Numbered from the stretch's first letter, positions 1 to 64,000 are shown. The stretch: DNA of 64,000 bases from Sneathiella sp. (GCA_039975135.1 JBDWHS010000002.1:41479-105478), one strand, 5' to 3'. Notes: a model not told the origin generated them from the letters alone. Translations and numbers: made by a program.

Positions 1-270
1 CAAATTTAGCGGTGGGGGGAGAGAAATATCATAAAATGAGGAAAATCGGAAATAAAATGTGGAATTCCAAAATCTGAAAGCCACATTTGTTGAAATTATG
101 AGAGTATAAGCCCCATTTTTTTGTCTCGCTTTAAGTGTATGTGAAAAAACGGTTGAGATCAGAGGGCGAAAGTGAGTAAATAACGCGCGGTATGGAGACT
201 GAATTCAAAACCGGAAATTCAGACCCCGTACCAACCTTTTCACCATAGTCATGTAACGGGATTTTTTTTA

Positions 271-1662
271 ATGTCCGATAGTTTGAAAACCTACAGCCCG
301 GTAGACGGGAGCCTTTATGTCGAACGGCCCTATATGTCCGAGGATCAGATCCCGGCGCTGATTGAGAAAGCCACGGTTGCCCAGACAGAATGGCGGCAAA
401 AATCGGTGGCGGAACGGGTGGAAATTTTGACCCGTTGCGTCGAGGTTTTCGAAAGTAAAAAAGAAAAGATCGCTGAGGAGCTGGCATGGCAGATGGGCCG
501 TCCCATTCGCTATGGTGCCGGAGAAGTCGGCGGCTTTGTCGAGCGGGCATCTCACATGATCTCGATCGCTGAGAAGTCTCTGGCAGATGTTGCTGTTGAG
601 GAGAAAGAAGGATTCACCCGCTACATCAAGCGCGAACCCCTGGGTGTTGTCTTCACCATCGCCCCATGGAATTTCCCTTATATGACAGCCGTGAACTCCA
701 TTGTTCCTGCCCTGATGGCTGGAAATGCGGTTATTCTGAAGCATGCAACGCAGACTCATCTTTGCGGTGAGACCATCCAGGAAGCCTTTACTGAGGCAGG
801 CCTGCCAGAAGGATTGCTGCAGCTGGTTGTCGCAACCCATTCATTCGCTGCAAAAATTATTCAGTCCGGCGGCGTGAATTTTGTTGCCTTTACGGGTTCT
901 GTTCCGGGCGGTGCTGCGATTGAAACGGCGGCAACGGGACGGTTTATTGGTGTTGGTTTGGAGCTTGGCGGTAAGGACCCGGCTTATGTGCGTGTGGATG
1001 CTGATCCTCTGTTTGCGGCGGAAAATCTGGTGGACGGTGCCATGTTCAATTCCGGACAGTCCTGTTGCGGGATTGAGCGAATTTATGTTCATGAAGCTGT
1101 CTATGATGCGTTTGTGGACAGCGTTGTTAAGACCGTTAATGACTATGTTTTGGGATCCCCTGTTGATCCGGACACAACTCTTGGGCCTTGCGTTAATGCC
1201 AAGGCAGCGGATTTTGTCCGCGGGCAAGTCAAAGATGCGGTTGCTGCCGGGGCGAAAGCTCTGATTGACCCTTCCACATTCTCTGCAGACAAGGAAGGCA
1301 CACCTTATCTGGCGCCGCAGGTTCTGATCGATGTGGATCACAGCATGCGGGTCATGACAGAAGAGAGTTTTGGCCCGGTTGTCGGTATCATGAAAGTGTC
1401 CTCAGATGAAGAGGCGATTGCCCTGATGAACGATAGTGAGTTTGGTTTGACAGCCTCTGTCTGGACTAATGATGAGGCGGCAGCCATTTCAATCGGGGAT
1501 CAGGTGAATACCGGAACCTGGTTTATGAACCGGTGCGACTATCTTGATCCTGCTCTGGCCTGGACCGGTGTCAAAAATTCCGGACGAGGCTGTACCCTGT
1601 CCGCCGTTGGCTATGAAAGCCTGACGCGCCCCAAATCCTATCACTTGCGTACAAAAATTTAA
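271..1662 (+). CDS. NAD(P)+-dependent aldehyde dehydrogenase family protein (substrate unknown)
   Basis: 463-aa ORF. ALDH hallmarks in the translation: FTGSVPGG, LELGGKDP (general-base region), FNSGQSCCGIERIYV (nucleophile Cys region). Next gene starts 10 nt after its TAA. Confidence 0.85.
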   Translation: MSDSLKTYSPVDGSLYVERPYMSEDQIPALIEKATVAQTEWRQKSVAERVEILTRCVEVFESKKEKIAEELAWQMGRPIRYGAGEVGGFVERASHMISIAEKSLADVAVEEKEGFTRYIKREPLGVVFTIAPWNFPYMTAVNSIVPALMAGNAVILKHATQTHLCGETIQEAFTEAGLPEGLLQLVVATHSFAAKIIQSGGVNFVAFTGSVPGGAAIETAATGRFIGVGLELGGKDPAYVRVDADPLFAAENLVDGAMFNSGQSCCGIERIYVHEAVYDAFVDSVVKTVNDYVLGSPVDPDTTLGPCVNAKAADFVRGQVKDAVAAGAKALIDPSTFSADKEGTPYLAPQVLIDVDHSMRVMTEESFGPVVGIMKVSSDEEAIALMNDSEFGLTASVWTNDEAAAISIGDQVNTGTWFMNRCDYLDPALAWTGVKNSGRGCTLSAVGYESLTRPKSYHLRTKI

Positions 1663-1672
1663 GGAAGAGTTG

Positions 1673-2851
1673 ATGTCTGACGCTTTAGATAACACGCGGG
1701 GAAACTGGAACTACCCGACAGCCGTTCGTTTTGGCACGGGCAGAGCCGCTGAGATCGGTGATGCCTGTAAAGAGCTTGGCATGAGTAACCCGTTGTTGGT
1801 GACAGATCCGGGACTTGCGGCGCTTCCAATGATCGCGGACGCTGTTAGATGCTGTGAAGCTGCTGGCCTTAAATGTGCCGTTTACAGTGACGTGAAACCC
1901 AATCCTGTTGGCAAGAATGTTGACGACGGTGTTGCTGCCTATAAGGCTGGTGGTCATGATGGTGTCATCGCATTCGGTGGGGGTTCCGGTTTGGATGCCG
2001 CCAAGGCGATTGCGTTGCTAGTGGGTCAAAATCGCCCGCTTTTCGATTTTGAGGATGCTGGGGATAACTGGACCCGGGTTGTTGAAGAAGGTGTTGCTCC
2101 GATCGTGGCCGTACCGACAACATCCGGTACCGGATCAGAAGTCGGCCGTGCCTCCCTGATCACGGATGAAGAAAATCATGTGAAGAAGATCATCTTCCAT
2201 CCGAAGATGCTACCAGCCATTGTGGTTGCAGATCCTGCATTGACTGAAGGCCTGCCGGCTCACATCACGGCAGCAACCGGTATGGATGCTCTGTCACATA
2301 ATCTGGAGGCCTATTGCTCCCCGCATTTTCATCCGATGGCCGAAGGGATCGCGGTTGAGGGAATACGTCTGGTGAAAGAATATTTGCCAGCAGCAACCGA
2401 AAACGGATCAGATCTGATCGCTCGCAGTCAGATGATGATTGCCTCTACAATGGGAGCAACAGCCTTCCAGCGTGGACTTGGCGGTATGCATGCCCTCGCG
2501 CATCCGCTCGGTGCCTTGTATGATGCCCACCATGGTATGCTGAACGCTATTTTGATGCCGTATGTTCTGATTAGAAACCGACCCGCGATCGAGGATAGAA
2601 TGGGACGGCTCGCCGCTTTCATTGGTTTGGAGGAGGCGAATTTCGACGGCTTCCTGAACTGGGTTCTGGATTTGCGCAAAACGGTCAATATTCCGAATGA
2701 TCTGGGTGCTATTGACATTGATGATGCGCAGGCAGAGCTGGTCGGCAAAATGGCGACGGAAGATCCATCTGCGGGCGGAAATCCGATCCAATTGACGGCA
2801 GAAGAATACACAGAAGTGTTTTTGAAAGCTGTTAAAGGCGATCTTGGATAA
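1673..2851 (+). CDS. Iron-containing (group III) alcohol dehydrogenase
   Basis: ATG at 1673 lies 5 nt after AAGGAAG; the ORF track's 1670 is a TTG. GGGSGLDAAK dinucleotide motif. His-rich metal site (MDALSHNLEAY, GGMHALAHPLG, HHG). Confidence 0.85.
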   Translation: MSDALDNTRGNWNYPTAVRFGTGRAAEIGDACKELGMSNPLLVTDPGLAALPMIADAVRCCEAAGLKCAVYSDVKPNPVGKNVDDGVAAYKAGGHDGVIAFGGGSGLDAAKAIALLVGQNRPLFDFEDAGDNWTRVVEEGVAPIVAVPTTSGTGSEVGRASLITDEENHVKKIIFHPKMLPAIVVADPALTEGLPAHITAATGMDALSHNLEAYCSPHFHPMAEGIAVEGIRLVKEYLPAATENGSDLIARSQMMIASTMGATAFQRGLGGMHALAHPLGALYDAHHGMLNAILMPYVLIRNRPAIEDRMGRLAAFIGLEEANFDGFLNWVLDLRKTVNIPNDLGAIDIDDAQAELVGKMATEDPSAGGNPIQLTAEEYTEVFLKAVKGDLG

Positions 2852-2935
2852 CCTGCTGATTTCCTGGCAGGGGGTGTGCCGAATATCCTCGCCAGGAAAA
2901 ACGTAGGTGTCTTCTTATAGTGTGAAGAGGTTTTG

Positions 2936-3736
2936 ATGAAGGTGATCTGTTTGAACGGGTGGGGAGGGAAACTTCATGATGAACTCGTCTCCTTTCTCTC
3001 GATCGAACAGCCAGACGTTTTGTGCTTGCAAGAGGTTGTGCATAGTCCTGCAACAGATTTGGATTGGCTAACCTATCGGGACGGTGACCATATCCTGCTT
3101 CAAAGGGCAAATTTCTTTCGGAATGTTTCGGACATACTCCCTGATCATGTCGCAACATTTTGTCCAGCTGCTCAGGGCGTTTTGTGGGATGATGATGTGC
3201 CGATACCGTCTCAATGGGGGCTGGCGACATTCGTTCGTAACGATTTGCCTGTTATCGGCCAAGCACAAGGGTTTGTTCATAAAGGCTTTTCTTCCCATGG
3301 ATATGGTGAACATCCACGGTCGCGCACAGCACATGCCGTTAGGCTCTACGACTATGACAAGGGGAGGGCCGTGAGTATCGCTCACATGCATGGTTTGCGT
3401 GATTTGAGGGGAAAAATGGATACGCCTGAGCGTCTTCTGCAGGTGCAGCGTTTGTATGAATTATCATCCCGTGTTTCTGGGCAAGATGACCTAAGGATTA
3501 TTTGTGGTGATTTCAACGTTGAGAAGGATAGCGAGACTCTTGATTTCCTGAGGCAACGAGGCTTTGCGGAGCTTGTGACAGGCTTTGAGTTCGAAGGCAC
3601 CAGAAACTCTCAGTACCGCAAACCTGGAAGATATGCAGATTACATGCTTATCAATCGGCGAAATGCATTGAAGGATTTCAATGTGATTTATGATCCTGAA
3701 GTATCAGATCATTGCCCATTAATACTCGAAATCTAA
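2936..3736 (+). CDS. Endonuclease/exonuclease/phosphatase (EEP) fold hydrolase, no signal peptide
   Basis: EEP motifs LCLQEV, ICGDFN and C-terminal SDHCPL. RBS GAAGAGG lies 5 nt upstream of ATG 2936. Confidence 0.75.
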   Translation: MKVICLNGWGGKLHDELVSFLSIEQPDVLCLQEVVHSPATDLDWLTYRDGDHILLQRANFFRNVSDILPDHVATFCPAAQGVLWDDDVPIPSQWGLATFVRNDLPVIGQAQGFVHKGFSSHGYGEHPRSRTAHAVRLYDYDKGRAVSIAHMHGLRDLRGKMDTPERLLQVQRLYELSSRVSGQDDLRIICGDFNVEKDSETLDFLRQRGFAELVTGFEFEGTRNSQYRKPGRYADYMLINRRNALKDFNVIYDPEVSDHCPLILEI

Positions 3737-3776
3737 CTTTTAGATCTCCCGTTCGCGTGTCAGATAAGATCTTCTA

Positions 3777-4640
3777 TCAGCCATATAAAATAACAACAAT
3801 AATACCGGCAGACAAAATGGCAGAGGCCACAAGGCGTCGTGCAATGGCTCCTTCATTGAGGAAATAGCCCCCCAAGATAACGGAAAGCGGTATGGATGCC
3901 TGTCTGACTGTTGTCACAGAGGCGACATCACCTCCTAAATTATAAGCCGTCAGGATGAGAATATAGGATCCATAAACACACAGAATGATCTGAAGATATA
4001 AAACAGGTTTCGCAAACAGGTTGGTAATACCCATGAGCTTCGGGGGGCGATGGCCGGATGCCATATGTACAGCGATCAGAATGGGCCAGCAAATCAGTTG
4101 CACCCAGAAAAATAGAACAGGCGGTTCAATCGTCAGCATGAGTTGAGAATCTGACAGGGAGTAAATCCCGGTTCCGCACATGGCAAGAACGGCCAATGCG
4201 AGAATATGCCAGTCGTCAAACAGATTTGTTCCTCGTCGATATAAGAGTAAAATAGCGCCGAACAGAACGAATGCGATACCTGCAAGAACGATCAGAGGAT
4301 AGCTTTTTCCCAGAACCAGAAAGCTGAACCCTACTATAAAAACCGGGGAGGCGCGAATGATCGGATAATAGGCCGAGAGATCGCCACGCTTCAAAGTGGC
4401 GGCGAGGGCCAGGTTATACAAGACCTGACCCGCAACGGATCCGGCGACCAGCATCCATTCAGCGGGAGACAGCCAGAAACGAGCCCCCAGAAGATGACCA
4501 TGAAGGAAGCCGACCAGCGAAATTCCAAAGGACAAGGTGATGAAGGCAACTTCAGGCTCATTGTCTTTTTTAACCAGCAAGTTCCAAAGTGGGTGAAGTG
4601 CTGCAGAGAGCAACACCAGGAGGGTTATGGTGAGTGTCAC
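3777..4640 (-). CDS. EamA/DMT-superfamily transporter
   Basis: 287-aa very hydrophobic ORF with two similar halves of TM helices. Its start overlaps the upstream LysR stop by 4 nt (4637-4640), so the two are co-transcribed. Confidence 0.75.
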   Translation of the reverse strand: MTLTITLLVLLSAALHPLWNLLVKKDNEPEVAFITLSFGISLVGFLHGHLLGARFWLSPAEWMLVAGSVAGQVLYNLALAATLKRGDLSAYYPIIRASPVFIVGFSFLVLGKSYPLIVLAGIAFVLFGAILLLYRRGTNLFDDWHILALAVLAMCGTGIYSLSDSQLMLTIEPPVLFFWVQLICWPILIAVHMASGHRPPKLMGITNLFAKPVLYLQIILCVYGSYILILTAYNLGGDVASVTTVRQASIPLSVILGGYFLNEGAIARRLVASAILSAGIIVVILYG

Positions 4641-5542
4641 GAAAGGGTACTTTCCGCGGGAAGAGAAGAGGGACTTTCTGGTGGGATATTATTGCTTTTG
4701 AGGAAGGCCTTGACGCTACGGATGTCCAGTTTCTCCTTTAGACAAACAAGAGATTCTGTCATTTTGGCAGAGCAATCGAGCAGGGGGATAGAAACCAGGC
4801 GGGAATCAAAGCCAAATTCGGGTTTGCTGACGATCCCGACGCCGATATTGGCAGCAACGGCTTCCTTGGCAGCTTCCCGTCCCTGAACTTCGAGAGCGAC
4901 GTTCAACTCCAGTCCGGCCTTCTCAAATTCTTCTTCCACATGATTGCGGGTGCGTGAGCCCGTCTCTCGCAGGATAAGCTCTGCCCCTCCTGCCAGGTCT
5001 TTTAAGGAAATTCCGGTACGTGTCGCCCAGGGGTGGGATTTGGAGACAAAGGCGACCAACGGGTCCTCGCAGAGTGTCACGGAGTGAAATCGGTCATCTT
5101 CCTGCATGTCAGCAACAATGCCGATATCGAATGAGAAGTTAAGCAGGCCATCCAGAATTTCCTCAGCATTGCCCATATGCAGGGCGACGGAGATGCCCGA
5201 ATAGTCCTGTTTGAACCGGCCAACCAGAGGAATAACATGGAGCGGGGTATCGGCTGCTATATTCAGATGCCCTTTTTCCAGCTTCTGATGGGCCGACAAA
5301 AGATCGATAGCTTGTTTCTCGAGCTGGAATTTGCGCTGGGTAATCTCAAGAAGTTGCTCTCCCAACTGTGTCATGCGAACGACTCGCTTGTGCCGGTGAA
5401 ACAGCAGAACGTTAAACCGCTCTTCCAGCTTCTTAACCTGATCCGACAAGGCTGGCTGTGTCAGGCCCAGATAATCAGCAGCTTTTGAAAAGCCACCTTG
5501 TGTGGCAACAGCGTGAAAAGCACGCAGTTGAGAGTAATACAT
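4637..5542 (-). CDS. LysR-family transcriptional regulator, AEP-catabolism-associated type
   Basis: N-terminal wHTH (FSKAADYLGLTQPALSDQVKKLE) plus a LysR substrate-binding domain. Divergent from the AEP ABC/phnW operon. Confidence 0.8.
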   Translation of the reverse strand: MYYSQLRAFHAVATQGGFSKAADYLGLTQPALSDQVKKLEERFNVLLFHRHKRVVRMTQLGEQLLEITQRKFQLEKQAIDLLSAHQKLEKGHLNIAADTPLHVIPLVGRFKQDYSGISVALHMGNAEEILDGLLNFSFDIGIVADMQEDDRFHSVTLCEDPLVAFVSKSHPWATRTGISLKDLAGGAELILRETGSRTRNHVEEEFEKAGLELNVALEVQGREAAKEAVAANIGVGIVSKPEFGFDSRLVSIPLLDCSAKMTESLVCLKEKLDIRSVKAFLKSNNIPPESPSSLPAESTLS

Positions 5543-5553
5543 AAGTTTGACCT

Positions 5554-5580
5554 ATAAGTTTCATAAAATAAAAAACTTAT
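5554..5580. promoter_or_regulatory. LysR-type T-N11-A operator candidate (ATAAGTTT-N11-AAACTTAT)
   Basis: Perfect 8-bp inverted repeat, 5554-5561 and 5573-5580, with an 11-nt spacer, just upstream of the LysR start. An extra direct copy of ATAAGTTT at 5541-5548 overlaps the LysR start codon. Confidence 0.45.
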
Positions 5581-5610
5581 GTTTATGTTAAGAGCCGGGC
5601 TATTCTGTGG

Positions 5611-5636
5611 TCAAGAGATAAGGGAGTATCTCTTGA
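5611..5636. promoter_or_regulatory. 10-bp perfect inverted repeat (TCAAGAGATA-agggag-TATCTCTTGA) in the divergent phn control region
   Basis: Arms read directly at 5611-5620 and 5627-5636. No U-tract follows, so I call it an operator or RNA hairpin rather than a terminator. Confidence 0.3.
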
Positions 5637-5883
5637 ATAAACCTCATAAATGTGGAATTTTTGTGCATAATATTGGGAATTGGCACAAAATATGTCGCTT
5701 AGCGCAAAAAAATAAGGGAGATTTTGAACAAATATTAAATTAGAGTTGCAAATTGATGATTGTCATAAAACCATAACAAAATGCCTTCATTAGTGCAGCG
5801 TATATCCAGAAGGGAATTTTCAACCCGCCTGAGGGTGGAGGATCTACTGGAGTTATTGGACGTCTAACAGAACGGAGCTAACC

Positions 5884-6906
5884 ATGAAATCTCATATTCT
5901 CACATCAATTCTGGCCAGCGTGGCAGGGGCCTTTGTTGCGACTTCTGTCGCCAGTGCAGCCGAACTGACTGTTTACACAGCCGTTGAAGCGGAAGATCTG
6001 AAAAAATATGCCGCCAAATTCAATGAAGATCATCCGGATATCAAAATTAACTGGGTTCGGGATTCAACCGGCATTATCACAGCGAAATTGCTGGCTGAGA
6101 AAAACAATCCAAAAGCAGATATCGTCTGGGGCCTGGCAGCAACAAGCTTGATGTTGCTCGGAGAAGAGGGGATGCTGGAAGCCTATTCACCTAAAGGCGT
6201 TGAAAAACTGGATCCAAAATTCCGCGATTCTGCAACGCCAACCAAATGGACAGGCATGGATGCCTGGGTTGCGTCTGTCTGTTATAATACAGTTGAAGCC
6301 AAGAAAGCGGGCCTTCCTGTTCCGACATCCTGGAAAGACCTGACAAAACCTGTCTACAAAAACCAGGTCATCATGCCAAACCCGAATTCTTCAGGCACGG
6401 GCTTCCTGGATGTTTCTTCCTGGTTGCAGCTGTTCGGTGAAGACGGTGGCTGGAAATTTATGGATGGCCTGCATAGCAATATTGCACGATATACCCATTC
6501 AGGTTCAAAGCCTTGTAAACTGGCTGCCGCCGGTGAAATTCCGATCGGTATTTCTTTTGCTTTCCGTGGCGCTAAATCGAAAGCAAAGGGTGCTCCTCTT
6601 GAAATCATCGTGCCAACTGAAGGTGTTGGATGGGACATGGAAGCAACAGCGATCATAAAAGGATCTAAAAACCTGGACGCTGCTAAAACGCTGGCAGACT
6701 GGACCGTCACCAAAAAAGCCAATGAAATGTATAACAAAGGCTATGCCGTTGTTGCTTATCCAGGTGTTGCAAAACCAGTCAAGCATTTCCCGCCGCAGAT
6801 CGCGACAGCTATGATCAAAAACGATTTTGCCTGGGCTGCGAAGAATCGCAAAGCCATTCTTGCTGAATGGCAGAAACGCTACGATTCAAAGTCTGATCCT
6901 AAATAG
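5884..6906 (+). CDS. Periplasmic substrate-binding protein, Fe3+/2-aminoethylphosphonate (PhnS2-like) family
   Basis: Signal peptide MKSHILTSILASVAGAFVATSVASA. 340 aa. First gene of the operon that ends in phnW. Confidence 0.75.
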   Translation: MKSHILTSILASVAGAFVATSVASAAELTVYTAVEAEDLKKYAAKFNEDHPDIKINWVRDSTGIITAKLLAEKNNPKADIVWGLAATSLMLLGEEGMLEAYSPKGVEKLDPKFRDSATPTKWTGMDAWVASVCYNTVEAKKAGLPVPTSWKDLTKPVYKNQVIMPNPNSSGTGFLDVSSWLQLFGEDGGWKFMDGLHSNIARYTHSGSKPCKLAAAGEIPIGISFAFRGAKSKAKGAPLEIIVPTEGVGWDMEATAIIKGSKNLDAAKTLADWTVTKKANEMYNKGYAVVAYPGVAKPVKHFPPQIATAMIKNDFAWAAKNRKAILAEWQKRYDSKSDPK

Positions 6907-6935
6907 GCTTGTGCCTCAATAAAGATGTACCTGCA

Positions 6936-6972
6936 GATGGTCCCGCTCAATGTCGGGCGGGACCATCGTTTT
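6936..6972 (+). terminator. Intrinsic terminator/attenuator hairpin after the binding-protein gene
   Basis: 11-bp GC-rich stem GATGGTCCCGC / GCGGGACCATC (6936-6946, 6957-6967), 10-nt loop, followed by GTTTTGAG. Confidence 0.55.
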
Positions 6973-7020
6973 GAGTTAGATTGCGTACTTTTGCGCGCCA
7001 GGGAAATGTGAGTGGTAACA

Positions 7021-8121
7021 ATGGATAACCGTGGGCATGATGCGGAACTGAGCCCGTATCTGAAAGCTGAAAACATCACGAAGAATTTCGGTACTTTCAC
7101 CGCACTGGACGATATCTCTCTTGAGGTGTTCGAGGGAGAGTTCGTTTGTTTTCTGGGACCTTCCGGATGCGGGAAAACCACGTTACTGAGGGCCATTGCG
7201 GGTCTGGATATCCAGACCGCCGGACGTATTTTTCAAGGCGGAAAAGAAATCTCAAACCTGCCGGCGTCCGAACGGGATTTTGGGATTGTTTTCCAATCTT
7301 ATGCGCTTTTCCCCAATTTGAGTGTCTCTGACAATGTGGGGTATGGCCTGGTTAATATGCGATCCGTCAAATCGGAGGTTACTGAGCGGGTCAATACTCT
7401 GCTCTCCCTCGTTGGATTGACCGATCAGGGGAATAAATACCCTGCCCAGCTTTCTGGCGGACAACAACAACGAGTCGCCCTTGCCCGGGCTCTTGCCATG
7501 TCACCAGGGCTCTTGTTATTGGACGAGCCTCTGTCGGCTTTGGATGCCAAGGTTCGGATCCATTTGCGCCATGAAATGAAAGAATTGCAGCGGCGTTTGG
7601 GCGTTACGACCATCATGGTTACCCATGATCAGGAAGAGGCCCTTACAATGGCGGACCGTATTGTCGTCATGAATGATGGAGTGATTGAACAAGTCGGAAC
7701 GCCCGAAGAAATCTATCGCCATCCGGCGAGCCCGTTTGTTGCCGAATTTGTCGGCACCATGAATTTCCTGAAAGCTCAAAAGAGCACAGACGGTAAGGTT
7801 CTGCTGGGCGGTCATGCTCTAAGCGTCAGCGATGTTGAAAGAGAGAAGTTAAACGGGTCGAGTGTTTTAGCCTGTGTCCGCCCGGAAGATATTTCGGTGC
7901 GAAACGTGGATGAAAATACGACCAACTCTTTTGAGGTAACGGTTAAGGATCTCGAATTCCTTGGCTCTTTCTGCCGTGCTTCCCTGGATTATGGAGACGG
8001 GGACAGCGATATCAATGCTGATTTCTCGATCAACCTGGTGAGGGACAAGAATATCGCCGTTGGCGGGGTGGTTCGCGTCGCCCTTCCGGAAAACCGTATT
8101 CATATCTTTTCGCAAAGGTAA
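7021..8121 (+). CDS. ABC transporter ATP-binding protein (PhnT2/PotA-like)
   Basis: Walker A GPSGCGKTT, signature LSGGQQQRVALAR, Walker B LLLLDEPLSALD, C-terminal TOBE-like region. Start could instead be GTG 7012. Confidence 0.85.
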   Translation: MDNRGHDAELSPYLKAENITKNFGTFTALDDISLEVFEGEFVCFLGPSGCGKTTLLRAIAGLDIQTAGRIFQGGKEISNLPASERDFGIVFQSYALFPNLSVSDNVGYGLVNMRSVKSEVTERVNTLLSLVGLTDQGNKYPAQLSGGQQQRVALARALAMSPGLLLLDEPLSALDAKVRIHLRHEMKELQRRLGVTTIMVTHDQEEALTMADRIVVMNDGVIEQVGTPEEIYRHPASPFVAEFVGTMNFLKAQKSTDGKVLLGGHALSVSDVEREKLNGSSVLACVRPEDISVRNVDENTTNSFEVTVKDLEFLGSFCRASLDYGDGDSDINADFSINLVRDKNIAVGGVVRVALPENRIHIFSQR

Positions 8122-8126
8122 GGCCG

Positions 8127-9833
8127 ATGACAGATCAAACCTTATCTGGCGAAACCGCGCCCCTCTCAAAACTAAAGCTTAGCCGCGATGACTGGGTAAT
8201 GCGGGCCTTCATTCTGGCGATTGGCGTGTGGCTGCTTTTCACCCTTCTTTTTCCGCTTTATGCGATGCTGTCCAAAAGTGCACAGAACAAGGATGGTGTG
8301 TTTGTTGGGCTGACCAACTATATCGAATATTTCTCGACACCGGCTTTGTTTTATTCGATCAATAACAGCTTCTTTATCGCCTTTGTCTCGACAGCGATTA
8401 CGATCAGTCTGGCCTCTGTTTTTGCCTTTATATTGTCGCGCTCCATGATCCCGCTGAAGGGAATGTTCAAGGGTATCGCGCTGTTGCCTCTCCTTGCGCC
8501 GTCGCTTTTACCGGGCATCTCGTTCGTCTATTTGTTTGGCCGTCAGGGTGTCTTGAAAGATCTAATGGGGGATCACAGCATTTATGGACCCATCGGTATC
8601 ATAATGGGTGAAGTATTCTATACATTTCCCCATGCATTGATGATACTGATTGCGGCTTTCTCCATCGCTGATGCCCGGCTTTATGAGGCCGCTGTCGTTC
8701 TCAGGACCGGGCGGATACGGACGTTTTTTACCGTCACATTGCCCGGTATTAAATACGGATTGATCAGCGCGATTTTTGTTGTTTTTACGCTGGTCATTAC
8801 AGATTTCGGTATTCCGAAGGTGATTGGCGGTCAATATAACGTGCTGGCAACCGATATCTACAAACAGGTCATCGGCCAGCAGAATTTTGAAATGGGAGCG
8901 GTGGTCAGTGTGGTTCTGCTGATCCCGGCAATCTTGGCATTTGCCGTTGATCGGTTTGTTCAGCGCAAGCAGGTCGCCATGTTGACGGCGCGAGCGGTTC
9001 CGTATGAGCCCAAGCCTCATTCGGTGCTCGACAAAGTTTTCTTCCTCTATTGCTGCCTGATCGGAATCATGATCATCGGTATTATAGGGATGGCGGGCTA
9101 CGCGTCTTTCGTCACTTTCTGGCCCTATAATCTGGAACTGTCGCTTAACAACTATAACTTTGATGTCATGGATGGCGGCGGATGGGGATCTTTTTATAAC
9201 TCCCTGAAGATGGCCGCTTATACCGCCGTGTTTGGCACGATCATTATCTTTACCGGCGCTTATATGGTTGAGAAAGCCAAAGGGGCGAAGGTTCTGCGCG
9301 GTGTCATTCAATTCATGTGTATGATCCCGATGGCAGTTCCGGGCATGGTCCTTGGCCTCGCCTATATCTTCTTCTTCAATCACCCGGATAATCCGCTGGA
9401 AGTTATTTATGGGACCATGGCCATTCTGGTCATCGTGACCATCGCCCATTTTTATACAGTGAGCCATTTGACAGCAATGACTGCACTCAAACAGATGGAT
9501 CCTGAATTTGAAACTGTTTCAGCGTCGCTAAAAGTGCCGTTTTTCAGGACATTCTTGAAAGTCACGGTTCCTGTCTGCATGCCGGCTATTCTCGATATAT
9601 CCATTTATTTGTTCGTCAATGCGATGACGACTGTATCTGCGGTGATCTTTTTGTATTCCACAGACACATCGCTAGCCTCCATTGCGGCTTTGAACATGGA
9701 TGACGCCGGGGATGTTGCTCCGGCTGCCGCCATGTGTATGGTGATTGTCGCCACCTCTGCAGGCGTTCGAATTCTTCATGCCTTGCTGACGCGGGGTATT
9801 GCCAGAAGAACGCAAGCGTGGAGGACGCGCTGA
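8127..9833 (+). CDS. Fused two-domain ABC permease (PhnU2/FbpB-like)
   Basis: 568 aa, about 12 hydrophobic segments in two repeated permease halves. 5-nt gap after the ATPase gene. Confidence 0.85.
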   Translation: MTDQTLSGETAPLSKLKLSRDDWVMRAFILAIGVWLLFTLLFPLYAMLSKSAQNKDGVFVGLTNYIEYFSTPALFYSINNSFFIAFVSTAITISLASVFAFILSRSMIPLKGMFKGIALLPLLAPSLLPGISFVYLFGRQGVLKDLMGDHSIYGPIGIIMGEVFYTFPHALMILIAAFSIADARLYEAAVVLRTGRIRTFFTVTLPGIKYGLISAIFVVFTLVITDFGIPKVIGGQYNVLATDIYKQVIGQQNFEMGAVVSVVLLIPAILAFAVDRFVQRKQVAMLTARAVPYEPKPHSVLDKVFFLYCCLIGIMIIGIIGMAGYASFVTFWPYNLELSLNNYNFDVMDGGGWGSFYNSLKMAAYTAVFGTIIIFTGAYMVEKAKGAKVLRGVIQFMCMIPMAVPGMVLGLAYIFFFNHPDNPLEVIYGTMAILVIVTIAHFYTVSHLTAMTALKQMDPEFETVSASLKVPFFRTFLKVTVPVCMPAILDISIYLFVNAMTTVSAVIFLYSTDTSLASIAALNMDDAGDVAPAAAMCMVIVATSAGVRILHALLTRGIARRTQAWRTR

Positions 9834-9834
9834 T

Positions 9835-11241
9835 ATGGCTCTGAAGGCTGATCCGATGGTGCAGGCGAGCGCAAAGCCGCATCAGTCAGAAGGAGATGTC
9901 AATTCCTCCGCTCGGCGGAAAGCCTGGGCGGCAGAGAATATTGACGCCGCCTCCCGCAGTCTTCTGGATCGGGATGAGCGTGTCTTCCTGCATCAATCGG
10001 TTTCCACACCGTGCTTGAATACGATCCAGGCAGCAGAAGGGGCCTATATTATCGATGGACAGGGGCGTAAGCTTCTCGATTTCCACGGGAATAATGTTCA
10101 CCATATCGGATATGGTCATCCTCGCCTGAAAGAGGCGATTACCCGGCAGATGGAGGAGCTTCCTTTTGCACCGCGCCGCTTTACCTGCGATCCGGCTGTG
10201 GAGTTGGCGGAAAAGCTGCGGGATATCTCGCCCGGTGATCTTGGAAAGGTCCTGTTCGCAACGGGAGGCTCCGACGCCATCGAGATGGCGCTTAAAGTCG
10301 CGCGGGCCAAGACCGGACGGTTTAAAACCATTTCTTTCTGGGATGCTTTTCATGGAGCGGGTTTCGGGGCGTCCAGCATTGGCGGAGAGCAACTCTTCAG
10401 AGGACAGGCAATCGGCCCACTTCTGCCCGGAACCGAACATGTCGCCCCTTACGCCTGTTATCGTTGTCCTTATGGGTATGAGGTCGATGAAAACGGGGCT
10501 CCGGATCTTTCAGTATGCAAGACGACCTGCGCCAATATGATCCGCTATGTTCTTGAGAAAGAGGGAAATGTTGCCGCCGTTATTGCTGAGCCTGCGCGGG
10601 CAGTTCCCTACAATCCGCCCGAGGGGTTCTGGAAAAGCGTGCGGGATGCCTGCCATGCGGCAGGGGCTCTTCTGATCTTTGATGAAATACCAACGGGCCT
10701 TGGTAAAACAGGGCGAATGTTCGCTTGCGATCATGATGAGGTCATTCCGGATATCCTGGTGATGGGCAAGGCGTTGGGTGGTGGTATCTTGCCCATTGCA
10801 GCGACATTGTGTCATCCGGATCTGGATGTTCTGGGAGACTATGCGATAGGTCACTATACGCATGAGAAAAACCCGGTTACGACACGGGCGGCTTTGACAA
10901 CTATCAACATTATCGAAGATGAGGGGTTAGTCGAAAATGCTTCTGTTGTAGGAGCTTATGCGCTCGAACGTATGAAGTACATGAAGTCAAAATACGGCTT
11001 GATTGGCGATGTTCGGGGACGTGGCTTTTTGCTTGGCCTTGATCTTGTGGAGGATCGGAAAAGCAAAAAAGGCGCCAATGATGCGGCTGAGGAGATCCTC
11101 TATCGTGCATTTGATGCAGGCCTGAGTTTTAAGACAACCATGGGAAATGTTCTGACCCTGACACCGCCTTTGATAGCCACGCAAGAGCAGATGGATTTTG
11201 CCCTGGATGTTCTGGAAGATGCCATTCGAGATCTTTCATGA
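9835..11241 (+). CDS. Class-III aminotransferase-fold PLP enzyme; candidate (R)-1-hydroxy-2-aminoethylphosphonate ammonia-lyase (PbfA-like)
   Basis: ATG 9835 lies 1 nt after the permease TGA, with GGAGGA about 10 nt upstream. Class-III motifs FDEIPTGLGKTG and PLP-Lys region ILVMGKALGGG. Located between the AEP importer and phnW. Confidence 0.6.
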   Translation: MALKADPMVQASAKPHQSEGDVNSSARRKAWAAENIDAASRSLLDRDERVFLHQSVSTPCLNTIQAAEGAYIIDGQGRKLLDFHGNNVHHIGYGHPRLKEAITRQMEELPFAPRRFTCDPAVELAEKLRDISPGDLGKVLFATGGSDAIEMALKVARAKTGRFKTISFWDAFHGAGFGASSIGGEQLFRGQAIGPLLPGTEHVAPYACYRCPYGYEVDENGAPDLSVCKTTCANMIRYVLEKEGNVAAVIAEPARAVPYNPPEGFWKSVRDACHAAGALLIFDEIPTGLGKTGRMFACDHDEVIPDILVMGKALGGGILPIAATLCHPDLDVLGDYAIGHYTHEKNPVTTRAALTTINIIEDEGLVENASVVGAYALERMKYMKSKYGLIGDVRGRGFLLGLDLVEDRKSKKGANDAAEEILYRAFDAGLSFKTTMGNVLTLTPPLIATQEQMDFALDVLEDAIRDLS

Positions 11242-11363
11242 AGACTGCCATAAAAGATCATTTTTTCTTATATATTGGATCGAATATAGCAATTTGACTT
11301 ATCGATACTGTGCAAGCCATATGGAGGCTCTAACACATTATTTCCTCAAAAAGGAGAAGGAAA

Positions 11364-12548
11364 TTGACCCGGCACGCTGTTTCGACAACTGAATTTGCGA
11401 CCAGTCAGGGAGTTTTCCCGGTTGGTGATGAACCTTATCTGTTGACACCTGGCCCATTGACCACCGCGGTGTCTACCAAAGCGGCGATGCTGAAAGACTG
11501 GGGCTCGTGGGATGATGATTTTAAAGCCATCACTCAGGAGATCCGGGAGCGGCTGGTCGCAATGTGCGGCGGCGAAGAAGAATATGACTGTGTTCCCATG
11601 CAGGGGAGCGGTACGTTCTCGATTGAAGCGGCTCTTGCATCTTTCATTCCAAAAGATGGAAAAGCTCTCATTCTGATGAACGGTGCTTATGGCCAGCGTG
11701 CTGCAAAGACACTCGATTATATCGGCCGGGCTTATGTCTCTCTTGATAAAGGCGATTATTTGCCGCCGATGCCCGAAGAAGTGGATGCGCTTCTGACTGA
11801 GCATAAAGACGTGACCCATGTCGTGATTGTTCACTGTGAAACCAGTTCCGGTATTCTGAACCCGCTTCAGGAAATCTCGGATGTAGTAATGCGCCATGGT
11901 CGCAAGCTGATTGTTGACAGTATGAGTGCTTTTGGTGCGGTCCCCCTGAATGTCGCGGATATTCCCTTTGAAGTGATGGTGTCCTCCGCTAACAAATGTA
12001 TTGAAGGCGTTCCGGGGTTTGGATTTATCGTGGCACGTAAAGACTCACTTGAGGCTGCAAAAGGCAGAAGCCACTCCTTAAGCCTGGATGTGCATGATCA
12101 GTGGGCCTATATGAATAAAACCGGCCAGTGGCGTTTTACACCGCCAACCCATACGGTTGTGGCTTTTCTGGAAGCTCTGCATTTGCATGATCGCGAGGGG
12201 AATGTGGCGGGCCGGTTAGCCCGGTATACCAAAAATCGGGATACAATGGTTTCAGGAATGCGAGCGATGGGATTCGAAACTCTCTTGGAAGACAAGTGGT
12301 TATCGCCTATTATCACGACCTTCTTCAGCCCGGATGATCCTAATTTCGAGTTTGGCCGCTTTTACAATGAAATTAAAACTCGCGGGTTTATCATCTATCC
12401 GGGTAAATTAACCGAAGCAGACAGCTTCAGGGTTGGATGTATTGGGCTTCTGGATCACCATGTGATGGAAGGCGTTGTTCAGGCCGTCAAAGAAAGCTGC
12501 GAAGCGATGGGCGTTAAAAACTTTTCCCCACCAGATGGAGTGAAATAA
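11364..12548 (+). CDS. phnW: 2-aminoethylphosphonate--pyruvate transaminase
   Basis: N-terminal signature YLLTPGPLTTAVSTKAAMLKDWGSWDDDF. PLP-Lys region SSANKCIEGVPG. TTG start preceded by AAGGAGAAGG. Confidence 0.85.
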   Translation: MTRHAVSTTEFATSQGVFPVGDEPYLLTPGPLTTAVSTKAAMLKDWGSWDDDFKAITQEIRERLVAMCGGEEEYDCVPMQGSGTFSIEAALASFIPKDGKALILMNGAYGQRAAKTLDYIGRAYVSLDKGDYLPPMPEEVDALLTEHKDVTHVVIVHCETSSGILNPLQEISDVVMRHGRKLIVDSMSAFGAVPLNVADIPFEVMVSSANKCIEGVPGFGFIVARKDSLEAAKGRSHSLSLDVHDQWAYMNKTGQWRFTPPTHTVVAFLEALHLHDREGNVAGRLARYTKNRDTMVSGMRAMGFETLLEDKWLSPIITTFFSPDDPNFEFGRFYNEIKTRGFIIYPGKLTEADSFRVGCIGLLDHHVMEGVVQAVKESCEAMGVKNFSPPDGVK

Positions 12549-12554
12549 AAAACA

Positions 12555-14252
12555 TTGGATGCAACATCGGTACTGATTAGCCTGCTCGGCGGCGTGTCTC
12601 TGCTTTTATGGGGCCTGAGAATGGTCAATACAGGTGTGACACGTGCCTTCGGACGGGAACTTGGCAAGATCCTCAATTTCAGCTTGCAAAACAGGTTCAA
12701 GTCTTTTCTCGGTGGTCTTGGCGTGACGATGTTGCTTCAAAGCAGTACTGCAACTGCTTTGCTCACAGCCTCTTTCGCGGGCAGAGGATTGGTGACGGCT
12801 TCCGCTGGCATTGCGGTGATGCTCGGCGCGGATGTCGGGACAACTCTTGTTGCTCAAGCTCTCAGTTTTGATTTATCCTGGCTTGCACCGATTTTTCTGT
12901 TTATCGGATTTGTCAGGCATACAACCGCGAAATCGACGCGCGCTAAAAATTTAGGCCGGATCTTCCTTGGTCTGGGTATGATGCTGACAGCGTTGAAGCT
13001 GCTCGTTCTGGCCTCAGGTCCGATACGCGATTCTGAGGTCGCTCAATTTCTGTTCAATTCTCTTGCCGGAGAGCCGGTTCTAACGGTCGTAATTGCTGCT
13101 GTTATTACATTCGTTGCTCATTCCAGCTTGGCGACGGTTCTCTTCATTTTGACACTTGTTGCCACCGGAGGAGTGCCTCAGGATGTCGCTCTTGCCATGA
13201 TTTTGGGAGCCAATCTTGGGGGGGCTTTGCCGCCCGTGATTGCAACGCTCAATGCTGATACGGCCTCTCGCAGGCCGCCCCTTGGCAATCTCATATGCCG
13301 TTTGACGGGCGTTGTTGTCTTGTTGCCGCTTCTGGGATTAATTGAACCGGAGCTTGCAAAAATTCAAGCTGATCCTGCGCGGCAGGTGGTGAATTTTCAC
13401 ACGTTTTTCAATTTGGGTCTTGCGGCTTTCTTTATCCTGTTTACAGGCCCATTGGGACGTCTAACCGAAAAAATACTACCGGAAAAAACAACATCGGACA
13501 CTGCTGCGAACCGACCTATTCATCTGGATCGTGCCGCCCTTGAAAGTCCGCAGTTGGCATTGGCCAATGCGGTTCGAGATACGCTCCGCATGGGGGATAT
13601 TCTGGAAAAGATGTTTCGGGACTTACAGGTTGCCTTTACGCGAAATGACAGCGTATTGCTCAATGAAGTGCGTGAGGCAGACGAAGTGATCAACGAGTTC
13701 AATGCAGGCATCAAAAGCTATTTGACTGAGCTTGGGCGGGAAATGCTCGAAGATGAGGATGAAAAGCGCTGCACTGAAATCATGACCTTCACAACCAATC
13801 TGGAGCATATCGGGAATATCGTTGTCCTCAATATGGCTGAATTGGTGGAGAAAACATCGAACACGCAAGTCTCATTTTCCAGCGAAGATGTGTCAGATCA
13901 CAATCGGCTTTTTGACATGGCGCTTGCCAATCTGAAGCTGTCCTTCAGCGTCTTTTTAACGCGTGAGCAGGCGCAGGCGGCCCGGCTCATTCAGGAGAAG
14001 CAGGATTTAAGGGATACGGAGCAGGAGGCTGTGGGCGCCCATTTGGAGCGATTGCGTGAAGACAGAAATATGGATGAGATTTCCAGTGCGATGCATCTGG
14101 GGCTGCTCAGTGATCTCAGACGGATCAATTCTTTGATTTCGGCGGTTGCTTATCCTATCGTGCTGGAGCATGAAAAATCGCAGAAGGCCGAGAAGAAGGC
14201 GAAGAAGAAAGACAAAGGCAAAAAGAATTTCGGGCAGACAAGCAGCTTATAG
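12555..14252 (+). CDS. Na+/phosphate cotransporter family protein with C-terminal PhoU-like domain
   Basis: 565 aa: hydrophobic N-terminal two-repeat transporter core, soluble helical C-terminal half, Lys-rich tail. TTG start 6 nt after the phnW stop. Confidence 0.8.
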   Translation: MDATSVLISLLGGVSLLLWGLRMVNTGVTRAFGRELGKILNFSLQNRFKSFLGGLGVTMLLQSSTATALLTASFAGRGLVTASAGIAVMLGADVGTTLVAQALSFDLSWLAPIFLFIGFVRHTTAKSTRAKNLGRIFLGLGMMLTALKLLVLASGPIRDSEVAQFLFNSLAGEPVLTVVIAAVITFVAHSSLATVLFILTLVATGGVPQDVALAMILGANLGGALPPVIATLNADTASRRPPLGNLICRLTGVVVLLPLLGLIEPELAKIQADPARQVVNFHTFFNLGLAAFFILFTGPLGRLTEKILPEKTTSDTAANRPIHLDRAALESPQLALANAVRDTLRMGDILEKMFRDLQVAFTRNDSVLLNEVREADEVINEFNAGIKSYLTELGREMLEDEDEKRCTEIMTFTTNLEHIGNIVVLNMAELVEKTSNTQVSFSSEDVSDHNRLFDMALANLKLSFSVFLTREQAQAARLIQEKQDLRDTEQEAVGAHLERLREDRNMDEISSAMHLGLLSDLRRINSLISAVAYPIVLEHEKSQKAEKKAKKKDKGKKNFGQTSSL

Positions 14253-14261
14253 GATCGGATT

Positions 14262-15128
14262 ATGACTGCATCAGATTTTCAACTCAGGCAAGCCAGTAAC
14301 CACGATGTTGAAGATCTTGTCGCTTTAACCGACGAGGTTGGATGGGGATTTACGTCTACGAATTGGCAAGTTGCAATTGCCGCCGGCTATAATTTTATCC
14401 TTCGCGATCAGGGAGGTGAGATCGCTGCGACTTCCGCAATTTTCCGATATGGATCTCTTTCATTTCTGGCCAACATTATTGTTCGGGAGAGTTATCGCGG
14501 GCAAGGGCTTGCCACACGGATCATTAATGAAGCCGAACGCCGTGTTGATATTGGTCAGTCCCCGATAATGTTGGTCGCCACCTCGGATGGCGAACCAGTT
14601 TATAAAAGTCGGGGATATCGAACCGTTGATACATGTTCTCAGTTCGCTTTGCAAAACGGCGCGGATACGATCACACCACCTCATATGCCTGCATATCGTT
14701 TTGCCCCGGTTACAGAGGAAACGCTGGATGACATCAGAGCTTTCGACCTTGAGCTTAATAGCTTTGATAGGGGACATGTCCTGACAGCTATGTTCCGGGC
14801 AGGATTTCCTGCCGTTGCTCTGTATGAACGGGAGAGTGAAGACTTGTTTGGGTTTGCCATGGCGACCCCGCGACAGAATAATATGTTGATTGGACCTGTC
14901 ATTGCGAAAGATAAAATGGGAGCCGTTGCGTTGGTGCAGATGCTGGCCTATGGCCGGCAGGAGGCGCTTCGGATCGATCTGTTGTCTCATCAGCCTGACT
15001 TCAGAGCATCACTGGAAGATATTGGATTTCGTATATATGAAACGTCTCCAATCATGCTGCTGGGATCGGATGAACAGGCCGTCCGCAGACCAAACGCATT
15101 TGCCATTACATCTCAGGCTTTTGGGTAA
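14262..15128 (+). CDS. GNAT-family N-acetyltransferase with extra C-terminal domain
   Basis: Acetyl-CoA motif RGQGLATRIINEAE. 288 aa. 9-nt gap after the preceding gene. Confidence 0.7.
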   Translation: MTASDFQLRQASNHDVEDLVALTDEVGWGFTSTNWQVAIAAGYNFILRDQGGEIAATSAIFRYGSLSFLANIIVRESYRGQGLATRIINEAERRVDIGQSPIMLVATSDGEPVYKSRGYRTVDTCSQFALQNGADTITPPHMPAYRFAPVTEETLDDIRAFDLELNSFDRGHVLTAMFRAGFPAVALYERESEDLFGFAMATPRQNNMLIGPVIAKDKMGAVALVQMLAYGRQEALRIDLLSHQPDFRASLEDIGFRIYETSPIMLLGSDEQAVRRPNAFAITSQAFG

Positions 15129-15212
15129 ACCTTTTCGTTTGAACCATTTGACCGCGCTGGCCGACAGAATAAAAGGAGCTTCGCTCAGAGCAAGGACATA
15201 AAGGTGTAGAAG

Positions 15213-15944
15213 ATGCATATCTGGCGTGATCATCTTATCATCCTGACTGTTTTTGCCGGATTGACTATTCCTGTCTATTTTGTCGATGCATGGCTTCTAA
15301 AATCTAGCAGGGGTGCTCTGTTTAGCCTTCAGGGCTTGTTTATCTCTTTCTATCTGATCGGGATTGCCGTCCATGCTCTGGTCAGCACTGCTGGGCATTA
15401 TTTTTTCAAAAAAACTGGAATGGCAATCCTGCACTGCGTATCGCTTGTCCTATCCGTTATCCTTGTCGTCATCGGTTTATTTGTTATTGAAAGCCTCCAT
15501 CAGAGAGGTCGGACAATTGCTACGGAAACTCTAATGGCGGAGCGTGCAGAACGCCAGAATGTCCTGACATTGGTAAAATGGCAGTACGGCTCTTCTTCCG
15601 GAAAACCAGAAAGTGCCTTGATTACGGTTCGAACGGCGCAGGCAGGGCGATTTGCCGCTCGCATTGACGCGCGAGGGCACGGTGACTATTCCAAAGAGAT
15701 CTTTGCAGGTGAACTGGAAAGCCAGGTTCATCTTGCTGCGGGCGATACAGTTACGCTCACGCTAATGCTCAATCACTATTCCGACGAGAAGATCGGCAGC
15801 ATTACGCTTACCCTTTCCCTGTTTCAAAAGCAGAAAGGTGGGCATGACAAAGACATTCGGAAAATATACATGCCCGATATTCAAGCCTATGATGATGGCC
15901 GGATATTTTATGACCGCCTTCCCGAGCCAGTCTCAAACCTCTGA
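15213..15944 (+). CDS. Hypothetical membrane protein (3 TM helices plus soluble C-terminal domain)
   Basis: ORF with three clear hydrophobic helices. No family recognised. Confidence 0.5.
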   Translation: MHIWRDHLIILTVFAGLTIPVYFVDAWLLKSSRGALFSLQGLFISFYLIGIAVHALVSTAGHYFFKKTGMAILHCVSLVLSVILVVIGLFVIESLHQRGRTIATETLMAERAERQNVLTLVKWQYGSSSGKPESALITVRTAQAGRFAARIDARGHGDYSKEIFAGELESQVHLAAGDTVTLTLMLNHYSDEKIGSITLTLSLFQKQKGGHDKDIRKIYMPDIQAYDDGRIFYDRLPEPVSNL

Positions 15945-16688
15945 TCATGCAAGGGGCAGTAATTTGTCCGGATAATCGGTGATAATGGCATCAACACCCC
16001 AGTTCAGAAAACGCTCAGCGATTTCCAGATCATTGACGGTGTAGGCTAGAAATTTAAAACCTGCTGCCTGAACCGCTTTGACCGCTTCTTCGGTGACAAA
16101 CGGATAATAACAATGCAGGCTGGCGGAGCCGGTATCGGTCAGTCGCTTCTCCCAGTCAGGGGGAATGGCATCTGTCAGATATCCCAAAGGGATATCAGGT
16201 ACATATTGCCCGGTAATGGTCAGCGCTTCTTCATTGAAGGAGGAAATCAGCAGGGGCAAATCACGGGAGAGTTCCTCCTGCAGTTGCCGGCCAACAATCT
16301 CTGCAGTTGGAACTTGCCAGCCCTCGACCGGTTTGACTTCGAGGTTAAGGCTCATGCCAAGAGCTTTCGTTGCCTGAAGAGCCTCTGTCAGTGTCGGGAT
16401 CTTCTCGCCGCACCAGTCGTCTCCAAACCAGCTTCCAGCGTCCAGTTTTTCGATATCAGCCAGATCCTGAAGGAGCACAGGGCCCGACCCATTGCTGCAG
16501 CGATCGAGGTTCGTATCATGATGAATAACGGTTCCATTGTCCTGGGTAACTGTCACGTCGATCTCGATAGATTTTGCGCCAACTTCCGCCGCTTTGCGAA
16601 AGGAGGAAAGTGTGTTTTCAGGAGCCAGGCCCTTGGCCCCCCGATGCCCGATGATCCGGGGCATGGTTTCAAAAAAGGCGGAAGTCAT
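15945..16688 (-). CDS. ugpQ: Glycerophosphodiester phosphodiesterase
   Basis: GDPD motif [15 protein letters not shown], then IEIDV. 247 aa. Confidence 0.85.
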
Positions 16689-17398
16689 CGGGAATCTCCT
16701 GTGGCACGAGGCACATCCTGATCCGGAACAGACCAGTCAATCGGTGTTTGATGGGTGCGTTCCAGATATTCGTTGGCTTTGGAAAAATGTCCATTGCCGA
16801 GGAACCCTCGATGCGCGGATAGTGGGGAGGGATGTGGACTTGTGAGAACCAGATGACGGTTCCGGTCAATAACCTTCCCTTTTTTTTGAGCATAGCTGCC
16901 CCAAAGCAGAAAAACCAGCCGGTCCCGCTCTTTATTCAAAGCAGAAACGACCGCGTCCGTAAACTCTTCCCACCCACGTCCCTGATGAGAGGCTGCTTTC
17001 GCCTGCTCGACAGTCAGGACGCTGTTCAAAAGAAGGACGCCTTGTTCAGCCCAGTTTTGTAAATTTCCGTGTTTTGGAATGGGAAGACCAAGGTCGCGAT
17101 TGATTTCCTTATACATATTCTGCAAGGAGGGAGGTGTTCGCACCCCGTCGCGGACTGAAAAGCTGAGGCCGTGTGCCTGCCCCGGTCCGTGATAGGGATC
17201 CTGACCAAGGATAACGACCTTCACTGTCTGAAAAGGTGTACAATCAAAAGCGGTGAAAATGTTTTTACCTTCTGGAAAAATAACTTTACCCGCACGTTTT
17301 TCCTGTTCGAGAAAGGCACGGAGGTTCTTCATGTGATCTTTTTCGAACTCGGAAGCCAGGACTTTAAGCCAGCTTTCCTCCAGTTTTATATCTGCCAC
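16685..17398 (-). CDS. ung: Uracil-DNA glycosylase (family 1)
   Basis: Motifs [22 protein letters not shown] and [11 protein letters not shown]. Overlaps the ugpQ start by 4 nt. Confidence 0.9.
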
Positions 17399-17523
17399 CC
17401 ATCCCCCATTTCAAGTTATCGGAACATCGTCCGAACTTCTGTCTTTATAACTGCATTATTGCGGTTTTATTATGAGAGGAGAAAGAAGAGAAGCAACTTT
17501 TTCCAATTATCCGGGCCTATGGC

Positions 17524-17569
17524 TTGACATTGGAAACAGATTTCTCAATATTGTTTGTATACATACAAA
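17524..17569 (+). promoter_or_regulatory. Sigma-70-like promoter (TTGACA-N17-AATATT) with overlapping palindromic operator TTTGTAT-AC-ATACAAA
   Basis: TTGACA at 17524-17529 and AATATT at 17547-17552. Inverted repeat 17554-17560 / 17563-17569. Lies 17-60 nt upstream of the first operon gene. Confidence 0.35.
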
Positions 17570-17585
17570 ATGAGGTCCGGGATAT

Positions 17586-18431
17586 ATGGGAGATTATTTT
17601 CGGCCGACAACACTGTCAGAGCTAGAGGGGCTGCTCACACGCGGTAACTTGACAGTACTTGCCGGAGGCACGGATTACTATCCTGCAAAAGTCGGAAAAC
17701 TGCTTGGGGAAGATATCCTTGATATTACGGCGGTTGACGGATTGCGCGGTATTCAGAAAACGAAGGAAGGATGGAGGATCGGTGCAACAACGCGCTGGTC
17801 TGATATCACCAGGAGCGATCTTCCGCCGCTGTTTGACGGTTTGAAGGCTGCGGCTCGTGAAGTAGGTGGCCAGCAAATTCAGAATTCAGGCACGATTGGC
17901 GGCAATCTGTGTAACGCTTCTCCAGCAGCGGATGGCGTGCCAGCACTCCTTAGCCTCGGGGCTGATGTTGAAATTTCCGGACCAACCGGTATGCAACGCC
18001 TCCCTCTTGAAACCTTCATTTTGGGAAACCGTAAAACAACGCTGGAGAAAACGGAAATCCTTTCAGCTCTCCATATACCAAATCCACTTTTTGAAAAGGC
18101 ATATGGCGCCTTCCTTAAATTGGGATCTCGCAAATATCTCGTCATTTCACTGGTGATGGTGGCTGGCACCTTCTGTCTTGATGCAGAAGGGCGCCTCGCG
18201 GATTGTAAAATCTCGGTCGGGGCTTGCTCGGAAGTGGCGAAGCGATTGGAAAGGCTTGAGCAGGATTTGATCGGCGCCTTTCCGACAGACGATCTGGCAG
18301 GATATGTGGTGGATACCCACCTGGCGGATTTATCGCCCATAGATGATGTTCGTGCGACGGCGGAGTATCGCTTGGAGGTCGCCAAGACACTTGTTCAGCG
18401 CATGCTGTCAGAATGGGGAGAGACTGTATGA
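17586..18431 (+). CDS. Xanthine dehydrogenase/CO dehydrogenase family, FAD-binding (medium) subunit
   Basis: CoxM-like motifs VLAGGTDYY and GTIGGNLCNASPAADG. 281 aa. Confidence 0.85.
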   Translation: MGDYFRPTTLSELEGLLTRGNLTVLAGGTDYYPAKVGKLLGEDILDITAVDGLRGIQKTKEGWRIGATTRWSDITRSDLPPLFDGLKAAAREVGGQQIQNSGTIGGNLCNASPAADGVPALLSLGADVEISGPTGMQRLPLETFILGNRKTTLEKTEILSALHIPNPLFEKAYGAFLKLGSRKYLVISLVMVAGTFCLDAEGRLADCKISVGACSEVAKRLERLEQDLIGAFPTDDLAGYVVDTHLADLSPIDDVRATAEYRLEVAKTLVQRMLSEWGETV

Positions 18432-21169
18432 GCAGGGCAATCGAACTGACTGTCAATGGTCAGAAGCATGTTCTAGATGTTCCGCCGGTCAAAAGACTGT
18501 CAGACATATTGCGCGATGATTTGAAACTGACCGGGACCAAAATCGGCTGTAATGCAGGAGATTGCGGAGCCTGCACGGTTATAATCGATGGCAAGCAGGT
18601 CTGCGCCTGTCTCACCCCGGTTGCGCAGGCGGCGGGAGCATCGGTTCTTACTGTTGAAGGATTGTCTGGAACAGAGGCACTGGGCTCGCTACAAAAAGCG
18701 TTCAGCCGCCACGGTGCTGCACAATGTGGTATCTGTTCCCCCGGTATGTTGATGGCAGCAACGAGTTTGCTGGATACAAAAAGTGACCCTACAAGGCGGG
18801 ATGTGGAAGATGCTTTAGGGGGTGTCCTGTGCCGTTGCACCGGATATCAGAAGATCGTTGATGCAGTGCTGGATGCGGCAGGTTCGGAGGCTTGCTTAGC
18901 GCCAGAGGCAGGCGAGGCCGTCGGGGCGTCCCTTGGAAAACTGGATGCGGCCGAAAAGCTGAACGGAACAGAGAAATATGGCGCCGATGCTATTCCAGAG
19001 GATGCATTATGGATCCGCATCCTAAGGTCCCCCCATGCTTCGGCAACGGTTGTACTGGGTGACTTTTCAGATGTTATTCAGGCGTATAATGGCCTTTATG
19101 ATGTCCTGACTTATAAAGACATACCGTTTAACCGGTTTGGCATCTATCCGGTGGGCAAGGATCAACCTGTTCTTTCAGATGGCGTGGTGCGCTATCGCGG
19201 CGATGCAGTGATTGCTGTTGTTGGAGCAAAAGAAGCCGTCACGGGCATCACGCTGGAGGATCTTCCGGTTTCCTTTGATATTCATGAACCGGTTGTCGGT
19301 GTTGCGGGCGCGCGATCTGCCGCAGCATATCAGCTGCATGAAGACAAACCCGGCAATGTATTGATTGAGGGGCATGTGGTGAAGGGAGATACAGCCGCAG
19401 GCTTTGAACAAGCGACTGCCATTGCGAACGGAACGTTTCAGACCCGCTTTGTTGAGCATGCTTATATCGAACCTGAAGCCGGGTGGGCACGGCGTGTTGG
19501 GGATCGGGTGGAAGTAACCGTGACGACACAGGCGGTTCACATGGATCGCGATGAGATTGCCAGTGTGTTACAAATCGATAAAGATCGGGTTCGGGTTATT
19601 CCAACCGCTGTGGGCGGAGGGTTCGGCGGTAAGCTGGATGTCTCCATTCAGCCTATTCTGGCGGTTGCTGCCATGAAATATGACCAGCCTGTTGCTTATG
19701 TTTATGAACGGCCGGAAAGCATGGCCGCCAGCACGAAGCGTCATCCATCAGAAGTGTCCAGTCGTTTTGCTGCGAATGAAAAAGGCGAATTGCTGGTGAC
19801 GGAATTGACCGCTGATTTCGATACAGGGGCCTACGCGTCCTGGGGACCGACGGTTGCAGGGCGCGTCCCGGTTCACGGAAGTGGTCCTTACTTTGTTCCT
19901 AATGCTGATGTTAAAGGACGCGGTTTGTTCACCAACGCACCGCCCTCCGGCGCATTCCGGGGGTTTGGCGTGCCACAAGCCGCTATCGCCCATGAATGCA
20001 TGATGGATGATCTGGCCGAAAAACTGGATATGGATCGGCTGGAAATCCGCTTAATCAACGCAATTCGGACAGGGCAGACAACAGCAACGGGCCAAATTCT
20101 GAAAGCGAGTGCGGGTATGGCGCCGTGCCTTGAAGAATTGAAGCCCAAATGGACGTTATTCAACGCTGAGGTGGCGGCTTTTAACGCTGAGAATGATGGC
20201 CCGTTGAGAAAAGGGGTCGGTGTTGGTGCCATGTGGTACGGTATCGGAAATACGTCCCTGTCCAATCCCTCCACACTGGAAGTGGGGATTGATGCGGACG
20301 GTCGGATCACGCTTTATAACGGTGCTGTGGATATTGGACAGGGTTCCAACACCATCATGCCGCAGATTTGTGCTGATGCAGCAGGACTGCCGGTGTCTCA
20401 ATTCACCTATATTATGGGGGACAGCGATCTGACTGAAGATGCGGGTAAGACATCCGCATCCCGCCAGACATTCGTCTCGGGCAAGGCATCGGAATTGGCC
20501 GGGCTCGATCTTCGCCGCCAAATCCTGCGCCATGCCAATGCAGGGGAGGGCGCCCGGTTTGTCCTTGACGGTAAAATACTGAAAATTGAAGATGAAGGCA
20601 GCGTCCGAGAAATTGATTTATCCTCTTTGCCAGAGGGTAAAAAAGGAAACGTATTCTTTGGAACGGGTACTTTTGATCCGCCGACAACTCCTCTCGATGA
20701 AAAAGGGCAGGGCGTACCGTATGCCACCTACGGGTTTGCAGCGCAAATTGCGTTGGTTGAAGTTGATACAGATCTGGGTACAACCAAAGTTCAGAAGATT
20801 GTTGCCGCCCATGATGTCGGCAAAGCCATTAATCCACAGCAAGTAGAAGGGCAGATCCATGGCGGAATTGCTCAAGGACTGGGGCTTGCCCTGATGGAAG
20901 AATTTATTCCAGGTGTCACCGAAAATCTGCATGACTATCTGATTCCGACCTTTGGCGATATGCCGGATATGGAAATCCTCATTGTGGAAGAAGAAGAACC
21001 TTTAGGGCCCTATGGCGCTAAAGGGGTGGGAGAACCTGGACTCGTTCCTACAGCCCCCGCTATTTTTGGGGCTATTCGTCATGCCACGGGCGTTCGCGTG
21101 ACAGAAGCACCCTTGCTCCCCCACAGACTGAAAGCGGCTCTACGCAGGAAGGAGGTCGATCATGAGTGA
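18428..21169 (+). CDS. Fused [2Fe-2S] (small) and molybdopterin-binding (large) subunit of an XDH-family hydroxylase
   Basis: ATGA start/stop overlap with the FAD subunit at 18428-18431. N-terminal GCNAGDCGACTV, CGICSPGM and CRCTGYQKI motifs, followed by about 750 aa of aldehyde-oxidase/XDH Mo-binding domain. Confidence 0.85.
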   Translation: MSRAIELTVNGQKHVLDVPPVKRLSDILRDDLKLTGTKIGCNAGDCGACTVIIDGKQVCACLTPVAQAAGASVLTVEGLSGTEALGSLQKAFSRHGAAQCGICSPGMLMAATSLLDTKSDPTRRDVEDALGGVLCRCTGYQKIVDAVLDAAGSEACLAPEAGEAVGASLGKLDAAEKLNGTEKYGADAIPEDALWIRILRSPHASATVVLGDFSDVIQAYNGLYDVLTYKDIPFNRFGIYPVGKDQPVLSDGVVRYRGDAVIAVVGAKEAVTGITLEDLPVSFDIHEPVVGVAGARSAAAYQLHEDKPGNVLIEGHVVKGDTAAGFEQATAIANGTFQTRFVEHAYIEPEAGWARRVGDRVEVTVTTQAVHMDRDEIASVLQIDKDRVRVIPTAVGGGFGGKLDVSIQPILAVAAMKYDQPVAYVYERPESMAASTKRHPSEVSSRFAANEKGELLVTELTADFDTGAYASWGPTVAGRVPVHGSGPYFVPNADVKGRGLFTNAPPSGAFRGFGVPQAAIAHECMMDDLAEKLDMDRLEIRLINAIRTGQTTATGQILKASAGMAPCLEELKPKWTLFNAEVAAFNAENDGPLRKGVGVGAMWYGIGNTSLSNPSTLEVGIDADGRITLYNGAVDIGQGSNTIMPQICADAAGLPVSQFTYIMGDSDLTEDAGKTSASRQTFVSGKASELAGLDLRRQILRHANAGEGARFVLDGKILKIEDEGSVREIDLSSLPEGKKGNVFFGTGTFDPPTTPLDEKGQGVPYATYGFAAQIALVEVDTDLGTTKVQKIVAAHDVGKAINPQQVEGQIHGGIAQGLGLALMEEFIPGVTENLHDYLIPTFGDMPDMEILIVEEEEPLGPYGAKGVGEPGLVPTAPAIFGAIRHATGVRVTEAPLLPHRLKAALRRKEVDHE

Positions 21170-22598
21170 GGCTATCCAGAAAACAGCCAATAAAGACGAT
21201 GGATTAATCCGCTGTGATGCCTGCCCGGTTTTGTGCCGTATTCGAGAAGGGCGCTCCGGCGCCTGTGATCGCTATGCGAATGTCGAAGGTGTCTTAACCC
21301 GTGTTGATCCGTTGATTGTGCTGGAAAATGCTGAAAAGAAGGTCCCGTTCACGGAGGCAAGCAGCCAGTGGAATGGGGATTTGGTACCAAAGGGCAATAC
21401 CTTTGTCACCGGCGTTGGATCTGGAACAACATACCCGGATTACAAGCCAGCCCCCTTTATTGTCGGTGCAGAGGCGCATGGCGTTGATACGGTAACCGTT
21501 GTGTCTGAGGGTGTGTTCAGCTATTGCGGCGTGAAAGTCAAAATTGATACAGACCGCTATGTTGGCCCGGAGACAGCACCTGTATTTGCTCAAGGTGAGC
21601 AGGTAGGGCATGTCACCACAGCCGAATATGGAAGCCAGATGCTTTCCTTGGGCGGCGTCCGCCATTTGACTGGCGGCTCCAAGAAAGAAGGTCGGATTAC
21701 GTGCGATACGCTGCTGGCTCTTTGCAACAAAGAAGCTGTCGAGCTTGATGTTGAAGGCGGCGCAAAAATCATTGTTCAGGCAGGTAAAGCACCGATCATC
21801 GACGGAGATGAAGAAGAGCGGATGCGGGTTGGTTGTGGTTCCGCGACCATTGGAATTTTTGCACCGCAATGGCACGGGAAGGTGGATGAGGTTATCGTTG
21901 TTGATGATCATATCACCGGTGTCCTGACAGAGCATCAGGCGGGTCAGTTTCTTGATATGCCCGTCTCCGGGATCAAGGTGCGTGGTCGTCGCTCAACCCC
22001 TGGACGGTATTTTCAAGTGGCCGAACATGGCGCAGGCTGGGGCGGGACGGATATTACCAATCCCCTTGATATTATTGAGAAAGTGGATGCCAAGAAAGCC
22101 CATCCCGGTATGACACTCCTGATGGTATCGACAACCGGACAGGATAGCGCCTGGTTCGTGTTGAATGACGATCTTGAGCCGGAAGCAGCGCCGATGCCGG
22201 ACGAAATCCGGCTGGTTGTTGACAGAATTGCAGAGAATTGTGAGCCCGCTCTGTGTACTGTTCTCTTTATGGCTGGAGCTGGAGGATCGCTCAGGGCCGG
22301 GGTCACCGAAAACCCGGTCAGATTGACACGATCTGTCAAGGATGCCTTAACTCGGGTAACCTGCGGCGGGGCGCCCGCCTATATCTGGCCGGGCGGTGGC
22401 ATCACCGTGATTGTCGACGTGATGCAAATGCCGGAAAACTCCTTTGGCTATGTGCCTACTCCTGCATTGGTTGCGCCCATAGAGTTTGCCATGACGCGAG
22501 ACGACTTTGAAGCACTCGGCGGTCATATGGAGAGTATCGTCTCACTGGATCAAGTGCTGGATCGCGATGCCCTTGTAAAGCTGAACGGCGAGCCTTGA
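21162..22598 (+). CDS. Cys4-motif protein, tentatively 6-hydroxynicotinate-reductase-like (assignment from memory, unverified)
   Basis: 478 aa; 8-nt overlap with the upstream gene. N-terminal C-x2-C-x3-C-x9-C (CDACPVLCRIREGRSGAC). No ferredoxin-type CxxCxxCxxxCP motif is visible. Confidence 0.5.
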   Translation: MSEAIQKTANKDDGLIRCDACPVLCRIREGRSGACDRYANVEGVLTRVDPLIVLENAEKKVPFTEASSQWNGDLVPKGNTFVTGVGSGTTYPDYKPAPFIVGAEAHGVDTVTVVSEGVFSYCGVKVKIDTDRYVGPETAPVFAQGEQVGHVTTAEYGSQMLSLGGVRHLTGGSKKEGRITCDTLLALCNKEAVELDVEGGAKIIVQAGKAPIIDGDEEERMRVGCGSATIGIFAPQWHGKVDEVIVVDDHITGVLTEHQAGQFLDMPVSGIKVRGRRSTPGRYFQVAEHGAGWGGTDITNPLDIIEKVDAKKAHPGMTLLMVSTTGQDSAWFVLNDDLEPEAAPMPDEIRLVVDRIAENCEPALCTVLFMAGAGGSLRAGVTENPVRLTRSVKDALTRVTCGGAPAYIWPGGGITVIVDVMQMPENSFGYVPTPALVAPIEFAMTRDDFEALGGHMESIVSLDQVLDRDALVKLNGEP

Positions 22599-22601
22599 CC
22601 C

Positions 22602-23471
22602 ATGGCAGGTGAAGCAACAGCACGATTGATGGAAGATGGACGAAGGCTTCACCTTCAGCATGGTCCCATTGATATTGTTGCTGAAGCTTTTGGTGCGGCT
22701 GATGAAATTGAAGCTGCCTACAATCAAGGTTGGGCGGCCTTTCAGTCAATTCTTGGAACTCTGGTACAGGATCTCGGTATCTTGAGGCGGCCTGTCATGA
22801 TAGACGAAGAGCCTGTTTTAAATGGGATTTCTGCCGATATGTGGCTGTCCGCACGCCCCTTTGCCGATAGGCAATTTGTAACGCCAATGGCGGCGGTTGC
22901 CGGGGCGGTTGCCGATCACGTCAAGGCAGCCATGATAGATGGGCGAAGCCTCACGAAACTTTATGTGAATAATGGCGGTGATATTTCACTTCATTTGAAG
23001 GCGAATGCTGTTTTCTCCGGCGCTATTGTCGAAAATCAGGATATGCCTGCGCTGGATAATATCTTTGAAATTAGGAGCAAGGATGACATCGGCGGTGTTG
23101 CGACATCGGGCTGGCGTGGCCGGTCGCTTTCCCCCGGGATGGCGGATGCCGTTACCGTGCTTGCAAAAACTGCGGCCATTGCGGATGTTGCTGCAACCCT
23201 GATTGCGGGAGCTGTGGTTGTAAAAAGTGCCGCGGTCACTCAGGAGAAGGCAATTGATCTGAGAGACGATACGGATTTGGGTGATATGCTCGTAACGACG
23301 GCGGTTGGCACGCTAACAGCTGCAGAAAAACATGAAGCCCTTGAAAAAGGGTTTCAACTTGCTCGCTCTTTTGAGCAAGAAGGATGGATAAAATCGGCCT
23401 ATATGGCCTTACAGGGGGAGGCAAAAAGCCTTGCTCCGGAAAAAGAACAATTGGGAAGGAAAACGGCATGA
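22602..23471 (+). CDS. UPF0280-like protein (ApbE-like fold suspected)
   Basis: 289 aa; starts 3 nt after the upstream stop. N-terminal LHLQHGPIDIV resembles what I recall of UPF0280. Not verified. Confidence 0.5.
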   Translation: MAGEATARLMEDGRRLHLQHGPIDIVAEAFGAADEIEAAYNQGWAAFQSILGTLVQDLGILRRPVMIDEEPVLNGISADMWLSARPFADRQFVTPMAAVAGAVADHVKAAMIDGRSLTKLYVNNGGDISLHLKANAVFSGAIVENQDMPALDNIFEIRSKDDIGGVATSGWRGRSLSPGMADAVTVLAKTAAIADVAATLIAGAVVVKSAAVTQEKAIDLRDDTDLGDMLVTTAVGTLTAAEKHEALEKGFQLARSFEQEGWIKSAYMALQGEAKSLAPEKEQLGRKTA

Positions 23472-24055
23472 CTGATTTGGTAAAAGTGCGGAAAATATCC
23501 ACACAGATTGAGGAGATCTATCACGAGGGCGGGCCTGTGCTGGATAATCCGATCCTGCGGGGTTCCATTGTTGCTGTTGTCAGCAATCCTTATGCCGGCC
23601 GATATGTTGAGGACATTACCCCTTTTATGGAAGCCTTGAAACCATTGGGCTTGAAGGTTGCAAAGCAACTAATTGATGCGCTGGGCGGTGATCTTGGGAA
23701 AATCTGTAGCTATGGAAAAGGCGCTATTGTCGGAGAAGACGGCGAAATGGAACATGGGGCGTGTTGGCATGTTGCCGGTGGCTATGCCATGCGGGAAGCT
23801 TTGGGAGAGGCGTTGGCAATTGTACCGTCTTCCAAAAAAGTATCAGGGGTTGGCAGCCGGTTGGAGATTCCCACCACCCATAAAGATGCCTCTTATGTAC
23901 GCAGTCATTTCGATGCCATGGAAGTGGGACTGTCCGATAGTCCGCGCCGGGGAGAAATTCTATTTGCTCTGGTTATGACAACTGGAGGGCGCCCACATGC
24001 GCGTCTCGGCGGCTTAGCGGCTGAAGATATCTCTGCAAAAGACGGTTTGCGTTAA
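23468..24055 (+). CDS. 'Amino acid synthesis' family (AA_synth/DUF1185-like) protein
   Basis: ATGA overlap at 23468-23471. 195 aa. Recognisable segments NPYAGRYVEDI, YGKGAIVGEDGEMEHGA, THKDASYVRSHFD, GGRPHARLGG. Confidence 0.6.
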   Translation: MTDLVKVRKISTQIEEIYHEGGPVLDNPILRGSIVAVVSNPYAGRYVEDITPFMEALKPLGLKVAKQLIDALGGDLGKICSYGKGAIVGEDGEMEHGACWHVAGGYAMREALGEALAIVPSSKKVSGVGSRLEIPTTHKDASYVRSHFDAMEVGLSDSPRRGEILFALVMTTGGRPHARLGGLAAEDISAKDGLR

Positions 24056-24077
24056 TCAGATAAGGTGGACGGCACGT

Positions 24078-26111
24078 ATGACAGGTAGAGTAATTGGCGT
24101 CGATGTGGGCGGGACTTTTACGGATCTGATTTCCGTTGATACGGAAACCCGGGAAGTTTCAGTAACCAAAGTTCCGACAACGCTGGATAATCAGGCTTTT
24201 GGTGTGATTAAAGCCATTGAAAATGTGGGTACGGAACTTTCCGAGGTTGTCGCTATCAATCATGGAACAACCACGACGACGAATGCTTTGCTCGAGCGCA
24301 AGATTGCCAAGGTTGGTCTCATTACCACCCGGGGTTTTCGGGATGTCCTGGAGCTTGGCCGTCGAACCCGCCCGCAGCCTTACGGCTTGAAGGGACAGTT
24401 TGAGCCGCTGATTTCCCGCGAATATCGCCTGGAAGTACCGGAGCGTATTGATGCCGACGGAAATATTGTTATCCCGTTGGATGAAGGCGCGCTTAGATCA
24501 GCCATTCAACAGTTAATTGAAGCGGGGGTAGAAAGTCTTGTCCTGCATTTCCTTCACTCCTACAAAAATCAGTCCCATGAAGCGCGGGCGTTGGAAATTG
24601 CCAAGGAAATGTGGCCCAATCGGTTTGTGACGGCGGGCCATGAAATTCTTTCGGAATATCGGGAATATGAACGCGGCACGACAGCAGCCATTAACGGCGC
24701 AATCAGACCTGTTCTGGATCGTTATATCAACCGGCTGCAAGATGAACTGACCCAGCAAGGTTTTGCTCATGATTTGCTTGTCATGCAGGGGAATGGCGGG
24801 AGTATCTCGTCCCGTATTGTGGCAGAAAGCGCTGTAAATACGGTGATGTCGGGCCCTGCCTCTGGTGTGATGGCCGCGGCAGCAACCTGCCGGGCAGCCG
24901 GTATCGATAAAGTCATCACCTATGATATGGGCGGTACAAGTTCGGATGTGGGGTTGGTGCAGGGCGGCGTTCCGCAAGTCACGGCGGAGCTGGATTTGGA
25001 ATATGGTATGCCGATCCATGTGCCGATGGTTGATGTGCATACCATCGGGGCGGGCGGTGGTTCCATCGCCTTTGTCAATGATGCGGGAATGCTGCAGGTC
25101 GGGCCGGAAAGTGCAGGGGCAACGCCCGGGCCCATTTGTTATGGCCGGGGCGGCACGCGCCCGACCATTACGGATGCCAATCTGGTTCTGGGCAGGCTGG
25201 ACGCTGAAAAGTTACTGGCTGTGGATAGTCCTGTGTCTCTTGATCAAATTAAAGAGCTGTTTGTCAGTGAAATCGGTCATCATTTTGGGATGAATGCGGA
25301 AGAAGTTGCGACAGCCATTCTGCAAGTTGCCAATAACAAGATGGCTGGAGCGATCCGCATGGTTAGCCTATCCAGAGGGCATGACCCTCGGGACTTCGCC
25401 CTTTTTGCTTTTGGAGGGGCAGGACCATTGCATGGTGTGGCCCTGGCTAAAGAATTGGCAATCCCCCGAATTGTTATGCCGGCAAGGCCAGGCATTACCA
25501 ATGCGCTGGGCTGCGTTGTTTCTGATTTACGTCATGACTTCGTGAAAACGGTCAACACGCCGCTATCATTGGTCAATATTACTGAGGTTCAGGCCATTAT
25601 CCGGGAACAGATTGAAGAAGGTAAAAGGCGGATCGAGCGGGATCGAGTTGCGGTTGAGGCGTTGGTCTATATTTTTTCCGCTGATATGCAATTTCAGGGG
25701 CAGAGCCACATGCTGAGTGTTGAAATCAGCGGCCCAGACGTGACATTGGATGAACTACAGAAACGGTTTGATGAGGTGTACTGGGCGCGCTTCGCGGTGG
25801 AGCTGCCGGATATCAAAGCTGTGCTTGTCAATCTTCATACCGCGGTTATCGGTCGGCGCGAACAGCTGGATTTACAGGTTCTCGTCGGAAGTAGTCAGAA
25901 AAACACGCTTGCAGAAGCCATGCGGACAAAGCGTTCTGTCATGTTCGGCGGAACCTGGCATGATACACCGATTTACCGGCGCGGGGATTTGCCTAAATCC
26001 CTGACATTGACGGGCCCGGCCATCATTGAACAACTGGACACAACCATCATCGTTGAGCCGGGTGACAAGATGACCGCTGATGCCATTGGCAATCTGATTG
26101 TGGAGGTATGA
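24078..26111 (+). CDS. hyuA: Hydantoinase/oxoprolinase family, A (ATP-binding) subunit
   Basis: N-terminal VIGVDVGGTFTDLI. 677 aa. Internal MGGTSSDV actin-fold ATPase motif. Confidence 0.9.
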   Translation: MTGRVIGVDVGGTFTDLISVDTETREVSVTKVPTTLDNQAFGVIKAIENVGTELSEVVAINHGTTTTTNALLERKIAKVGLITTRGFRDVLELGRRTRPQPYGLKGQFEPLISREYRLEVPERIDADGNIVIPLDEGALRSAIQQLIEAGVESLVLHFLHSYKNQSHEARALEIAKEMWPNRFVTAGHEILSEYREYERGTTAAINGAIRPVLDRYINRLQDELTQQGFAHDLLVMQGNGGSISSRIVAESAVNTVMSGPASGVMAAAATCRAAGIDKVITYDMGGTSSDVGLVQGGVPQVTAELDLEYGMPIHVPMVDVHTIGAGGGSIAFVNDAGMLQVGPESAGATPGPICYGRGGTRPTITDANLVLGRLDAEKLLAVDSPVSLDQIKELFVSEIGHHFGMNAEEVATAILQVANNKMAGAIRMVSLSRGHDPRDFALFAFGGAGPLHGVALAKELAIPRIVMPARPGITNALGCVVSDLRHDFVKTVNTPLSLVNITEVQAIIREQIEEGKRRIERDRVAVEALVYIFSADMQFQGQSHMLSVEISGPDVTLDELQKRFDEVYWARFAVELPDIKAVLVNLHTAVIGRREQLDLQVLVGSSQKNTLAEAMRTKRSVMFGGTWHDTPIYRRGDLPKSLTLTGPAIIEQLDTTIIVEPGDKMTADAIGNLIVEV

Positions 26112-26112
26112 T

Positions 26113-27840
26113 ATGAAAGAACTGGATCCGATTACCCTCGCGGTTATTCAAAATGGCCTTATTCAGGTATGCAACGAAATGGATTTGGCCTTTGTTCGGT
26201 CTGCATTCAGTCCGGTGATTTCTGAAGCGCTTGATCGCTCTGACGGCATTTATGCTGCAGAGACCGGGGAGTTGATTGCCCAAGGTGAATTGGGGTTGCC
26301 GATTTTTGTTGGCACCATGCAGTTTTCTACTCAAGCCGTTATCGAGCGGGCGAAGGATGTAAAACCCGGTGATATCTACATCGTCAATGATCCTTATCTG
26401 GGTGGCACCCATTTGATGGACGTTAAATTTGTCCGACCTTTCTTCTACAAGGGGAAGCTCTGGTCGTGGCTTGCCAATACGGGGCATTGGCCAGACTTGG
26501 GCGGATCTGTGCCCGGTGGTTTCTCTGCCAACGCCACAGAAGTGGAGCAGGAGGGCTTGCGTTTGCCACCGGTCAAGCTCTTTAAAGAAGGCGTTCTGGA
26601 TGAGGAGATCCTCTCGATTATCCTGTCCAATATCCGAATTGCCGATCAACGGATCGGGGATATCAAAGCGCAGGCTGCTGCCCTCTCGATTGGAGAGCAG
26701 CGTCTGACGGATCTTCTGGATCGATATGGCGAGGATGTTGTCAGTCGTTCCATCAAAGAGCTCAAAGCCCGAGCCAGCGAGCAAATGTCAGCCAAGATCG
26801 CTGACATCCCGGACGGTACCTATCAGGGAACCGCCTACGTGGATTCCGACGGCGTTGTGGATGAGCCGCTTAAAATTGATATGCAGGTGATCTCTAAAGG
26901 CGGAGAACTGCATTTTGACATGTCCGGTTCCAGCGCGCCCTGTATGGGGCCGATGAATTCTGTCCTGGCAACAACAAAGTCATCTATCTACCTGGCGATA
27001 AAGCATATTTTTCCTGAAGTGCCGATTAATGCTGGCACATTTGAGCCGCTTAAAATTAAGGATCCTGACGGCACATTCCTCTATGCTAAATATCCGAGGC
27101 CGGTTTCCGGTTGTGCGGCGGAAGTCAGTCAGCGGATCGCTGAAGCTGTTTTCAATGCATTGGTTGATGTTATTCCAGATTTGCTGTTTGCAGCCCCCGC
27201 CGGGACATCCGGTAATCTGGCCGTGGGCGGCTACGACCCTGACAAAGACAAAGCCTATGTGATGTATGTGATTTCAGGTGGTGGTTACGGTGGATACAAG
27301 GAAGGTGACGGGCTTTCCAACGGCTGTTCTACGATCGGTATTTCCAAGACCACTCCGATTGAAGTCATGGAGCAGTATTATCCTGTATTGTTCGAAGAAT
27401 ATTCCCTGCATGAAGGGTCCGGCGGAGCGGGTGAATATCGCGGCGGCTTTGGTGTTAACTACAAGATCCGTTTGCGCCGCGGCCATGCGAGAGCATCCAT
27501 GGTGATGGATCACGGTCGGTATGGACCTCTGGGGGCTTTGGGGGGGCTGGATGGTGGCATCAACAAAGTGGCTGTTTATTCCAATGGCCAGTCCTATATA
27601 CCACCGCATCTTTCCAAAGATCAGGATATCCAGATTGAGGTTGGAGACAGTATTGCAGTCTCCACGCCAGGCGGCGGCGGTTTTGGCGCTGCCTTTGATC
27701 GTAACCCTGAGACTGTTGCGAGAGATGTCAGGCGCGGCTATTACTCAGCGGACCAGGCGGCAGACCGGTTTGGTGTCGTTCTGGAACCGGATGGTTCCGT
27801 TGCTGAACACCAAACACGGCAAAAGCGTCTTAAAACCTGA
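26113..27840 (+). CDS. hyuB: Hydantoinase B/oxoprolinase family, B subunit
   Basis: ATG lies 1 nt after the hyuA stop. N-terminal LDPITLAVIQNGL. 575 aa. Confidence 0.9.
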   Translation: MKELDPITLAVIQNGLIQVCNEMDLAFVRSAFSPVISEALDRSDGIYAAETGELIAQGELGLPIFVGTMQFSTQAVIERAKDVKPGDIYIVNDPYLGGTHLMDVKFVRPFFYKGKLWSWLANTGHWPDLGGSVPGGFSANATEVEQEGLRLPPVKLFKEGVLDEEILSIILSNIRIADQRIGDIKAQAAALSIGEQRLTDLLDRYGEDVVSRSIKELKARASEQMSAKIADIPDGTYQGTAYVDSDGVVDEPLKIDMQVISKGGELHFDMSGSSAPCMGPMNSVLATTKSSIYLAIKHIFPEVPINAGTFEPLKIKDPDGTFLYAKYPRPVSGCAAEVSQRIAEAVFNALVDVIPDLLFAAPAGTSGNLAVGGYDPDKDKAYVMYVISGGGYGGYKEGDGLSNGCSTIGISKTTPIEVMEQYYPVLFEEYSLHEGSGGAGEYRGGFGVNYKIRLRRGHARASMVMDHGRYGPLGALGGLDGGINKVAVYSNGQSYIPPHLSKDQDIQIEVGDSIAVSTPGGGGFGAAFDRNPETVARDVRRGYYSADQAADRFGVVLEPDGSVAEHQTRQKRLKT

Positions 27841-27859
27841 TCATGGACTTTCGGCTAAT

Positions 27860-27897
27860 CGCTGCCAAGGGGATTTCAATCAATTCCCTTGGCAGCG
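27860..27897. terminator. 12-bp perfect hairpin between convergent operons (no U-tract)
   Basis: CGCTGCCAAGGG (27860-27871) and CCCTTGGCAGCG (27886-27897), 14-nt loop. Sits between the hyuB stop and the dctM stop. Confidence 0.45.
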
Positions 27898-27924
27898 GTC
27901 TAATGACGCTACATTTAAGCGCCG

Positions 27925-29304
27925 TTACTTTGTTATCACCTCAGGGCCCATCACTGCATTTGGCAGCACTGTTGAAATCCATGGCACGTAAGTGACCAAA
28001 ATCAGGAACACAAACATAATTGCCAGGAATGGAAGTGCGGCACGGAAAATGCCCATCATCGACATATTGGCGACACCAGCAGTCACGAACAGGTTCAGGC
28101 CCACTGGTGGTGTTATCATGCCGATTTCCATATTCACCACCATGATGATGCCCAGATGAATTGGGTCAATACCAAGTTCCATGGCGATGGGAAAGACCAG
28201 AGGTGCGACGATAACCAGCAACCCGCTTGGTTCCATGAACTGGCCGCCGATCAACAAGATGACATTGACAATAATCAGGAACATAATCGGGCCAAAGCCA
28301 TAAGCCAGCATTGTCTGGGTGATCTGCTGAGGGATCTGTTCATCGGTAATGACATGTTTTAGGATCAACGCGTTTGCGATCACAAACATCAAAGTGATGA
28401 TCAGTTTGCCTGCATCGCGCAAAGTCCGCATTGTGTCTTTATGCCAGAAAGCCGTGATAAGCATTTGCGGGTTGCGCAGGATAGAACCTCCCTCCGCCAA
28501 CGGACCCATATCCCTATAGACGAATGTTGCAACAAGAAAGGCATAAACAGACGCAACGGCAGCAGCCTCAGTCGGGGTGAAAATCGCCCCGGTAACGCCT
28601 GGAATGCCATAAATACCAACCATGATGATGACGATCAGCATAAGGCCCCATACGGCTTCTCTAAAGCTTGCCCAAATCTCTCCGAAACCTTTGAAATCTC
28701 CCGCAGGCATGTTTTTGACCCGCGCCATAATGTAAATGCCGATCATTAGCATGGTGCCAGCAAGCAAACCTGGAATAACGCCCGCAAGGAACATGCGCCC
28801 CACAGAGACTTCAACAGCGGCAGCATAGACCACCATGACAATGGACGGTGGTATAAGGATACCGAGTGTGCCGGCATTTGCGATGACACCAGCTGCAAAT
28901 TCTTTCGTATATCCAACCTGCCGCATGGCAGCGATAACAATGCTGCCAATTGCAACAACCGTCGCTGGGGATGATCCGGATAGGGCGGCAAAAATCATGC
29001 AGGCAAGGACGCCAGCAATCGCGAGACCACCCCGTATATGTCCCACAAGCGCAATTGAAAATCGGATAATCCGCTGGGCTACGCCTCCGGTGGACATGAA
29101 GCTGGACGCTAAAATGAAGAAGGGGATAGCCAGTAGCGTTGAATGTCCTTCAAAGGCCTCAAATAATGTTTGGGCAACTGAAGCGAGCGAGCTGTCCGAA
29201 AACAGCAGCAGGAATGATATGGATGAAAAGCCAAGCGCAACTGCAATCGGCACTCCGGCAAGCATCAGTCCGATGACCAGAATGAAAAGAAGAAGAATTT
29301 CCAT
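27925..29304 (-). CDS. dctM: TRAP transporter large permease
   Basis: 459-aa polytopic ORF. Its start overlaps the dctQ stop by 1 nt. Confidence 0.9.
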   Translation of the reverse strand: MEILLLFILVIGLMLAGVPIAVALGFSSISFLLLFSDSSLASVAQTLFEAFEGHSTLLAIPFFILASSFMSTGGVAQRIIRFSIALVGHIRGGLAIAGVLACMIFAALSGSSPATVVAIGSIVIAAMRQVGYTKEFAAGVIANAGTLGILIPPSIVMVVYAAAVEVSVGRMFLAGVIPGLLAGTMLMIGIYIMARVKNMPAGDFKGFGEIWASFREAVWGLMLIVIIMVGIYGIPGVTGAIFTPTEAAAVASVYAFLVATFVYRDMGPLAEGGSILRNPQMLITAFWHKDTMRTLRDAGKLIITLMFVIANALILKHVITDEQIPQQITQTMLAYGFGPIMFLIIVNVILLIGGQFMEPSGLLVIVAPLVFPIAMELGIDPIHLGIIMVVNMEIGMITPPVGLNLFVTAGVANMSMMGIFRAALPFLAIMFVFLILVTYVPWISTVLPNAVMGPEVITK

Positions 29305-29975
29305 CAGTCCTGTTCTTTCAGTTTGTTGGCAGCTTTTGTTACATCTTCTTCAGCTTCATGGCTGACAATCAACAACTCCGCCTGGCCCTTCCATACTCGC
29401 AAGCCGGCTTGTGCAAATCGAAAAACCAGGAGGAGCATTGAAACAGGTAAAACCAGGTAGGGAACAAGCTTGGGCATTTTTTCATAGGCTTCTCCCTCAT
29501 TGAATATATCAGCGAGCCAGGTGAGGAAGAATGGAACTGGAATATCCTGCGTTTCATACCAACCTTGCCCGCGGAATTTCTCTACAAAGCCGGTCGGGAA
29601 CAACCTGCCTTCGGTTGGTGGCAGGTTGGCGTATGGTGCCCAATAGTCCCATGCGCCCTTCAATAAAAGCAGAGAATAAATTAGACAAACTGCAACCACG
29701 AACAAACCTAATCCGCGTTTGATGCGAGGAGAGAAAAACGCGACAATCGCATCAACGCCTAAATGCAGGGTCTTTTTTACGGCATAACTCGCCCCTAGCA
29801 GCACCAGCCAGGCAAACAGGAAAACTGTAAGTTCAAGCGCGTAAAATATATTGGAATTGAAAACATAACGAGCAACGACATTGGCAAATGTAGTCAGTGT
29901 CATGATGCCAAGAAGGACCGAAATAACCGTTTCTTCAATACGGTCAAATCGACTGTAAAATTGTATAGACTTCAT
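29304..29975 (-). CDS. dctQ: TRAP transporter small permease
   Basis: 223 aa, 4 TM helices, positioned between dctP and dctM. Confidence 0.85.
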   Translation of the reverse strand: MKSIQFYSRFDRIEETVISVLLGIMTLTTFANVVARYVFNSNIFYALELTVFLFAWLVLLGASYAVKKTLHLGVDAIVAFFSPRIKRGLGLFVVAVCLIYSLLLLKGAWDYWAPYANLPPTEGRLFPTGFVEKFRGQGWYETQDIPVPFFLTWLADIFNEGEAYEKMPKLVPYLVLPVSMLLLVFRFAQAGLRVWKGQAELLIVSHEAEEDVTKAANKLKEQD

Positions 29976-29992
29976 AATGTCTTCACCTTGGC

Positions 29993-30025
29993 GAAAACTC
30001 GAGGGCCGACACGCGTCGGCCCTCG
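29993..30025 (-). terminator. Attenuator/terminator hairpin between dctP and dctQ
   Basis: 11-bp stem CGAGGGCCGAC / GTCGGCCCTCG (30000-30010, 30015-30025), 4-nt loop. On the minus strand it is followed by AGTTTTC. Confidence 0.5.
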
Positions 30026-30052
30026 CTTATTCGCAAAGAGATTTCAGGGAGA

Positions 30053-31057
30053 TTATTTGCTCATCGCATTGATTTTTTGAGCCGCGTCGATATTTTCCTG
30101 ACCGACATCCTTGGCAAATTTAGCCCATACAGGCTTCATTACATCGACCCAAGCCTGACGTTGGTCGGCTGTCAAAACAACGACTTTACCACCCGCATCA
30201 ACAATAGCTTTCTTGGCACCCTCATTGACGGTAGTCGATTCTTTGTTTCGTGTTGCAGTCACCTCAGAAACAATTGTCAGAAATTGTCCCCGTACATCTG
30301 CTGGCAGGCCGTCGAGCCAATCAACAGACGTCACCAAAAGATAATCGATAATGCCGTGGTCCGTCTGAGTAACGCCATCCTGCACTTCGAAAAACTTCTT
30401 GCCATAGATGTTTGACCAGGTATTTTCCTGACCATCAACAACACCCTGTTGCAGCGCGCCATAAACTTCTGAGAAGGCCATTTTTTGCGGGCTGCCGCCA
30501 ATCGCCTCCATCTGGGCAACCAGAACGTCTGAAGATTGAACGCGGAATTTCAGGCCATTGGCGTCGGTCGGCGCAACAAGGGGTTTGTTAGCAGACATTT
30601 GCTTCATGCCATTATGCCAATAAGCGAGGCCCTGCAAACCACGTTTTTGCATACTGTCGAGCATGCCTTGGCCCGCATCTGATGCCTGAAACGCTTCAAC
30701 CGCGTTGATGTCCTTGAACATGAACGGCAAATCGAAGATGCGGAATTTCTTGGTGAATTTTTCAAACTTTGAAAGTGAAGGTGCTGCGAGTTGAACGTCA
30801 CCTTGTAACATTGCTTCAAGAACTTTGTTGTCATTATAGAGCGTGGAGTTTGGGAAAACTTCCATGCACATCTTACCGTTCATTTCAGCGTTCACACGTT
30901 TTTCCAACAATGTGGCTGCAATACCTTTAGGATGCTTGTCAGTGTTGGTAACATGGCTGAATTTGACGACAATTTCTCCTTCATCGCAAGCAGCGAAAGC
31001 AGCAGATGACGTCGAAACAAGTGCCACAACACATGCGGTCTTTAAAAGGGTCTTCAT
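30053..31057 (-). CDS. dctP: TRAP C4-dicarboxylate-type periplasmic binding protein
   Basis: Start trimmed to MKTLLKTACVVALVSTSSAAFA (GGGAGGA RBS 7 nt upstream). Strong resemblance to canonical DctP (IFDLPFMF, YWHNGMKQMSANKP, LKFRVQ). Confidence 0.9.
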   Translation of the reverse strand: MKTLLKTACVVALVSTSSAAFAACDEGEIVVKFSHVTNTDKHPKGIAATLLEKRVNAEMNGKMCMEVFPNSTLYNDNKVLEAMLQGDVQLAAPSLSKFEKFTKKFRIFDLPFMFKDINAVEAFQASDAGQGMLDSMQKRGLQGLAYWHNGMKQMSANKPLVAPTDANGLKFRVQSSDVLVAQMEAIGGSPQKMAFSEVYGALQQGVVDGQENTWSNIYGKKFFEVQDGVTQTDHGIIDYLLVTSVDWLDGLPADVRGQFLTIVSEVTATRNKESTTVNEGAKKAIVDAGGKVVVLTADQRQAWVDVMKPVWAKFAKDVGQENIDAAQKINAMSK

Positions 31058-31209
31058 AGGGTTTCCTCCCGGTTTGCGGCGCTTTCTTGCACCATTAATA
31101 TCATTCAAACCATTTGAGCGAGATAGCTCAACCCCAATTAATGAGAAAATTAGTTTGTACAATAAAACAATACGCTAACAGAAAGTTGAAGCTGGATTAG
31201 GCAAATTAA

Positions 31210-31223
31210 TCCGAAATTTCGGA
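31210..31223. promoter_or_regulatory. Perfect 14-bp palindrome TCCGAAATTTCGGA in the dctP / dctB-like divergent region
   Basis: Read directly. Overlapped by a second inverted repeat, GGATTA (31194-31199) / TAATCC (31207-31212). Confidence 0.35.
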
Positions 31224-31289
31224 CAATTTTCTTGCCAGGAATGGCTGAACAATTCTACTTATAATTCTCAATCCTGGAGCTTGCCTGTC

Positions 31290-32951
31290 ATGTTTCGTCG
31301 CGCGCTTGTCACATTTGGAATATATATATCCTTCGCTGCTAGTATTACTGGTTGGGTTTATTATGATGCGTTTGAAACGGCTCTCAGCAATGATCGGCAG
31401 GCTGGCCAGGTTCGCCTTTCAGAAGCTTCCAGCAGGTTGCGTGGCCAGCTTGATGTCTACCGGGCCCTAGTAAATATTGCAGCAAAAGATCCCAAGATGG
31501 CGCGGGCGCTTGCGTCTGTTGGAAATACCGATGTGAGTTTTGAACTGACCCTGCTTAAACTCACCTATGGTGCCTGGGAAGTTGATTTGGCAGACAATGA
31601 AGGTCGGATTGTCGCGTCATCGTCACCTGAACATCTGGGCTCTGTACATTCTAAGGAAGTGGTCCGGGCTGCGCTCAACGGGCGACTTGGTTACTCAGTT
31701 GAAGTCGATAAAGATCAACGTCTAGTTCGGTATAGTCGGCGCGTCCTTTCAAACAACTCAACCAGTCTTGGACTTGTGGTCGTTTCGGCAAATATGGCTG
31801 CGCTGGAGTTTGAATGGCCAATAACGCCAGAGCCAATGATATTTTTTGATTCCTCAGGCCTGTCCATGTCTGCTAACCGCCCAAGCCTGCTCCTCCTTTC
31901 GAACAGCGATGAATCAGAAAAGGCCCGTTTCCCATTGCGGGGAAAGAACAGTTTTACAAATGCGCGATTGATGACCTACCGATCGAATGAAGGTGTTGAG
32001 TCTGAAGTTCAGAGCTTAACCGTCTCGATACCTAACCTTCAGATGAACGGTCAGATCTTATTGAGTACAAAAAACGCTCGAGCGATCGCCTTATTGCGGT
32101 TGGGATTGGCGGTGGCTTTGTTGGTGGCTCTGGCTCTGATTGGTACAATATTTGTGCAGCAAAGACGCAGGCTTGCCTTGGAATCGCGGCATTCAGCAAC
32201 GCTTGAACAGCGAGTAGAGGAGCGAACTGCTGAACTTCAATCCGCACAAAACGAGCTTATGGAAGCGTCCAATCTAGCAGCGCTAGGCCGACTTTCTGCG
32301 GGCATCAGCCATGAACTGAACCAACCACTCGCAGCCATTTTAAATTACGCGGAAAATGGAAAGCGATTGATACAAAAATCCAGAAAGTCTGAAGTGTTTG
32401 AGAATTTATCTCAGATCGCAGATCAAATTCACCGAATTACCCGCATCATCAGTAATCTTCGTGCGTTTGCAAAGCAGGAAGCGACGCCTTCTGAATGCAT
32501 TGATCTGGTGGGGGTGGTCAAACGGGCAATGGATTTGATGCAGGCTGAAATTGCAACAGCCTCTGTATCTGCATCCGTTACAGTGCCTGATCACCCTCTT
32601 ATTGTAACTGCCGGCAAGCTGAGGCTTGAACAGGTTGTTTTGAATTTGGTTTCCAATTCTCTTGATGCCATGCACACGTCGGACGTGAAATCTCTCACCG
32701 TCAATCTGGAGGAATGTGGTGAGAATATTATTTTGAAAGTGCAGGATTCAGGGGGCGGCATAAAAGAGCCTGAGCGTGTGTTTGAGCCATTCTACACAAC
32801 AAAAGAACTGGGCGCATCCAAAGGACTGGGTATGGGACTGGCCCTGTCATTCGGCCTTGTGTCCCATTTTGGAGGGATCTTGAGTTGCCGCAATCATTTA
32901 CAGGGTGCAGAGTTCACTATGATCTTGCCAAAAGAAGGAGAAGCAAAGTGA
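31290..32951 (+). CDS. dctB: DctB-like sensor histidine kinase (periplasmic sensor domain, HisKA, HATPase)
   Basis: Two TM segments flank a periplasmic region of about 250 aa. H-box ISHELNQPLAAILNY. ATPase boxes QDSGGGI and GLGMGLALS. Start could be TTG 31281. Confidence 0.8.
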   Translation: MFRRALVTFGIYISFAASITGWVYYDAFETALSNDRQAGQVRLSEASSRLRGQLDVYRALVNIAAKDPKMARALASVGNTDVSFELTLLKLTYGAWEVDLADNEGRIVASSSPEHLGSVHSKEVVRAALNGRLGYSVEVDKDQRLVRYSRRVLSNNSTSLGLVVVSANMAALEFEWPITPEPMIFFDSSGLSMSANRPSLLLLSNSDESEKARFPLRGKNSFTNARLMTYRSNEGVESEVQSLTVSIPNLQMNGQILLSTKNARAIALLRLGLAVALLVALALIGTIFVQQRRRLALESRHSATLEQRVEERTAELQSAQNELMEASNLAALGRLSAGISHELNQPLAAILNYAENGKRLIQKSRKSEVFENLSQIADQIHRITRIISNLRAFAKQEATPSECIDLVGVVKRAMDLMQAEIATASVSASVTVPDHPLIVTAGKLRLEQVVLNLVSNSLDAMHTSDVKSLTVNLEECGENIILKVQDSGGGIKEPERVFEPFYTTKELGASKGLGMGLALSFGLVSHFGGILSCRNHLQGAEFTMILPKEGEAK

Positions 32952-33550
32952 TAGCCAAAGTTCTGGTCATTGAAGACGATGCTGTGCTGCGTGACTCCAT
33001 TGTGCAGTCGCTTGAACTTGAAGATCTGGAACCTATTCCAATGGGTAGTTTTATTCAGGCTCGCAGATCCATCCGATCGAACTTCAGAGGGGTTGTTCTG
33101 TCGGATATCAGGATGCCAGGCCATGACGGATTTGATGTGTTGCGCTTTGCACAGGCGCGCGACCCTGAATTGCCCATAATTTTACTGACCGGGCATTCCG
33201 ATGTTGCGACCGCCATGAAAGCTATCAAGGAAGGAGCTTATGATTATCTTGAAAAGCCATGTGACCCGGACCGTCTCACAGACACACTTCGCAGAGCATT
33301 GGAGCATCGAATGCTGGTTCTGCAAAACCGTCTCTATCGTGACGAACTAGACGCTCAAAAAACAAATATAGTCTCAGGCACCTTGGCAGAACAATTGGAG
33401 TATCACGAACGCAAGGCCATTGAGCAAGCGCTTGCGGCCGAAAACGGAAAAGTTGCGCAGGCGGCCCAACGCTTGGGTATTCCGCGTAACACCCTTTATG
33501 ACCACATGACCCGTTTACGAATAGTCGCAAAAGCATTTCGCTCGAATTGA
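32948..33550 (+). CDS. DctD-like response regulator lacking the sigma-54 AAA+ central domain (REC plus Fis-type HTH only)
   Basis: GTGA overlap with the kinase stop. 200 aa. REC motifs VLSDIRMPGHDG, LLTGHSD, YLEKP, joined directly to C-terminal HTH QAAQRLGIPRNTLYDHM. Confidence 0.8.
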   Translation: MIAKVLVIEDDAVLRDSIVQSLELEDLEPIPMGSFIQARRSIRSNFRGVVLSDIRMPGHDGFDVLRFAQARDPELPIILLTGHSDVATAMKAIKEGAYDYLEKPCDPDRLTDTLRRALEHRMLVLQNRLYRDELDAQKTNIVSGTLAEQLEYHERKAIEQALAAENGKVAQAAQRLGIPRNTLYDHMTRLRIVAKAFRSN

Positions 33551-33615
33551 CAATAGAAGCCAGGCATGATGACGCCGAGGCGGGGGCCAGGCTGTTTAAT
33601 CAATGCAGATCGGTC

Positions 33616-34587
33616 TTAAAGCCTGACCCCGAACTTTCGACCAATGGCTGCCAAGGGAGTGGCAATTAATCCCTTTGGGAGCAGGACGACACTGATCATA
33701 AAGGCAATCCCGAGAAGCAGGATCCAGTAATCTCCAAAAATCTCGGAAAGCCAGCTTTCGGCAAAGCGGGTTAAGATAGCGCCAAGAAAGGCCGCCATCA
33801 GCATTTCTTTGCCGCCAATGGCCACCCATATCAGGATCTCTGTCGATAGGGTGAACCCCATGAGAGTTGGAGAAGCGAAGCCGTCCACGGTCACAAACAG
33901 TGCGCCCGCCAAACCGGCAATCGCAGCGCTGAGCGCAAACACCGACAGCTTGATTTGCAAGACGCTGAAGCCAAAAAAAGCAAGCCGATCAGGATGGGCT
34001 TTTAAAGCGGTCAACAGGATGCCATAGGAAGAGCGGGTCAGTAGAGAGATGCCGATAAAAATACTGAAGACCGTGATCAGCAATGTATAAAAAATCGGAA
34101 TACTGTCCCAAAGTTCGAAATCGAACCAGAAAAGGCCGATATTGAGCGGAGGAATATCCAACAGGCCATTATAGCCTCCAAGGGCATACCAGTTGCTCAT
34201 CAACCGCTCGAGAACAATGGCGATGGCGAGTGTGACAATGGCAAGATAGGGGCCGTTGATGCCTTTGCCGGCAAACAGAAAATATCCAAGAATGACAGCA
34301 AATAAAGCAGCGGCAAATACGGAGCAGAAGAGGCCGAGATAACTGTTGATCAGCCAGGGGAACAGCATTCCTTTGGTTACAATGGCCATCACATAGCCGC
34401 CAATGCCAAAAAAAATCGCCTGTCCAAAACACAGAATACCGCCATAGCCCCAGACAAGCGAGAGGGATAAGGCGAGAAGGCCGTAGATCAAATAGTAATT
34501 GAGTTGGGAAATCCAGTAGCTGCCGACAAAAAGAGGGGCGACTGCAAAAAGGCCAGCGAGGAGGAAAAGCGGGATGAGGTGCCTCAT
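33616..34587 (-). CDS. Branched-chain-amino-acid-type (HAAT family) ABC permease, LivM-like
   Basis: 323-aa polytopic ORF. 4-nt overlap with the upstream permease gene. Confidence 0.85.
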   Translation of the reverse strand: MRHLIPLFLLAGLFAVAPLFVGSYWISQLNYYLIYGLLALSLSLVWGYGGILCFGQAIFFGIGGYVMAIVTKGMLFPWLINSYLGLFCSVFAAALFAVILGYFLFAGKGINGPYLAIVTLAIAIVLERLMSNWYALGGYNGLLDIPPLNIGLFWFDFELWDSIPIFYTLLITVFSIFIGISLLTRSSYGILLTALKAHPDRLAFFGFSVLQIKLSVFALSAAIAGLAGALFVTVDGFASPTLMGFTLSTEILIWVAIGGKEMLMAAFLGAILTRFAESWLSEIFGDYWILLLGIAFMISVVLLPKGLIATPLAAIGRKFGVRL

Positions 34588-35435
34588 TTTCGACCTCCCA
34601 GAATGCCTTCAGGTCTGAGACGGATCACAAGAATTGCCAGAATAAAAACAGCGATTTGGGCAGCCACCGGAGAGATCCAGACAGTCAGCAGGCTGTTTGC
34701 GCCGCCGACAACGGACCCTCCAACAACAACGCCGGCAAGAGGGCCTGCACCGCCCACAAGGATGGATAGGAAGCCGGGGATCAGGTAGCCAAGCCCCATT
34801 TGCGGATCAACGCTGATCGTGGGCGCAATCAGGGCACCGGCGAGACCGGCGAGAGCCGTGCCGATCACAAAACTCCAACGATATAACCGGCGGGTATTGA
34901 TCCCAAGCGTTGCCGCTGTATCCGGTCTTGCGATAACAGCGCGGGCCTGCAAGCCAAAATCCGTCTTCAGGAAAATCCAGAAAGTACCGCCGATGAGCAG
35001 AAGGGCGGCGAGCATGACAAGCGTTCGGTAGAGAGGGTAGGAGAAATTACCGATCGTGATCATATCATTGATCGGGCTGGCAATGCTTTGAGATTCAGGG
35101 CCAAACAGGAGCACGATGCCTTGTTTCAAGGCGATGGAAAGGCCCCATGTGGCGAGGATGGTGTCCAGGGGGCGCAGATAGATGTGCCGTATGAGCAGCA
35201 CTTCAATCAATAGCCCGAGAAGCCCCACAATGGCAGGGGCGAGTATAAGTCCCGCGATGAAGGGCAAGCCTGCAGATTGACAGACGACCATCACATAGGC
35301 GCCGATCATGAACAGCTCTCCATGCGCCATGTTGATGACGCCCATCATGCCAAAGACAATCATCAGACCAAGTGCAATCAGGACCAGGATCAGGATGTAA
35401 GATGTCGCATCAATAAAAGGCAGTAGAATATCCAT
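34584..35435 (-). CDS. HAAT-family ABC permease, LivH-like
   Basis: 283-aa polytopic ORF in an operon with the two ATPases. Confidence 0.85.
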   Translation of the reverse strand: MDILLPFIDATSYILILVLIALGLMIVFGMMGVINMAHGELFMIGAYVMVVCQSAGLPFIAGLILAPAIVGLLGLLIEVLLIRHIYLRPLDTILATWGLSIALKQGIVLLFGPESQSIASPINDMITIGNFSYPLYRTLVMLAALLLIGGTFWIFLKTDFGLQARAVIARPDTAATLGINTRRLYRWSFVIGTALAGLAGALIAPTISVDPQMGLGYLIPGFLSILVGGAGPLAGVVVGGSVVGGANSLLTVWISPVAAQIAVFILAILVIRLRPEGILGGRK

Positions 35436-35443
35436 GTCGCCCC

Positions 35444-36145
35444 CTAAATGGATAAATAGCGATGCAATAGGGCATCATCGGGGCCAAGATCCTGCACAGC
35501 ACACATCTCCATCATTTTCCCATTTTCAATAAAGGCGATTTCATCGGCCATGGTTTTTACCATATCCACATTTTGCTCAACCAGCAGGATGGTTAGTCCG
35601 GTGTCTTTCGCAATGGTTGAGAGCTGAATGCCTATATCGTGAACAATACTGGGCTGTATCCCTTCAGTCGGCTCATCCAGCAGCAGGATTTTAGGCTTGG
35701 TGACAAGAGCACGGGCAATAGCGAGAATTTGTTGTTGGCCGCCTGAAAAAGTTCCGGCTTTTTGATCGCGGCGTTCTTTCAGGATCGGAAACCAGTCGAA
35801 AATTTGCGGCAGAATTTCGAGGTTTTTCAAGGAGGAGCCGAGGGCAGCAAGTTTGAGATTTTCATAGACCGTGAAATCTTCGAAAACCTCCCGCCCTTGC
35901 GGTACATAGCCAAGCCCGGCATGGGAACGCCGGTGCGTATCCAATCCTTGAAGAGAGCTGCCTTCCAGATTTATTCGGCCGGATATCGTTGGAATAAGCC
36001 CCATAATGGCCTTGAGTAAAGTCGTCTTGCCCATGCCATTGCGTCCCATCAAAGCAGTTACTTGCCCGGTTTTTATGGTTGCGGAAAAATTCTGCAGTAC
36101 CATGGCTTCCCCGTAACCGGCCGTAACGCTTTCGAAGTCAAGCAA
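35444..36145 (-). CDS. HAAT-family ABC ATPase, LivF-like
   Basis: Walker A GRNGMGKTT, signature FSGGQQQ, Walker B LLLDEP. Confidence 0.9.
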   Translation of the reverse strand: MLDFESVTAGYGEAMVLQNFSATIKTGQVTALMGRNGMGKTTLLKAIMGLIPTISGRINLEGSSLQGLDTHRRSHAGLGYVPQGREVFEDFTVYENLKLAALGSSLKNLEILPQIFDWFPILKERRDQKAGTFSGGQQQILAIARALVTKPKILLLDEPTEGIQPSIVHDIGIQLSTIAKDTGLTILLVEQNVDMVKTMADEIAFIENGKMMEMCAVQDLGPDDALLHRYLSI

Positions 36146-36875
36146 GAGAAACCTCCGTCCGCCCGAAATACAATTCCTGTACTTCAGGATCTTGTCGGAT
36201 GGTTGTAAAGGTTCCGGATTTGATGATTTTTCCTCTGGCCATCACACTCACCGGGCAGGCGAGCTGTTCGATAAAGCCAATATCATGTTCGATGACTAGA
36301 ATAGTCACGTCGCGGGCACTGATGATCCGCCGGATGAGTGTTGCCGTTGCCGCAGTTTCGCTGGCCGTCATACCGGCCGTCGGTTCATCCAGAAGAATGA
36401 GAGAGGGAGATTGAGCCAGGATCATACCGATCTCCAGCCATTGTTTTTCGCCATGGGCGAGAGAACCGGCGAGTTGCTCAGATTTGTCTGCCAGATGAAC
36501 GGTTGCCAGGATATCATCCTGCAGTGCCTTGTCTTGCCGAGGAGACAAAAATCGTTTTTTTTGCAGGGTCGGCACCAACAGGTTTTCACGAACGGTCAGC
36601 TCCGGAAAAATTGCCGGAACCTGAAATTTTCGTCCAACCCCCAATCTGGCTATTTTGTGAGCCGGTAAATCGGTAATTTCTATTCCGTTAAACAGGATCT
36701 CGCCGTTATCTGCCTTCAGCGCCCCAGTGATCAGGTTAAACAATGTGGATTTGCCGCAGCCATTGGGGCCAACAAGCGCTGTCAGGCTGCCTTTTTCGAG
36801 AGTAAGGGAAATATCGTCGGCCGCTTGCAAGCCACCGAATCTTTTCTGCAAGGAATGTATCTCAAGAAATGCCAT
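36138..36875 (-). CDS. HAAT-family ABC ATPase, LivG-like
   Basis: Walker A GPNGCGKST, signature LAHGEKQWLEI, Walker B LLDEPTAGM. Confidence 0.9.
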   Translation of the reverse strand: MAFLEIHSLQKRFGGLQAADDISLTLEKGSLTALVGPNGCGKSTLFNLITGALKADNGEILFNGIEITDLPAHKIARLGVGRKFQVPAIFPELTVRENLLVPTLQKKRFLSPRQDKALQDDILATVHLADKSEQLAGSLAHGEKQWLEIGMILAQSPSLILLDEPTAGMTASETAATATLIRRIISARDVTILVIEHDIGFIEQLACPVSVMARGKIIKSGTFTTIRQDPEVQELYFGRTEVSLA

Positions 36876-36944
36876 CTGATTTGATCATACTCATAAGTAT
36901 ACAGATAAAGACTTTGTGTAATTCATAAGTGAGCCTATGAATTC

Positions 36945-36960
36945 ATTGTTTGTATGCATA
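36945..36960. promoter_or_regulatory. Motif ATTGTTTGTATGCATA, a near-copy of the motif at 17550-17565
   Basis: 15/16 identical to ATTGTTTGTATACATA at the XDH-operon promoter. Contains the palindrome TATGCATA. Lies in the 253-bp divergent region between the ABC permease/ATPase operon and the binding-protein gene. Confidence 0.3.
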
Positions 36961-37128
36961 AGAAAGTGACTGATTTTTAAGCAGTATTCCTATTTTTTTT
37001 CAATTTTTGAGCTTGCTGACTTGAGTTGTCCTGCCTTTTAGACATAAAGAATGCCAGAACACTCTGGTCGTGTCTCATTTTTTATGAGAAGATATCATTT
37101 GTAAACGAATAATTTTCGGGGGTCGTCA

Positions 37129-38295
37129 ATGAGTAACATTTCACGCAGAAATTTTATCGGAGCCGCAAGCGCGCTCACTGCTGCTGCCGCATTTCCAATG
37201 CCTGCACTTGCCGCAAAAACCATTAAAATTGGAGCGGTACAGCCTTTCTCCGGCGGACTGGAGCTGTTTGGCAAACAAGCTCAGATGGGACTGGATCTGG
37301 CGGCATCAGAAATTAATGCTGCGGGCGGAATTCTGGGCCACAAGGTTGAGATGCTTTACGAAGATAACAAGACAGATCCTAAAACGTCCGTGGAGCGGGC
37401 GCGTAAAGTTATTCAGCGGGATGAAGTGATGGCGGTCTCTGGTCCGATCACGTCTGCGGCCCGAGATGCGATGGCCGGAACGATGAAGCGCCTGAAAACA
37501 CCGCTTCTTTACGCAACCAACTACGAAGGTGGTATCTGTGACCGATATCTGTTTTCATTTAACACAGTCCCCAATCAGGATACCGCACCTTTGATCCCGT
37601 ATTTGAAAGAAAAAGGGGTTGGGAACAGCTATTATATGTTCGGTGCCGATTATGTCTGGCCGCGTAACATGTTCAAGGCGGCGGATGCGATGATCAAAAC
37701 CGTGGGCGGTCAGATCAAGGGCGAAGAATATACGCCTTTTGGCGTGAAAGATTTCTCTTCGGTTATTCGAAAAATCGCCGATTCCGGTGCTGAAATCCTG
37801 CTCTTTGCGCTGCCCGGCGCGGATGGCATTACCTTTATCAAACAGGCTGAAGAATTTGGCTTGATGAAGAAAATGACTGTGGCGTTCCTCGGATTTGCGG
37901 AAACCTATCTCGGTGCCTTTGGTCCGGGTAAAGGCGAGGGCATGTATGCAGGCCTTCCTATGGTGGCCAATTCCAAGGAAGCTGGCGTGCAGGATTTTGT
38001 TGGTAAGATCCGTAAAAGAGAAGGCAACGATGCCGTTGTCTCCTTCTATGTGATGACCCATTATAATTCCTTGATGGCTGTCAAAGCCGGAATGGAAGCT
38101 GCCGGAAAAGTTGATAAAGAAGCCTTGATCGATGGTATGGCCGGACTGACCTTTGATATCCCGACAGGCAAAGCGATGATCACTGAGGCTGATCATCATG
38201 TCGCGATGAACATGTATATTGGTAAAACAGGCGGCGGAACCTTGAATGTTGAAAAGGCGCTCGGGTTAGTTAAACCTGACAGTCAATGTCGTTAA
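37129..38295 (+). CDS. Periplasmic binding protein, AmiC/urea-short-chain-amide type (type I PBP)
   Basis: Tat-like signal MSNISRRNFIGAASALTAAAAFPMPALAA. Motifs IKIGAVQPFSG and NYEGGICD are typical of the amide/urea-binding branch as I recall it. Confidence 0.75.
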   Translation: MSNISRRNFIGAASALTAAAAFPMPALAAKTIKIGAVQPFSGGLELFGKQAQMGLDLAASEINAAGGILGHKVEMLYEDNKTDPKTSVERARKVIQRDEVMAVSGPITSAARDAMAGTMKRLKTPLLYATNYEGGICDRYLFSFNTVPNQDTAPLIPYLKEKGVGNSYYMFGADYVWPRNMFKAADAMIKTVGGQIKGEEYTPFGVKDFSSVIRKIADSGAEILLFALPGADGITFIKQAEEFGLMKKMTVAFLGFAETYLGAFGPGKGEGMYAGLPMVANSKEAGVQDFVGKIRKREGNDAVVSFYVMTHYNSLMAVKAGMEAAGKVDKEALIDGMAGLTFDIPTGKAMITEADHHVAMNMYIGKTGGGTLNVEKALGLVKPDSQCR

Positions 38296-38320
38296 TAGCT
38301 GCTTGAGAGAAGGATGATCG

Positions 38321-39052
38321 ATGGCACACACTGATCTTACATCAGCCTTGGCCAGAGAAATGCCTCTATCCATGGCAAGCCTCAATCTGTCGTCACTGAA
38401 CGGGCAGGCCGGGTTGATCATTGTGGATGAGGTCAATGGTTTTGCGACCGTCGGTGCGGGCAATCTTGCGCCGCCGGTCCCGAACGATCAGGTCTCCACC
38501 ATGGTTTCTGAAACAGATCGTCTCGCTAAAGGGTTTTCGGGGCAGGGGTGGCCCATCCTCGCATTTCTCGATACACATGAGCCAGGTAAGGCCGAGCCGC
38601 CTTATCCACCACATTGTGAAGCGGGCACCGGCGAAGAAGAGCTGGTGCCTGAACTTAAATGGCTGGAGGCAGATTCTCATACAACACTGGTGCGTAAAGA
38701 TTGTATCAACGGATTTATTGGGGCTTTCGATAAGGCGGGCCAGAACGCTGTGGTTAACTGGGTCCGGGACAACAAAATAACGGATCTACTGGTTGTCGGA
38801 ATTTGTACGGATATTTGTGTTATGGATTTCGTTCTCACATCCTTGAGTGCGCGAAATCATGATATGATGCAGGGGCTGGTCAATATTCATGTTTATGACA
38901 AAGGCTGCTCAACCTACGATCTGTCCAAGGAAACGGCTTTGGAAGTTGGCCTTCCAGAGACCGCTGCGCATCCTCAGAATATCACCCATTATATGGGGCT
39001 GTATTTCATGGCCTCTCGTGGTGCTAATCTTGTGGGAGAGGTTCACCTGTAG
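38321..39052 (+). CDS. Isochorismatase-family cysteine hydrolase, nicotinamidase (PncA)-like
   Basis: Aligns by eye with E. coli PncA motifs: IIVDEVNGF (catalytic Asp), LDTHEP..PPHCEAGTGEE (metal-binding Asp/His and WPxHC-like), VRKD (Lys), VVGICTDICV (nucleophile Cys). Confidence 0.65.
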   Translation: MAHTDLTSALAREMPLSMASLNLSSLNGQAGLIIVDEVNGFATVGAGNLAPPVPNDQVSTMVSETDRLAKGFSGQGWPILAFLDTHEPGKAEPPYPPHCEAGTGEEELVPELKWLEADSHTTLVRKDCINGFIGAFDKAGQNAVVNWVRDNKITDLLVVGICTDICVMDFVLTSLSARNHDMMQGLVNIHVYDKGCSTYDLSKETALEVGLPETAAHPQNITHYMGLYFMASRGANLVGEVHL

Positions 39053-39170
39053 ATTGTCTTCTGTATGAGTTTACAGCCTAAACTCTACTCCATTTACATT
39101 GTTATATTAGAAAATGTAACGTTTGCTCAAGAAATCGTTGATATTTTCCTCTTAAGAGGAGAATCAGACC

Positions 39171-40025
39171 ATGAACAGAATTGCTTCAATACTATGCTGT
39201 ACCTTGCTTATTTGCAGCGTTACCATCAGTCAACCTGGTGAAAGTCAGGCTGCTTCGGGAGAGAAATTGACGGTTGGGGTCGTCCCGCAACAGTCTGCTA
39301 CGCGGTTGGCGAAAATATGGGTGCCGTTTTTGCAGGAAATCAGCAAAATGTCAGGCCACCAGCTTGTATTTGCAACAGCAAAGGATATTCCCGCGTTTGA
39401 AGCCTGTTTGGCGCAAGGAGCCTACGATATTGCCTATATGAACCCGTATCATTATACGGAATTTCATGACGCTGTTGGCTATGAGGCTTTTGCCAGACAA
39501 GAAAAAAAGCGCCTCAAGGGCATTATTGTTGCCCGTCATGATTCAGATTTAACCGAATTAGCAGGTCTTGATGGTGCGACAGTCGCCTTTCCCTCGCCAG
39601 CTGCCTTTGGGGCCAGTGTTGTGCCGCGAGCAGAAATGAAGGGGCAGGGCATTAGCATTACTCCCCGCTACGTAAAATCTCACGACTCAGTGTATCGGGC
39701 CGTCAGTGCAGGATTGGTGCCTGCAGGAGGCGGTGTATTGCGTACCTTTAACACGGTTGATCCGAAAATACGGGAGCAGCTTAAAGTGATTTATCGCACG
39801 GAAGGCTATACTCCCCACGCCTTTGCTGCCCATCCTAACGTGCCTCAAGACACGGTGCAGAGCGTTTTTGTAGCTATGGCTGCCCTGAATAAAGAGGTTT
39901 TAAAAGCTCTTGGTATGAGCGGTATTGAACAGGGCCGTAATACCGATTGGGATGATGTACGTGCTTTGGGGCTTGAACGATCCCACACTCGTATTGTCAA
40001 GGATGGGACTGTGAAGTGTCGATGA
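39171..40025 (+). CDS. PhnD-like (phosphonate/phosphite-binding family) periplasmic binding protein, not linked to any ABC permease or ATPase
   Basis: Signal peptide MNRIASILCCTLLICSVTISQPGESQAA. Family-like segments LTVGVVPQQSA, YDIAYMNPYHY, VAFPSPAAFGASV. Its stop lies 1 nt before the kinase start. Confidence 0.7.
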   Translation: MNRIASILCCTLLICSVTISQPGESQAASGEKLTVGVVPQQSATRLAKIWVPFLQEISKMSGHQLVFATAKDIPAFEACLAQGAYDIAYMNPYHYTEFHDAVGYEAFARQEKKRLKGIIVARHDSDLTELAGLDGATVAFPSPAAFGASVVPRAEMKGQGISITPRYVKSHDSVYRAVSAGLVPAGGGVLRTFNTVDPKIREQLKVIYRTEGYTPHAFAAHPNVPQDTVQSVFVAMAALNKEVLKALGMSGIEQGRNTDWDDVRALGLERSHTRIVKDGTVKCR

Positions 40026-40026
40026 A

Positions 40027-41952
40027 ATGTCGTTTCGACTAAAAACGATACTTGGCATTGCGCTGATCGAAATCATCCTGTTGGCTGTTTTGATCATCAG
40101 TGGGCTGTTTTACCTGCGCAGTTCCAGTGAAACGGAACTGCTGACACGGGGCCATGTAACAGCCAAATTGTTTGCTACCATGACAGGAGATGCTGTGCTG
40201 TCGATGGATCTTGCAACTCTTGATTCTTTGGTTGAGCAGACCCTGCTAAATGACGGCATTGTTTATGTCCGGGTACGGGGGCAGGGCGATATTGTAATGT
40301 CGGAAAATGGCAATGCCAGCGTTCTTGCGCAGCCTTTTAAAGAGGATACCAGCATTGACACGGCACGCAGTGACAGGCGGCTTGATGTTACCGCTCCCAT
40401 TATCGTGGCTGGAGAAAATTTCGGACAGGTTGAAATTGGCCTTTCCATCGACAGACTGGAAAAAACCCTGTCTGAGGCTCAGCAATGGATGTTGACTATC
40501 GCAGGCTCTGAAATCGGCCTTGTGGCAATTTTTGGTATGATTTTGGGCACTGTGCTGACACGTCAACTGGCAGCCCTCAGAAAAGCGGCAAAACGTGTGG
40601 CGGCAGGTGAATTTGGCTATCAGCTCGAAGTGCGAGGAAAGGACGAACTGGCAGATACGAGTAAAAGTTTCAACAGTATGTCCCGTTCTCTGGCTGATTT
40701 TGCCAAAGAAGCAGAAGAGGCCAGGCAGAAAGCGGAAGCCGGTAGGGCATATGCTGAGACGGTGCTGCATGATGCTCTACATTCCATGCCGGAAGGGGTT
40801 CTGATCGTTAATCATGAAAACCATGTCACCTTTGTAAATGGCAGTTATAAAAAGCGTTACTTCGATGTACGAGAGGGTATGGATGAGGAACCCCGGCTTG
40901 AAGAATTGGCAAAAGCCACTTTGGCATCGTTTATCGAAATAGATGGTGACTATCAGCCCTTTACCATCGATCAACGTATGGGCTTCCACGTCGATCCTGA
41001 AAAACATCCAGTCTGGCGCAGCAAGCTGTTAGATGGCCGGGTTATGTTAACGACTCAGCGGCGTATGTCTGGCGGCGGAGCGGTCATTGTTGAGCACGAT
41101 ATCACAGAATTGTTTGAGGCACTGGAACGCAATCGCGATCTTGAAATGGAGTTGATGCAGACCAACAAGATGGAATCGCTCGGCACTATGGCCGGCGGTA
41201 TCGCGCATGAGATCAACACGCCACTTCAGTTTATTGCTGATAATCTGCGCTTTATGCAGGAGGCCTTTGATGAACTGTCAGATGTGATAGCGATTATCGG
41301 AAAAGACGAAAAAGATGCCCTAAAGCAGGCGATAGACAAGCTGGATGATATGGATTGGGAATTCTTAAGCGAAGAATTGCTCTCATCCTTCACTGATACG
41401 CGGGCAGGTGTGAAGAATGTCGGGCGCATTGTCAATTCTATCAAAGAATTTGCTCATCCTGAAGGGGGGAGTAAATCTGCGCAGGATGTCAGCAACATTA
41501 TTGAAAACACAATTACTGTATCAAAAAACCAGTGGAACACGTTTGCAAATGTAGATTATCAGGTTGAGAACGGGCTTGATGCTGTACCTTGCTTTCCTGG
41601 CAAGTTGGGGCAGGTTTTAATTAATCTTGTTGTCAATGCCGCGCAGGCTATTGGGGAACAACAGCGAGATGGCAAAGGTCAAATCACTCTAACCGCTCGT
41701 CCTGTGGAGGGGGCGGCTGAAATTGTAGTCAGGGATGACGGCCCCGGTATACCGGTTGATAAAATTGACAAGGTTTTTGACATGTTTTTCACCACAAAAG
41801 CCCCCGGCGCAGGCACTGGGCAGGGTTTGGCGATTTGCAAAAGTATTATTGAAAACACCCATGGCGGCAAATTGGCAGTTGAGTCCATAGAAGGACAGGG
41901 TACAGCTTTTATCATAACTCTACCAATGGATGCGGAAATAGTTGAGGCTTAG
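40027..41952 (+). CDS. Sensor histidine kinase (2 TM, periplasmic domain, HAMP, PAS-like, HisKA, HATPase); no receiver domain and no adjacent response regulator
   Basis: TM1 residues about 7-28 and TM2 about 159-178. HAMP after TM2. H-box GIAHEINTPLQFI. ATPase boxes RDDGPGIP and GTGQGLAICK. Confidence 0.85.
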   Translation: MSFRLKTILGIALIEIILLAVLIISGLFYLRSSSETELLTRGHVTAKLFATMTGDAVLSMDLATLDSLVEQTLLNDGIVYVRVRGQGDIVMSENGNASVLAQPFKEDTSIDTARSDRRLDVTAPIIVAGENFGQVEIGLSIDRLEKTLSEAQQWMLTIAGSEIGLVAIFGMILGTVLTRQLAALRKAAKRVAAGEFGYQLEVRGKDELADTSKSFNSMSRSLADFAKEAEEARQKAEAGRAYAETVLHDALHSMPEGVLIVNHENHVTFVNGSYKKRYFDVREGMDEEPRLEELAKATLASFIEIDGDYQPFTIDQRMGFHVDPEKHPVWRSKLLDGRVMLTTQRRMSGGGAVIVEHDITELFEALERNRDLEMELMQTNKMESLGTMAGGIAHEINTPLQFIADNLRFMQEAFDELSDVIAIIGKDEKDALKQAIDKLDDMDWEFLSEELLSSFTDTRAGVKNVGRIVNSIKEFAHPEGGSKSAQDVSNIIENTITVSKNQWNTFANVDYQVENGLDAVPCFPGKLGQVLINLVVNAAQAIGEQQRDGKGQITLTARPVEGAAEIVVRDDGPGIPVDKIDKVFDMFFTTKAPGAGTGQGLAICKSIIENTHGGKLAVESIEGQGTAFIITLPMDAEIVEA

Positions 41953-42148
41953 TGGACTATTAGGCCCCGGTATCGGGTTTAATTATGCATAAGTAGAAAT
42001 TATCAAAATGATTATTAATATCGATTTGATTTATTGACTGGTAGTTTCCATACTCCTCACAATTCTGAAACACAGAAGCTTTAATCTCAAGTGCTTTTCC
42101 GGTGAAAAGTAAGCGAGATATAGTGTGATAAAAGTAAAGGACGTATTG

Positions 42149-43387
42149 ATGCCGAACTCCCCGATTTCCGTGAATGATCGGGCTTATGCCTGGCCAAAAC
42201 AGCCTGTTGTTGTTGTCTGTATCGACGGGAGCGAGCCTGCTTATATTGAGCAGGCGATCAAGGATGGAGTCATGCCTTACATGGCAAAGGCACTGGCGTC
42301 GGGTGCCGACTTGCGAGCTGATTGTGTCGTGCCGAGTTTCACCAACCCTAACAATCTGTCCATTGTAACGGGGCAGCCTCCGAAGGTTCACGGAATTTGC
42401 GGCAACTATTTTTATGATCGCGATGCTGACGCCGAAGTGATGATGAATGATCCCAAATTTTTGCGGGTCCCAACCATCTTCAAGGCTTTCTTTGACGAAG
42501 GTGCCAAAATCGCCGTTGTGACAGCCAAGGATAAATTGCGGACGCTTCTGGGCAACGGGCTGGATGTTACCAGTGGCCGGGCAATTTGCTTCTCATCCGA
42601 AAAATCAGCAGAAACGACTATGGCGGAAAATGGTATAGACAATGCCTCTGAATGGATCGGACGGGAAGTTCCATCGGTTTATTCTGCAGAATTGAGTGAA
42701 TTTATTTTCGCCTGCGGCGTGAAGTTGATGGATGAGTATAAACCAGACCTTATGTATCTCTCCACGACCGATTATATTCAGCATAAACATGCACCGGGAA
42801 CACCGGTTGCCAATGAATTCTATGCAATGCTGGACAAATATATGGCGGAGCTGGATGCGCGCGGCGCCGTTATCGCCCTCACCGCGGATCACGGTATGAA
42901 AGCCAAGCACACTGATGCCGGTGAGCCGGATGTGATTTTCCTGCAGGATGTTCTGGATGGCTGGCTGGGCAAGGGCGCGGCACGCGTCATTCTGCCGATC
43001 ACTGATCCTTATGTGGTTCATCATGGTGCGTTAGGATCTTTTGCAACGGCCTACCTTCCTGAAGAGAACCGGGATGAGATTATCGAGCGGCTTAAAGGCC
43101 TGGACGGGATCATGGAAAGCCTGTCTCGCGAAGAAGGTTGTGCCAAATTTGAGCTTCCCGAAGACCGCACGGGAGATGTTATTCTGGTATCTACAGCCCA
43201 TAAGGTGTTGGGCACCAGCGCGGACCGCCATGATTTGAGTGCTTTGAAAGAGCCGCTTCGCTCTCATGGCGGTATTTCGGAACAAAGGGTTCCGCTTTTG
43301 TGTAACCGCCCGGTGAACGGCCTGGATGAAAGTCGGGCATTGCGGAATTTCGATATCTTCGATCTTGCCCTCAATCACGCGCAGTAA
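42149..43387 (+). CDS. phnA: Phosphonoacetate hydrolase (alkaline-phosphatase superfamily)
   Basis: ATG 42149 is preceded by AAGGA. N-terminal [25 protein letters not shown] and LTADHGM metal-site motifs. 412 aa. Adjacent to phnY. Confidence 0.8.
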
Positions 43388-43398
43388 GGAGCAGACCC

Positions 43399-44835
43399 AT
43401 GGGACATCCAACAGAAGTTCGCGTTGAAAGCATGCGGATCGCCGGTGAGAAAGTCACCACGGCCGAAACGATTGATGTGGTCAATCCGTTTAGCAATAAC
43501 ACTGTCGGTACGATCCCGGCGGGGCAGGTTGAGCATGTCCGGGCGGCTTTTAAAGCAGCAAAGGACTATCAACCAACTCTGTCCCGTCATGAACGGTATG
43601 AGATCTTGCAAAAGGCCGCCGATTTACTGGTTGCCCGAAAAGAGGAAATCTCGGATTTGATTACTGCTGAGGCTGGGCTTTGTAAGAAAGACAGCTTGTA
43701 TGAAGTCGGGCGGGCCTATGATGTCTTCAGTCTTTCCGCGCGTCTTTGTACCCATGATGACGGCGAGATTTACTCTTGTGATATCACGCCCCATGGCAAG
43801 CAACGCAAGATTTTTACGTTGCGGGAGCCCTTAGGCGCAATCAGTGCGATCACACCGTTTAATCATCCGCTTAATCAGGTCGCTCACAAGGTGGCACCAT
43901 CCATCGCAACCAATAACTGCATGGTCCTGAAGCCTACGGAAAAAACGCCGCTGACGGCTCTCCTGCTCGCAGACGTCCTTTATGAAGCAGGATTGCCGCC
44001 TGCCATGTTCTCTGTGGTAACTGGCCATCCTCAGGATATCGCTGATGAAATGCTGGTGAATGAGAATGCTGAGCTGGTGACCTTTACAGGCGGTGTTCCG
44101 ATCGGAAAATATATTGCGGAGAAAGCCGGCTATAAACGTAAAATCCTCGAGCTTGGGGGGAATGATCCTCTAATCATTCTGGAAGACGCAGATTTAGAAA
44201 AAGCCTCAGATTTGGCGGTGGCCGGCGCGTATAAAAATTCTGGACAGCGCTGCACGGCCGTTAAGCGTATTCTGGTGGCAGATGCTGTCGCGGATGACTT
44301 CGTAGAACTTCTAACAGCCAAAACAAAGCAGTTGAAATATGGTGATCCGTTTGATCCTGAGATGGATATGGGAACAGTGATCAACGAAGCCTCCGCCGTT
44401 CAGTTTCAGGATCGGGTGAATGATGCGGTTTCAAAAGGGGCTGTTCTGAAAGTCGGCAATGACCGACAGGGCGCTCTCTATGCGCCAACGGTTGTTGATC
44501 ATGTTCCCTACGACTGTGAACTCGTGCGCGAAGAGACATTTGGCCCAGTGGCGCCGGTCATTCGTTTTAAAGATATCGACGATGCGATCCGTATTTCGAA
44601 CTCAACCGCTTTCGGCTTGTCTTCGGGTGTTTGTACGGACAACTGGCCCGCAATTCAGCGCTTTATCAAAGAGTTGAATGTCGGCACGGTAAATATCTGG
44701 GAAGTTCCGGGTTACCGGATCGAGATGTCACCATTTGGTGGGATCAAAGATTCCGGCCTTGGTTATAAAGAAGGCGTTCTGGAGGCAATGAAAAGCTTCA
44801 CCAATGTAAAGACCTATTCGCTTCCCTGGATTTGA
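43399..44835 (+). CDS. phnY: Phosphonoacetaldehyde dehydrogenase (ALDH superfamily)
   Basis: ALDH motifs [30 protein letters not shown]. Starts 11 nt after phnA. Confidence 0.75.
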
Positions 44836-44838
44836 TCT

Positions 44839-45723
44839 TTATCCCAGCTTTCCAAGCTCCTCCCGGAGCCAGTGTTCAAGGTCCTGAAGCATTTGGGCGG
44901 GCTTTTCATGGCCTGCAGTAATGAGCCAGTAGGCGAACCCGGTTGGGTATCGGCCCGGGAAGGGGGCAATGATCTGCCGGGCTTTTAGGGCATCGGAGGC
45001 GAGCGTCTCCCATGCAAGAAAAACACCCTGCCCAGCAATCGCAGCGTCCAGGCACAAGGAGCCGTCGGAAAAGCTTGGGCCCTCTTTTAAGAGGGTGTCG
45101 TCCAGACCGTTGGGTTCCAGCCAATTATTCCAACTGAACATTTCACCTTGATCCCGAATGATGGGTACACGCGAAAGATCAGAAGGGGATTGCAGAACGG
45201 AAGCAAAAGCTGGGCTGCAAACAGGGAAGATCCTGTGATCGACAAGTTTTGCTGCTTTCACATCCGGCCAGGGGCCTGTTCCGACCCGGATACAAGCATC
45301 AATATCATCATGTCCCGGCGTGGTCAGAAAATTAGTGGCTTCCACCCGAATGCGGATATCAGGATGTTTTCTGTTGAAATCCTGTAATCGCCAAACAAGC
45401 CATTTTCCGGCGAAAACCGGGGCAACTGATAGTGTTAGTGTATTATTCTGCTTTTGCGTTGCATGATGTACAGCGCTGGATAATTCTGAAAATCCGTGAT
45501 TGAGAGGCACGAGAATACTCTCACCCATTGAGGTCAATGTCAGCCCCTTGGGACGGCGCTCGAACAGGATGAGCCCGAGTTGCTCCTCGGCTTTGCGGAT
45601 TTGCTGGCTGATGGCGCCGGGTGTGACACCAAGTTCAGCCGCCGCACCTTTCAAGCTCCCCAACCTTCCTACAGCTTCTACCGCACGAAGGCTGCCCAGA
45701 TGTACTCTATTCAGGTTTTTCAT
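44839..45723 (-). CDS. LysR-family regulator (GcvA/AmpR-like subgroup)
   Basis: HTH LKGAAAELGVTPGAISQQIRKAEE. Convergent with phnY, only 3 nt between the stops. Divergent from the crotonase/RidA pair. Confidence 0.85.
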   Translation of the reverse strand: MKNLNRVHLGSLRAVEAVGRLGSLKGAAAELGVTPGAISQQIRKAEEQLGLILFERRPKGLTLTSMGESILVPLNHGFSELSSAVHHATQKQNNTLTLSVAPVFAGKWLVWRLQDFNRKHPDIRIRVEATNFLTTPGHDDIDACIRVGTGPWPDVKAAKLVDHRIFPVCSPAFASVLQSPSDLSRVPIIRDQGEMFSWNNWLEPNGLDDTLLKEGPSFSDGSLCLDAAIAGQGVFLAWETLASDALKARQIIAPFPGRYPTGFAYWLITAGHEKPAQMLQDLEHWLREELGKLG

Positions 45724-46099
45724 ATAGAAATCCTAAACTCACCTTTAGAAAAAATCGATAAAAATAACATGTGATACCGAATATGATATAGGAATGTTAA
45801 AATACTTAAGAACACGTTTTCCAACTTTCTTTCTTTCCGAACCGGTTGATTGGGAAGCGGACCCGCTGTCTCATCCGGAGATCCGAAACATGTCCATGCA
45901 TACTTTGGCCGACCTCCCACTAGACCCGCCGTCAGCTCCTCTTGGGTATCGGGAAAAGGTAAAATCCTGCGCGTCCAGCGGATCTATAGAAGAGCAAGGA
46001 AATCCTATCTCTTCCTTTGATGACGAATATCTTCTAGAATTTTCCAAAAATTAGGATTTGCTGGTGGTGCATTAGCAAGCCCGGAAAAAGAGGAGGGGG

Positions 46100-46846
46100 A
46101 TGAATATGGGCGCTGTCACTTATACATCTGCAGGCCATCATGTTGCCGTCATCACAATAAACTGTGCAGAGCGTATGAACCGTCTGGATGCTGATATTAT
46201 TGATGGGCTGGAAGCAGCCTGGCGGCAATTCATGCAGACCGACGAGCACCGGGTCGCGGTTCTGGCGGCAAACGGGCCGTCCTTTTCCACCGGCGCAGAC
46301 CTGAAGGCCATTCCGCATGACTTGTATCGGGGCATTCCAGGTGTCGGTGTTGCTGTTGACAAGCCTGTCGTTGCTGCGGTGCAGGGCTGGTGCGTTGGCG
46401 GTGGGATGGTGCTGACCACCATGTGCGATATCCTGATTGCCGCAGACGATGCCAAGTTCAGCTATCCTGAAGTAAAAATCGGCTTTTCCGGCGGCTTGAT
46501 CTCAACATTGGCTTGCCGCATTCCTCATAAAATAGCGATGGATCTTCTGTTGGTGGGGGAGCCGATTACGGCAGGGCGGGCTTATGAGGTTGGCTATGTC
46601 AACAAACTGGTTGCCGAAGAGAAGCTGATGGATACGGCGGTGGATTATGCCAAACGTATCGCGGCACAAGCCCCTCTTGTATCGCGCATGCTGAAGCGCT
46701 TTGTGGGCGAAACAATCCCCAAGGGCCCAACAGAAATAGCGGGCATCACCCGGGCGGAGGTCGATGCTACAAATACCAGCTTAGATGTTGAAGAAGGCGT
46801 TGCCGCTTTTATGGAGAAACGTCTTCCGGCATTTAAGGGTGAATAG
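46100..46846 (+). CDS. Enoyl-CoA hydratase/isomerase (crotonase) family protein
   Basis: 248 aa. Crotonase oxyanion-hole segments FSTGADLK and GWCVGGG. RBS AAGAGGAGGGGG. Confidence 0.85.
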   Translation: MNMGAVTYTSAGHHVAVITINCAERMNRLDADIIDGLEAAWRQFMQTDEHRVAVLAANGPSFSTGADLKAIPHDLYRGIPGVGVAVDKPVVAAVQGWCVGGGMVLTTMCDILIAADDAKFSYPEVKIGFSGGLISTLACRIPHKIAMDLLLVGEPITAGRAYEVGYVNKLVAEEKLMDTAVDYAKRIAAQAPLVSRMLKRFVGETIPKGPTEIAGITRAEVDATNTSLDVEEGVAAFMEKRLPAFKGE

Positions 46847-46868
46847 TGTTGGTAAAAAGGGAATTATT

Positions 46869-47345
46869 GTGAACGCCATCGAAAAACGTCTTCAGGAATT
46901 GGGGATCGACTTGCCGCAAACGCAGCCCCCGATGGCGGCTCTTCTGACACCGTCTCGCATTCTAGGGCGGCGTCTTCTGGTTTCTGCGCAGTTGCCGAAA
47001 CAGGATAATCGTGTCGTCTATACCGGAAAACTCGGCGATACCCTGGACCTTGCTGCTGGGCAACAGGCAACGCGGCTATGCGCCCTGAATGTTCTGGCCC
47101 ATGCTAAAGAGGCACTGGACGGTGATCTGAGCCGCATTGAAGTGGTGGCGCGCTTGCGCGGCTATGTCAATGTAGTGCCTGAGTTCCATCAAATCGCCGA
47201 AGCAGTCAATGGCGCTTCACAGCTGATACTGGATGTTTTCGGAGCGCAGATAGGAGCTCACTGCAGAACAGCGATTGGAGCGGCAAATATGCCTTTTAAT
47301 GCCACTGCCGAAGTTGAGGCTGAATTTTACCTGAATGAGAATTGA
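46869..47345 (+). CDS. RidA/YjgF/L-PSP family protein
   Basis: GTG 46869 lies 7 nt after AAGGGA. 158 aa. N-terminal IEKRLQELGIDLP is typical of the longer Rid subfamilies. Confidence 0.75.
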   Translation: MNAIEKRLQELGIDLPQTQPPMAALLTPSRILGRRLLVSAQLPKQDNRVVYTGKLGDTLDLAAGQQATRLCALNVLAHAKEALDGDLSRIEVVARLRGYVNVVPEFHQIAEAVNGASQLILDVFGAQIGAHCRTAIGAANMPFNATAEVEAEFYLNEN

Positions 47346-47480
47346 GTGAAGTTTTCCATATGGCAACGGCTGTGTTGTTTTTGTGTGTGAATGTCGCGCG
47401 AAGCGCGCTGAAAATTGACAAAAATATCTGGTTGTGATTTGGTCATGTCGTTGTTTGATTTGCGTGAATCTGGAATTTTA

Positions 47481-48503
47481 ATGACTTTCAAAACCCGTAA
47501 CAGTTCGTCTCGTTGTACGAAAGCGCTGTCTTCCATATTTGTCGTCGGCCTCGTGTCTATCTTGTTAGGAGGCTGCATCTCAACAAGCGAACCACCGCCG
47601 CCCCTCAGTAAAATGACTTCCAAAAACTTCACCGAAGTCGTGAAGGAAAAACCGCTTGTTGGGGCAGGGGCCATTGCTGTTTTTGTTCTGGGAGCGGAAA
47701 ATTACCCTCTTATTTACTCGATTGACGGAATTCCCGCCGCGACACAACATCAAGGATTTATCTGGCTACCTGTTGTTCCGGGATTGCACAAATTTCACGC
47801 GAGACAAGCTAGTTTTAACTTCTCGCCCATTCAGGTTTCTGTAACCGAAGGTAAGGTTACCTATCTGGTGTTTGATAGTTCGTGGTTCGCCGTTAATCCC
47901 TATCGAATTGGCTCCAAGCAAGAATTTGAAGAAAATCTCAAAAAAAGACCGACCATGCAATATCAAGTTGCCCTGGAGAATCCGGTTCACGCTTTTTTGC
48001 CAACGTCCCTCAAAGTACTTCTAGATGGATGTGGTCCCAGTACTATTCAAACGATGTGCAAGCGGGCTCTTGAAGAAATTCCAGAAATACTGATTGGCTC
48101 CAATCGCCGAGCACAAATAGCCGCGTTGACAAAAGCGGGAACTGATACTCCTTTAGTAGCGACACTTGCGGCGGCAGAGGAAAAGATAGTCCCCCTGAAA
48201 ACTACCGAAATTGATACGAATTTGGAACTTTCGGCTGAAATCCAACGGGATCAGTTAATGGTGCAAATTAGTGATCTGCTCCAGGATGGAAAAGCTGCTG
48301 AAGCACTAGGTTATTTTTTAAAACTTGATGCCTTACCCGTTCCAATCGACACCGCTACTGATTTTTATTGGGCGCAGGCAATGTTGGCAAATGGGGATAA
48401 AAAGAGTGCGTTGGTGAAGCTGACGCGGTTTATAAAACGAATTGAAACGTCCTCACAATATTACCAACCGGCAATCCGACTTCTGACAACAATAAAAGGG
48501 TAG
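47481..48503 (+). CDS. Hypothetical lipoprotein (DUF2846-like N-terminal domain, helical TPR-like C-terminus)
   Basis: Lipobox ILLGGC after a basic n-region (MTFKTRNSSSRCTK...). Start chosen to give a plausible signal peptide. Family assignment is weak. Confidence 0.5.
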   Translation: MTFKTRNSSSRCTKALSSIFVVGLVSILLGGCISTSEPPPPLSKMTSKNFTEVVKEKPLVGAGAIAVFVLGAENYPLIYSIDGIPAATQHQGFIWLPVVPGLHKFHARQASFNFSPIQVSVTEGKVTYLVFDSSWFAVNPYRIGSKQEFEENLKKRPTMQYQVALENPVHAFLPTSLKVLLDGCGPSTIQTMCKRALEEIPEILIGSNRRAQIAALTKAGTDTPLVATLAAAEEKIVPLKTTEIDTNLELSAEIQRDQLMVQISDLLQDGKAAEALGYFLKLDALPVPIDTATDFYWAQAMLANGDKKSALVKLTRFIKRIETSSQYYQPAIRLLTTIKG

Positions 48504-48506
48504 GCA

Positions 48507-49559
48507 ATGAGTAGCTTTCCAAGATTTCTGGCTGCTGCAAGCATCTTGTCATCCGTCTTTGCGACAAGCCTGCAGGCTCAGGAAACAGCAGGATTTGAGA
48601 AAAAACTGGATAAGACCATAAAGGCCGCTTGCCATGGTTATCTGGTGGATGCAATTCCGGATGCGCTTCAATGGTTGAGAGAAGAGATTTATAAAAAAAG
48701 TCCCTTTTGTCAGCGTGTTAACAAAGCCTATGACAATCAGGACATCAACGACGCTATTCAGGCGGAATTTACAAAAAAATCAAAGCCGGGTAATACTCTG
48801 GACTTAAGTAAAAAACATGATCGAGATCTGGCAATTACAATCGAATGTCAGAGCGAGTATATGTGTATGGAGAGCCGCCTTCGTTTTCTTGGTACAGGGG
48901 CGCCGGTGAACCAGAAAAGTTATGCCCGGGTCGCAGATTTTTGCGGTGGTCGTTATGGATGTATCCAGGCCTTTTTTGATAAATGGCCAACCAAGCTGCC
49001 AACAGCAAAAGAGGGAGATAAATCCAAAATACTGACATTCTCCAGTATTTTGAAAACTAAGGGCGAGAACCCGATTGATCAGAGTAGCTCCGAAAGAGCA
49101 TCCTCAAACTCAGCCGTCGTTGGATCTGGTGTGAAATCTACAAGTAACACTTTCAAGAGTAAACAAAAGGCCAGTCAGCGTAGAAATAGTTCCGCTAGCG
49201 GTGCAGAACTAGCTGCAGTGAGTGTTGGGCAATCCGCTAAAGACCAAAAATCGGTATCGGCGACAGATCAAAATAAAGCTTCAGAAATGGAATCCAAGAA
49301 GATTGTTTTTAGTGCAAAACGACTAACATATGCGAAGGCAAAGGCATTTTGTGAGAGTAAAGGCATGCATCTACCGACTGTGCCTGAGGCAAAAGCCAAA
49401 AGAGCTCAACTTCAATCAGGGGATCCCTATTGGGGCATATGGACCACGGACCAAACTCAGTCAGATCGCCTCATCAATCGCTATCGTACACTTCGAAATA
49501 ACGGATTTACAGAAGGCGCAGGAAGACATACTGAACAGCGTACCTTTTGTTTCCCCTGA
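48507..49559 (+). CDS. Secreted Cys-rich hypothetical protein with Ser-rich linker and C-terminal DUF1566/C-type-lectin-like module
   Basis: Signal peptide MSSFPRFLAAASILSSVFATSLQAQE. 8 Cys. C-terminal LTYAKAKAFCESKGMHLPTVPE...YWGIWT...RTFCF resembles the DUF1566 pattern. Confidence 0.5.
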   Translation: MSSFPRFLAAASILSSVFATSLQAQETAGFEKKLDKTIKAACHGYLVDAIPDALQWLREEIYKKSPFCQRVNKAYDNQDINDAIQAEFTKKSKPGNTLDLSKKHDRDLAITIECQSEYMCMESRLRFLGTGAPVNQKSYARVADFCGGRYGCIQAFFDKWPTKLPTAKEGDKSKILTFSSILKTKGENPIDQSSSERASSNSAVVGSGVKSTSNTFKSKQKASQRRNSSASGAELAAVSVGQSAKDQKSVSATDQNKASEMESKKIVFSAKRLTYAKAKAFCESKGMHLPTVPEAKAKRAQLQSGDPYWGIWTTDQTQSDRLINRYRTLRNNGFTEGAGRHTEQRTFCFP

Positions 49560-49648
49560 ACAATTAGGCCCTTCACATAAACGTTATAGGCAGCTTTCAT
49601 AAAAATCAGTAGATTGTGCCCGGTGGATTTGCGGGGTACGAATTAAGT

Positions 49649-50710
49649 ATGAGTGGGCTCAGGCTGCAAGACGGCGTAACGGTCTTTGAGGATGACGGGC
49701 GGATCGGGCCTGTGTCCCTGACAGTTCCAGATGGTCAGATGATGGCGTTGTTGGGCCCTTCTGGGTCGGGCAAGACCACAACTCTTCGCATGATTGCCGG
49801 ATTGGCACCGCTGCTAGGTGGACGGCTTTTTTTTGGAGACCGGGATATTTCAGGCCTTGCTGTGAGAGAGCGTTCTGTAGGGATGGTGTTCCAGAATTTC
49901 GGGCTCTTCCCTCATTTGAATGTGGAGCAGAATATCAGCTTTGGTCTGCGGATGGCGGGTGCGGACAAAACCGCTATTGCGAGCAAACTTTCCTGGATTA
50001 TCGGCAAAACTCGCCTTGAAGGGTTGGAGGGGCGGTTCGCCCACGAGTTATCTGGCGGGCAAAAGCAGCGGGTCGCCTTGGCCCGGACTTTGGTGATGGA
50101 TCCGGAAATCCTGTTGTTGGATGAACCTCTCTCCAACCTTGATGCCAATTTACGTGAAGAAATGGCGCTATTTATCAAGGCATTACAGCAGGATCTTCAG
50201 ATCACAACTGTATTTGTAACTCATGACCAGAGTGAGGCTATGATGCTCGCTGACCTTGTGACCGTGATGGTAGAGGGACAGGTTCTGCAGCAGGGAAGCC
50301 CAGCTGATATTTACGAGCGACCGCAGAGCCGGGATGTTGCTGCCTTTATGGGGGCGGCCAATATCTTTGAAGGAGATATCACTGAAGAAGGGTTTGTGCA
50401 GTGCACTTTTGGAGCTTTGCCATCTCCCGCCGCAGCGACGCCTGAGGCGGGCAAGCCTGTCACAGTGATGGTGCGACCTGAGCATATTGACCTCTCTCCC
50501 TCCTCCGAACCTGGTATAAAAGGGGAGATTGAAAGCGCCCGATATCATGGCAGTCATATTCTTTATTCCATTTCGGTTGGCCCGCAGCAAATGACTGTTT
50601 GGCAAAATGGCCGTTTTCCTTTTCAAGCTGGCGATACTGTTTCGCTCCAATTTTATCCGCGGCATATCTGGCCGCTACCGGACCTAAATTCTTCTATCGA
50701 CAAGGTATAA
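49649..50710 (+). CDS. ABC transporter ATP-binding protein (PotA/YnjD-like)
   Basis: Walker A GPSGSGKTT, signature LSGGQKQRVALAR, Walker B LLLDEPLSNLD. Start trimmed to ATG 49649. Confidence 0.85.
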   Translation: MSGLRLQDGVTVFEDDGRIGPVSLTVPDGQMMALLGPSGSGKTTTLRMIAGLAPLLGGRLFFGDRDISGLAVRERSVGMVFQNFGLFPHLNVEQNISFGLRMAGADKTAIASKLSWIIGKTRLEGLEGRFAHELSGGQKQRVALARTLVMDPEILLLDEPLSNLDANLREEMALFIKALQQDLQITTVFVTHDQSEAMMLADLVTVMVEGQVLQQGSPADIYERPQSRDVAAFMGAANIFEGDITEEGFVQCTFGALPSPAAATPEAGKPVTVMVRPEHIDLSPSSEPGIKGEIESARYHGSHILYSISVGPQQMTVWQNGRFPFQAGDTVSLQFYPRHIWPLPDLNSSIDKV

Positions 50711-50715
50711 CCCTT

Positions 50716-52062
50716 ATGAAATTTCTGAAATCCTTGAGTTTAGCCTCTTTTATGGCCGTTGCTTTGATGCCTGCTGCTTTTGCTGCCGAAACAGGTGCGA
50801 AAAAATTCCGAGAGGCCTTTTTGAGCGGCACTGTTCCATGGGACGCTGTTGAAGCGCGTGCTGCGGAAGAAGGAGAGGTTAATTGGTTTCATTGGGGAGG
50901 CAGTGAAGAGCTTAATGCCTGGATCGAGCGAGTTGTTGTTCCAAGAATGAAAGAAAAAGGCATTACGCTTAAAACCACCCGGATTGCTGGAACCCGTGAA
51001 GCGGTGGATCTGGTTCTGGCAGAAAAGACCAGTGGAAGGAATCTCGGTGAGGGGAGCGTTGATGTGATCTGGCTGAACGGCGATAATTTCTACACGCTTG
51101 CGACACAGGATGCTCTGTTCGGTTCTTTCGCAGACAAAGTCCCCCATGCCCGAAATTTCGAGTTTGATCCGGCTAATCCAGCCGCCCAATTGAATTTGTC
51201 TGATTTCGGGACGCCAACGAAAGCACGGGAGATGCCCTGGTCGGGAGAGCAGTATGTCTGCTATTTTGATACCAAACGGCTTGCCCGCGCGGATGCCCCT
51301 CAGGATTTTAACGGCCTGGAGGCATGGCTTGCGGCCAATCCAGGGCGCTTTACCTATGTGAAACCACCGCAATATGTGGGAAACACTTTTGTTCAAACAG
51401 TGCTCTATGCGTTCAATCCGTCGGGCGAGGGGTTTAAAGATTTTCAAAAGCCGATTTCGGATTTTTCTGGCGCTGCTTTTGCGTCGCTGATCAAGCCGGG
51501 CTTCGATTATTTGAAGCGGATTGAGCCTTTGCTTTTGGGCGGTGAAACAGCTGTCTATCCTCAAAACCAGGGGGCATTGCAAGCCCTGTTCAATAATGGC
51601 GAAGTGGATATGGGGTGTGAGTTTGGCCTTTATATCGTGGCCAGTAAGCGGGAAAGCGGGGCTTTTTCGGACACGACTGAAACCCTGGCTTTTCCGACAA
51701 GCGGCATGATTAAAAACAAAAATTTTCTAGCGATCCCGTCAAATGCACCTCATCCAGCCGCAGCTTTGGTGCTGGCCAATGTAATGTCAGCCACGGATGT
51801 GCAGATTTCCAAATTGAAGGAGATCGGGTATCCCCTTGGCGTGGATTTCGCCCGGCTTTCCAAAGCGGATCAGAAGGCGGCAATTGACGCGGCACCGTCC
51901 CATCATGGGGTCAGTGCAGCAGAGTTGGGGGCTGCTGCTGTTGCCGATACCAATGCGTCTCTGGTGAAAGTGATTGAAAAGGTATGGATCCAGTATATCG
52001 AGCGTAAATCCAGCAAACCTTTCGAGGCAATTGTATCTGAGGCGATGAAAGCCGCCCGGTAA
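50716..52062 (+). CDS. ABC substrate-binding protein, YnjB-like (COG4134-like), ligand unknown
   Basis: Signal peptide MKFLKSLSLASFMAVALMPAAFAAE. Segments WFHWGGS and SVDVIWLNGDNF resemble YnjB-type proteins as I recall them. Confidence 0.7.
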   Translation: MKFLKSLSLASFMAVALMPAAFAAETGAKKFREAFLSGTVPWDAVEARAAEEGEVNWFHWGGSEELNAWIERVVVPRMKEKGITLKTTRIAGTREAVDLVLAEKTSGRNLGEGSVDVIWLNGDNFYTLATQDALFGSFADKVPHARNFEFDPANPAAQLNLSDFGTPTKAREMPWSGEQYVCYFDTKRLARADAPQDFNGLEAWLAANPGRFTYVKPPQYVGNTFVQTVLYAFNPSGEGFKDFQKPISDFSGAAFASLIKPGFDYLKRIEPLLLGGETAVYPQNQGALQALFNNGEVDMGCEFGLYIVASKRESGAFSDTTETLAFPTSGMIKNKNFLAIPSNAPHPAAALVLANVMSATDVQISKLKEIGYPLGVDFARLSKADQKAAIDAAPSHHGVSAAELGAAAVADTNASLVKVIEKVWIQYIERKSSKPFEAIVSEAMKAAR

Positions 52063-52066
52063 CAAT

Positions 52067-52954
52067 ATGAGAGCAAGCCTGAAGAAAAATCAGCTTAAAA
52101 TAGTTGCCGGGCTCGCCCCGGCGGCCCTTATTCTGTGTATTCTTTTCTTTGGTGCGCTTACTCTCAGTATCCTGCAAAGCTTCGGATATGCACCGCAATA
52201 CGGGGTCACTAACTTTCCCACCCTTCGTTATTATGAAGCTTTGTTTGAGGAAAGTAGCTTTTGGATCTCGCTTGGTTTGACCTTTTATTACGCGCTGGTG
52301 CCCACCCTTCTTGGGGCCGTCATCAGCCTGGCCTTTTCCCTGCTTTTGATCCGAAAATTCAAGGGGCGGGCATTAGCACTCTGGATTTATAAGATTCCCA
52401 TGGTAGTCCCTTATCTGGTCGGGGTTAGCCTTGTGATCCTGCTTTTTGCCAATGGTGGATTATTGGCGCGCTTGGCGTATTTTATTGGCTGGATAGCAAG
52501 CCCGTCCGAGTTTCCTCGTCTTTTACAAACAACCGGCGGCGCCGGTATTATGGCGGTATATTTGTGGAAGCAAGTCCCGTTCATGACGGTAATGCTGTAT
52601 GCCAATCTGTTGGTTTTGGGGCGGCAGGAAGAAGAAAGCGCCCTTTTACTGGGGGCTTCTCCGTGGCAGATTTTTTGGCATGTAACGTTGCCAAGACTTA
52701 TGCCCGCACTGGTCAGCAGCACGCTTATTGTCTTTGCCTTTAACTTTGGCGGCTTTGAAGTGCCGTTTATTTTAGGGGCCGCTTATCCCAACACACTGAC
52801 GGTTGAAGCCTGGCGCCTTTTCGATGATGCTGACTATAGCAACCGGCCTGCCGCGATGGCCATTACAACGCTGATCACCGTGATTTCCGGGATGTGTCTG
52901 TTTTTTTATTTGGCAGCTTATCGGCGATACGAGCGTAAACGGGGGCGGGTCTGA
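52067..52954 (+). CDS. ABC transporter permease
   Basis: 295 aa, 6 TM helices, EAA-like loop (LLLGASPWQIFWHVTLP). Confidence 0.85.
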   Translation: MRASLKKNQLKIVAGLAPAALILCILFFGALTLSILQSFGYAPQYGVTNFPTLRYYEALFEESSFWISLGLTFYYALVPTLLGAVISLAFSLLLIRKFKGRALALWIYKIPMVVPYLVGVSLVILLFANGGLLARLAYFIGWIASPSEFPRLLQTTGGAGIMAVYLWKQVPFMTVMLYANLLVLGRQEEESALLLGASPWQIFWHVTLPRLMPALVSSTLIVFAFNFGGFEVPFILGAAYPNTLTVEAWRLFDDADYSNRPAAMAITTLITVISGMCLFFYLAAYRRYERKRGRV

Positions 52955-53796
52955 TGCTTCGGTCGCTTTCCCTGTGGCAGCGTGTTTTGCTGTTTTTCCT
53001 GCTCGCTATGATTGCCGGGCCTTTTATTCCGCTGATGATTGCCTCTCTGGCTTTCAGATGGGGGTGGCCCGATCTGCTGCCGACGATCTGGTGGTGGGAG
53101 AAGCGAGAGGTTGCCCGGATTCCTTTAGCCTGGGATTATATTTTTGATCCGGTTTCCCGGGTTTTGCCAGCTTTGCAAAACACAATAATCATTGCGATCC
53201 TGGTAACAGCGTTGGCGCTCGTTGTGGCGATCCCGGCAGCACGGGTTCTGGCGCGGCAGAAATTCAGGGGTAAGCCGCTGATGGAATTGTTCCTGGCAGC
53301 GCCCCTCATTGTTCCTGAAATTGCGGTCGGGATTGGTATGCTTCTGATTTTCCTACAATTTGGAATGCAGGGCAATTTGGCAGCGATTGTATTGGCGCAT
53401 TTGATTCCGGTTCTACCCTATATGATCCGGGTGCTGACATCGATTTATGGGGAACTGGATACAGGTATGTTGGATCAGGCCAGACTGCTTGGCGCGAACC
53501 GCTGGCAAGTCTTCCTGTATGTCGAGCTGCCTTTGATCCTGCCTGGTATTTTGGCCGCGGCGCTATTTTCCGTTCTGATTTCAACAAATATCTTTCTGCT
53601 CACTTTTTATATGGGGCAAGGGCAGGTGGATACGCTGGCAACCCTTCTTTTTGCTAAAATCAGTGGGGGTGGATCACTGGACCCTGTTTCTGCAGCATTG
53701 ACACTAGTGATTACGCTGCCGGGCCTTCTCTTCCTTGCTGTGACACATCGCACCCTCCGGGAAGAAGTTTTTGCAGGCGGCATAGATAAGGGGTGA
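52954..53796 (+). CDS. ABC transporter permease
   Basis: 280 aa, 6 TM helices, EAA-like loop (ARLLGANRWQVFLYVELP). 1-nt overlap with the previous gene. Confidence 0.85.
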   Translation: MLRSLSLWQRVLLFFLLAMIAGPFIPLMIASLAFRWGWPDLLPTIWWWEKREVARIPLAWDYIFDPVSRVLPALQNTIIIAILVTALALVVAIPAARVLARQKFRGKPLMELFLAAPLIVPEIAVGIGMLLIFLQFGMQGNLAAIVLAHLIPVLPYMIRVLTSIYGELDTGMLDQARLLGANRWQVFLYVELPLILPGILAAALFSVLISTNIFLLTFYMGQGQVDTLATLLFAKISGGGSLDPVSAALTLVITLPGLLFLAVTHRTLREEVFAGGIDKG

Positions 53797-53857
53797 CGTC
53801 TTGTGCCGGACTTCGTATAGAGGAAGACACGGTTGAGAGAAGAAGGTGCGCACACAT

Positions 53858-54760
53858 ATGATTGTAGTTTTTGGATCTATCAATATTGATCAGGTTTACC
53901 AGATGAAAGCCCTCCCAAGGCCGGGAGAGACCGTTCTTGGGTCATCCTATATTCAAGTGCCGGGCGGCAAGGGGGGCAATCAGGCGCTGACGGCTCGCCG
54001 GGCCGGGGCTAATGTCAAAATGGTTGGAGCTGTGGGACAGGATGCCAATGCGGATCCTGCGCTGTCTTTGCTGCAATCAGACGGGGTTGATCTTGACGCT
54101 ATCTTGCGGACGGGAAGTCCGACGGGCTGCGCCTCTATCTGGGTGGATCAAAAAGCTGAAAATTCTATTGTTGTTGTCTCTGGCGCTAATAAAGAAGCGC
54201 GGGCAGATCAATTGAAACCCTTTGTTCTTGAGGGCGCTCGATATCTGTTGTTGCAGATGGAGGTTTCGGCTCAGGAAAACTGGAAAGCGATCAAGGCAGC
54301 CAAGGCGGCAGGCGTAAAATCCATCCTCAACCTGGCGCCGATTGGTAATATTCCTGAAGCGGTTTTAAAAGATCTGGATTACCTGGTTGTGAATGAAGTG
54401 GAAGCAGAGGCTATTGCCAGCCAACTGGGACTGACAAAACTGACACAGGATGAACTCGTGGTAGAGATTGCGGGCCGGTATGATCTGTGCTGTGTTCTGA
54501 CACTAGGAAGCCAAGGGGTGATTGCCGCAGAAGAAGGGTGGATTATTCGGGTGAAGGCGATGCCGGTCAAACCGGTTGATACGACGGCTGCGGGAGACAG
54601 TTTTATCGGTGGCTTCGCGGCCGCCCTGTCCGAGGGGAAAAGTCTGGAGGATGCCTTGAAATTCGGGACGGCAACGGCAGGCCTGACCTGCACAGTTGCT
54701 GGCGCGCAGAGCAGCCTGCCTCAGCGACCTGAAATCGAGAATGCCCTGAAGGCCTTATAA
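53858..54760 (+). CDS. rbsK: Ribokinase (PfkB family)
   Basis: Motifs GGKGGNQA and DTTAAGDSFIGG. Start trimmed to MIVVFGSINIDQ. Confidence 0.8.
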   Translation: MIVVFGSINIDQVYQMKALPRPGETVLGSSYIQVPGGKGGNQALTARRAGANVKMVGAVGQDANADPALSLLQSDGVDLDAILRTGSPTGCASIWVDQKAENSIVVVSGANKEARADQLKPFVLEGARYLLLQMEVSAQENWKAIKAAKAAGVKSILNLAPIGNIPEAVLKDLDYLVVNEVEAEAIASQLGLTKLTQDELVVEIAGRYDLCCVLTLGSQGVIAAEEGWIIRVKAMPVKPVDTTAAGDSFIGGFAAALSEGKSLEDALKFGTATAGLTCTVAGAQSSLPQRPEIENALKAL

Positions 54761-55594
54761 AGCCCTCAGGATATCCGCGTGATGCTTCAGATGATCGGCC
54801 ATAAAGGTCTGGATGAAATAATAACTATGGTCATATCCCGCATGATGGCGACAGGTCAGGTTTTGGCCGGCCTGAAGACAGGCTGCTTCAAATAAACGGG
54901 GGTGCAGCTCCTGCTCCAGAAACGGGTCATTTTCTCCTTGATCAATCAGGATTACCTGCGATGTAACCCTTTCTTTGACCAGCTCTGTTGCATCATAATT
55001 GGCCCAGGAAGAACGATCTGCCCCGAGATACTTATTGAACGCTTTTTGACCCCACGGGCACTGACTGGGTGCACAGATCGGGGCAAAAGCGGAGATGGAG
55101 GCATATTTTTCAGGGTTCTTCAAACCGATAGTCAAGGCTCCATGCCCACCCATCGAATGACCAAAAACACCTGCAGGCCCTGATTTGGCTGGAAAACTCT
55201 CCTTAATCAGGGCTGGTAGCTCCTCCGTCACATAAGAATACATGCGGTAGTTTTTTGACCAGGGGGCTTCTGTTGCATCCAGATAAAATCCGGCACCTGA
55301 CCCGAAATCCCAGTCATCATCTTCTCCTTTGATATCGGCGCCCCGCGGACTTGTGTCTGGCATGACCAACATCAACCCCAGCTCTGCAGCAAGCCGCTGG
55401 GCTCCGGCTTTGATGGTGGCGGTTTCTTCAGTGCAGGTCAGCCCGGCCAAGTAATACAAAACAGGAGCAGGACCTTCTTGAGCCGCTGGAGGCTGATAGA
55501 CGGCAAATTTCATGTCCGTTCCGGTCTCTCTGGACGGATGAGAATAGAAGCCCTGAATGCCGTCGAAACAGACCTGCTCACTGATTGTTTTCAT
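54755..55594 (-). CDS. fghA: S-formylglutathione hydrolase
   Basis: Esterase D family: VFGHSMGGHGAL nucleophile elbow. Start trimmed to MKTISEQVCFDG, 10 nt after the frmA stop. Confidence 0.85.
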   Translation of the reverse strand: MKTISEQVCFDGIQGFYSHPSRETGTDMKFAVYQPPAAQEGPAPVLYYLAGLTCTEETATIKAGAQRLAAELGLMLVMPDTSPRGADIKGEDDDWDFGSGAGFYLDATEAPWSKNYRMYSYVTEELPALIKESFPAKSGPAGVFGHSMGGHGALTIGLKNPEKYASISAFAPICAPSQCPWGQKAFNKYLGADRSSWANYDATELVKERVTSQVILIDQGENDPFLEQELHPRLFEAACLQAGQNLTCRHHAGYDHSYYFIQTFMADHLKHHADILRAL

Positions 55595-55604
55595 GAAGTC
55601 TGCC

Positions 55605-56738
<1,134 letters not shown>

Positions 56739-56950
56739 CTATATTTCTTCCTTTTTTGCAGGATTATAACAGCAGCGCAACTGCTTTCACGGCTAATATG
56801 TAAATTATATTCACAATTACTAAATAAATAAATTTTATCATATAATCCTTATTTAACTATTCAATTTTATATTTTAGAACTATGATATCGCCGTAAGGTT
56901 GTCTGATGATGATCTGGTTGTATGTGGCACTAGTTTGGGGGAACATCTAA

Positions 56951-57703
56951 ATGCCGAATATTGGGAACAGATTGTATCCTTGCAATGGGATACACGGTAA
57001 GGTCGTTCACGAACTTGGACGTGAAATAGTAACGGGCTTTTACCGGCCTGGTGAGAAATTACCGGGAGAAGCAGAATTTATCGAGCGATTTAGAGGAAGT
57101 CGGACGGCGATACGAGAAGCCTTTCGCGTGTTGTCTGCCAAAGGATTACTGGAGGCGAGACAGCGAGCAGGAACGCGCGTTCGCGCACGGCGTTTCTGGA
57201 ATTTGCTGGACCCCGACATTCTGGCCTGGCAATCGCTGGCTGATAATAATCGCCAGTCCGTCCTTCAGATGATGGAATTCAGAGCTGTTTTCGAGCCTGC
57301 CATTGCGCGCATGGTCGCGGAGAGAGCGACGGATGATCAAATCGACATACTAAGTGAAATCCATAGAGCAATGGAGATTTCCGAAAGAAATGGAGATCGG
57401 CGCAGGTTGTCTGATACGGTTCGCGAATTTCACATCAGTTTATATGACGCCTGCAGCAATGATTACGCGGAACGTTTGAAAGATGTCATCGGGGTCGTTC
57501 TGGACTATCTATATGACCGGCAGGATGACAGCTATCTTCGCAATGGTGTCGCAAGATGGCATTTCCTCATTCTGGATAGAATCAAAATGAGAGATGGGGT
57601 GGGAGCCGAAGAGCTGATCCGAACACTGATTGGTAAGGAGAGTGAACTTCTTAATCTGTCACTGCGGAAAGTTCAGCATACGGACCGAAAAGCTGTCGCC
57701 TGA
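56951..57703 (+). CDS. GntR-family (FadR/FCD subfamily) transcriptional regulator
   Basis: N-terminal wHTH (LPGEAEFIERFRGSRTAIREAFRVLSAKGLL) plus a helical FCD-like C-terminus. Divergent from frmA. Confidence 0.8.
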   Translation: MPNIGNRLYPCNGIHGKVVHELGREIVTGFYRPGEKLPGEAEFIERFRGSRTAIREAFRVLSAKGLLEARQRAGTRVRARRFWNLLDPDILAWQSLADNNRQSVLQMMEFRAVFEPAIARMVAERATDDQIDILSEIHRAMEISERNGDRRRLSDTVREFHISLYDACSNDYAERLKDVIGVVLDYLYDRQDDSYLRNGVARWHFLILDRIKMRDGVGAEELIRTLIGKESELLNLSLRKVQHTDRKAVA

Positions 57704-57718
57704 CAATTCTACCCTCGA

Positions 57719-58360
57719 TCAGCTGTTAATACGAAAAGCCTCATGGATTTGGGTGTTGCCGCTTATGTCAACGTCCAGATCTCTGAGCAATCCATCATGA
57801 AGGCCATAAATCCATCCATGAATGGTTACGTTCTTGCCGCTACGCCATGCATTTTGCAGGATGGAGGTCTTAGCAACATTCCCGACCTGGTGAATGACAT
57901 TCAATTCGCAGAGCCGATCAACTTTTTCCTGTTCTGTTTTCAAGGAAGCAATTTCTTCATAGCGCGCTTCAAGAACATCTTTGATGTGTGCAAGCCAGTT
58001 GTCGATTTGCCCATGATCACCATCGCTCAGCGCGGCGCGAATACCGCCGCAGTTGTAATGACCAGTGACGACAATATGTTCGACCCCCAGTACCTCGACC
58101 GCATACTGGATAACGGCAAGGCAATTGGTATCACTGTGGGGGACAACATTGGCGACATTTCGGTGAACAAACAGCTCTCCCGGGTCCATTCCGACGATTT
58201 CGTTGGCGGGAACCCGACTGTCGGAACAACCGATCCAGAGATATTTGGGGCTTTGAATATTGGCAAGCCTTGAAAAATATTCGCTGTCTTCAGAGAGGCG
58301 GTCTTTCGCCCAGTTCTGATTCCGCTCGAACAATTCTTCTTTTGTCGGTTTGTCGCACAT
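57719..58360 (-). CDS. can: Beta-class carbonic anhydrase
   Basis: Zn ligand motifs GCSDSRV and GHYNCGG. 213 aa. Confidence 0.9.
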   Translation of the reverse strand: MCDKPTKEELFERNQNWAKDRLSEDSEYFSRLANIQSPKYLWIGCSDSRVPANEIVGMDPGELFVHRNVANVVPHSDTNCLAVIQYAVEVLGVEHIVVTGHYNCGGIRAALSDGDHGQIDNWLAHIKDVLEARYEEIASLKTEQEKVDRLCELNVIHQVGNVAKTSILQNAWRSGKNVTIHGWIYGLHDGLLRDLDVDISGNTQIHEAFRINS

Positions 58361-58449
58361 TTTTTAAGCCTCCTGCTGCAGCGAGAAAATAAACATTGAA
58401 TTATAATTTACAAGAGGGAGCGCTATATAAATCAAAAGAGTAGTAGCAA

Positions 58450-58508
58450 AGTCTCAATATGATACATTTTTATTTGATTAATTTTGAAAAATGTATCATA
58501 TTGAGACT
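58450..58508. promoter_or_regulatory. 22-bp perfect inverted repeat with 15-nt spacer, directly upstream of paaA
   Basis: AGTCTCAATATGATACATTTTT (58450-58471) and AAAAATGTATCATATTGAGACT (58487-58508), verified base by base. Ends 27 nt before the paaA start. Confidence 0.55.
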
Positions 58509-58534
58509 CTGGATTGAGCTGAGAGGGATTTTGC

Positions 58535-59512
58535 GTGATGGATAGCAAGACGGTACCGGCGTCAGAAGAGGCGGCGCTTGAAGACGCTTTTCAAAAGAAA
58601 GTGGATGCTGAAGTAAAAATCGAGCCTAAAGACTGGATGCCTGAAGGATATCGCAAAACGCTGATCCGCCAGATGTCTCAGCATGCGCATTCTGAAGTTG
58701 TTGGCATGCTGCCCGAGGGTAACTGGCTTACCCGCGCTCCTTCCCTGAAACGTAAAGCGATCTTGATGGCCAAAATCCAGGATGAAGGTGGTCACGGATT
58801 GTATCTCTACAGCGCAGCCGAAACATTGGGTATTTCCCGTGATGAAATGTATGAGCAGCTTCATACCGGGAAAGCCAAATATTCGAGCATTTTCAATTAC
58901 CCAACCCTGAATTGGGCTGATATCGGGGCTATTGGTTGGCTTGTTGATGGTGCTGCGATTACCAATCAGATTGCCCTTTGCCGTTGCTCTTACGGTCCAT
59001 ATGCCCGGGCTATGGTGAAAATCTGTAAAGAGGAAAGCTTCCATCAGCGCCAGGGTTACGAGATCATGATCCAGATGGCGAACGGCAGTGAAGAACAAAA
59101 AGAAATGGCGCAGGATGCGCTGAACAGATGGTGGTGGCCCGCCTTGATGATGTTCGGACCTCATGATGCAGACAGTCCGCGAACCGGCCAGTCCATGGTT
59201 TGGAAAATCAAGCGGACATCGAATGACGAGCTGCGGCAGAAATTTGTGAATGCCACAGTTCCGCAAGTTGAATATCTGGGCCTGAAAGCACCGGACGACA
59301 AACTAGCCTGGAATGAAGAAAAACAGGGTTATGATTTTGGTGAGATCGATTGGGACGAGTTTGCCAACGTTGTCGCCGGCAACGGTTTGTGCAATCGGGA
59401 GCGCCTACAAACCCGGCGTGATGCTCATGATGGCGGCAAATGGGTCCGTGATGCGGCGCTTGCCCATGCTGAGAAAAAGAGAAAACGCGCGCAAGCTCAG
59501 AAAGCAGCGTAA
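58535..59512 (+). CDS. paaA: 1,2-phenylacetyl-CoA epoxidase, catalytic subunit A
   Basis: Di-iron ferritin-like motifs ([25 protein letters not shown]). 325 aa. Start GTG 58535 or ATG 58538. Confidence 0.9.
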
Positions 59513-59527
59513 GGTAAGGACAGCGAA

Positions 59528-59827
59528 ATGACACAAACATCAACGCAATCAGAATTCCCTTTATTCGAGGTTTTTATCCGCAGCAAAAATGGCCTGCATC
59601 ATAAACATGTTGGCAGCTTGCATGCACCTGACGCTGAAATGGCGCTGACCAACGCCCGGGATGTTTATACCCGCAGAAGCGAAGGGGTCAGTATCTGGGT
59701 TGTGAAAACTGCTGATATCGTTACGTCGAGCCCGGAAGACAAAGGGGCATTTTACGATCCGAATGATGAGAAGATGTATCGTCATCCCACTTTTTATGAC
59801 ATCCCTGACGAAGTCGGTCATATGTAA
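59528..59827 (+). CDS. paaB: 1,2-phenylacetyl-CoA epoxidase subunit B
   Basis: 99 aa. Conserved LFEVFIRSKNGLHHKHVGSLHA and WVV...S segments. Confidence 0.9.
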   Translation: MTQTSTQSEFPLFEVFIRSKNGLHHKHVGSLHAPDAEMALTNARDVYTRRSEGVSIWVVKTADIVTSSPEDKGAFYDPNDEKMYRHPTFYDIPDEVGHM

Positions 59828-59851
59828 TTCTGCTGGATAGGGTGGGAAATC

Positions 59852-60610
59852 ATGTCTACACAAAATGATCTGTTTGAATATCTGGTTCGGCTGGGCGACA
59901 ACAGCTTGATACTGGGACAACGGCTGGCCGAATGGTGCGGTAAATCGCCCGTTCTGGAAGAAGAACTTGCTTTGATGAATGTCGGACTGGACCTGGTTGG
60001 CCAGGCACGTTTGCTTTTGGACTATGCCGGTAAGGTAGAGGATAAGGGGCGGGATGAAGATGCCCTGGCTTTTCATCGGGACGCGCAGGCGTGGCGTAAC
60101 TTTCTTTTGGTTGAGCAACCTAACGGAGACTTCGCTAAGACGATGGCACGTCAGCTTTTCTTTGATTGTTTTCAGTATTTGCAGTTTGAAGCACTGTGTC
60201 AGTCCGCTGATAAGACTTTGTCAGAAATTGCAGTTAAATCCTTGAAAGAAATAACCTATCACAAGCGCCACAGTAGCGACTGGGTTATCCGTCTTGGAGA
60301 CGGAACAGAGGAAAGTCATGAGCGTATGCAAAACGCGATTGATGAATTGTGGGGCTTTACACCCGAATTGTTTGATATGGATGCTTTGGACAAAAGGCTT
60401 GTAGAGGCCAGTATCGGTGTTGACTCCGTCTCTCTTCGGCAGAAATGGGATGCTATGATCAACGCTGTTCTGGAAGAGGCAACACTGGAACGTCCTGAAG
60501 AAACCTGGTCAGTTCGCGGAAGCAAAGAAGGAAAGCATTCAGAACATCTGGGATATATCCTGGCAGAAATGCAATTCCTGCCGCGTGCCTATCCAGACGC
60601 TACCTGGTAG
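59852..60610 (+). CDS. paaC: 1,2-phenylacetyl-CoA epoxidase subunit C
   Basis: 252 aa. N-terminal LFEYLVRLGDNSLILGQRLAEWCG is typical of PaaC. Confidence 0.85.
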   Translation: MSTQNDLFEYLVRLGDNSLILGQRLAEWCGKSPVLEEELALMNVGLDLVGQARLLLDYAGKVEDKGRDEDALAFHRDAQAWRNFLLVEQPNGDFAKTMARQLFFDCFQYLQFEALCQSADKTLSEIAVKSLKEITYHKRHSSDWVIRLGDGTEESHERMQNAIDELWGFTPELFDMDALDKRLVEASIGVDSVSLRQKWDAMINAVLEEATLERPEETWSVRGSKEGKHSEHLGYILAEMQFLPRAYPDATW

Positions 60611-60616
60611 GGGCCA

Positions 60617-61111
60617 ATGCGACTGCCACAACCGATTTACGAGAAGCATGCCGTTGATCAGGTTCTTGAAACGGTGAAAGATCCCGAAATCCCCGTTCTG
60701 ACTGTCGAGGATATGGGCATTATTCGGGCGGTTGAGTTCGATGCAGATCTCGTTCGTGTTTCGATAACGCCTACCTATTCAGGATGTCCGGCAATGGATA
60801 CCATCGCTGAAGATATCCTGTCAGCCTTGACATTACACGGCTATAGCAATGTCGAGATTAAGACGGTCCTGACACCGGCCTGGTCGACAGATCTGATTTC
60901 CGAGGCGGGAAAAAAGAAACTGGAAGAGTTTGGTATCGCACCTCCCTCCACCAGTGCTCAGGGAGCCTTGTCCGGGCATGAAGAAGTGCATTGCCCTCAA
61001 TGTAAATCAGACAATACAGTTCTTGTCAGCGCCTTTGGCTCAACAGCTTGCAAGGCTTTGTACAAATGCCAGGATTGCCTGGAGCCATTCGACTATTTCA
61101 AATGTGTTTAG
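60617..61111 (+). CDS. paaD: 1,2-phenylacetyl-CoA epoxidase assembly/maturation subunit D
   Basis: 164 aa. SUF-like N-terminal domain (DPEIPVLTVEDMGI, TPTYSGCPAM) and C-terminal Cys4 (CPQC...CQDC). Confidence 0.85.
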   Translation: MRLPQPIYEKHAVDQVLETVKDPEIPVLTVEDMGIIRAVEFDADLVRVSITPTYSGCPAMDTIAEDILSALTLHGYSNVEIKTVLTPAWSTDLISEAGKKKLEEFGIAPPSTSAQGALSGHEEVHCPQCKSDNTVLVSAFGSTACKALYKCQDCLEPFDYFKCV

Positions 61112-61121
61112 GATACGGTAG

Positions 61122-62201
61122 ATGAGCATTTTCCATAGATTGACAATTTCCGATATTGTGCGTGAAACCGACGATGCGATTTCGGTCGCTTTTGACGTTC
61201 CTGAAACACTGGCCGATGATTATCAATATGTTCAGGGACAACATCTGACGCTCAAGACAGACGTTGATGGTGAGGAAATACGCCGATCCTATTCTATTTG
61301 CAGCGCGGTCGGAGACAACCAGCTGAAAGTGGCGATCAAACAAATTGACGGTGGCGTTTTTTCTACCTTTGCCAATTCTAATCTCGCTAAGGGGCAGGCG
61401 CTTGACGTGATGGTTCCGCAAGGGCGGTTCTTTACGCCGCTCTCTCCAGATCATAAAAAGAACTATCTCCTGGTTGCGGCGGGGAGTGGCATTACGCCGA
61501 TTTTTTCAATTCTTAAAACCATCCTTCAGACCGAGCCTGACAGTCAGGTGACTTTGATTTACGGAAACAGGACGGTTTCTACGATTTTGTTTCTGGAGCC
61601 GTTGGAGGATTTGAAAAATACTTACCCCGACCGCTTGAACATGATCCATATTCTGAGCCGTGAAGAACAGGACACAGACTTGTTCAATGGCCGTATCGAC
61701 CGTGCCAAGTGTGAGCGACTGTTTAATGAAGCGTTGAATGCCACAGGTTTTGACGATGTGTTTTTATGCGGGCCGGAACAGATGATCATGGATGTGAAGG
61801 ATTTCCTGGTGGAAAAGGGGCTTCCGAGGGAGAATATCCATTTTGAGTTGTTCATTACGGACGCTGCTATTGCTGCGACCCGCAAGGCGGCTGAGGATAT
61901 TCATTCCAATGATGCAGGCCCGAACCACTCCGTGACGGTCATTCTGGATGGCCAGAAAACAGAGGTTGCCATACCCGAAGAGGGCGTTTCGATACTGGAT
62001 GCAGCCCTCGAAATGGGGGTGGATTTGCCTTTTGCCTGTAAGGGGGGCGTTTGCTGTACATGTCGAGCTAAGATCGTTCAGGGCAATGTTCGCATGGATC
62101 TGAATTATGCACTGGATGATGACGAGGTTTCTGAGGGTTTTGTTCTAACTTGTCAGTCTCATCCCCTCACTGACGATGTTATCGTCGATTTTGATGCCTG
62201 A
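61122..62201 (+). CDS. paaE: 1,2-phenylacetyl-CoA epoxidase reductase subunit E (FNR-like plus plant-type 2Fe-2S)
   Basis: FAD motif RRSYSI, NAD motif LVAAGSGITP, C-terminal CKGGVCCTCRAK...C ferredoxin motif. Confidence 0.9.
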   Translation: MSIFHRLTISDIVRETDDAISVAFDVPETLADDYQYVQGQHLTLKTDVDGEEIRRSYSICSAVGDNQLKVAIKQIDGGVFSTFANSNLAKGQALDVMVPQGRFFTPLSPDHKKNYLLVAAGSGITPIFSILKTILQTEPDSQVTLIYGNRTVSTILFLEPLEDLKNTYPDRLNMIHILSREEQDTDLFNGRIDRAKCERLFNEALNATGFDDVFLCGPEQMIMDVKDFLVEKGLPRENIHFELFITDAAIAATRKAAEDIHSNDAGPNHSVTVILDGQKTEVAIPEEGVSILDAALEMGVDLPFACKGGVCCTCRAKIVQGNVRMDLNYALDDDEVSEGFVLTCQSHPLTDDVIVDFDA

Positions 62202-62308
62202 GAAAGAACCTAAGATTTAGGATATCTTTATTCCTATCGGCTATTCCTTTTCCCAAATAGAAACGTATGATTGCACGGGCTTTTTGAGGGGCGCAGAGGG
62301 GATATCGG

Positions 62309-63976
62309 GTGGTTGATCAGAATAGAAATTCGGCGATTTTTTATGAACAGGATGGCTTCAAAACGGATGGACAGCGACTTTTGGGTCGGCAATCCGCGGG
62401 CGAGAGCTTTCTGAAGGGGTATGCCCGTTTCTCTGGCGTTGATAACTTTTATTGTTACACCGATCATCCGCAGAAATTTGCAGCTTTTTCGGAGCAGTTG
62501 GCATCATGGTCAGTGAGTGAGCCTCAGACCCGTTGGATCAATCCGATGACTGTCGGCAAGCTTCAGGAGCCTGGATGTTTCTTCTATTCTGGGCCTGCAC
62601 TGGGAAGCTTTGCCTGGCAGCGCCGCCATGTTGGACCATCGTGTTACAGTTTGTGTGGATTGACCCACACGATATCCTCTTTGGAAGTGATGGAAGCGTT
62701 CGGGGATCTCGCGGTTGCACCTTTCGAAGAATGGGACGCTCTGATTTGCACGTCGAAATCGGTCAAGGATACGGTGGATCATGTCTTGGCTCAATGGACA
62801 GAGTATCTGCAAGAGCGAAACGGCGGAAAGGTCAAGCTACCGGTGCAGTTGCCCATCTTGCCACTTGGTATTCTTTGTGAGGATTTTGAGCCGACAGAAG
62901 AAGCGGAAATCTGGCGGAACACCTTCCATGCGAAGTACGGGATCGAGAAAGAAGATGTTGTAATTCTCTACATGGGACGCTTTGCAGCTCATGCAAAAGC
63001 CCATCCTTTACCCATGTACCAAGCTCTCGAAAAAGCAGCTCAGAAAACAGATCGGAAAATTCATCTGGTTCAGGCCGGTTGGTTTGCAACCGAAGCAATA
63101 GAGGATCAATTTAAATCCGGGGCAGATAAATTTTGCCCCTCAGTGAATACAATTTTTCTGGATGGTCGTCTTAAAGACGTTCGACAGCATGTCTGGCATG
63201 CGGCCGATATTTTTACATCTCTGTCAGACAACATACAGGAAACCTTTGGTATTACCCCTGTTGAGGCCATGGCGGCAGGGCTACCTGTTGTCGCGACAGA
63301 CTGGGATGGATATCGGGAAACTGTGAGAGATGGCATTGACGGAATCTTGGTCAGAACCACCCTGCCAGCACCGGGATGTGGTGCTGATCTTGCCTATCGG
63401 TATCAAGTAGGTGTGGATAGCTATGATCGTTTTGTTGGCCAAGTCGGACTGTTTACAAATGTCGATACAGAAGCCTGCACGGAAGCGTATCTCACATTGA
63501 TCAATAATCCTGAGCTACGCCGCAAGATGGGAGCAGCAGGAAAAGAACGGGCTCGATCAGTTTTTGACTGGCAGGTGCTGGTGCCGCAATATCAGGATCT
63601 CTGGGAAGGGCTTGCTGAAAAGCGCGCTGCAGCAACCTCTCGTTCGACTCCCGCTTCTGTCGCACCGCTTATGGAGGATCCTTTTACTCTGTTTAAACAC
63701 TATCCCACTCAAAGGATGACGCTTGAAACCCGCCTCCAAATGAAAGAAGGGGCACAAGGTGCCGTCCGCCGGTATCTCGAGGATTCCTTGGGGAGTGGAG
63801 CCGCGGGGATTATGCCGGATGCCAGTAAACTTGAACTTGTGCTTCAGCATCTGGAAGGAGCAGGAACATGTTCTATTGGTGACCTCACTAGGGATCTGAA
63901 GACATCTGCTCCCCGGATGATCCGTTTGATCGGCTGGTTTGCCAAGATGGACCTTATCCGGGTTTTATCGGAGTAG
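62309..63976 (+). CDS. Glycosyltransferase family 4 (GT-B) with long N- and C-terminal extensions
   Basis: GTG start. E-x7-E region ETFGITPVEAMAAGLPVVATDWDGYRETVRDGIDG. 555 aa. Confidence 0.7.
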   Translation: MVDQNRNSAIFYEQDGFKTDGQRLLGRQSAGESFLKGYARFSGVDNFYCYTDHPQKFAAFSEQLASWSVSEPQTRWINPMTVGKLQEPGCFFYSGPALGSFAWQRRHVGPSCYSLCGLTHTISSLEVMEAFGDLAVAPFEEWDALICTSKSVKDTVDHVLAQWTEYLQERNGGKVKLPVQLPILPLGILCEDFEPTEEAEIWRNTFHAKYGIEKEDVVILYMGRFAAHAKAHPLPMYQALEKAAQKTDRKIHLVQAGWFATEAIEDQFKSGADKFCPSVNTIFLDGRLKDVRQHVWHAADIFTSLSDNIQETFGITPVEAMAAGLPVVATDWDGYRETVRDGIDGILVRTTLPAPGCGADLAYRYQVGVDSYDRFVGQVGLFTNVDTEACTEAYLTLINNPELRRKMGAAGKERARSVFDWQVLVPQYQDLWEGLAEKRAAATSRSTPASVAPLMEDPFTLFKHYPTQRMTLETRLQMKEGAQGAVRRYLEDSLGSGAAGIMPDASKLELVLQHLEGAGTCSIGDLTRDLKTSAPRMIRLIGWFAKMDLIRVLSE

Positions 63977-64000
63977 GCCGTCAATAGTTGGCGAGGCCTT

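Follow-up and report, generated by a model that had tools for sequence, protein, structure and literature searches.

Nicotinate fermentation by Eubacterium barkeri is encoded by a gene cluster comprising ndhFSLM, hnr and ena (Alhapel et al. 2006, as cited in PMC3511419). Among Proteobacteria, nicotinate clusters have been predicted in Azorhizobium caulinodans (AZC_2790-2804), where the cluster is conserved, in Bradyrhizobium (blr3818-3830) and in strain SG-6C (PMC3511419, Fig. 4). The proteobacterial core cluster, including two uncharacterised proteins, was noted in 2012 (PMC3511419) and earlier in 2006.

We analysed a 64-kb stretch of Sneathiella sp. DNA (64,000 nucleotides; the window) that carries a related seven-gene operon. 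The predicted pathway begins with the same two steps, in the same order, as in E. barkeri, an XDH-family nicotinate hydroxylase followed by 6-hydroxynicotinate reductase (Hnr, EC 1.3.7.1), and the hnr-UPF0280-AA_synth triad is also present in an E. barkeri-type cluster of the anaerobe Thermanaeromonas toyohensis (L161). In contrast to E. barkeri, the window has HyuA/HyuB and no enamidase, its molybdenum subunit is fused to the FeS domain and not split into L and M, its Hnr is without the N-terminal 2x[4Fe-4S] domain, and genes for the later fermentation steps (Hgd, Hmd, B12 mutase etc.) are absent. Hnr in the window is 66-67% identical to homologs from two Bradyrhizobium loci (L078 and L080). 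Both of these loci carry an enamidase ortholog where the window carries HyuAB, and Bradyrhizobium has a NicB-like Mo plus cytochrome c hydroxylase, whereas the window has a FAD/FeS-Mo hydroxylase. Overall, our data suggest that the operon probably encodes degradation of nicotinate (vitamin B3) by hydroxylation, reduction and an ATP-driven ring opening in which HyuAB replaces enamidase. The operon and its flanking signals are:

17524-17552, plus strand: promoter-like site (TTGACA-17 nt-AATATT), 34 nt 5' of the first start codon
17586-18431, plus strand: FAD-binding subunit of an XDH-family molybdenum hydroxylase, 281 aa; predicted medium subunit of nicotinate 6-hydroxylase
18428-21169, plus strand: fused [2Fe-2S] and molybdopterin subunit, 913 aa; predicted nicotinate 6-hydroxylase
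21162-22598, plus strand: Hnr homolog, short proteobacterial form, 478 aa
22602-23471, plus strand: UPF0280 family protein, 289 aa (Pfam PF27030, 'AbpE_bact')
23468-24055, plus strand: AA_synth/DUF1185 protein, 195 aa (Pfam PF06684)
24078-26111, plus strand: HyuA-type subunit, 677 aa; predicted alpha subunit of a lactamase for 1,4,5,6-tetrahydro-6-oxonicotinate (THON)
26113-27840, plus strand: HyuB-type subunit, 575 aa; predicted THON lactamase beta subunit
27860-27897, no strand assigned: stem-loop with a 16-bp stem, separating the operon from the convergent dctM (TRAP transporter gene)

The seven ORFs run in one direction on the plus strand, spanning 17586-27840. Each had a highly significant family match (Pfam, NCBIfam and homolog searches), which argues for genuine genes over ORFs that arose by chance. 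An earlier note on this DNA had described six near-gapless junctions, and all six were exactly as described: ATGA overlaps at 18428-18431 and 23468-23471, an 8-nt ATGAGTGA overlap at 21162-21169, and gaps of 3 nt (22599-22601), 22 nt (24056-24077) and 1 nt (26112). Shine-Dalgarno-like purine-rich stretches were observed upstream of six of the seven starts. The starts at 23468 and 26113 differ from the first in-frame start codon and are consistent with Pfam or PDB match starts; the basis for the start at 18428 is a Shine-Dalgarno-like stretch and the ATGA overlap only. The promoter-like element reported upstream was present, agreed with 10 of 12 consensus positions and was the top match within 17300-28100, but the 8 such matches in the region did not exceed the 9.1 expected from shuffled sequence. 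We regard it as a plausible candidate for the operon promoter. Downstream, the hairpin claimed to have a 12-bp stem turned out to be stronger, with a stem of 16 bp (−39.1 kcal/mol, z = −6.1; 0 of 200 shuffles folded as well). No T-run was found at this stem-loop and a terminator scan made no call there; it is likely a bidirectional terminator or a stabiliser of mRNA ends.

The first two genes encode a complete XDH-family domain set. Matches were full-length, included two [2Fe-2S] domains, the a/b hammerhead and MoCoBD_1/2, and ranged from E = 2.4e-07 (Fer2) to E = 9.6e-72 (MoCoBD_1). The 281-aa protein matched FAD_binding_5 (E = 2.9e-38) and CO_deh_flav_C (E = 6.3e-15), and the 913-aa protein matched Fer2, Fer2_2, Ald_Xan_dh_C, MoCoBD_1 and MoCoBD_2. 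A C-terminal GxGEP Glu is typical of XDH-family hydroxylases, unlike the active-site loop of CODH; the 913-aa translation has GVGEPG, within YGAKGVGEPGLVP, and we take its Glu to be catalytic. When bit scores are roughly summed over chains, E. barkeri nicotinate dehydrogenase appears to be the solved structure nearest to this protein (3HRD_A 266, 3HRD_B 225 and 3HRD_D 125 bits; 616 bits together, compared to 409 bits for the best single PDB chain). The fused FeS-Mo hydroxylase reached none of the NCBIfam equivalog cutoffs. In most loci, orthologs of the FAD subunit (45-57% identity) lie ~3.6 kb upstream of Hnr and those of the Mo subunit (51-65% identity) directly upstream of it, and the predicted nicotinate specificity rests on this conserved adjacency.

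BLAST and profile searches placed the three central products in the Hnr, UPF0280 and AA_synth families. The 478-aa protein, previously read as a Cys4 reductase-like protein, proved clearly homologous to 6-hydroxynicotinate reductase: it has more than 8000 close homologs, for which this is the NCBI/JGI name, and is 44% identical over 466 aa to T. toyohensis Hnr (P0521; E = 2e-130). The T. toyohensis locus encodes split NdhL/NdhM-type Mo subunits, hnr, enamidase, UPF0280 and AA_synth, along with Hgd-, Hmd-, B12 mutase-, PrpF-, MutL-, ICL- and aconitase-type genes, that is, the full E. barkeri gene set. An identity of 42% to E. barkeri Hnr has been reported for a Bradyrhizobiaceae homolog (PMC3511419, 2012). 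We predict that the 478-aa protein converts 6-hydroxynicotinate to THON. It begins ~50 residues later than the long form of Hnr, and neither the N-terminal 2x[4Fe-4S] domain of anaerobe Hnr nor CxxCxxCxxxCP motifs were found in it; all listed close homologs share this short form. Cys18, 21, 25 and 35 (Cys-x2-Cys-x3-Cys-x9-Cys) are invariant across long and short forms, and Cys225 (GCGSA) is nearly so. Purified E. barkeri Hnr reportedly contains two [4Fe-4S] clusters and one [2Fe-2S] cluster, and is said to bind a flavin covalently; Hnr activity on 6-hydroxynicotinate is ferredoxin-dependent. The Hnr homolog in the window matched no Pfam model, flavin domains included, and no PDB relative, and its predicted structure was not confident (pLDDT 63.5).

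We observed that hyuA and hyuB lie side by side, 1 nt apart. HyuA matched Pfam Hydant_A_N (298 bits), Hydantoinase_A (176 bits) and Hydant_A_C (38 bits), and HyuB matched Hydantoinase_B (E = 1e-158, 530 bits). The best single PDB match of HyuA was N-methylhydantoinase (7HK5, 461 bits), followed by 6YRA chain A (396 bits); HyuB scored 293 bits against 6YRA_B and 254 bits against 7HK5. 6YRA is deposited as a 5-oxoprolinase and is the caprolactamase of Pseudomonas jessenii. The top scores of both subunits are thus with ATP-dependent ring hydrolases and not with carboxylases of the same family. Caprolactamase itself was rejected: scores against the CapA and CapB equivalogs were 508 and 344 bits, compared to an NCBIfam cutoff of 1000, indicating a related protein. 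N-methylhydantoinase (7HK5), the 6YRA enzyme, 5-oxoprolinase and OplBA share with the window the two-subunit architecture, the full-length Pfam domains and both DxGGT motifs (GVDVGGTFTD and TYDMGGTSSD in the HyuA translation), which are phosphate-binding ATPase motifs of the ASKHA type. Pseudomonas putida OplBA, a member of the HyuA/HyuB family, is a valerolactamase; THON, the proposed substrate here, is likewise a cyclic amide with a six-membered lactam ring. HyuA and HyuB orthologs occur in Hnr loci (56-84% and 63-88% identity, respectively). The HyuAB clade of the window is separate from characterised HyuA/HyuB, 63-88% identical internally and tied to Hnr clusters. As a substrate, THON would be new for the family.

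The inference that HyuAB acts in place of enamidase was supported by the neighbourhoods of Hnr. We surveyed 80 genomic loci, each extended by 10 kb on either side, of which 40 had full flanks. Enamidase orthologs were present in 22 loci and HyuAB in 22, and none of the 80 had both (one-sided Fisher P = 2e-4, which overstates independence because the loci are related). The 40 full-flank loci gave 16 with enamidase, 14 with HyuAB and none with both (P = 8e-5, with independence again overstated for related loci). Neither enzyme was observed in 36 of the 80 loci; many of these were on truncated contigs, and 10 had full flanks. The enamidase query ortholog matched PDB 2VUN (E = 1.6e-113), and tblastn with this ortholog found no enamidase homolog in the 64-kb window. 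On a neighbour-joining tree of Hnr, enamidase and HyuAB locus types were interleaved, with at least 11 parsimony switches, which argues for repeated replacement and not for a separate substrate-specific lineage. We also performed the reverse test on the best 80 metagenomic HyuB homologs (74-88% identity), 30 of them with a full 10-kb upstream flank. Hnr lay beside HyuB in 26 of these 30, and enamidase in none, so that the linkage of HyuB to Hnr clusters holds in both directions. Close HyuB homologs without Hnr nearby were found at L150, L152 and L160, which have a full upstream flank, and at L104 and L123. Because of the exclusion of enamidase, the interleaved tree and the HyuB-Hnr linkage, HyuAB is most likely the THON lactamase, acting with ATP. 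Conserved neighbourhoods, which the earlier note had proposed to analyse, indicate nicotinate and not purines or hydantoins as the substrate class.

The two remaining products are found with Hnr in other clusters as well. The 289-aa UPF0280 protein scored 310.7 bits against NCBIfam NF003322 (PRK04334; cutoff 290), and its homologs carry precomputed Pfam PF27030 assignments and the JGI family name 'ApbE superfamily'. Foldseek with its AlphaFold model (pLDDT 92) returned DVU1097/DUF375 first and then the flavin transferases ApbE, Ftp and FmnB, with probability ~1 and E of 6e-5 to 1e-3 for the latter, at TM scores of only 0.35-0.5. Pfam ApbE (PF02424) did not match the UPF0280 protein of the window; 22 of 40 relatives had weak matches (best E = 6.8e-4), and none of the 40 reached the gathering threshold. 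UPF0280 adjoins Hnr in 65 of the 67 loci with enough flank and is present in anaerobe clusters too. Given its predicted ApbE-like fold, UPF0280 may mature the flavin of Hnr, and we hypothesise that it is most likely a maturation factor or partner of Hnr. It would differ from ApbE and Ftp, which its model resembles, in being cytoplasmic and not extracytoplasmic. No conserved [ST]GA[ST] flavinylation motif was found in Hnr, where conservation of this kind is limited to 'GAC' at Cys35 and 'GCGSA' at Cys225. The 195-aa AA_synth protein matched positions 1-175 of the 175-position PF06684 profile (E = 3e-68, 229 bits) and, in the PDB, 3BYQ (E = 5e-60) and 2QTP (E = 5e-48). The AA_synth/DUF1185 fold has been described as Bacillus chorismate-mutase-like (PMC2954203). 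AA_synth is present in 21 of 22 enamidase-type loci compared to 9 of 22 HyuAB-type loci, and also in the Thermanaeromonas cluster. We suggest that it assists in ring opening or deamination.

Further genes that probably belong to the locus lie at 33616-39052:

33616-38295: Liv/Urt-type ABC transporter (Pfam, NCBIfam), with two permeases and two ATPases on the minus strand
37129-38295, plus strand: UrtA-like (amide-type) binding protein of the ABC transporter (Pfam, NCBIfam)
38321-39052, plus strand: isochorismatase-family hydrolase, 243 aa (Pfam Isochorismatase, E = 1e-18)

In the two closest relatives (L081 and L082), the transporter genes are 66-91% identical and lie directly 3' of hyuB, and transporter homologs lie next to the L061 and L093 clusters as well. 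The transporter is the probable uptake system of the locus. The sole specific matches of the 243-aa hydrolase, all weak, were to PncA nicotinamidase/pyrazinamidase (PDB 3PL1, E = 1e-5; NCBIfam NF008623, E = 2.5e-6, below cutoff). Its homologs (66-80% identity) lie beside Hnr clusters in seven loci (L081-L083, L088, L089, L091 and L036), and the L162 cluster has an isochorismatase gene inside. This hydrolase is a candidate nicotinamidase that could supply nicotinate to the pathway.

Other readings of the operon bear on its third step or on its substrate. A distant enamidase or another hydrolase might open THON while HyuAB acts on a different lactam, such as a side product, a 5-oxoproline-like compound or a downstream cyclic intermediate. 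The survey covered 10 kb to either side of each locus and 64 kb of the present genome. Both enzymes are absent from the surroundings of 10 of the 40 full-flank Hnr loci, which indicates that the gene for the third step can lie far from Hnr, and a few HyuB homologs occur without Hnr. We nevertheless consider this unlikely. Enamidase and HyuAB never occurred together in the 80 genomic and 80 metagenomic loci, although the Hnr tree shows at least 11 switches between them, and this pattern is difficult to account for if the two do not do the same job; moreover, hyuA and hyuB share the tight translational packing of the operon, and Hnr accompanies the HyuB clade in 26 of the 30 loci that were informative.

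That HyuAB-type clusters degrade another N-heterocycle (another pyridine carboxylate, a substituted 2-pyridone or a nicotinamide-derived compound) through a different reduced lactam appears quite improbable. Hnr, FAD and FeS-Mo orthologs from both locus types are equally similar to those of the window (66-72% for Hnr), one hydroxylase type accompanies both enamidase and HyuAB, and enamidase-type and HyuAB-type loci intermingle on the Hnr tree. These observations stand against a fused FeS-Mo hydroxylase that falls below every NCBIfam equivalog cutoff, and against the uneven occurrence of AA_synth (21/22 versus 9/22), which hints at a chemical difference. The amide-type transporter and isochorismatase-like hydrolase could also point to another substrate, but a nicotinamidase would merely supply nicotinate. 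The isochorismatase family also includes N-carbamoylsarcosine amidase, and HyuA has N-methylhydantoinase as its top single PDB match, as would be expected if the operon served creatinine/N-methylhydantoin or hydantoin breakdown, with HyuAB as N-methylhydantoinase, the isochorismatase-family protein as N-carbamoylsarcosine amidase, and the Mo enzyme and 478-aa protein as unrelated neighbours. We disfavour this pathway and regard it as highly improbable: its enzymes were not found in the scanned flanks, with no creatininase, creatinine deaminase or sarcosine oxidase among the larger window ORFs scanned with Pfam, and the specific, if weak, matches of the isochorismatase-like protein are to nicotinamidase only. 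In addition, the HyuB clade is specifically tied to Hnr and Mo-hydroxylase genes, and all seven genes are translationally coupled.

The order of hydroxylation, reduction and HyuAB-driven opening put forward in the earlier note is therefore supported by in silico tests throughout; gene identities, homology, and co-occurrence and exclusion patterns were observed, and from here we infer substrates, ATP dependence and what UPF0280 and AA_synth do. In the proposed pathway, the FAD and FeS-Mo proteins would convert nicotinate to 6-hydroxynicotinate, and Hnr would reduce the ring to the cyclic enamide THON. HyuA/HyuB would then open this six-membered lactam with ATP to yield 2-(aminomethylene)glutarate, a step performed by the metal-dependent enamidase in other organisms, and hydrolysis would give 2-formylglutarate and ammonia. 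UPF0280, with its predicted ApbE-like fold, would most likely serve as a maturation factor or partner of Hnr, and AA_synth/DUF1185 as an accessory of ring opening or deamination. The exchange of enamidase for HyuAB is common among Hnr loci, and we found no description of it in the literature. Since the core cluster, including UPF0280 and AA_synth, had already been noted in 2006 and 2012, the gene combination is new only in the HyuAB substitution, in correction of the earlier note.

A more far-reaching reading is possible, though we hold it only tentatively and consider it rather doubtful as a whole: the Hnr-linked HyuAB clade would represent a new ATP-dependent THON lactamase activity that has repeatedly displaced enamidase in aerobic bacteria, UPF0280 would be a cytoplasmic ApbE-like protein responsible for installing or maturing the flavin bound covalently to Hnr, and DUF1185/AA_synth would be an accessory of enamide opening or deamination and not an 'amino-acid synthesis' protein. 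If this is true, UPF0280 and DUF1185/AA_synth, two families structurally solved without a function, would gain roles.

The earlier note had described a seven-gene operon, and the ORF listing together with direct reading of the junctions bore out that layout and every junction claimed for it. The genes and their flanking signals were assigned as follows.

17524-17552: promoter-like site, TTGACA-17-AATATT, top promoter-like match of the region
17586-18431, + strand: gene 1, FAD subunit of an XDH-family molybdenum hydroxylase (ORF listing, Pfam/NCBIfam)
18428-21169, + strand: gene 2, two-[2Fe-2S] domain fused to the molybdopterin subunit, FeS-Mo (ORF listing, Pfam/NCBIfam)
21162-22598, + strand: gene 3, 478-aa homolog of 6-hydroxynicotinate reductase, Hnr (ORF listing, family naming)
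22602-23471, + strand: gene 4, UPF0280 (NF003322, score exceeds cutoff)
23468-24055, + strand: gene 5, AA_synth/DUF1185 (PF06684; PDB 3BYQ, E 5e-60)
24078-26111, + strand: gene 6, full-length HyuA (Pfam/NCBIfam)
26113-27840, + strand: gene 7, full-length HyuB (Pfam/NCBIfam)
27860-27897: downstream hairpin, 16-bp stem (-39 kcal/mol, z = -6.1)

We read ATGA overlaps between genes 1 and 2 (18428-18431) and genes 4 and 5 (23468-23471), an 8-nt overlap between genes 2 and 3 (21162-21169), and gaps of 3 nt between genes 3 and 4 (22599-22601), 22 nt between genes 5 and 6 (24056-24077) and 1 nt between genes 6 and 7 (26112). Purine-rich ribosome-binding stretches preceded six of the seven starts. The promoter-like element noticed upstream was present, but such matches were not commoner in the region than in shuffled sequence, making this site statistically chance-like. 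The downstream hairpin was also found; it separates the operon from a convergent gene, and its stem is longer than the 12 bp first described. Top homologs came from Sneathiella (Alphaproteobacteria), at no more than 89% identity among named genomes.

The reductase assignment depends on gene 3, which matched no Pfam model and had no relative in the PDB. Its AlphaFold model was poor (pLDDT 63.5) and returned only noise in Foldseek. NCBI and JGI name the family 6-hydroxynicotinate reductase. An exhaustive HMMER search showed that the family is narrow and that its proteobacterial form is essentially one 50%-identity cluster. There were >8000 clusters at 90% identity, and the short form to which gene 3 belongs was unusually conserved, the best 120 all being at least 70% identical. 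The next relatives (~505-520 aa, 40-45% identity) had an additional N-terminal 2x[4Fe-4S] ferredoxin domain. Gene 3 and the homologs P0125-P0143 thus fell into two architectures, a long form with this domain in anaerobes and a short form without it in Proteobacteria; the ferredoxin-like domain has been lost in the latter.

As a proxy for E. barkeri Hnr in direct comparison, we used the Hnr of Thermanaeromonas toyohensis, which lies in an E. barkeri-type cluster. Gene 3 was 44% identical to it over 466 residues (E 2e-130), and the two had in common an invariant Cys-x2-Cys-x3-Cys-x9-Cys motif and a GCGSA cysteine. A Bradyrhizobiaceae homolog is 42% identical to E. barkeri Hnr (PMC3511419). With this identity, the shared cysteines and the published figure, the main objection foreseen in the earlier note, a lack of Hnr homology, falls away, and the 478-aa protein is a clear Hnr homolog.

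The Thermanaeromonas cluster encodes FAD and FeS subunits together with a Mo subunit split in two (428 + 329 aa), the hallmark of E. barkeri NdhL/NdhM. It also encodes a 387-aa amidohydrolase (enamidase), Hnr, UPF0280, AA_synth, 2-(hydroxymethyl)glutarate-dehydrogenase-like and serine-dehydratase-like proteins, a B12-binding mutase, a PrpF-family isomerase, MutL, an isocitrate-lyase-family lyase and an aconitase-family protein. By gene content, it is the entire E. barkeri nicotinate fermentation gene set. Two more anaerobe loci, L162 and L163, shared its core, combining Hnr and UPF0280 with hydroxylase subunits and an enamidase-type amidohydrolase.

The window encodes no enamidase homolog across its 64 kb. 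For 80 genomic Hnr homologs (64-72% identity), we scored the surrounding locus (+/-10 kb each) by tblastn, taking as queries all seven operon proteins and one enamidase ortholog, which matched the E. barkeri enamidase structure 2VUN over its full length (E 1.6e-113). The gene order FAD, FeS-Mo, Hnr, UPF0280 was near-universal across these loci. Enamidase was present in 22/80 and HyuA and/or HyuB orthologs (56-78% identity) in 22/80, and no locus had both (P = 2e-4, one-sided Fisher test on phylogenetically related loci). The 40 loci with full flanks gave the same picture (enamidase in 16, HyuAB in 14, both in none; P = 8e-5, the loci again being phylogenetically related). Roughly half of the classifiable Hnr loci use HyuAB. 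On a neighbour-joining tree of Hnr, the enamidase and HyuAB locus types were interleaved, with at least 11 switches. The exclusion therefore does not come from one ancient split, and HyuAB-type Hnr is no separate subfamily.

In the reverse direction, we examined the 80 metagenomic HyuB homologs nearest to that of the window (74-88% identity). Among the 30 whose upstream flank reached the full 10 kb, 26 had Hnr within reach and another 3 had the cluster's ABC transporter; enamidase was in none of the HyuB loci. Four metagenomic loci (L081, L082, L083, L085) reproduced the gene order of the window. Five HyuB homologs (L104, L123, L160, L150, L152; 75-78% identity) had no recognisable HyuA and/or Hnr in the available flank and are exceptions to an otherwise tight linkage; high GC made ORF calling there unreliable. 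Neighbourhood analysis from both sides thus showed Hnr-HyuAB linkage without HyuAB-enamidase overlap, and comparative genomics supports the earlier proposal that HyuAB stands in for enamidase. Our search of the literature available to us found no paper tying hydantoinase, oxoprolinase or hyuA to bacterial nicotinate or hydroxynicotinate catabolism. The substitution is widespread and, as far as we could find, undescribed.

We considered other activities for these proteins. The best PDB matches of HyuA and HyuB were N-methylhydantoinase (7HK5) and 6YRA, which we take to be caprolactamase, and their scores were far under the caprolactamase equivalog cutoffs of NCBIfam. A carboxylase function was rejected on lower scores against acetone and acetophenone carboxylases. 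We also rejected a creatinine/hydantoin reading of the operon.

The first pathway step varies as well. Gene 2 carries the GVGEPG catalytic-Glu motif, and its nearest solved relative, by rough chain-summed bit scores, was E. barkeri nicotinate dehydrogenase (266 + 225 + 125 bits for chains A, B and D of 3HRD, where the highest-scoring single chain gave 409). Two Bradyrhizobium Hnr loci, L078 (5739-9263) and L080 (- strand), lacked the FAD/FeS-Mo hydroxylase and encoded instead an enzyme of the NicAB type, made up of a small FeS protein and a ~1174-aa protein that has both molybdopterin and cytochrome c domains. The first step has thus likewise been swapped between lineages.

Overall, comparative genomics supports the order of hydroxylation, ring reduction and HyuAB opening, and the operon probably encodes a route from nicotinate through 1,4,5,6-tetrahydro-6-oxonicotinate (THON) to 2-formylglutarate, with HyuAB as ring opener. 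The Mo enzyme would hydroxylate nicotinate at C6, and Hnr would reduce 6-hydroxynicotinate to the cyclic enamide THON. HyuAB would then phosphorylate or otherwise activate the six-membered lactam and hydrolyse it, as its relatives 5-oxoprolinase, OplBA and caprolactamase do with five-, six- and seven-membered lactams. The enamine product would yield 2-formylglutarate and ammonia. Genes for the steps beyond 2-formylglutarate lie outside the operon; in Azorhizobium, these steps are reportedly a decarboxylation and then oxidation to glutarate (work of Kitts and co-workers in 1992).

We observed UPF0280 in 65/67 Hnr loci with enough downstream sequence. Its AlphaFold model was of high confidence (pLDDT 92), and Foldseek ranked DVU1097/DUF375 first, followed by many flavin transferases of the ApbE, Ftp and FmnB kinds (probability ~1, E 6e-5 to 1e-3, TM 0.35-0.5). 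Weak Pfam ApbE matches occurred in 22/40 relatives, and the present Pfam name of the family is 'AbpE_bact'. A sequence-profile search against the PDB found DVU1097 only and not ApbE. A role in attachment or maturation of the Hnr flavin is attractive because the flavin of E. barkeri Hnr is said to be covalently bound (Alhapel and co-workers, 2006) and because UPF0280 follows hnr from Firmicutes through Proteobacteria. Counting against it, Hnr has no conserved [ST]GA[ST] motif, so canonical ApbE-type threonine flavinylation was rejected. We put the flavin role forward tentatively and consider it somewhat doubtful.

AA_synth accompanied enamidase in 21/22 loci, often adjoining it, and HyuAB in only 9/22 (P = 2e-4). 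Because of this association and its presence in the Thermanaeromonas anaerobe cluster, AA_synth probably acts within the first three pathway steps, in connection with ring opening. The amino-acid role and name of DUF1185 (PF06684; 3BYQ, 2QTP) were inferred mainly from neighbouring Liv-type ABC transporter genes (PMC2954203). Since the Liv-type genes in Hnr loci are the cluster's own putative nicotinate transporter, the name 'amino acid synthesis' is probably a context artefact.

Several neighbours fit a need of Hnr for low-potential electrons. Genes for the alpha and beta subunits of a 2-oxoacid:ferredoxin oxidoreductase adjoined hnr, on either its upstream or its downstream side, in eight loci (L001, L005, L023, L039, L046, L047, L128, L130), several of which had this pair in place of the Mo-hydroxylase genes. 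Five (L001, L005, L023, L046, L128) also had a pyridine-nucleotide-disulfide oxidoreductase. In aerobes, the pair may be a source of reduced ferredoxin for Hnr. Rare natural fusions (P0130 and P0132, 969-982 aa) joined a GltD-like NADPH oxidoreductase to a C-terminal Hnr module; the JGI annotation of P0130 is 'NADPH-dependent glutamate synthase beta subunit-like oxidoreductase'. These fusions suggest that in some organisms Hnr can be coupled to NADPH.

In the closest relatives, L081 and L082, hyuB was followed directly by a Liv/Urt-type ABC transporter with an UrtA-like (amide-type) binding protein and an isochorismatase-family hydrolase. The window counterparts (33616-39052, 66-91% identical) were parted from hyuB by a TRAP transporter and a two-component system.

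27925-29304, - strand: dctM (TRAP transporter)
29304-29975, - strand: dctQ (TRAP transporter)
30053-31162, - strand: dctP (TRAP transporter)
31281-33550: two-component system, histidine kinase/Fis-type response regulator pair
33616-38295: Liv/Urt-type ABC transporter with UrtA-like amide-type binding protein
38321-39052: isochorismatase-family hydrolase adjoining the ABC transporter

The intervening block looks like an insertion in the window or a deletion in L081/L082. A dctM gene also heads the deltaproteobacterial nicotinate cluster L162. Further along the window, two adjacent + strand ORFs at 47415-49559 (362 and 350 aa), upstream of an ABC transporter operon, had no Pfam match at E <= 1e-5. 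The sole specific matches of the isochorismatase-like protein, both weak, were to PncA nicotinamidase, and its homologs recurred beside Hnr clusters of several lineages (L081-L083, L088, L089, L091, L036 and L162), making it a candidate nicotinamidase. If so, the entry substrate would be nicotinamide, and it is reasonable to infer that nicotinamide uptake and deamidation feed the pathway.

According to PMC3511419 (2012), which cites Alhapel et al. 2006, a cluster of this kind is shared by Azorhizobium caulinodans, Bradyrhizobium, Rhodopseudomonas and strain SG-6C. Our locus survey identified its two proteins of unnamed function as UPF0280 and AA_synth. It also confirmed enamidase in the Bradyrhizobium loci L078 and L080, whose hydroxylase is the 1174-aa Mo and cytochrome c NicB-type protein. 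The operon core is thus a known predicted pathway, and the new element is HyuAB replacing enamidase. To our knowledge, the proteobacterial nicotinate cluster has never been genetically dissected, and for the aerobic reductive route, known from physiological work on Azorhizobium, the individual genes have never been matched to enzymes.

As nutrients, nicotinate and nicotinamide are ubiquitous and rich in nitrogen. Loci of this type are very common, with more than 8000 clusters at 90% identity in the Hnr family by itself. Existing annotation calls these HyuAB genes only 'hydantoinase/oxoprolinase'. Should HyuAB prove to be the ring opener, it would extend the ATP-dependent lactamases to a new class of substrate, of biocatalytic interest for lactams, and provide a clean case in which an ATP-driven enzyme has displaced a non-orthologous metallohydrolase. 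It would also give testable functions to DUF375/UPF0280 and DUF1185, 'unknown function' families with crystal structures, and put right the pathways reconstructed for many Proteobacteria of soil, fresh water and the sea.
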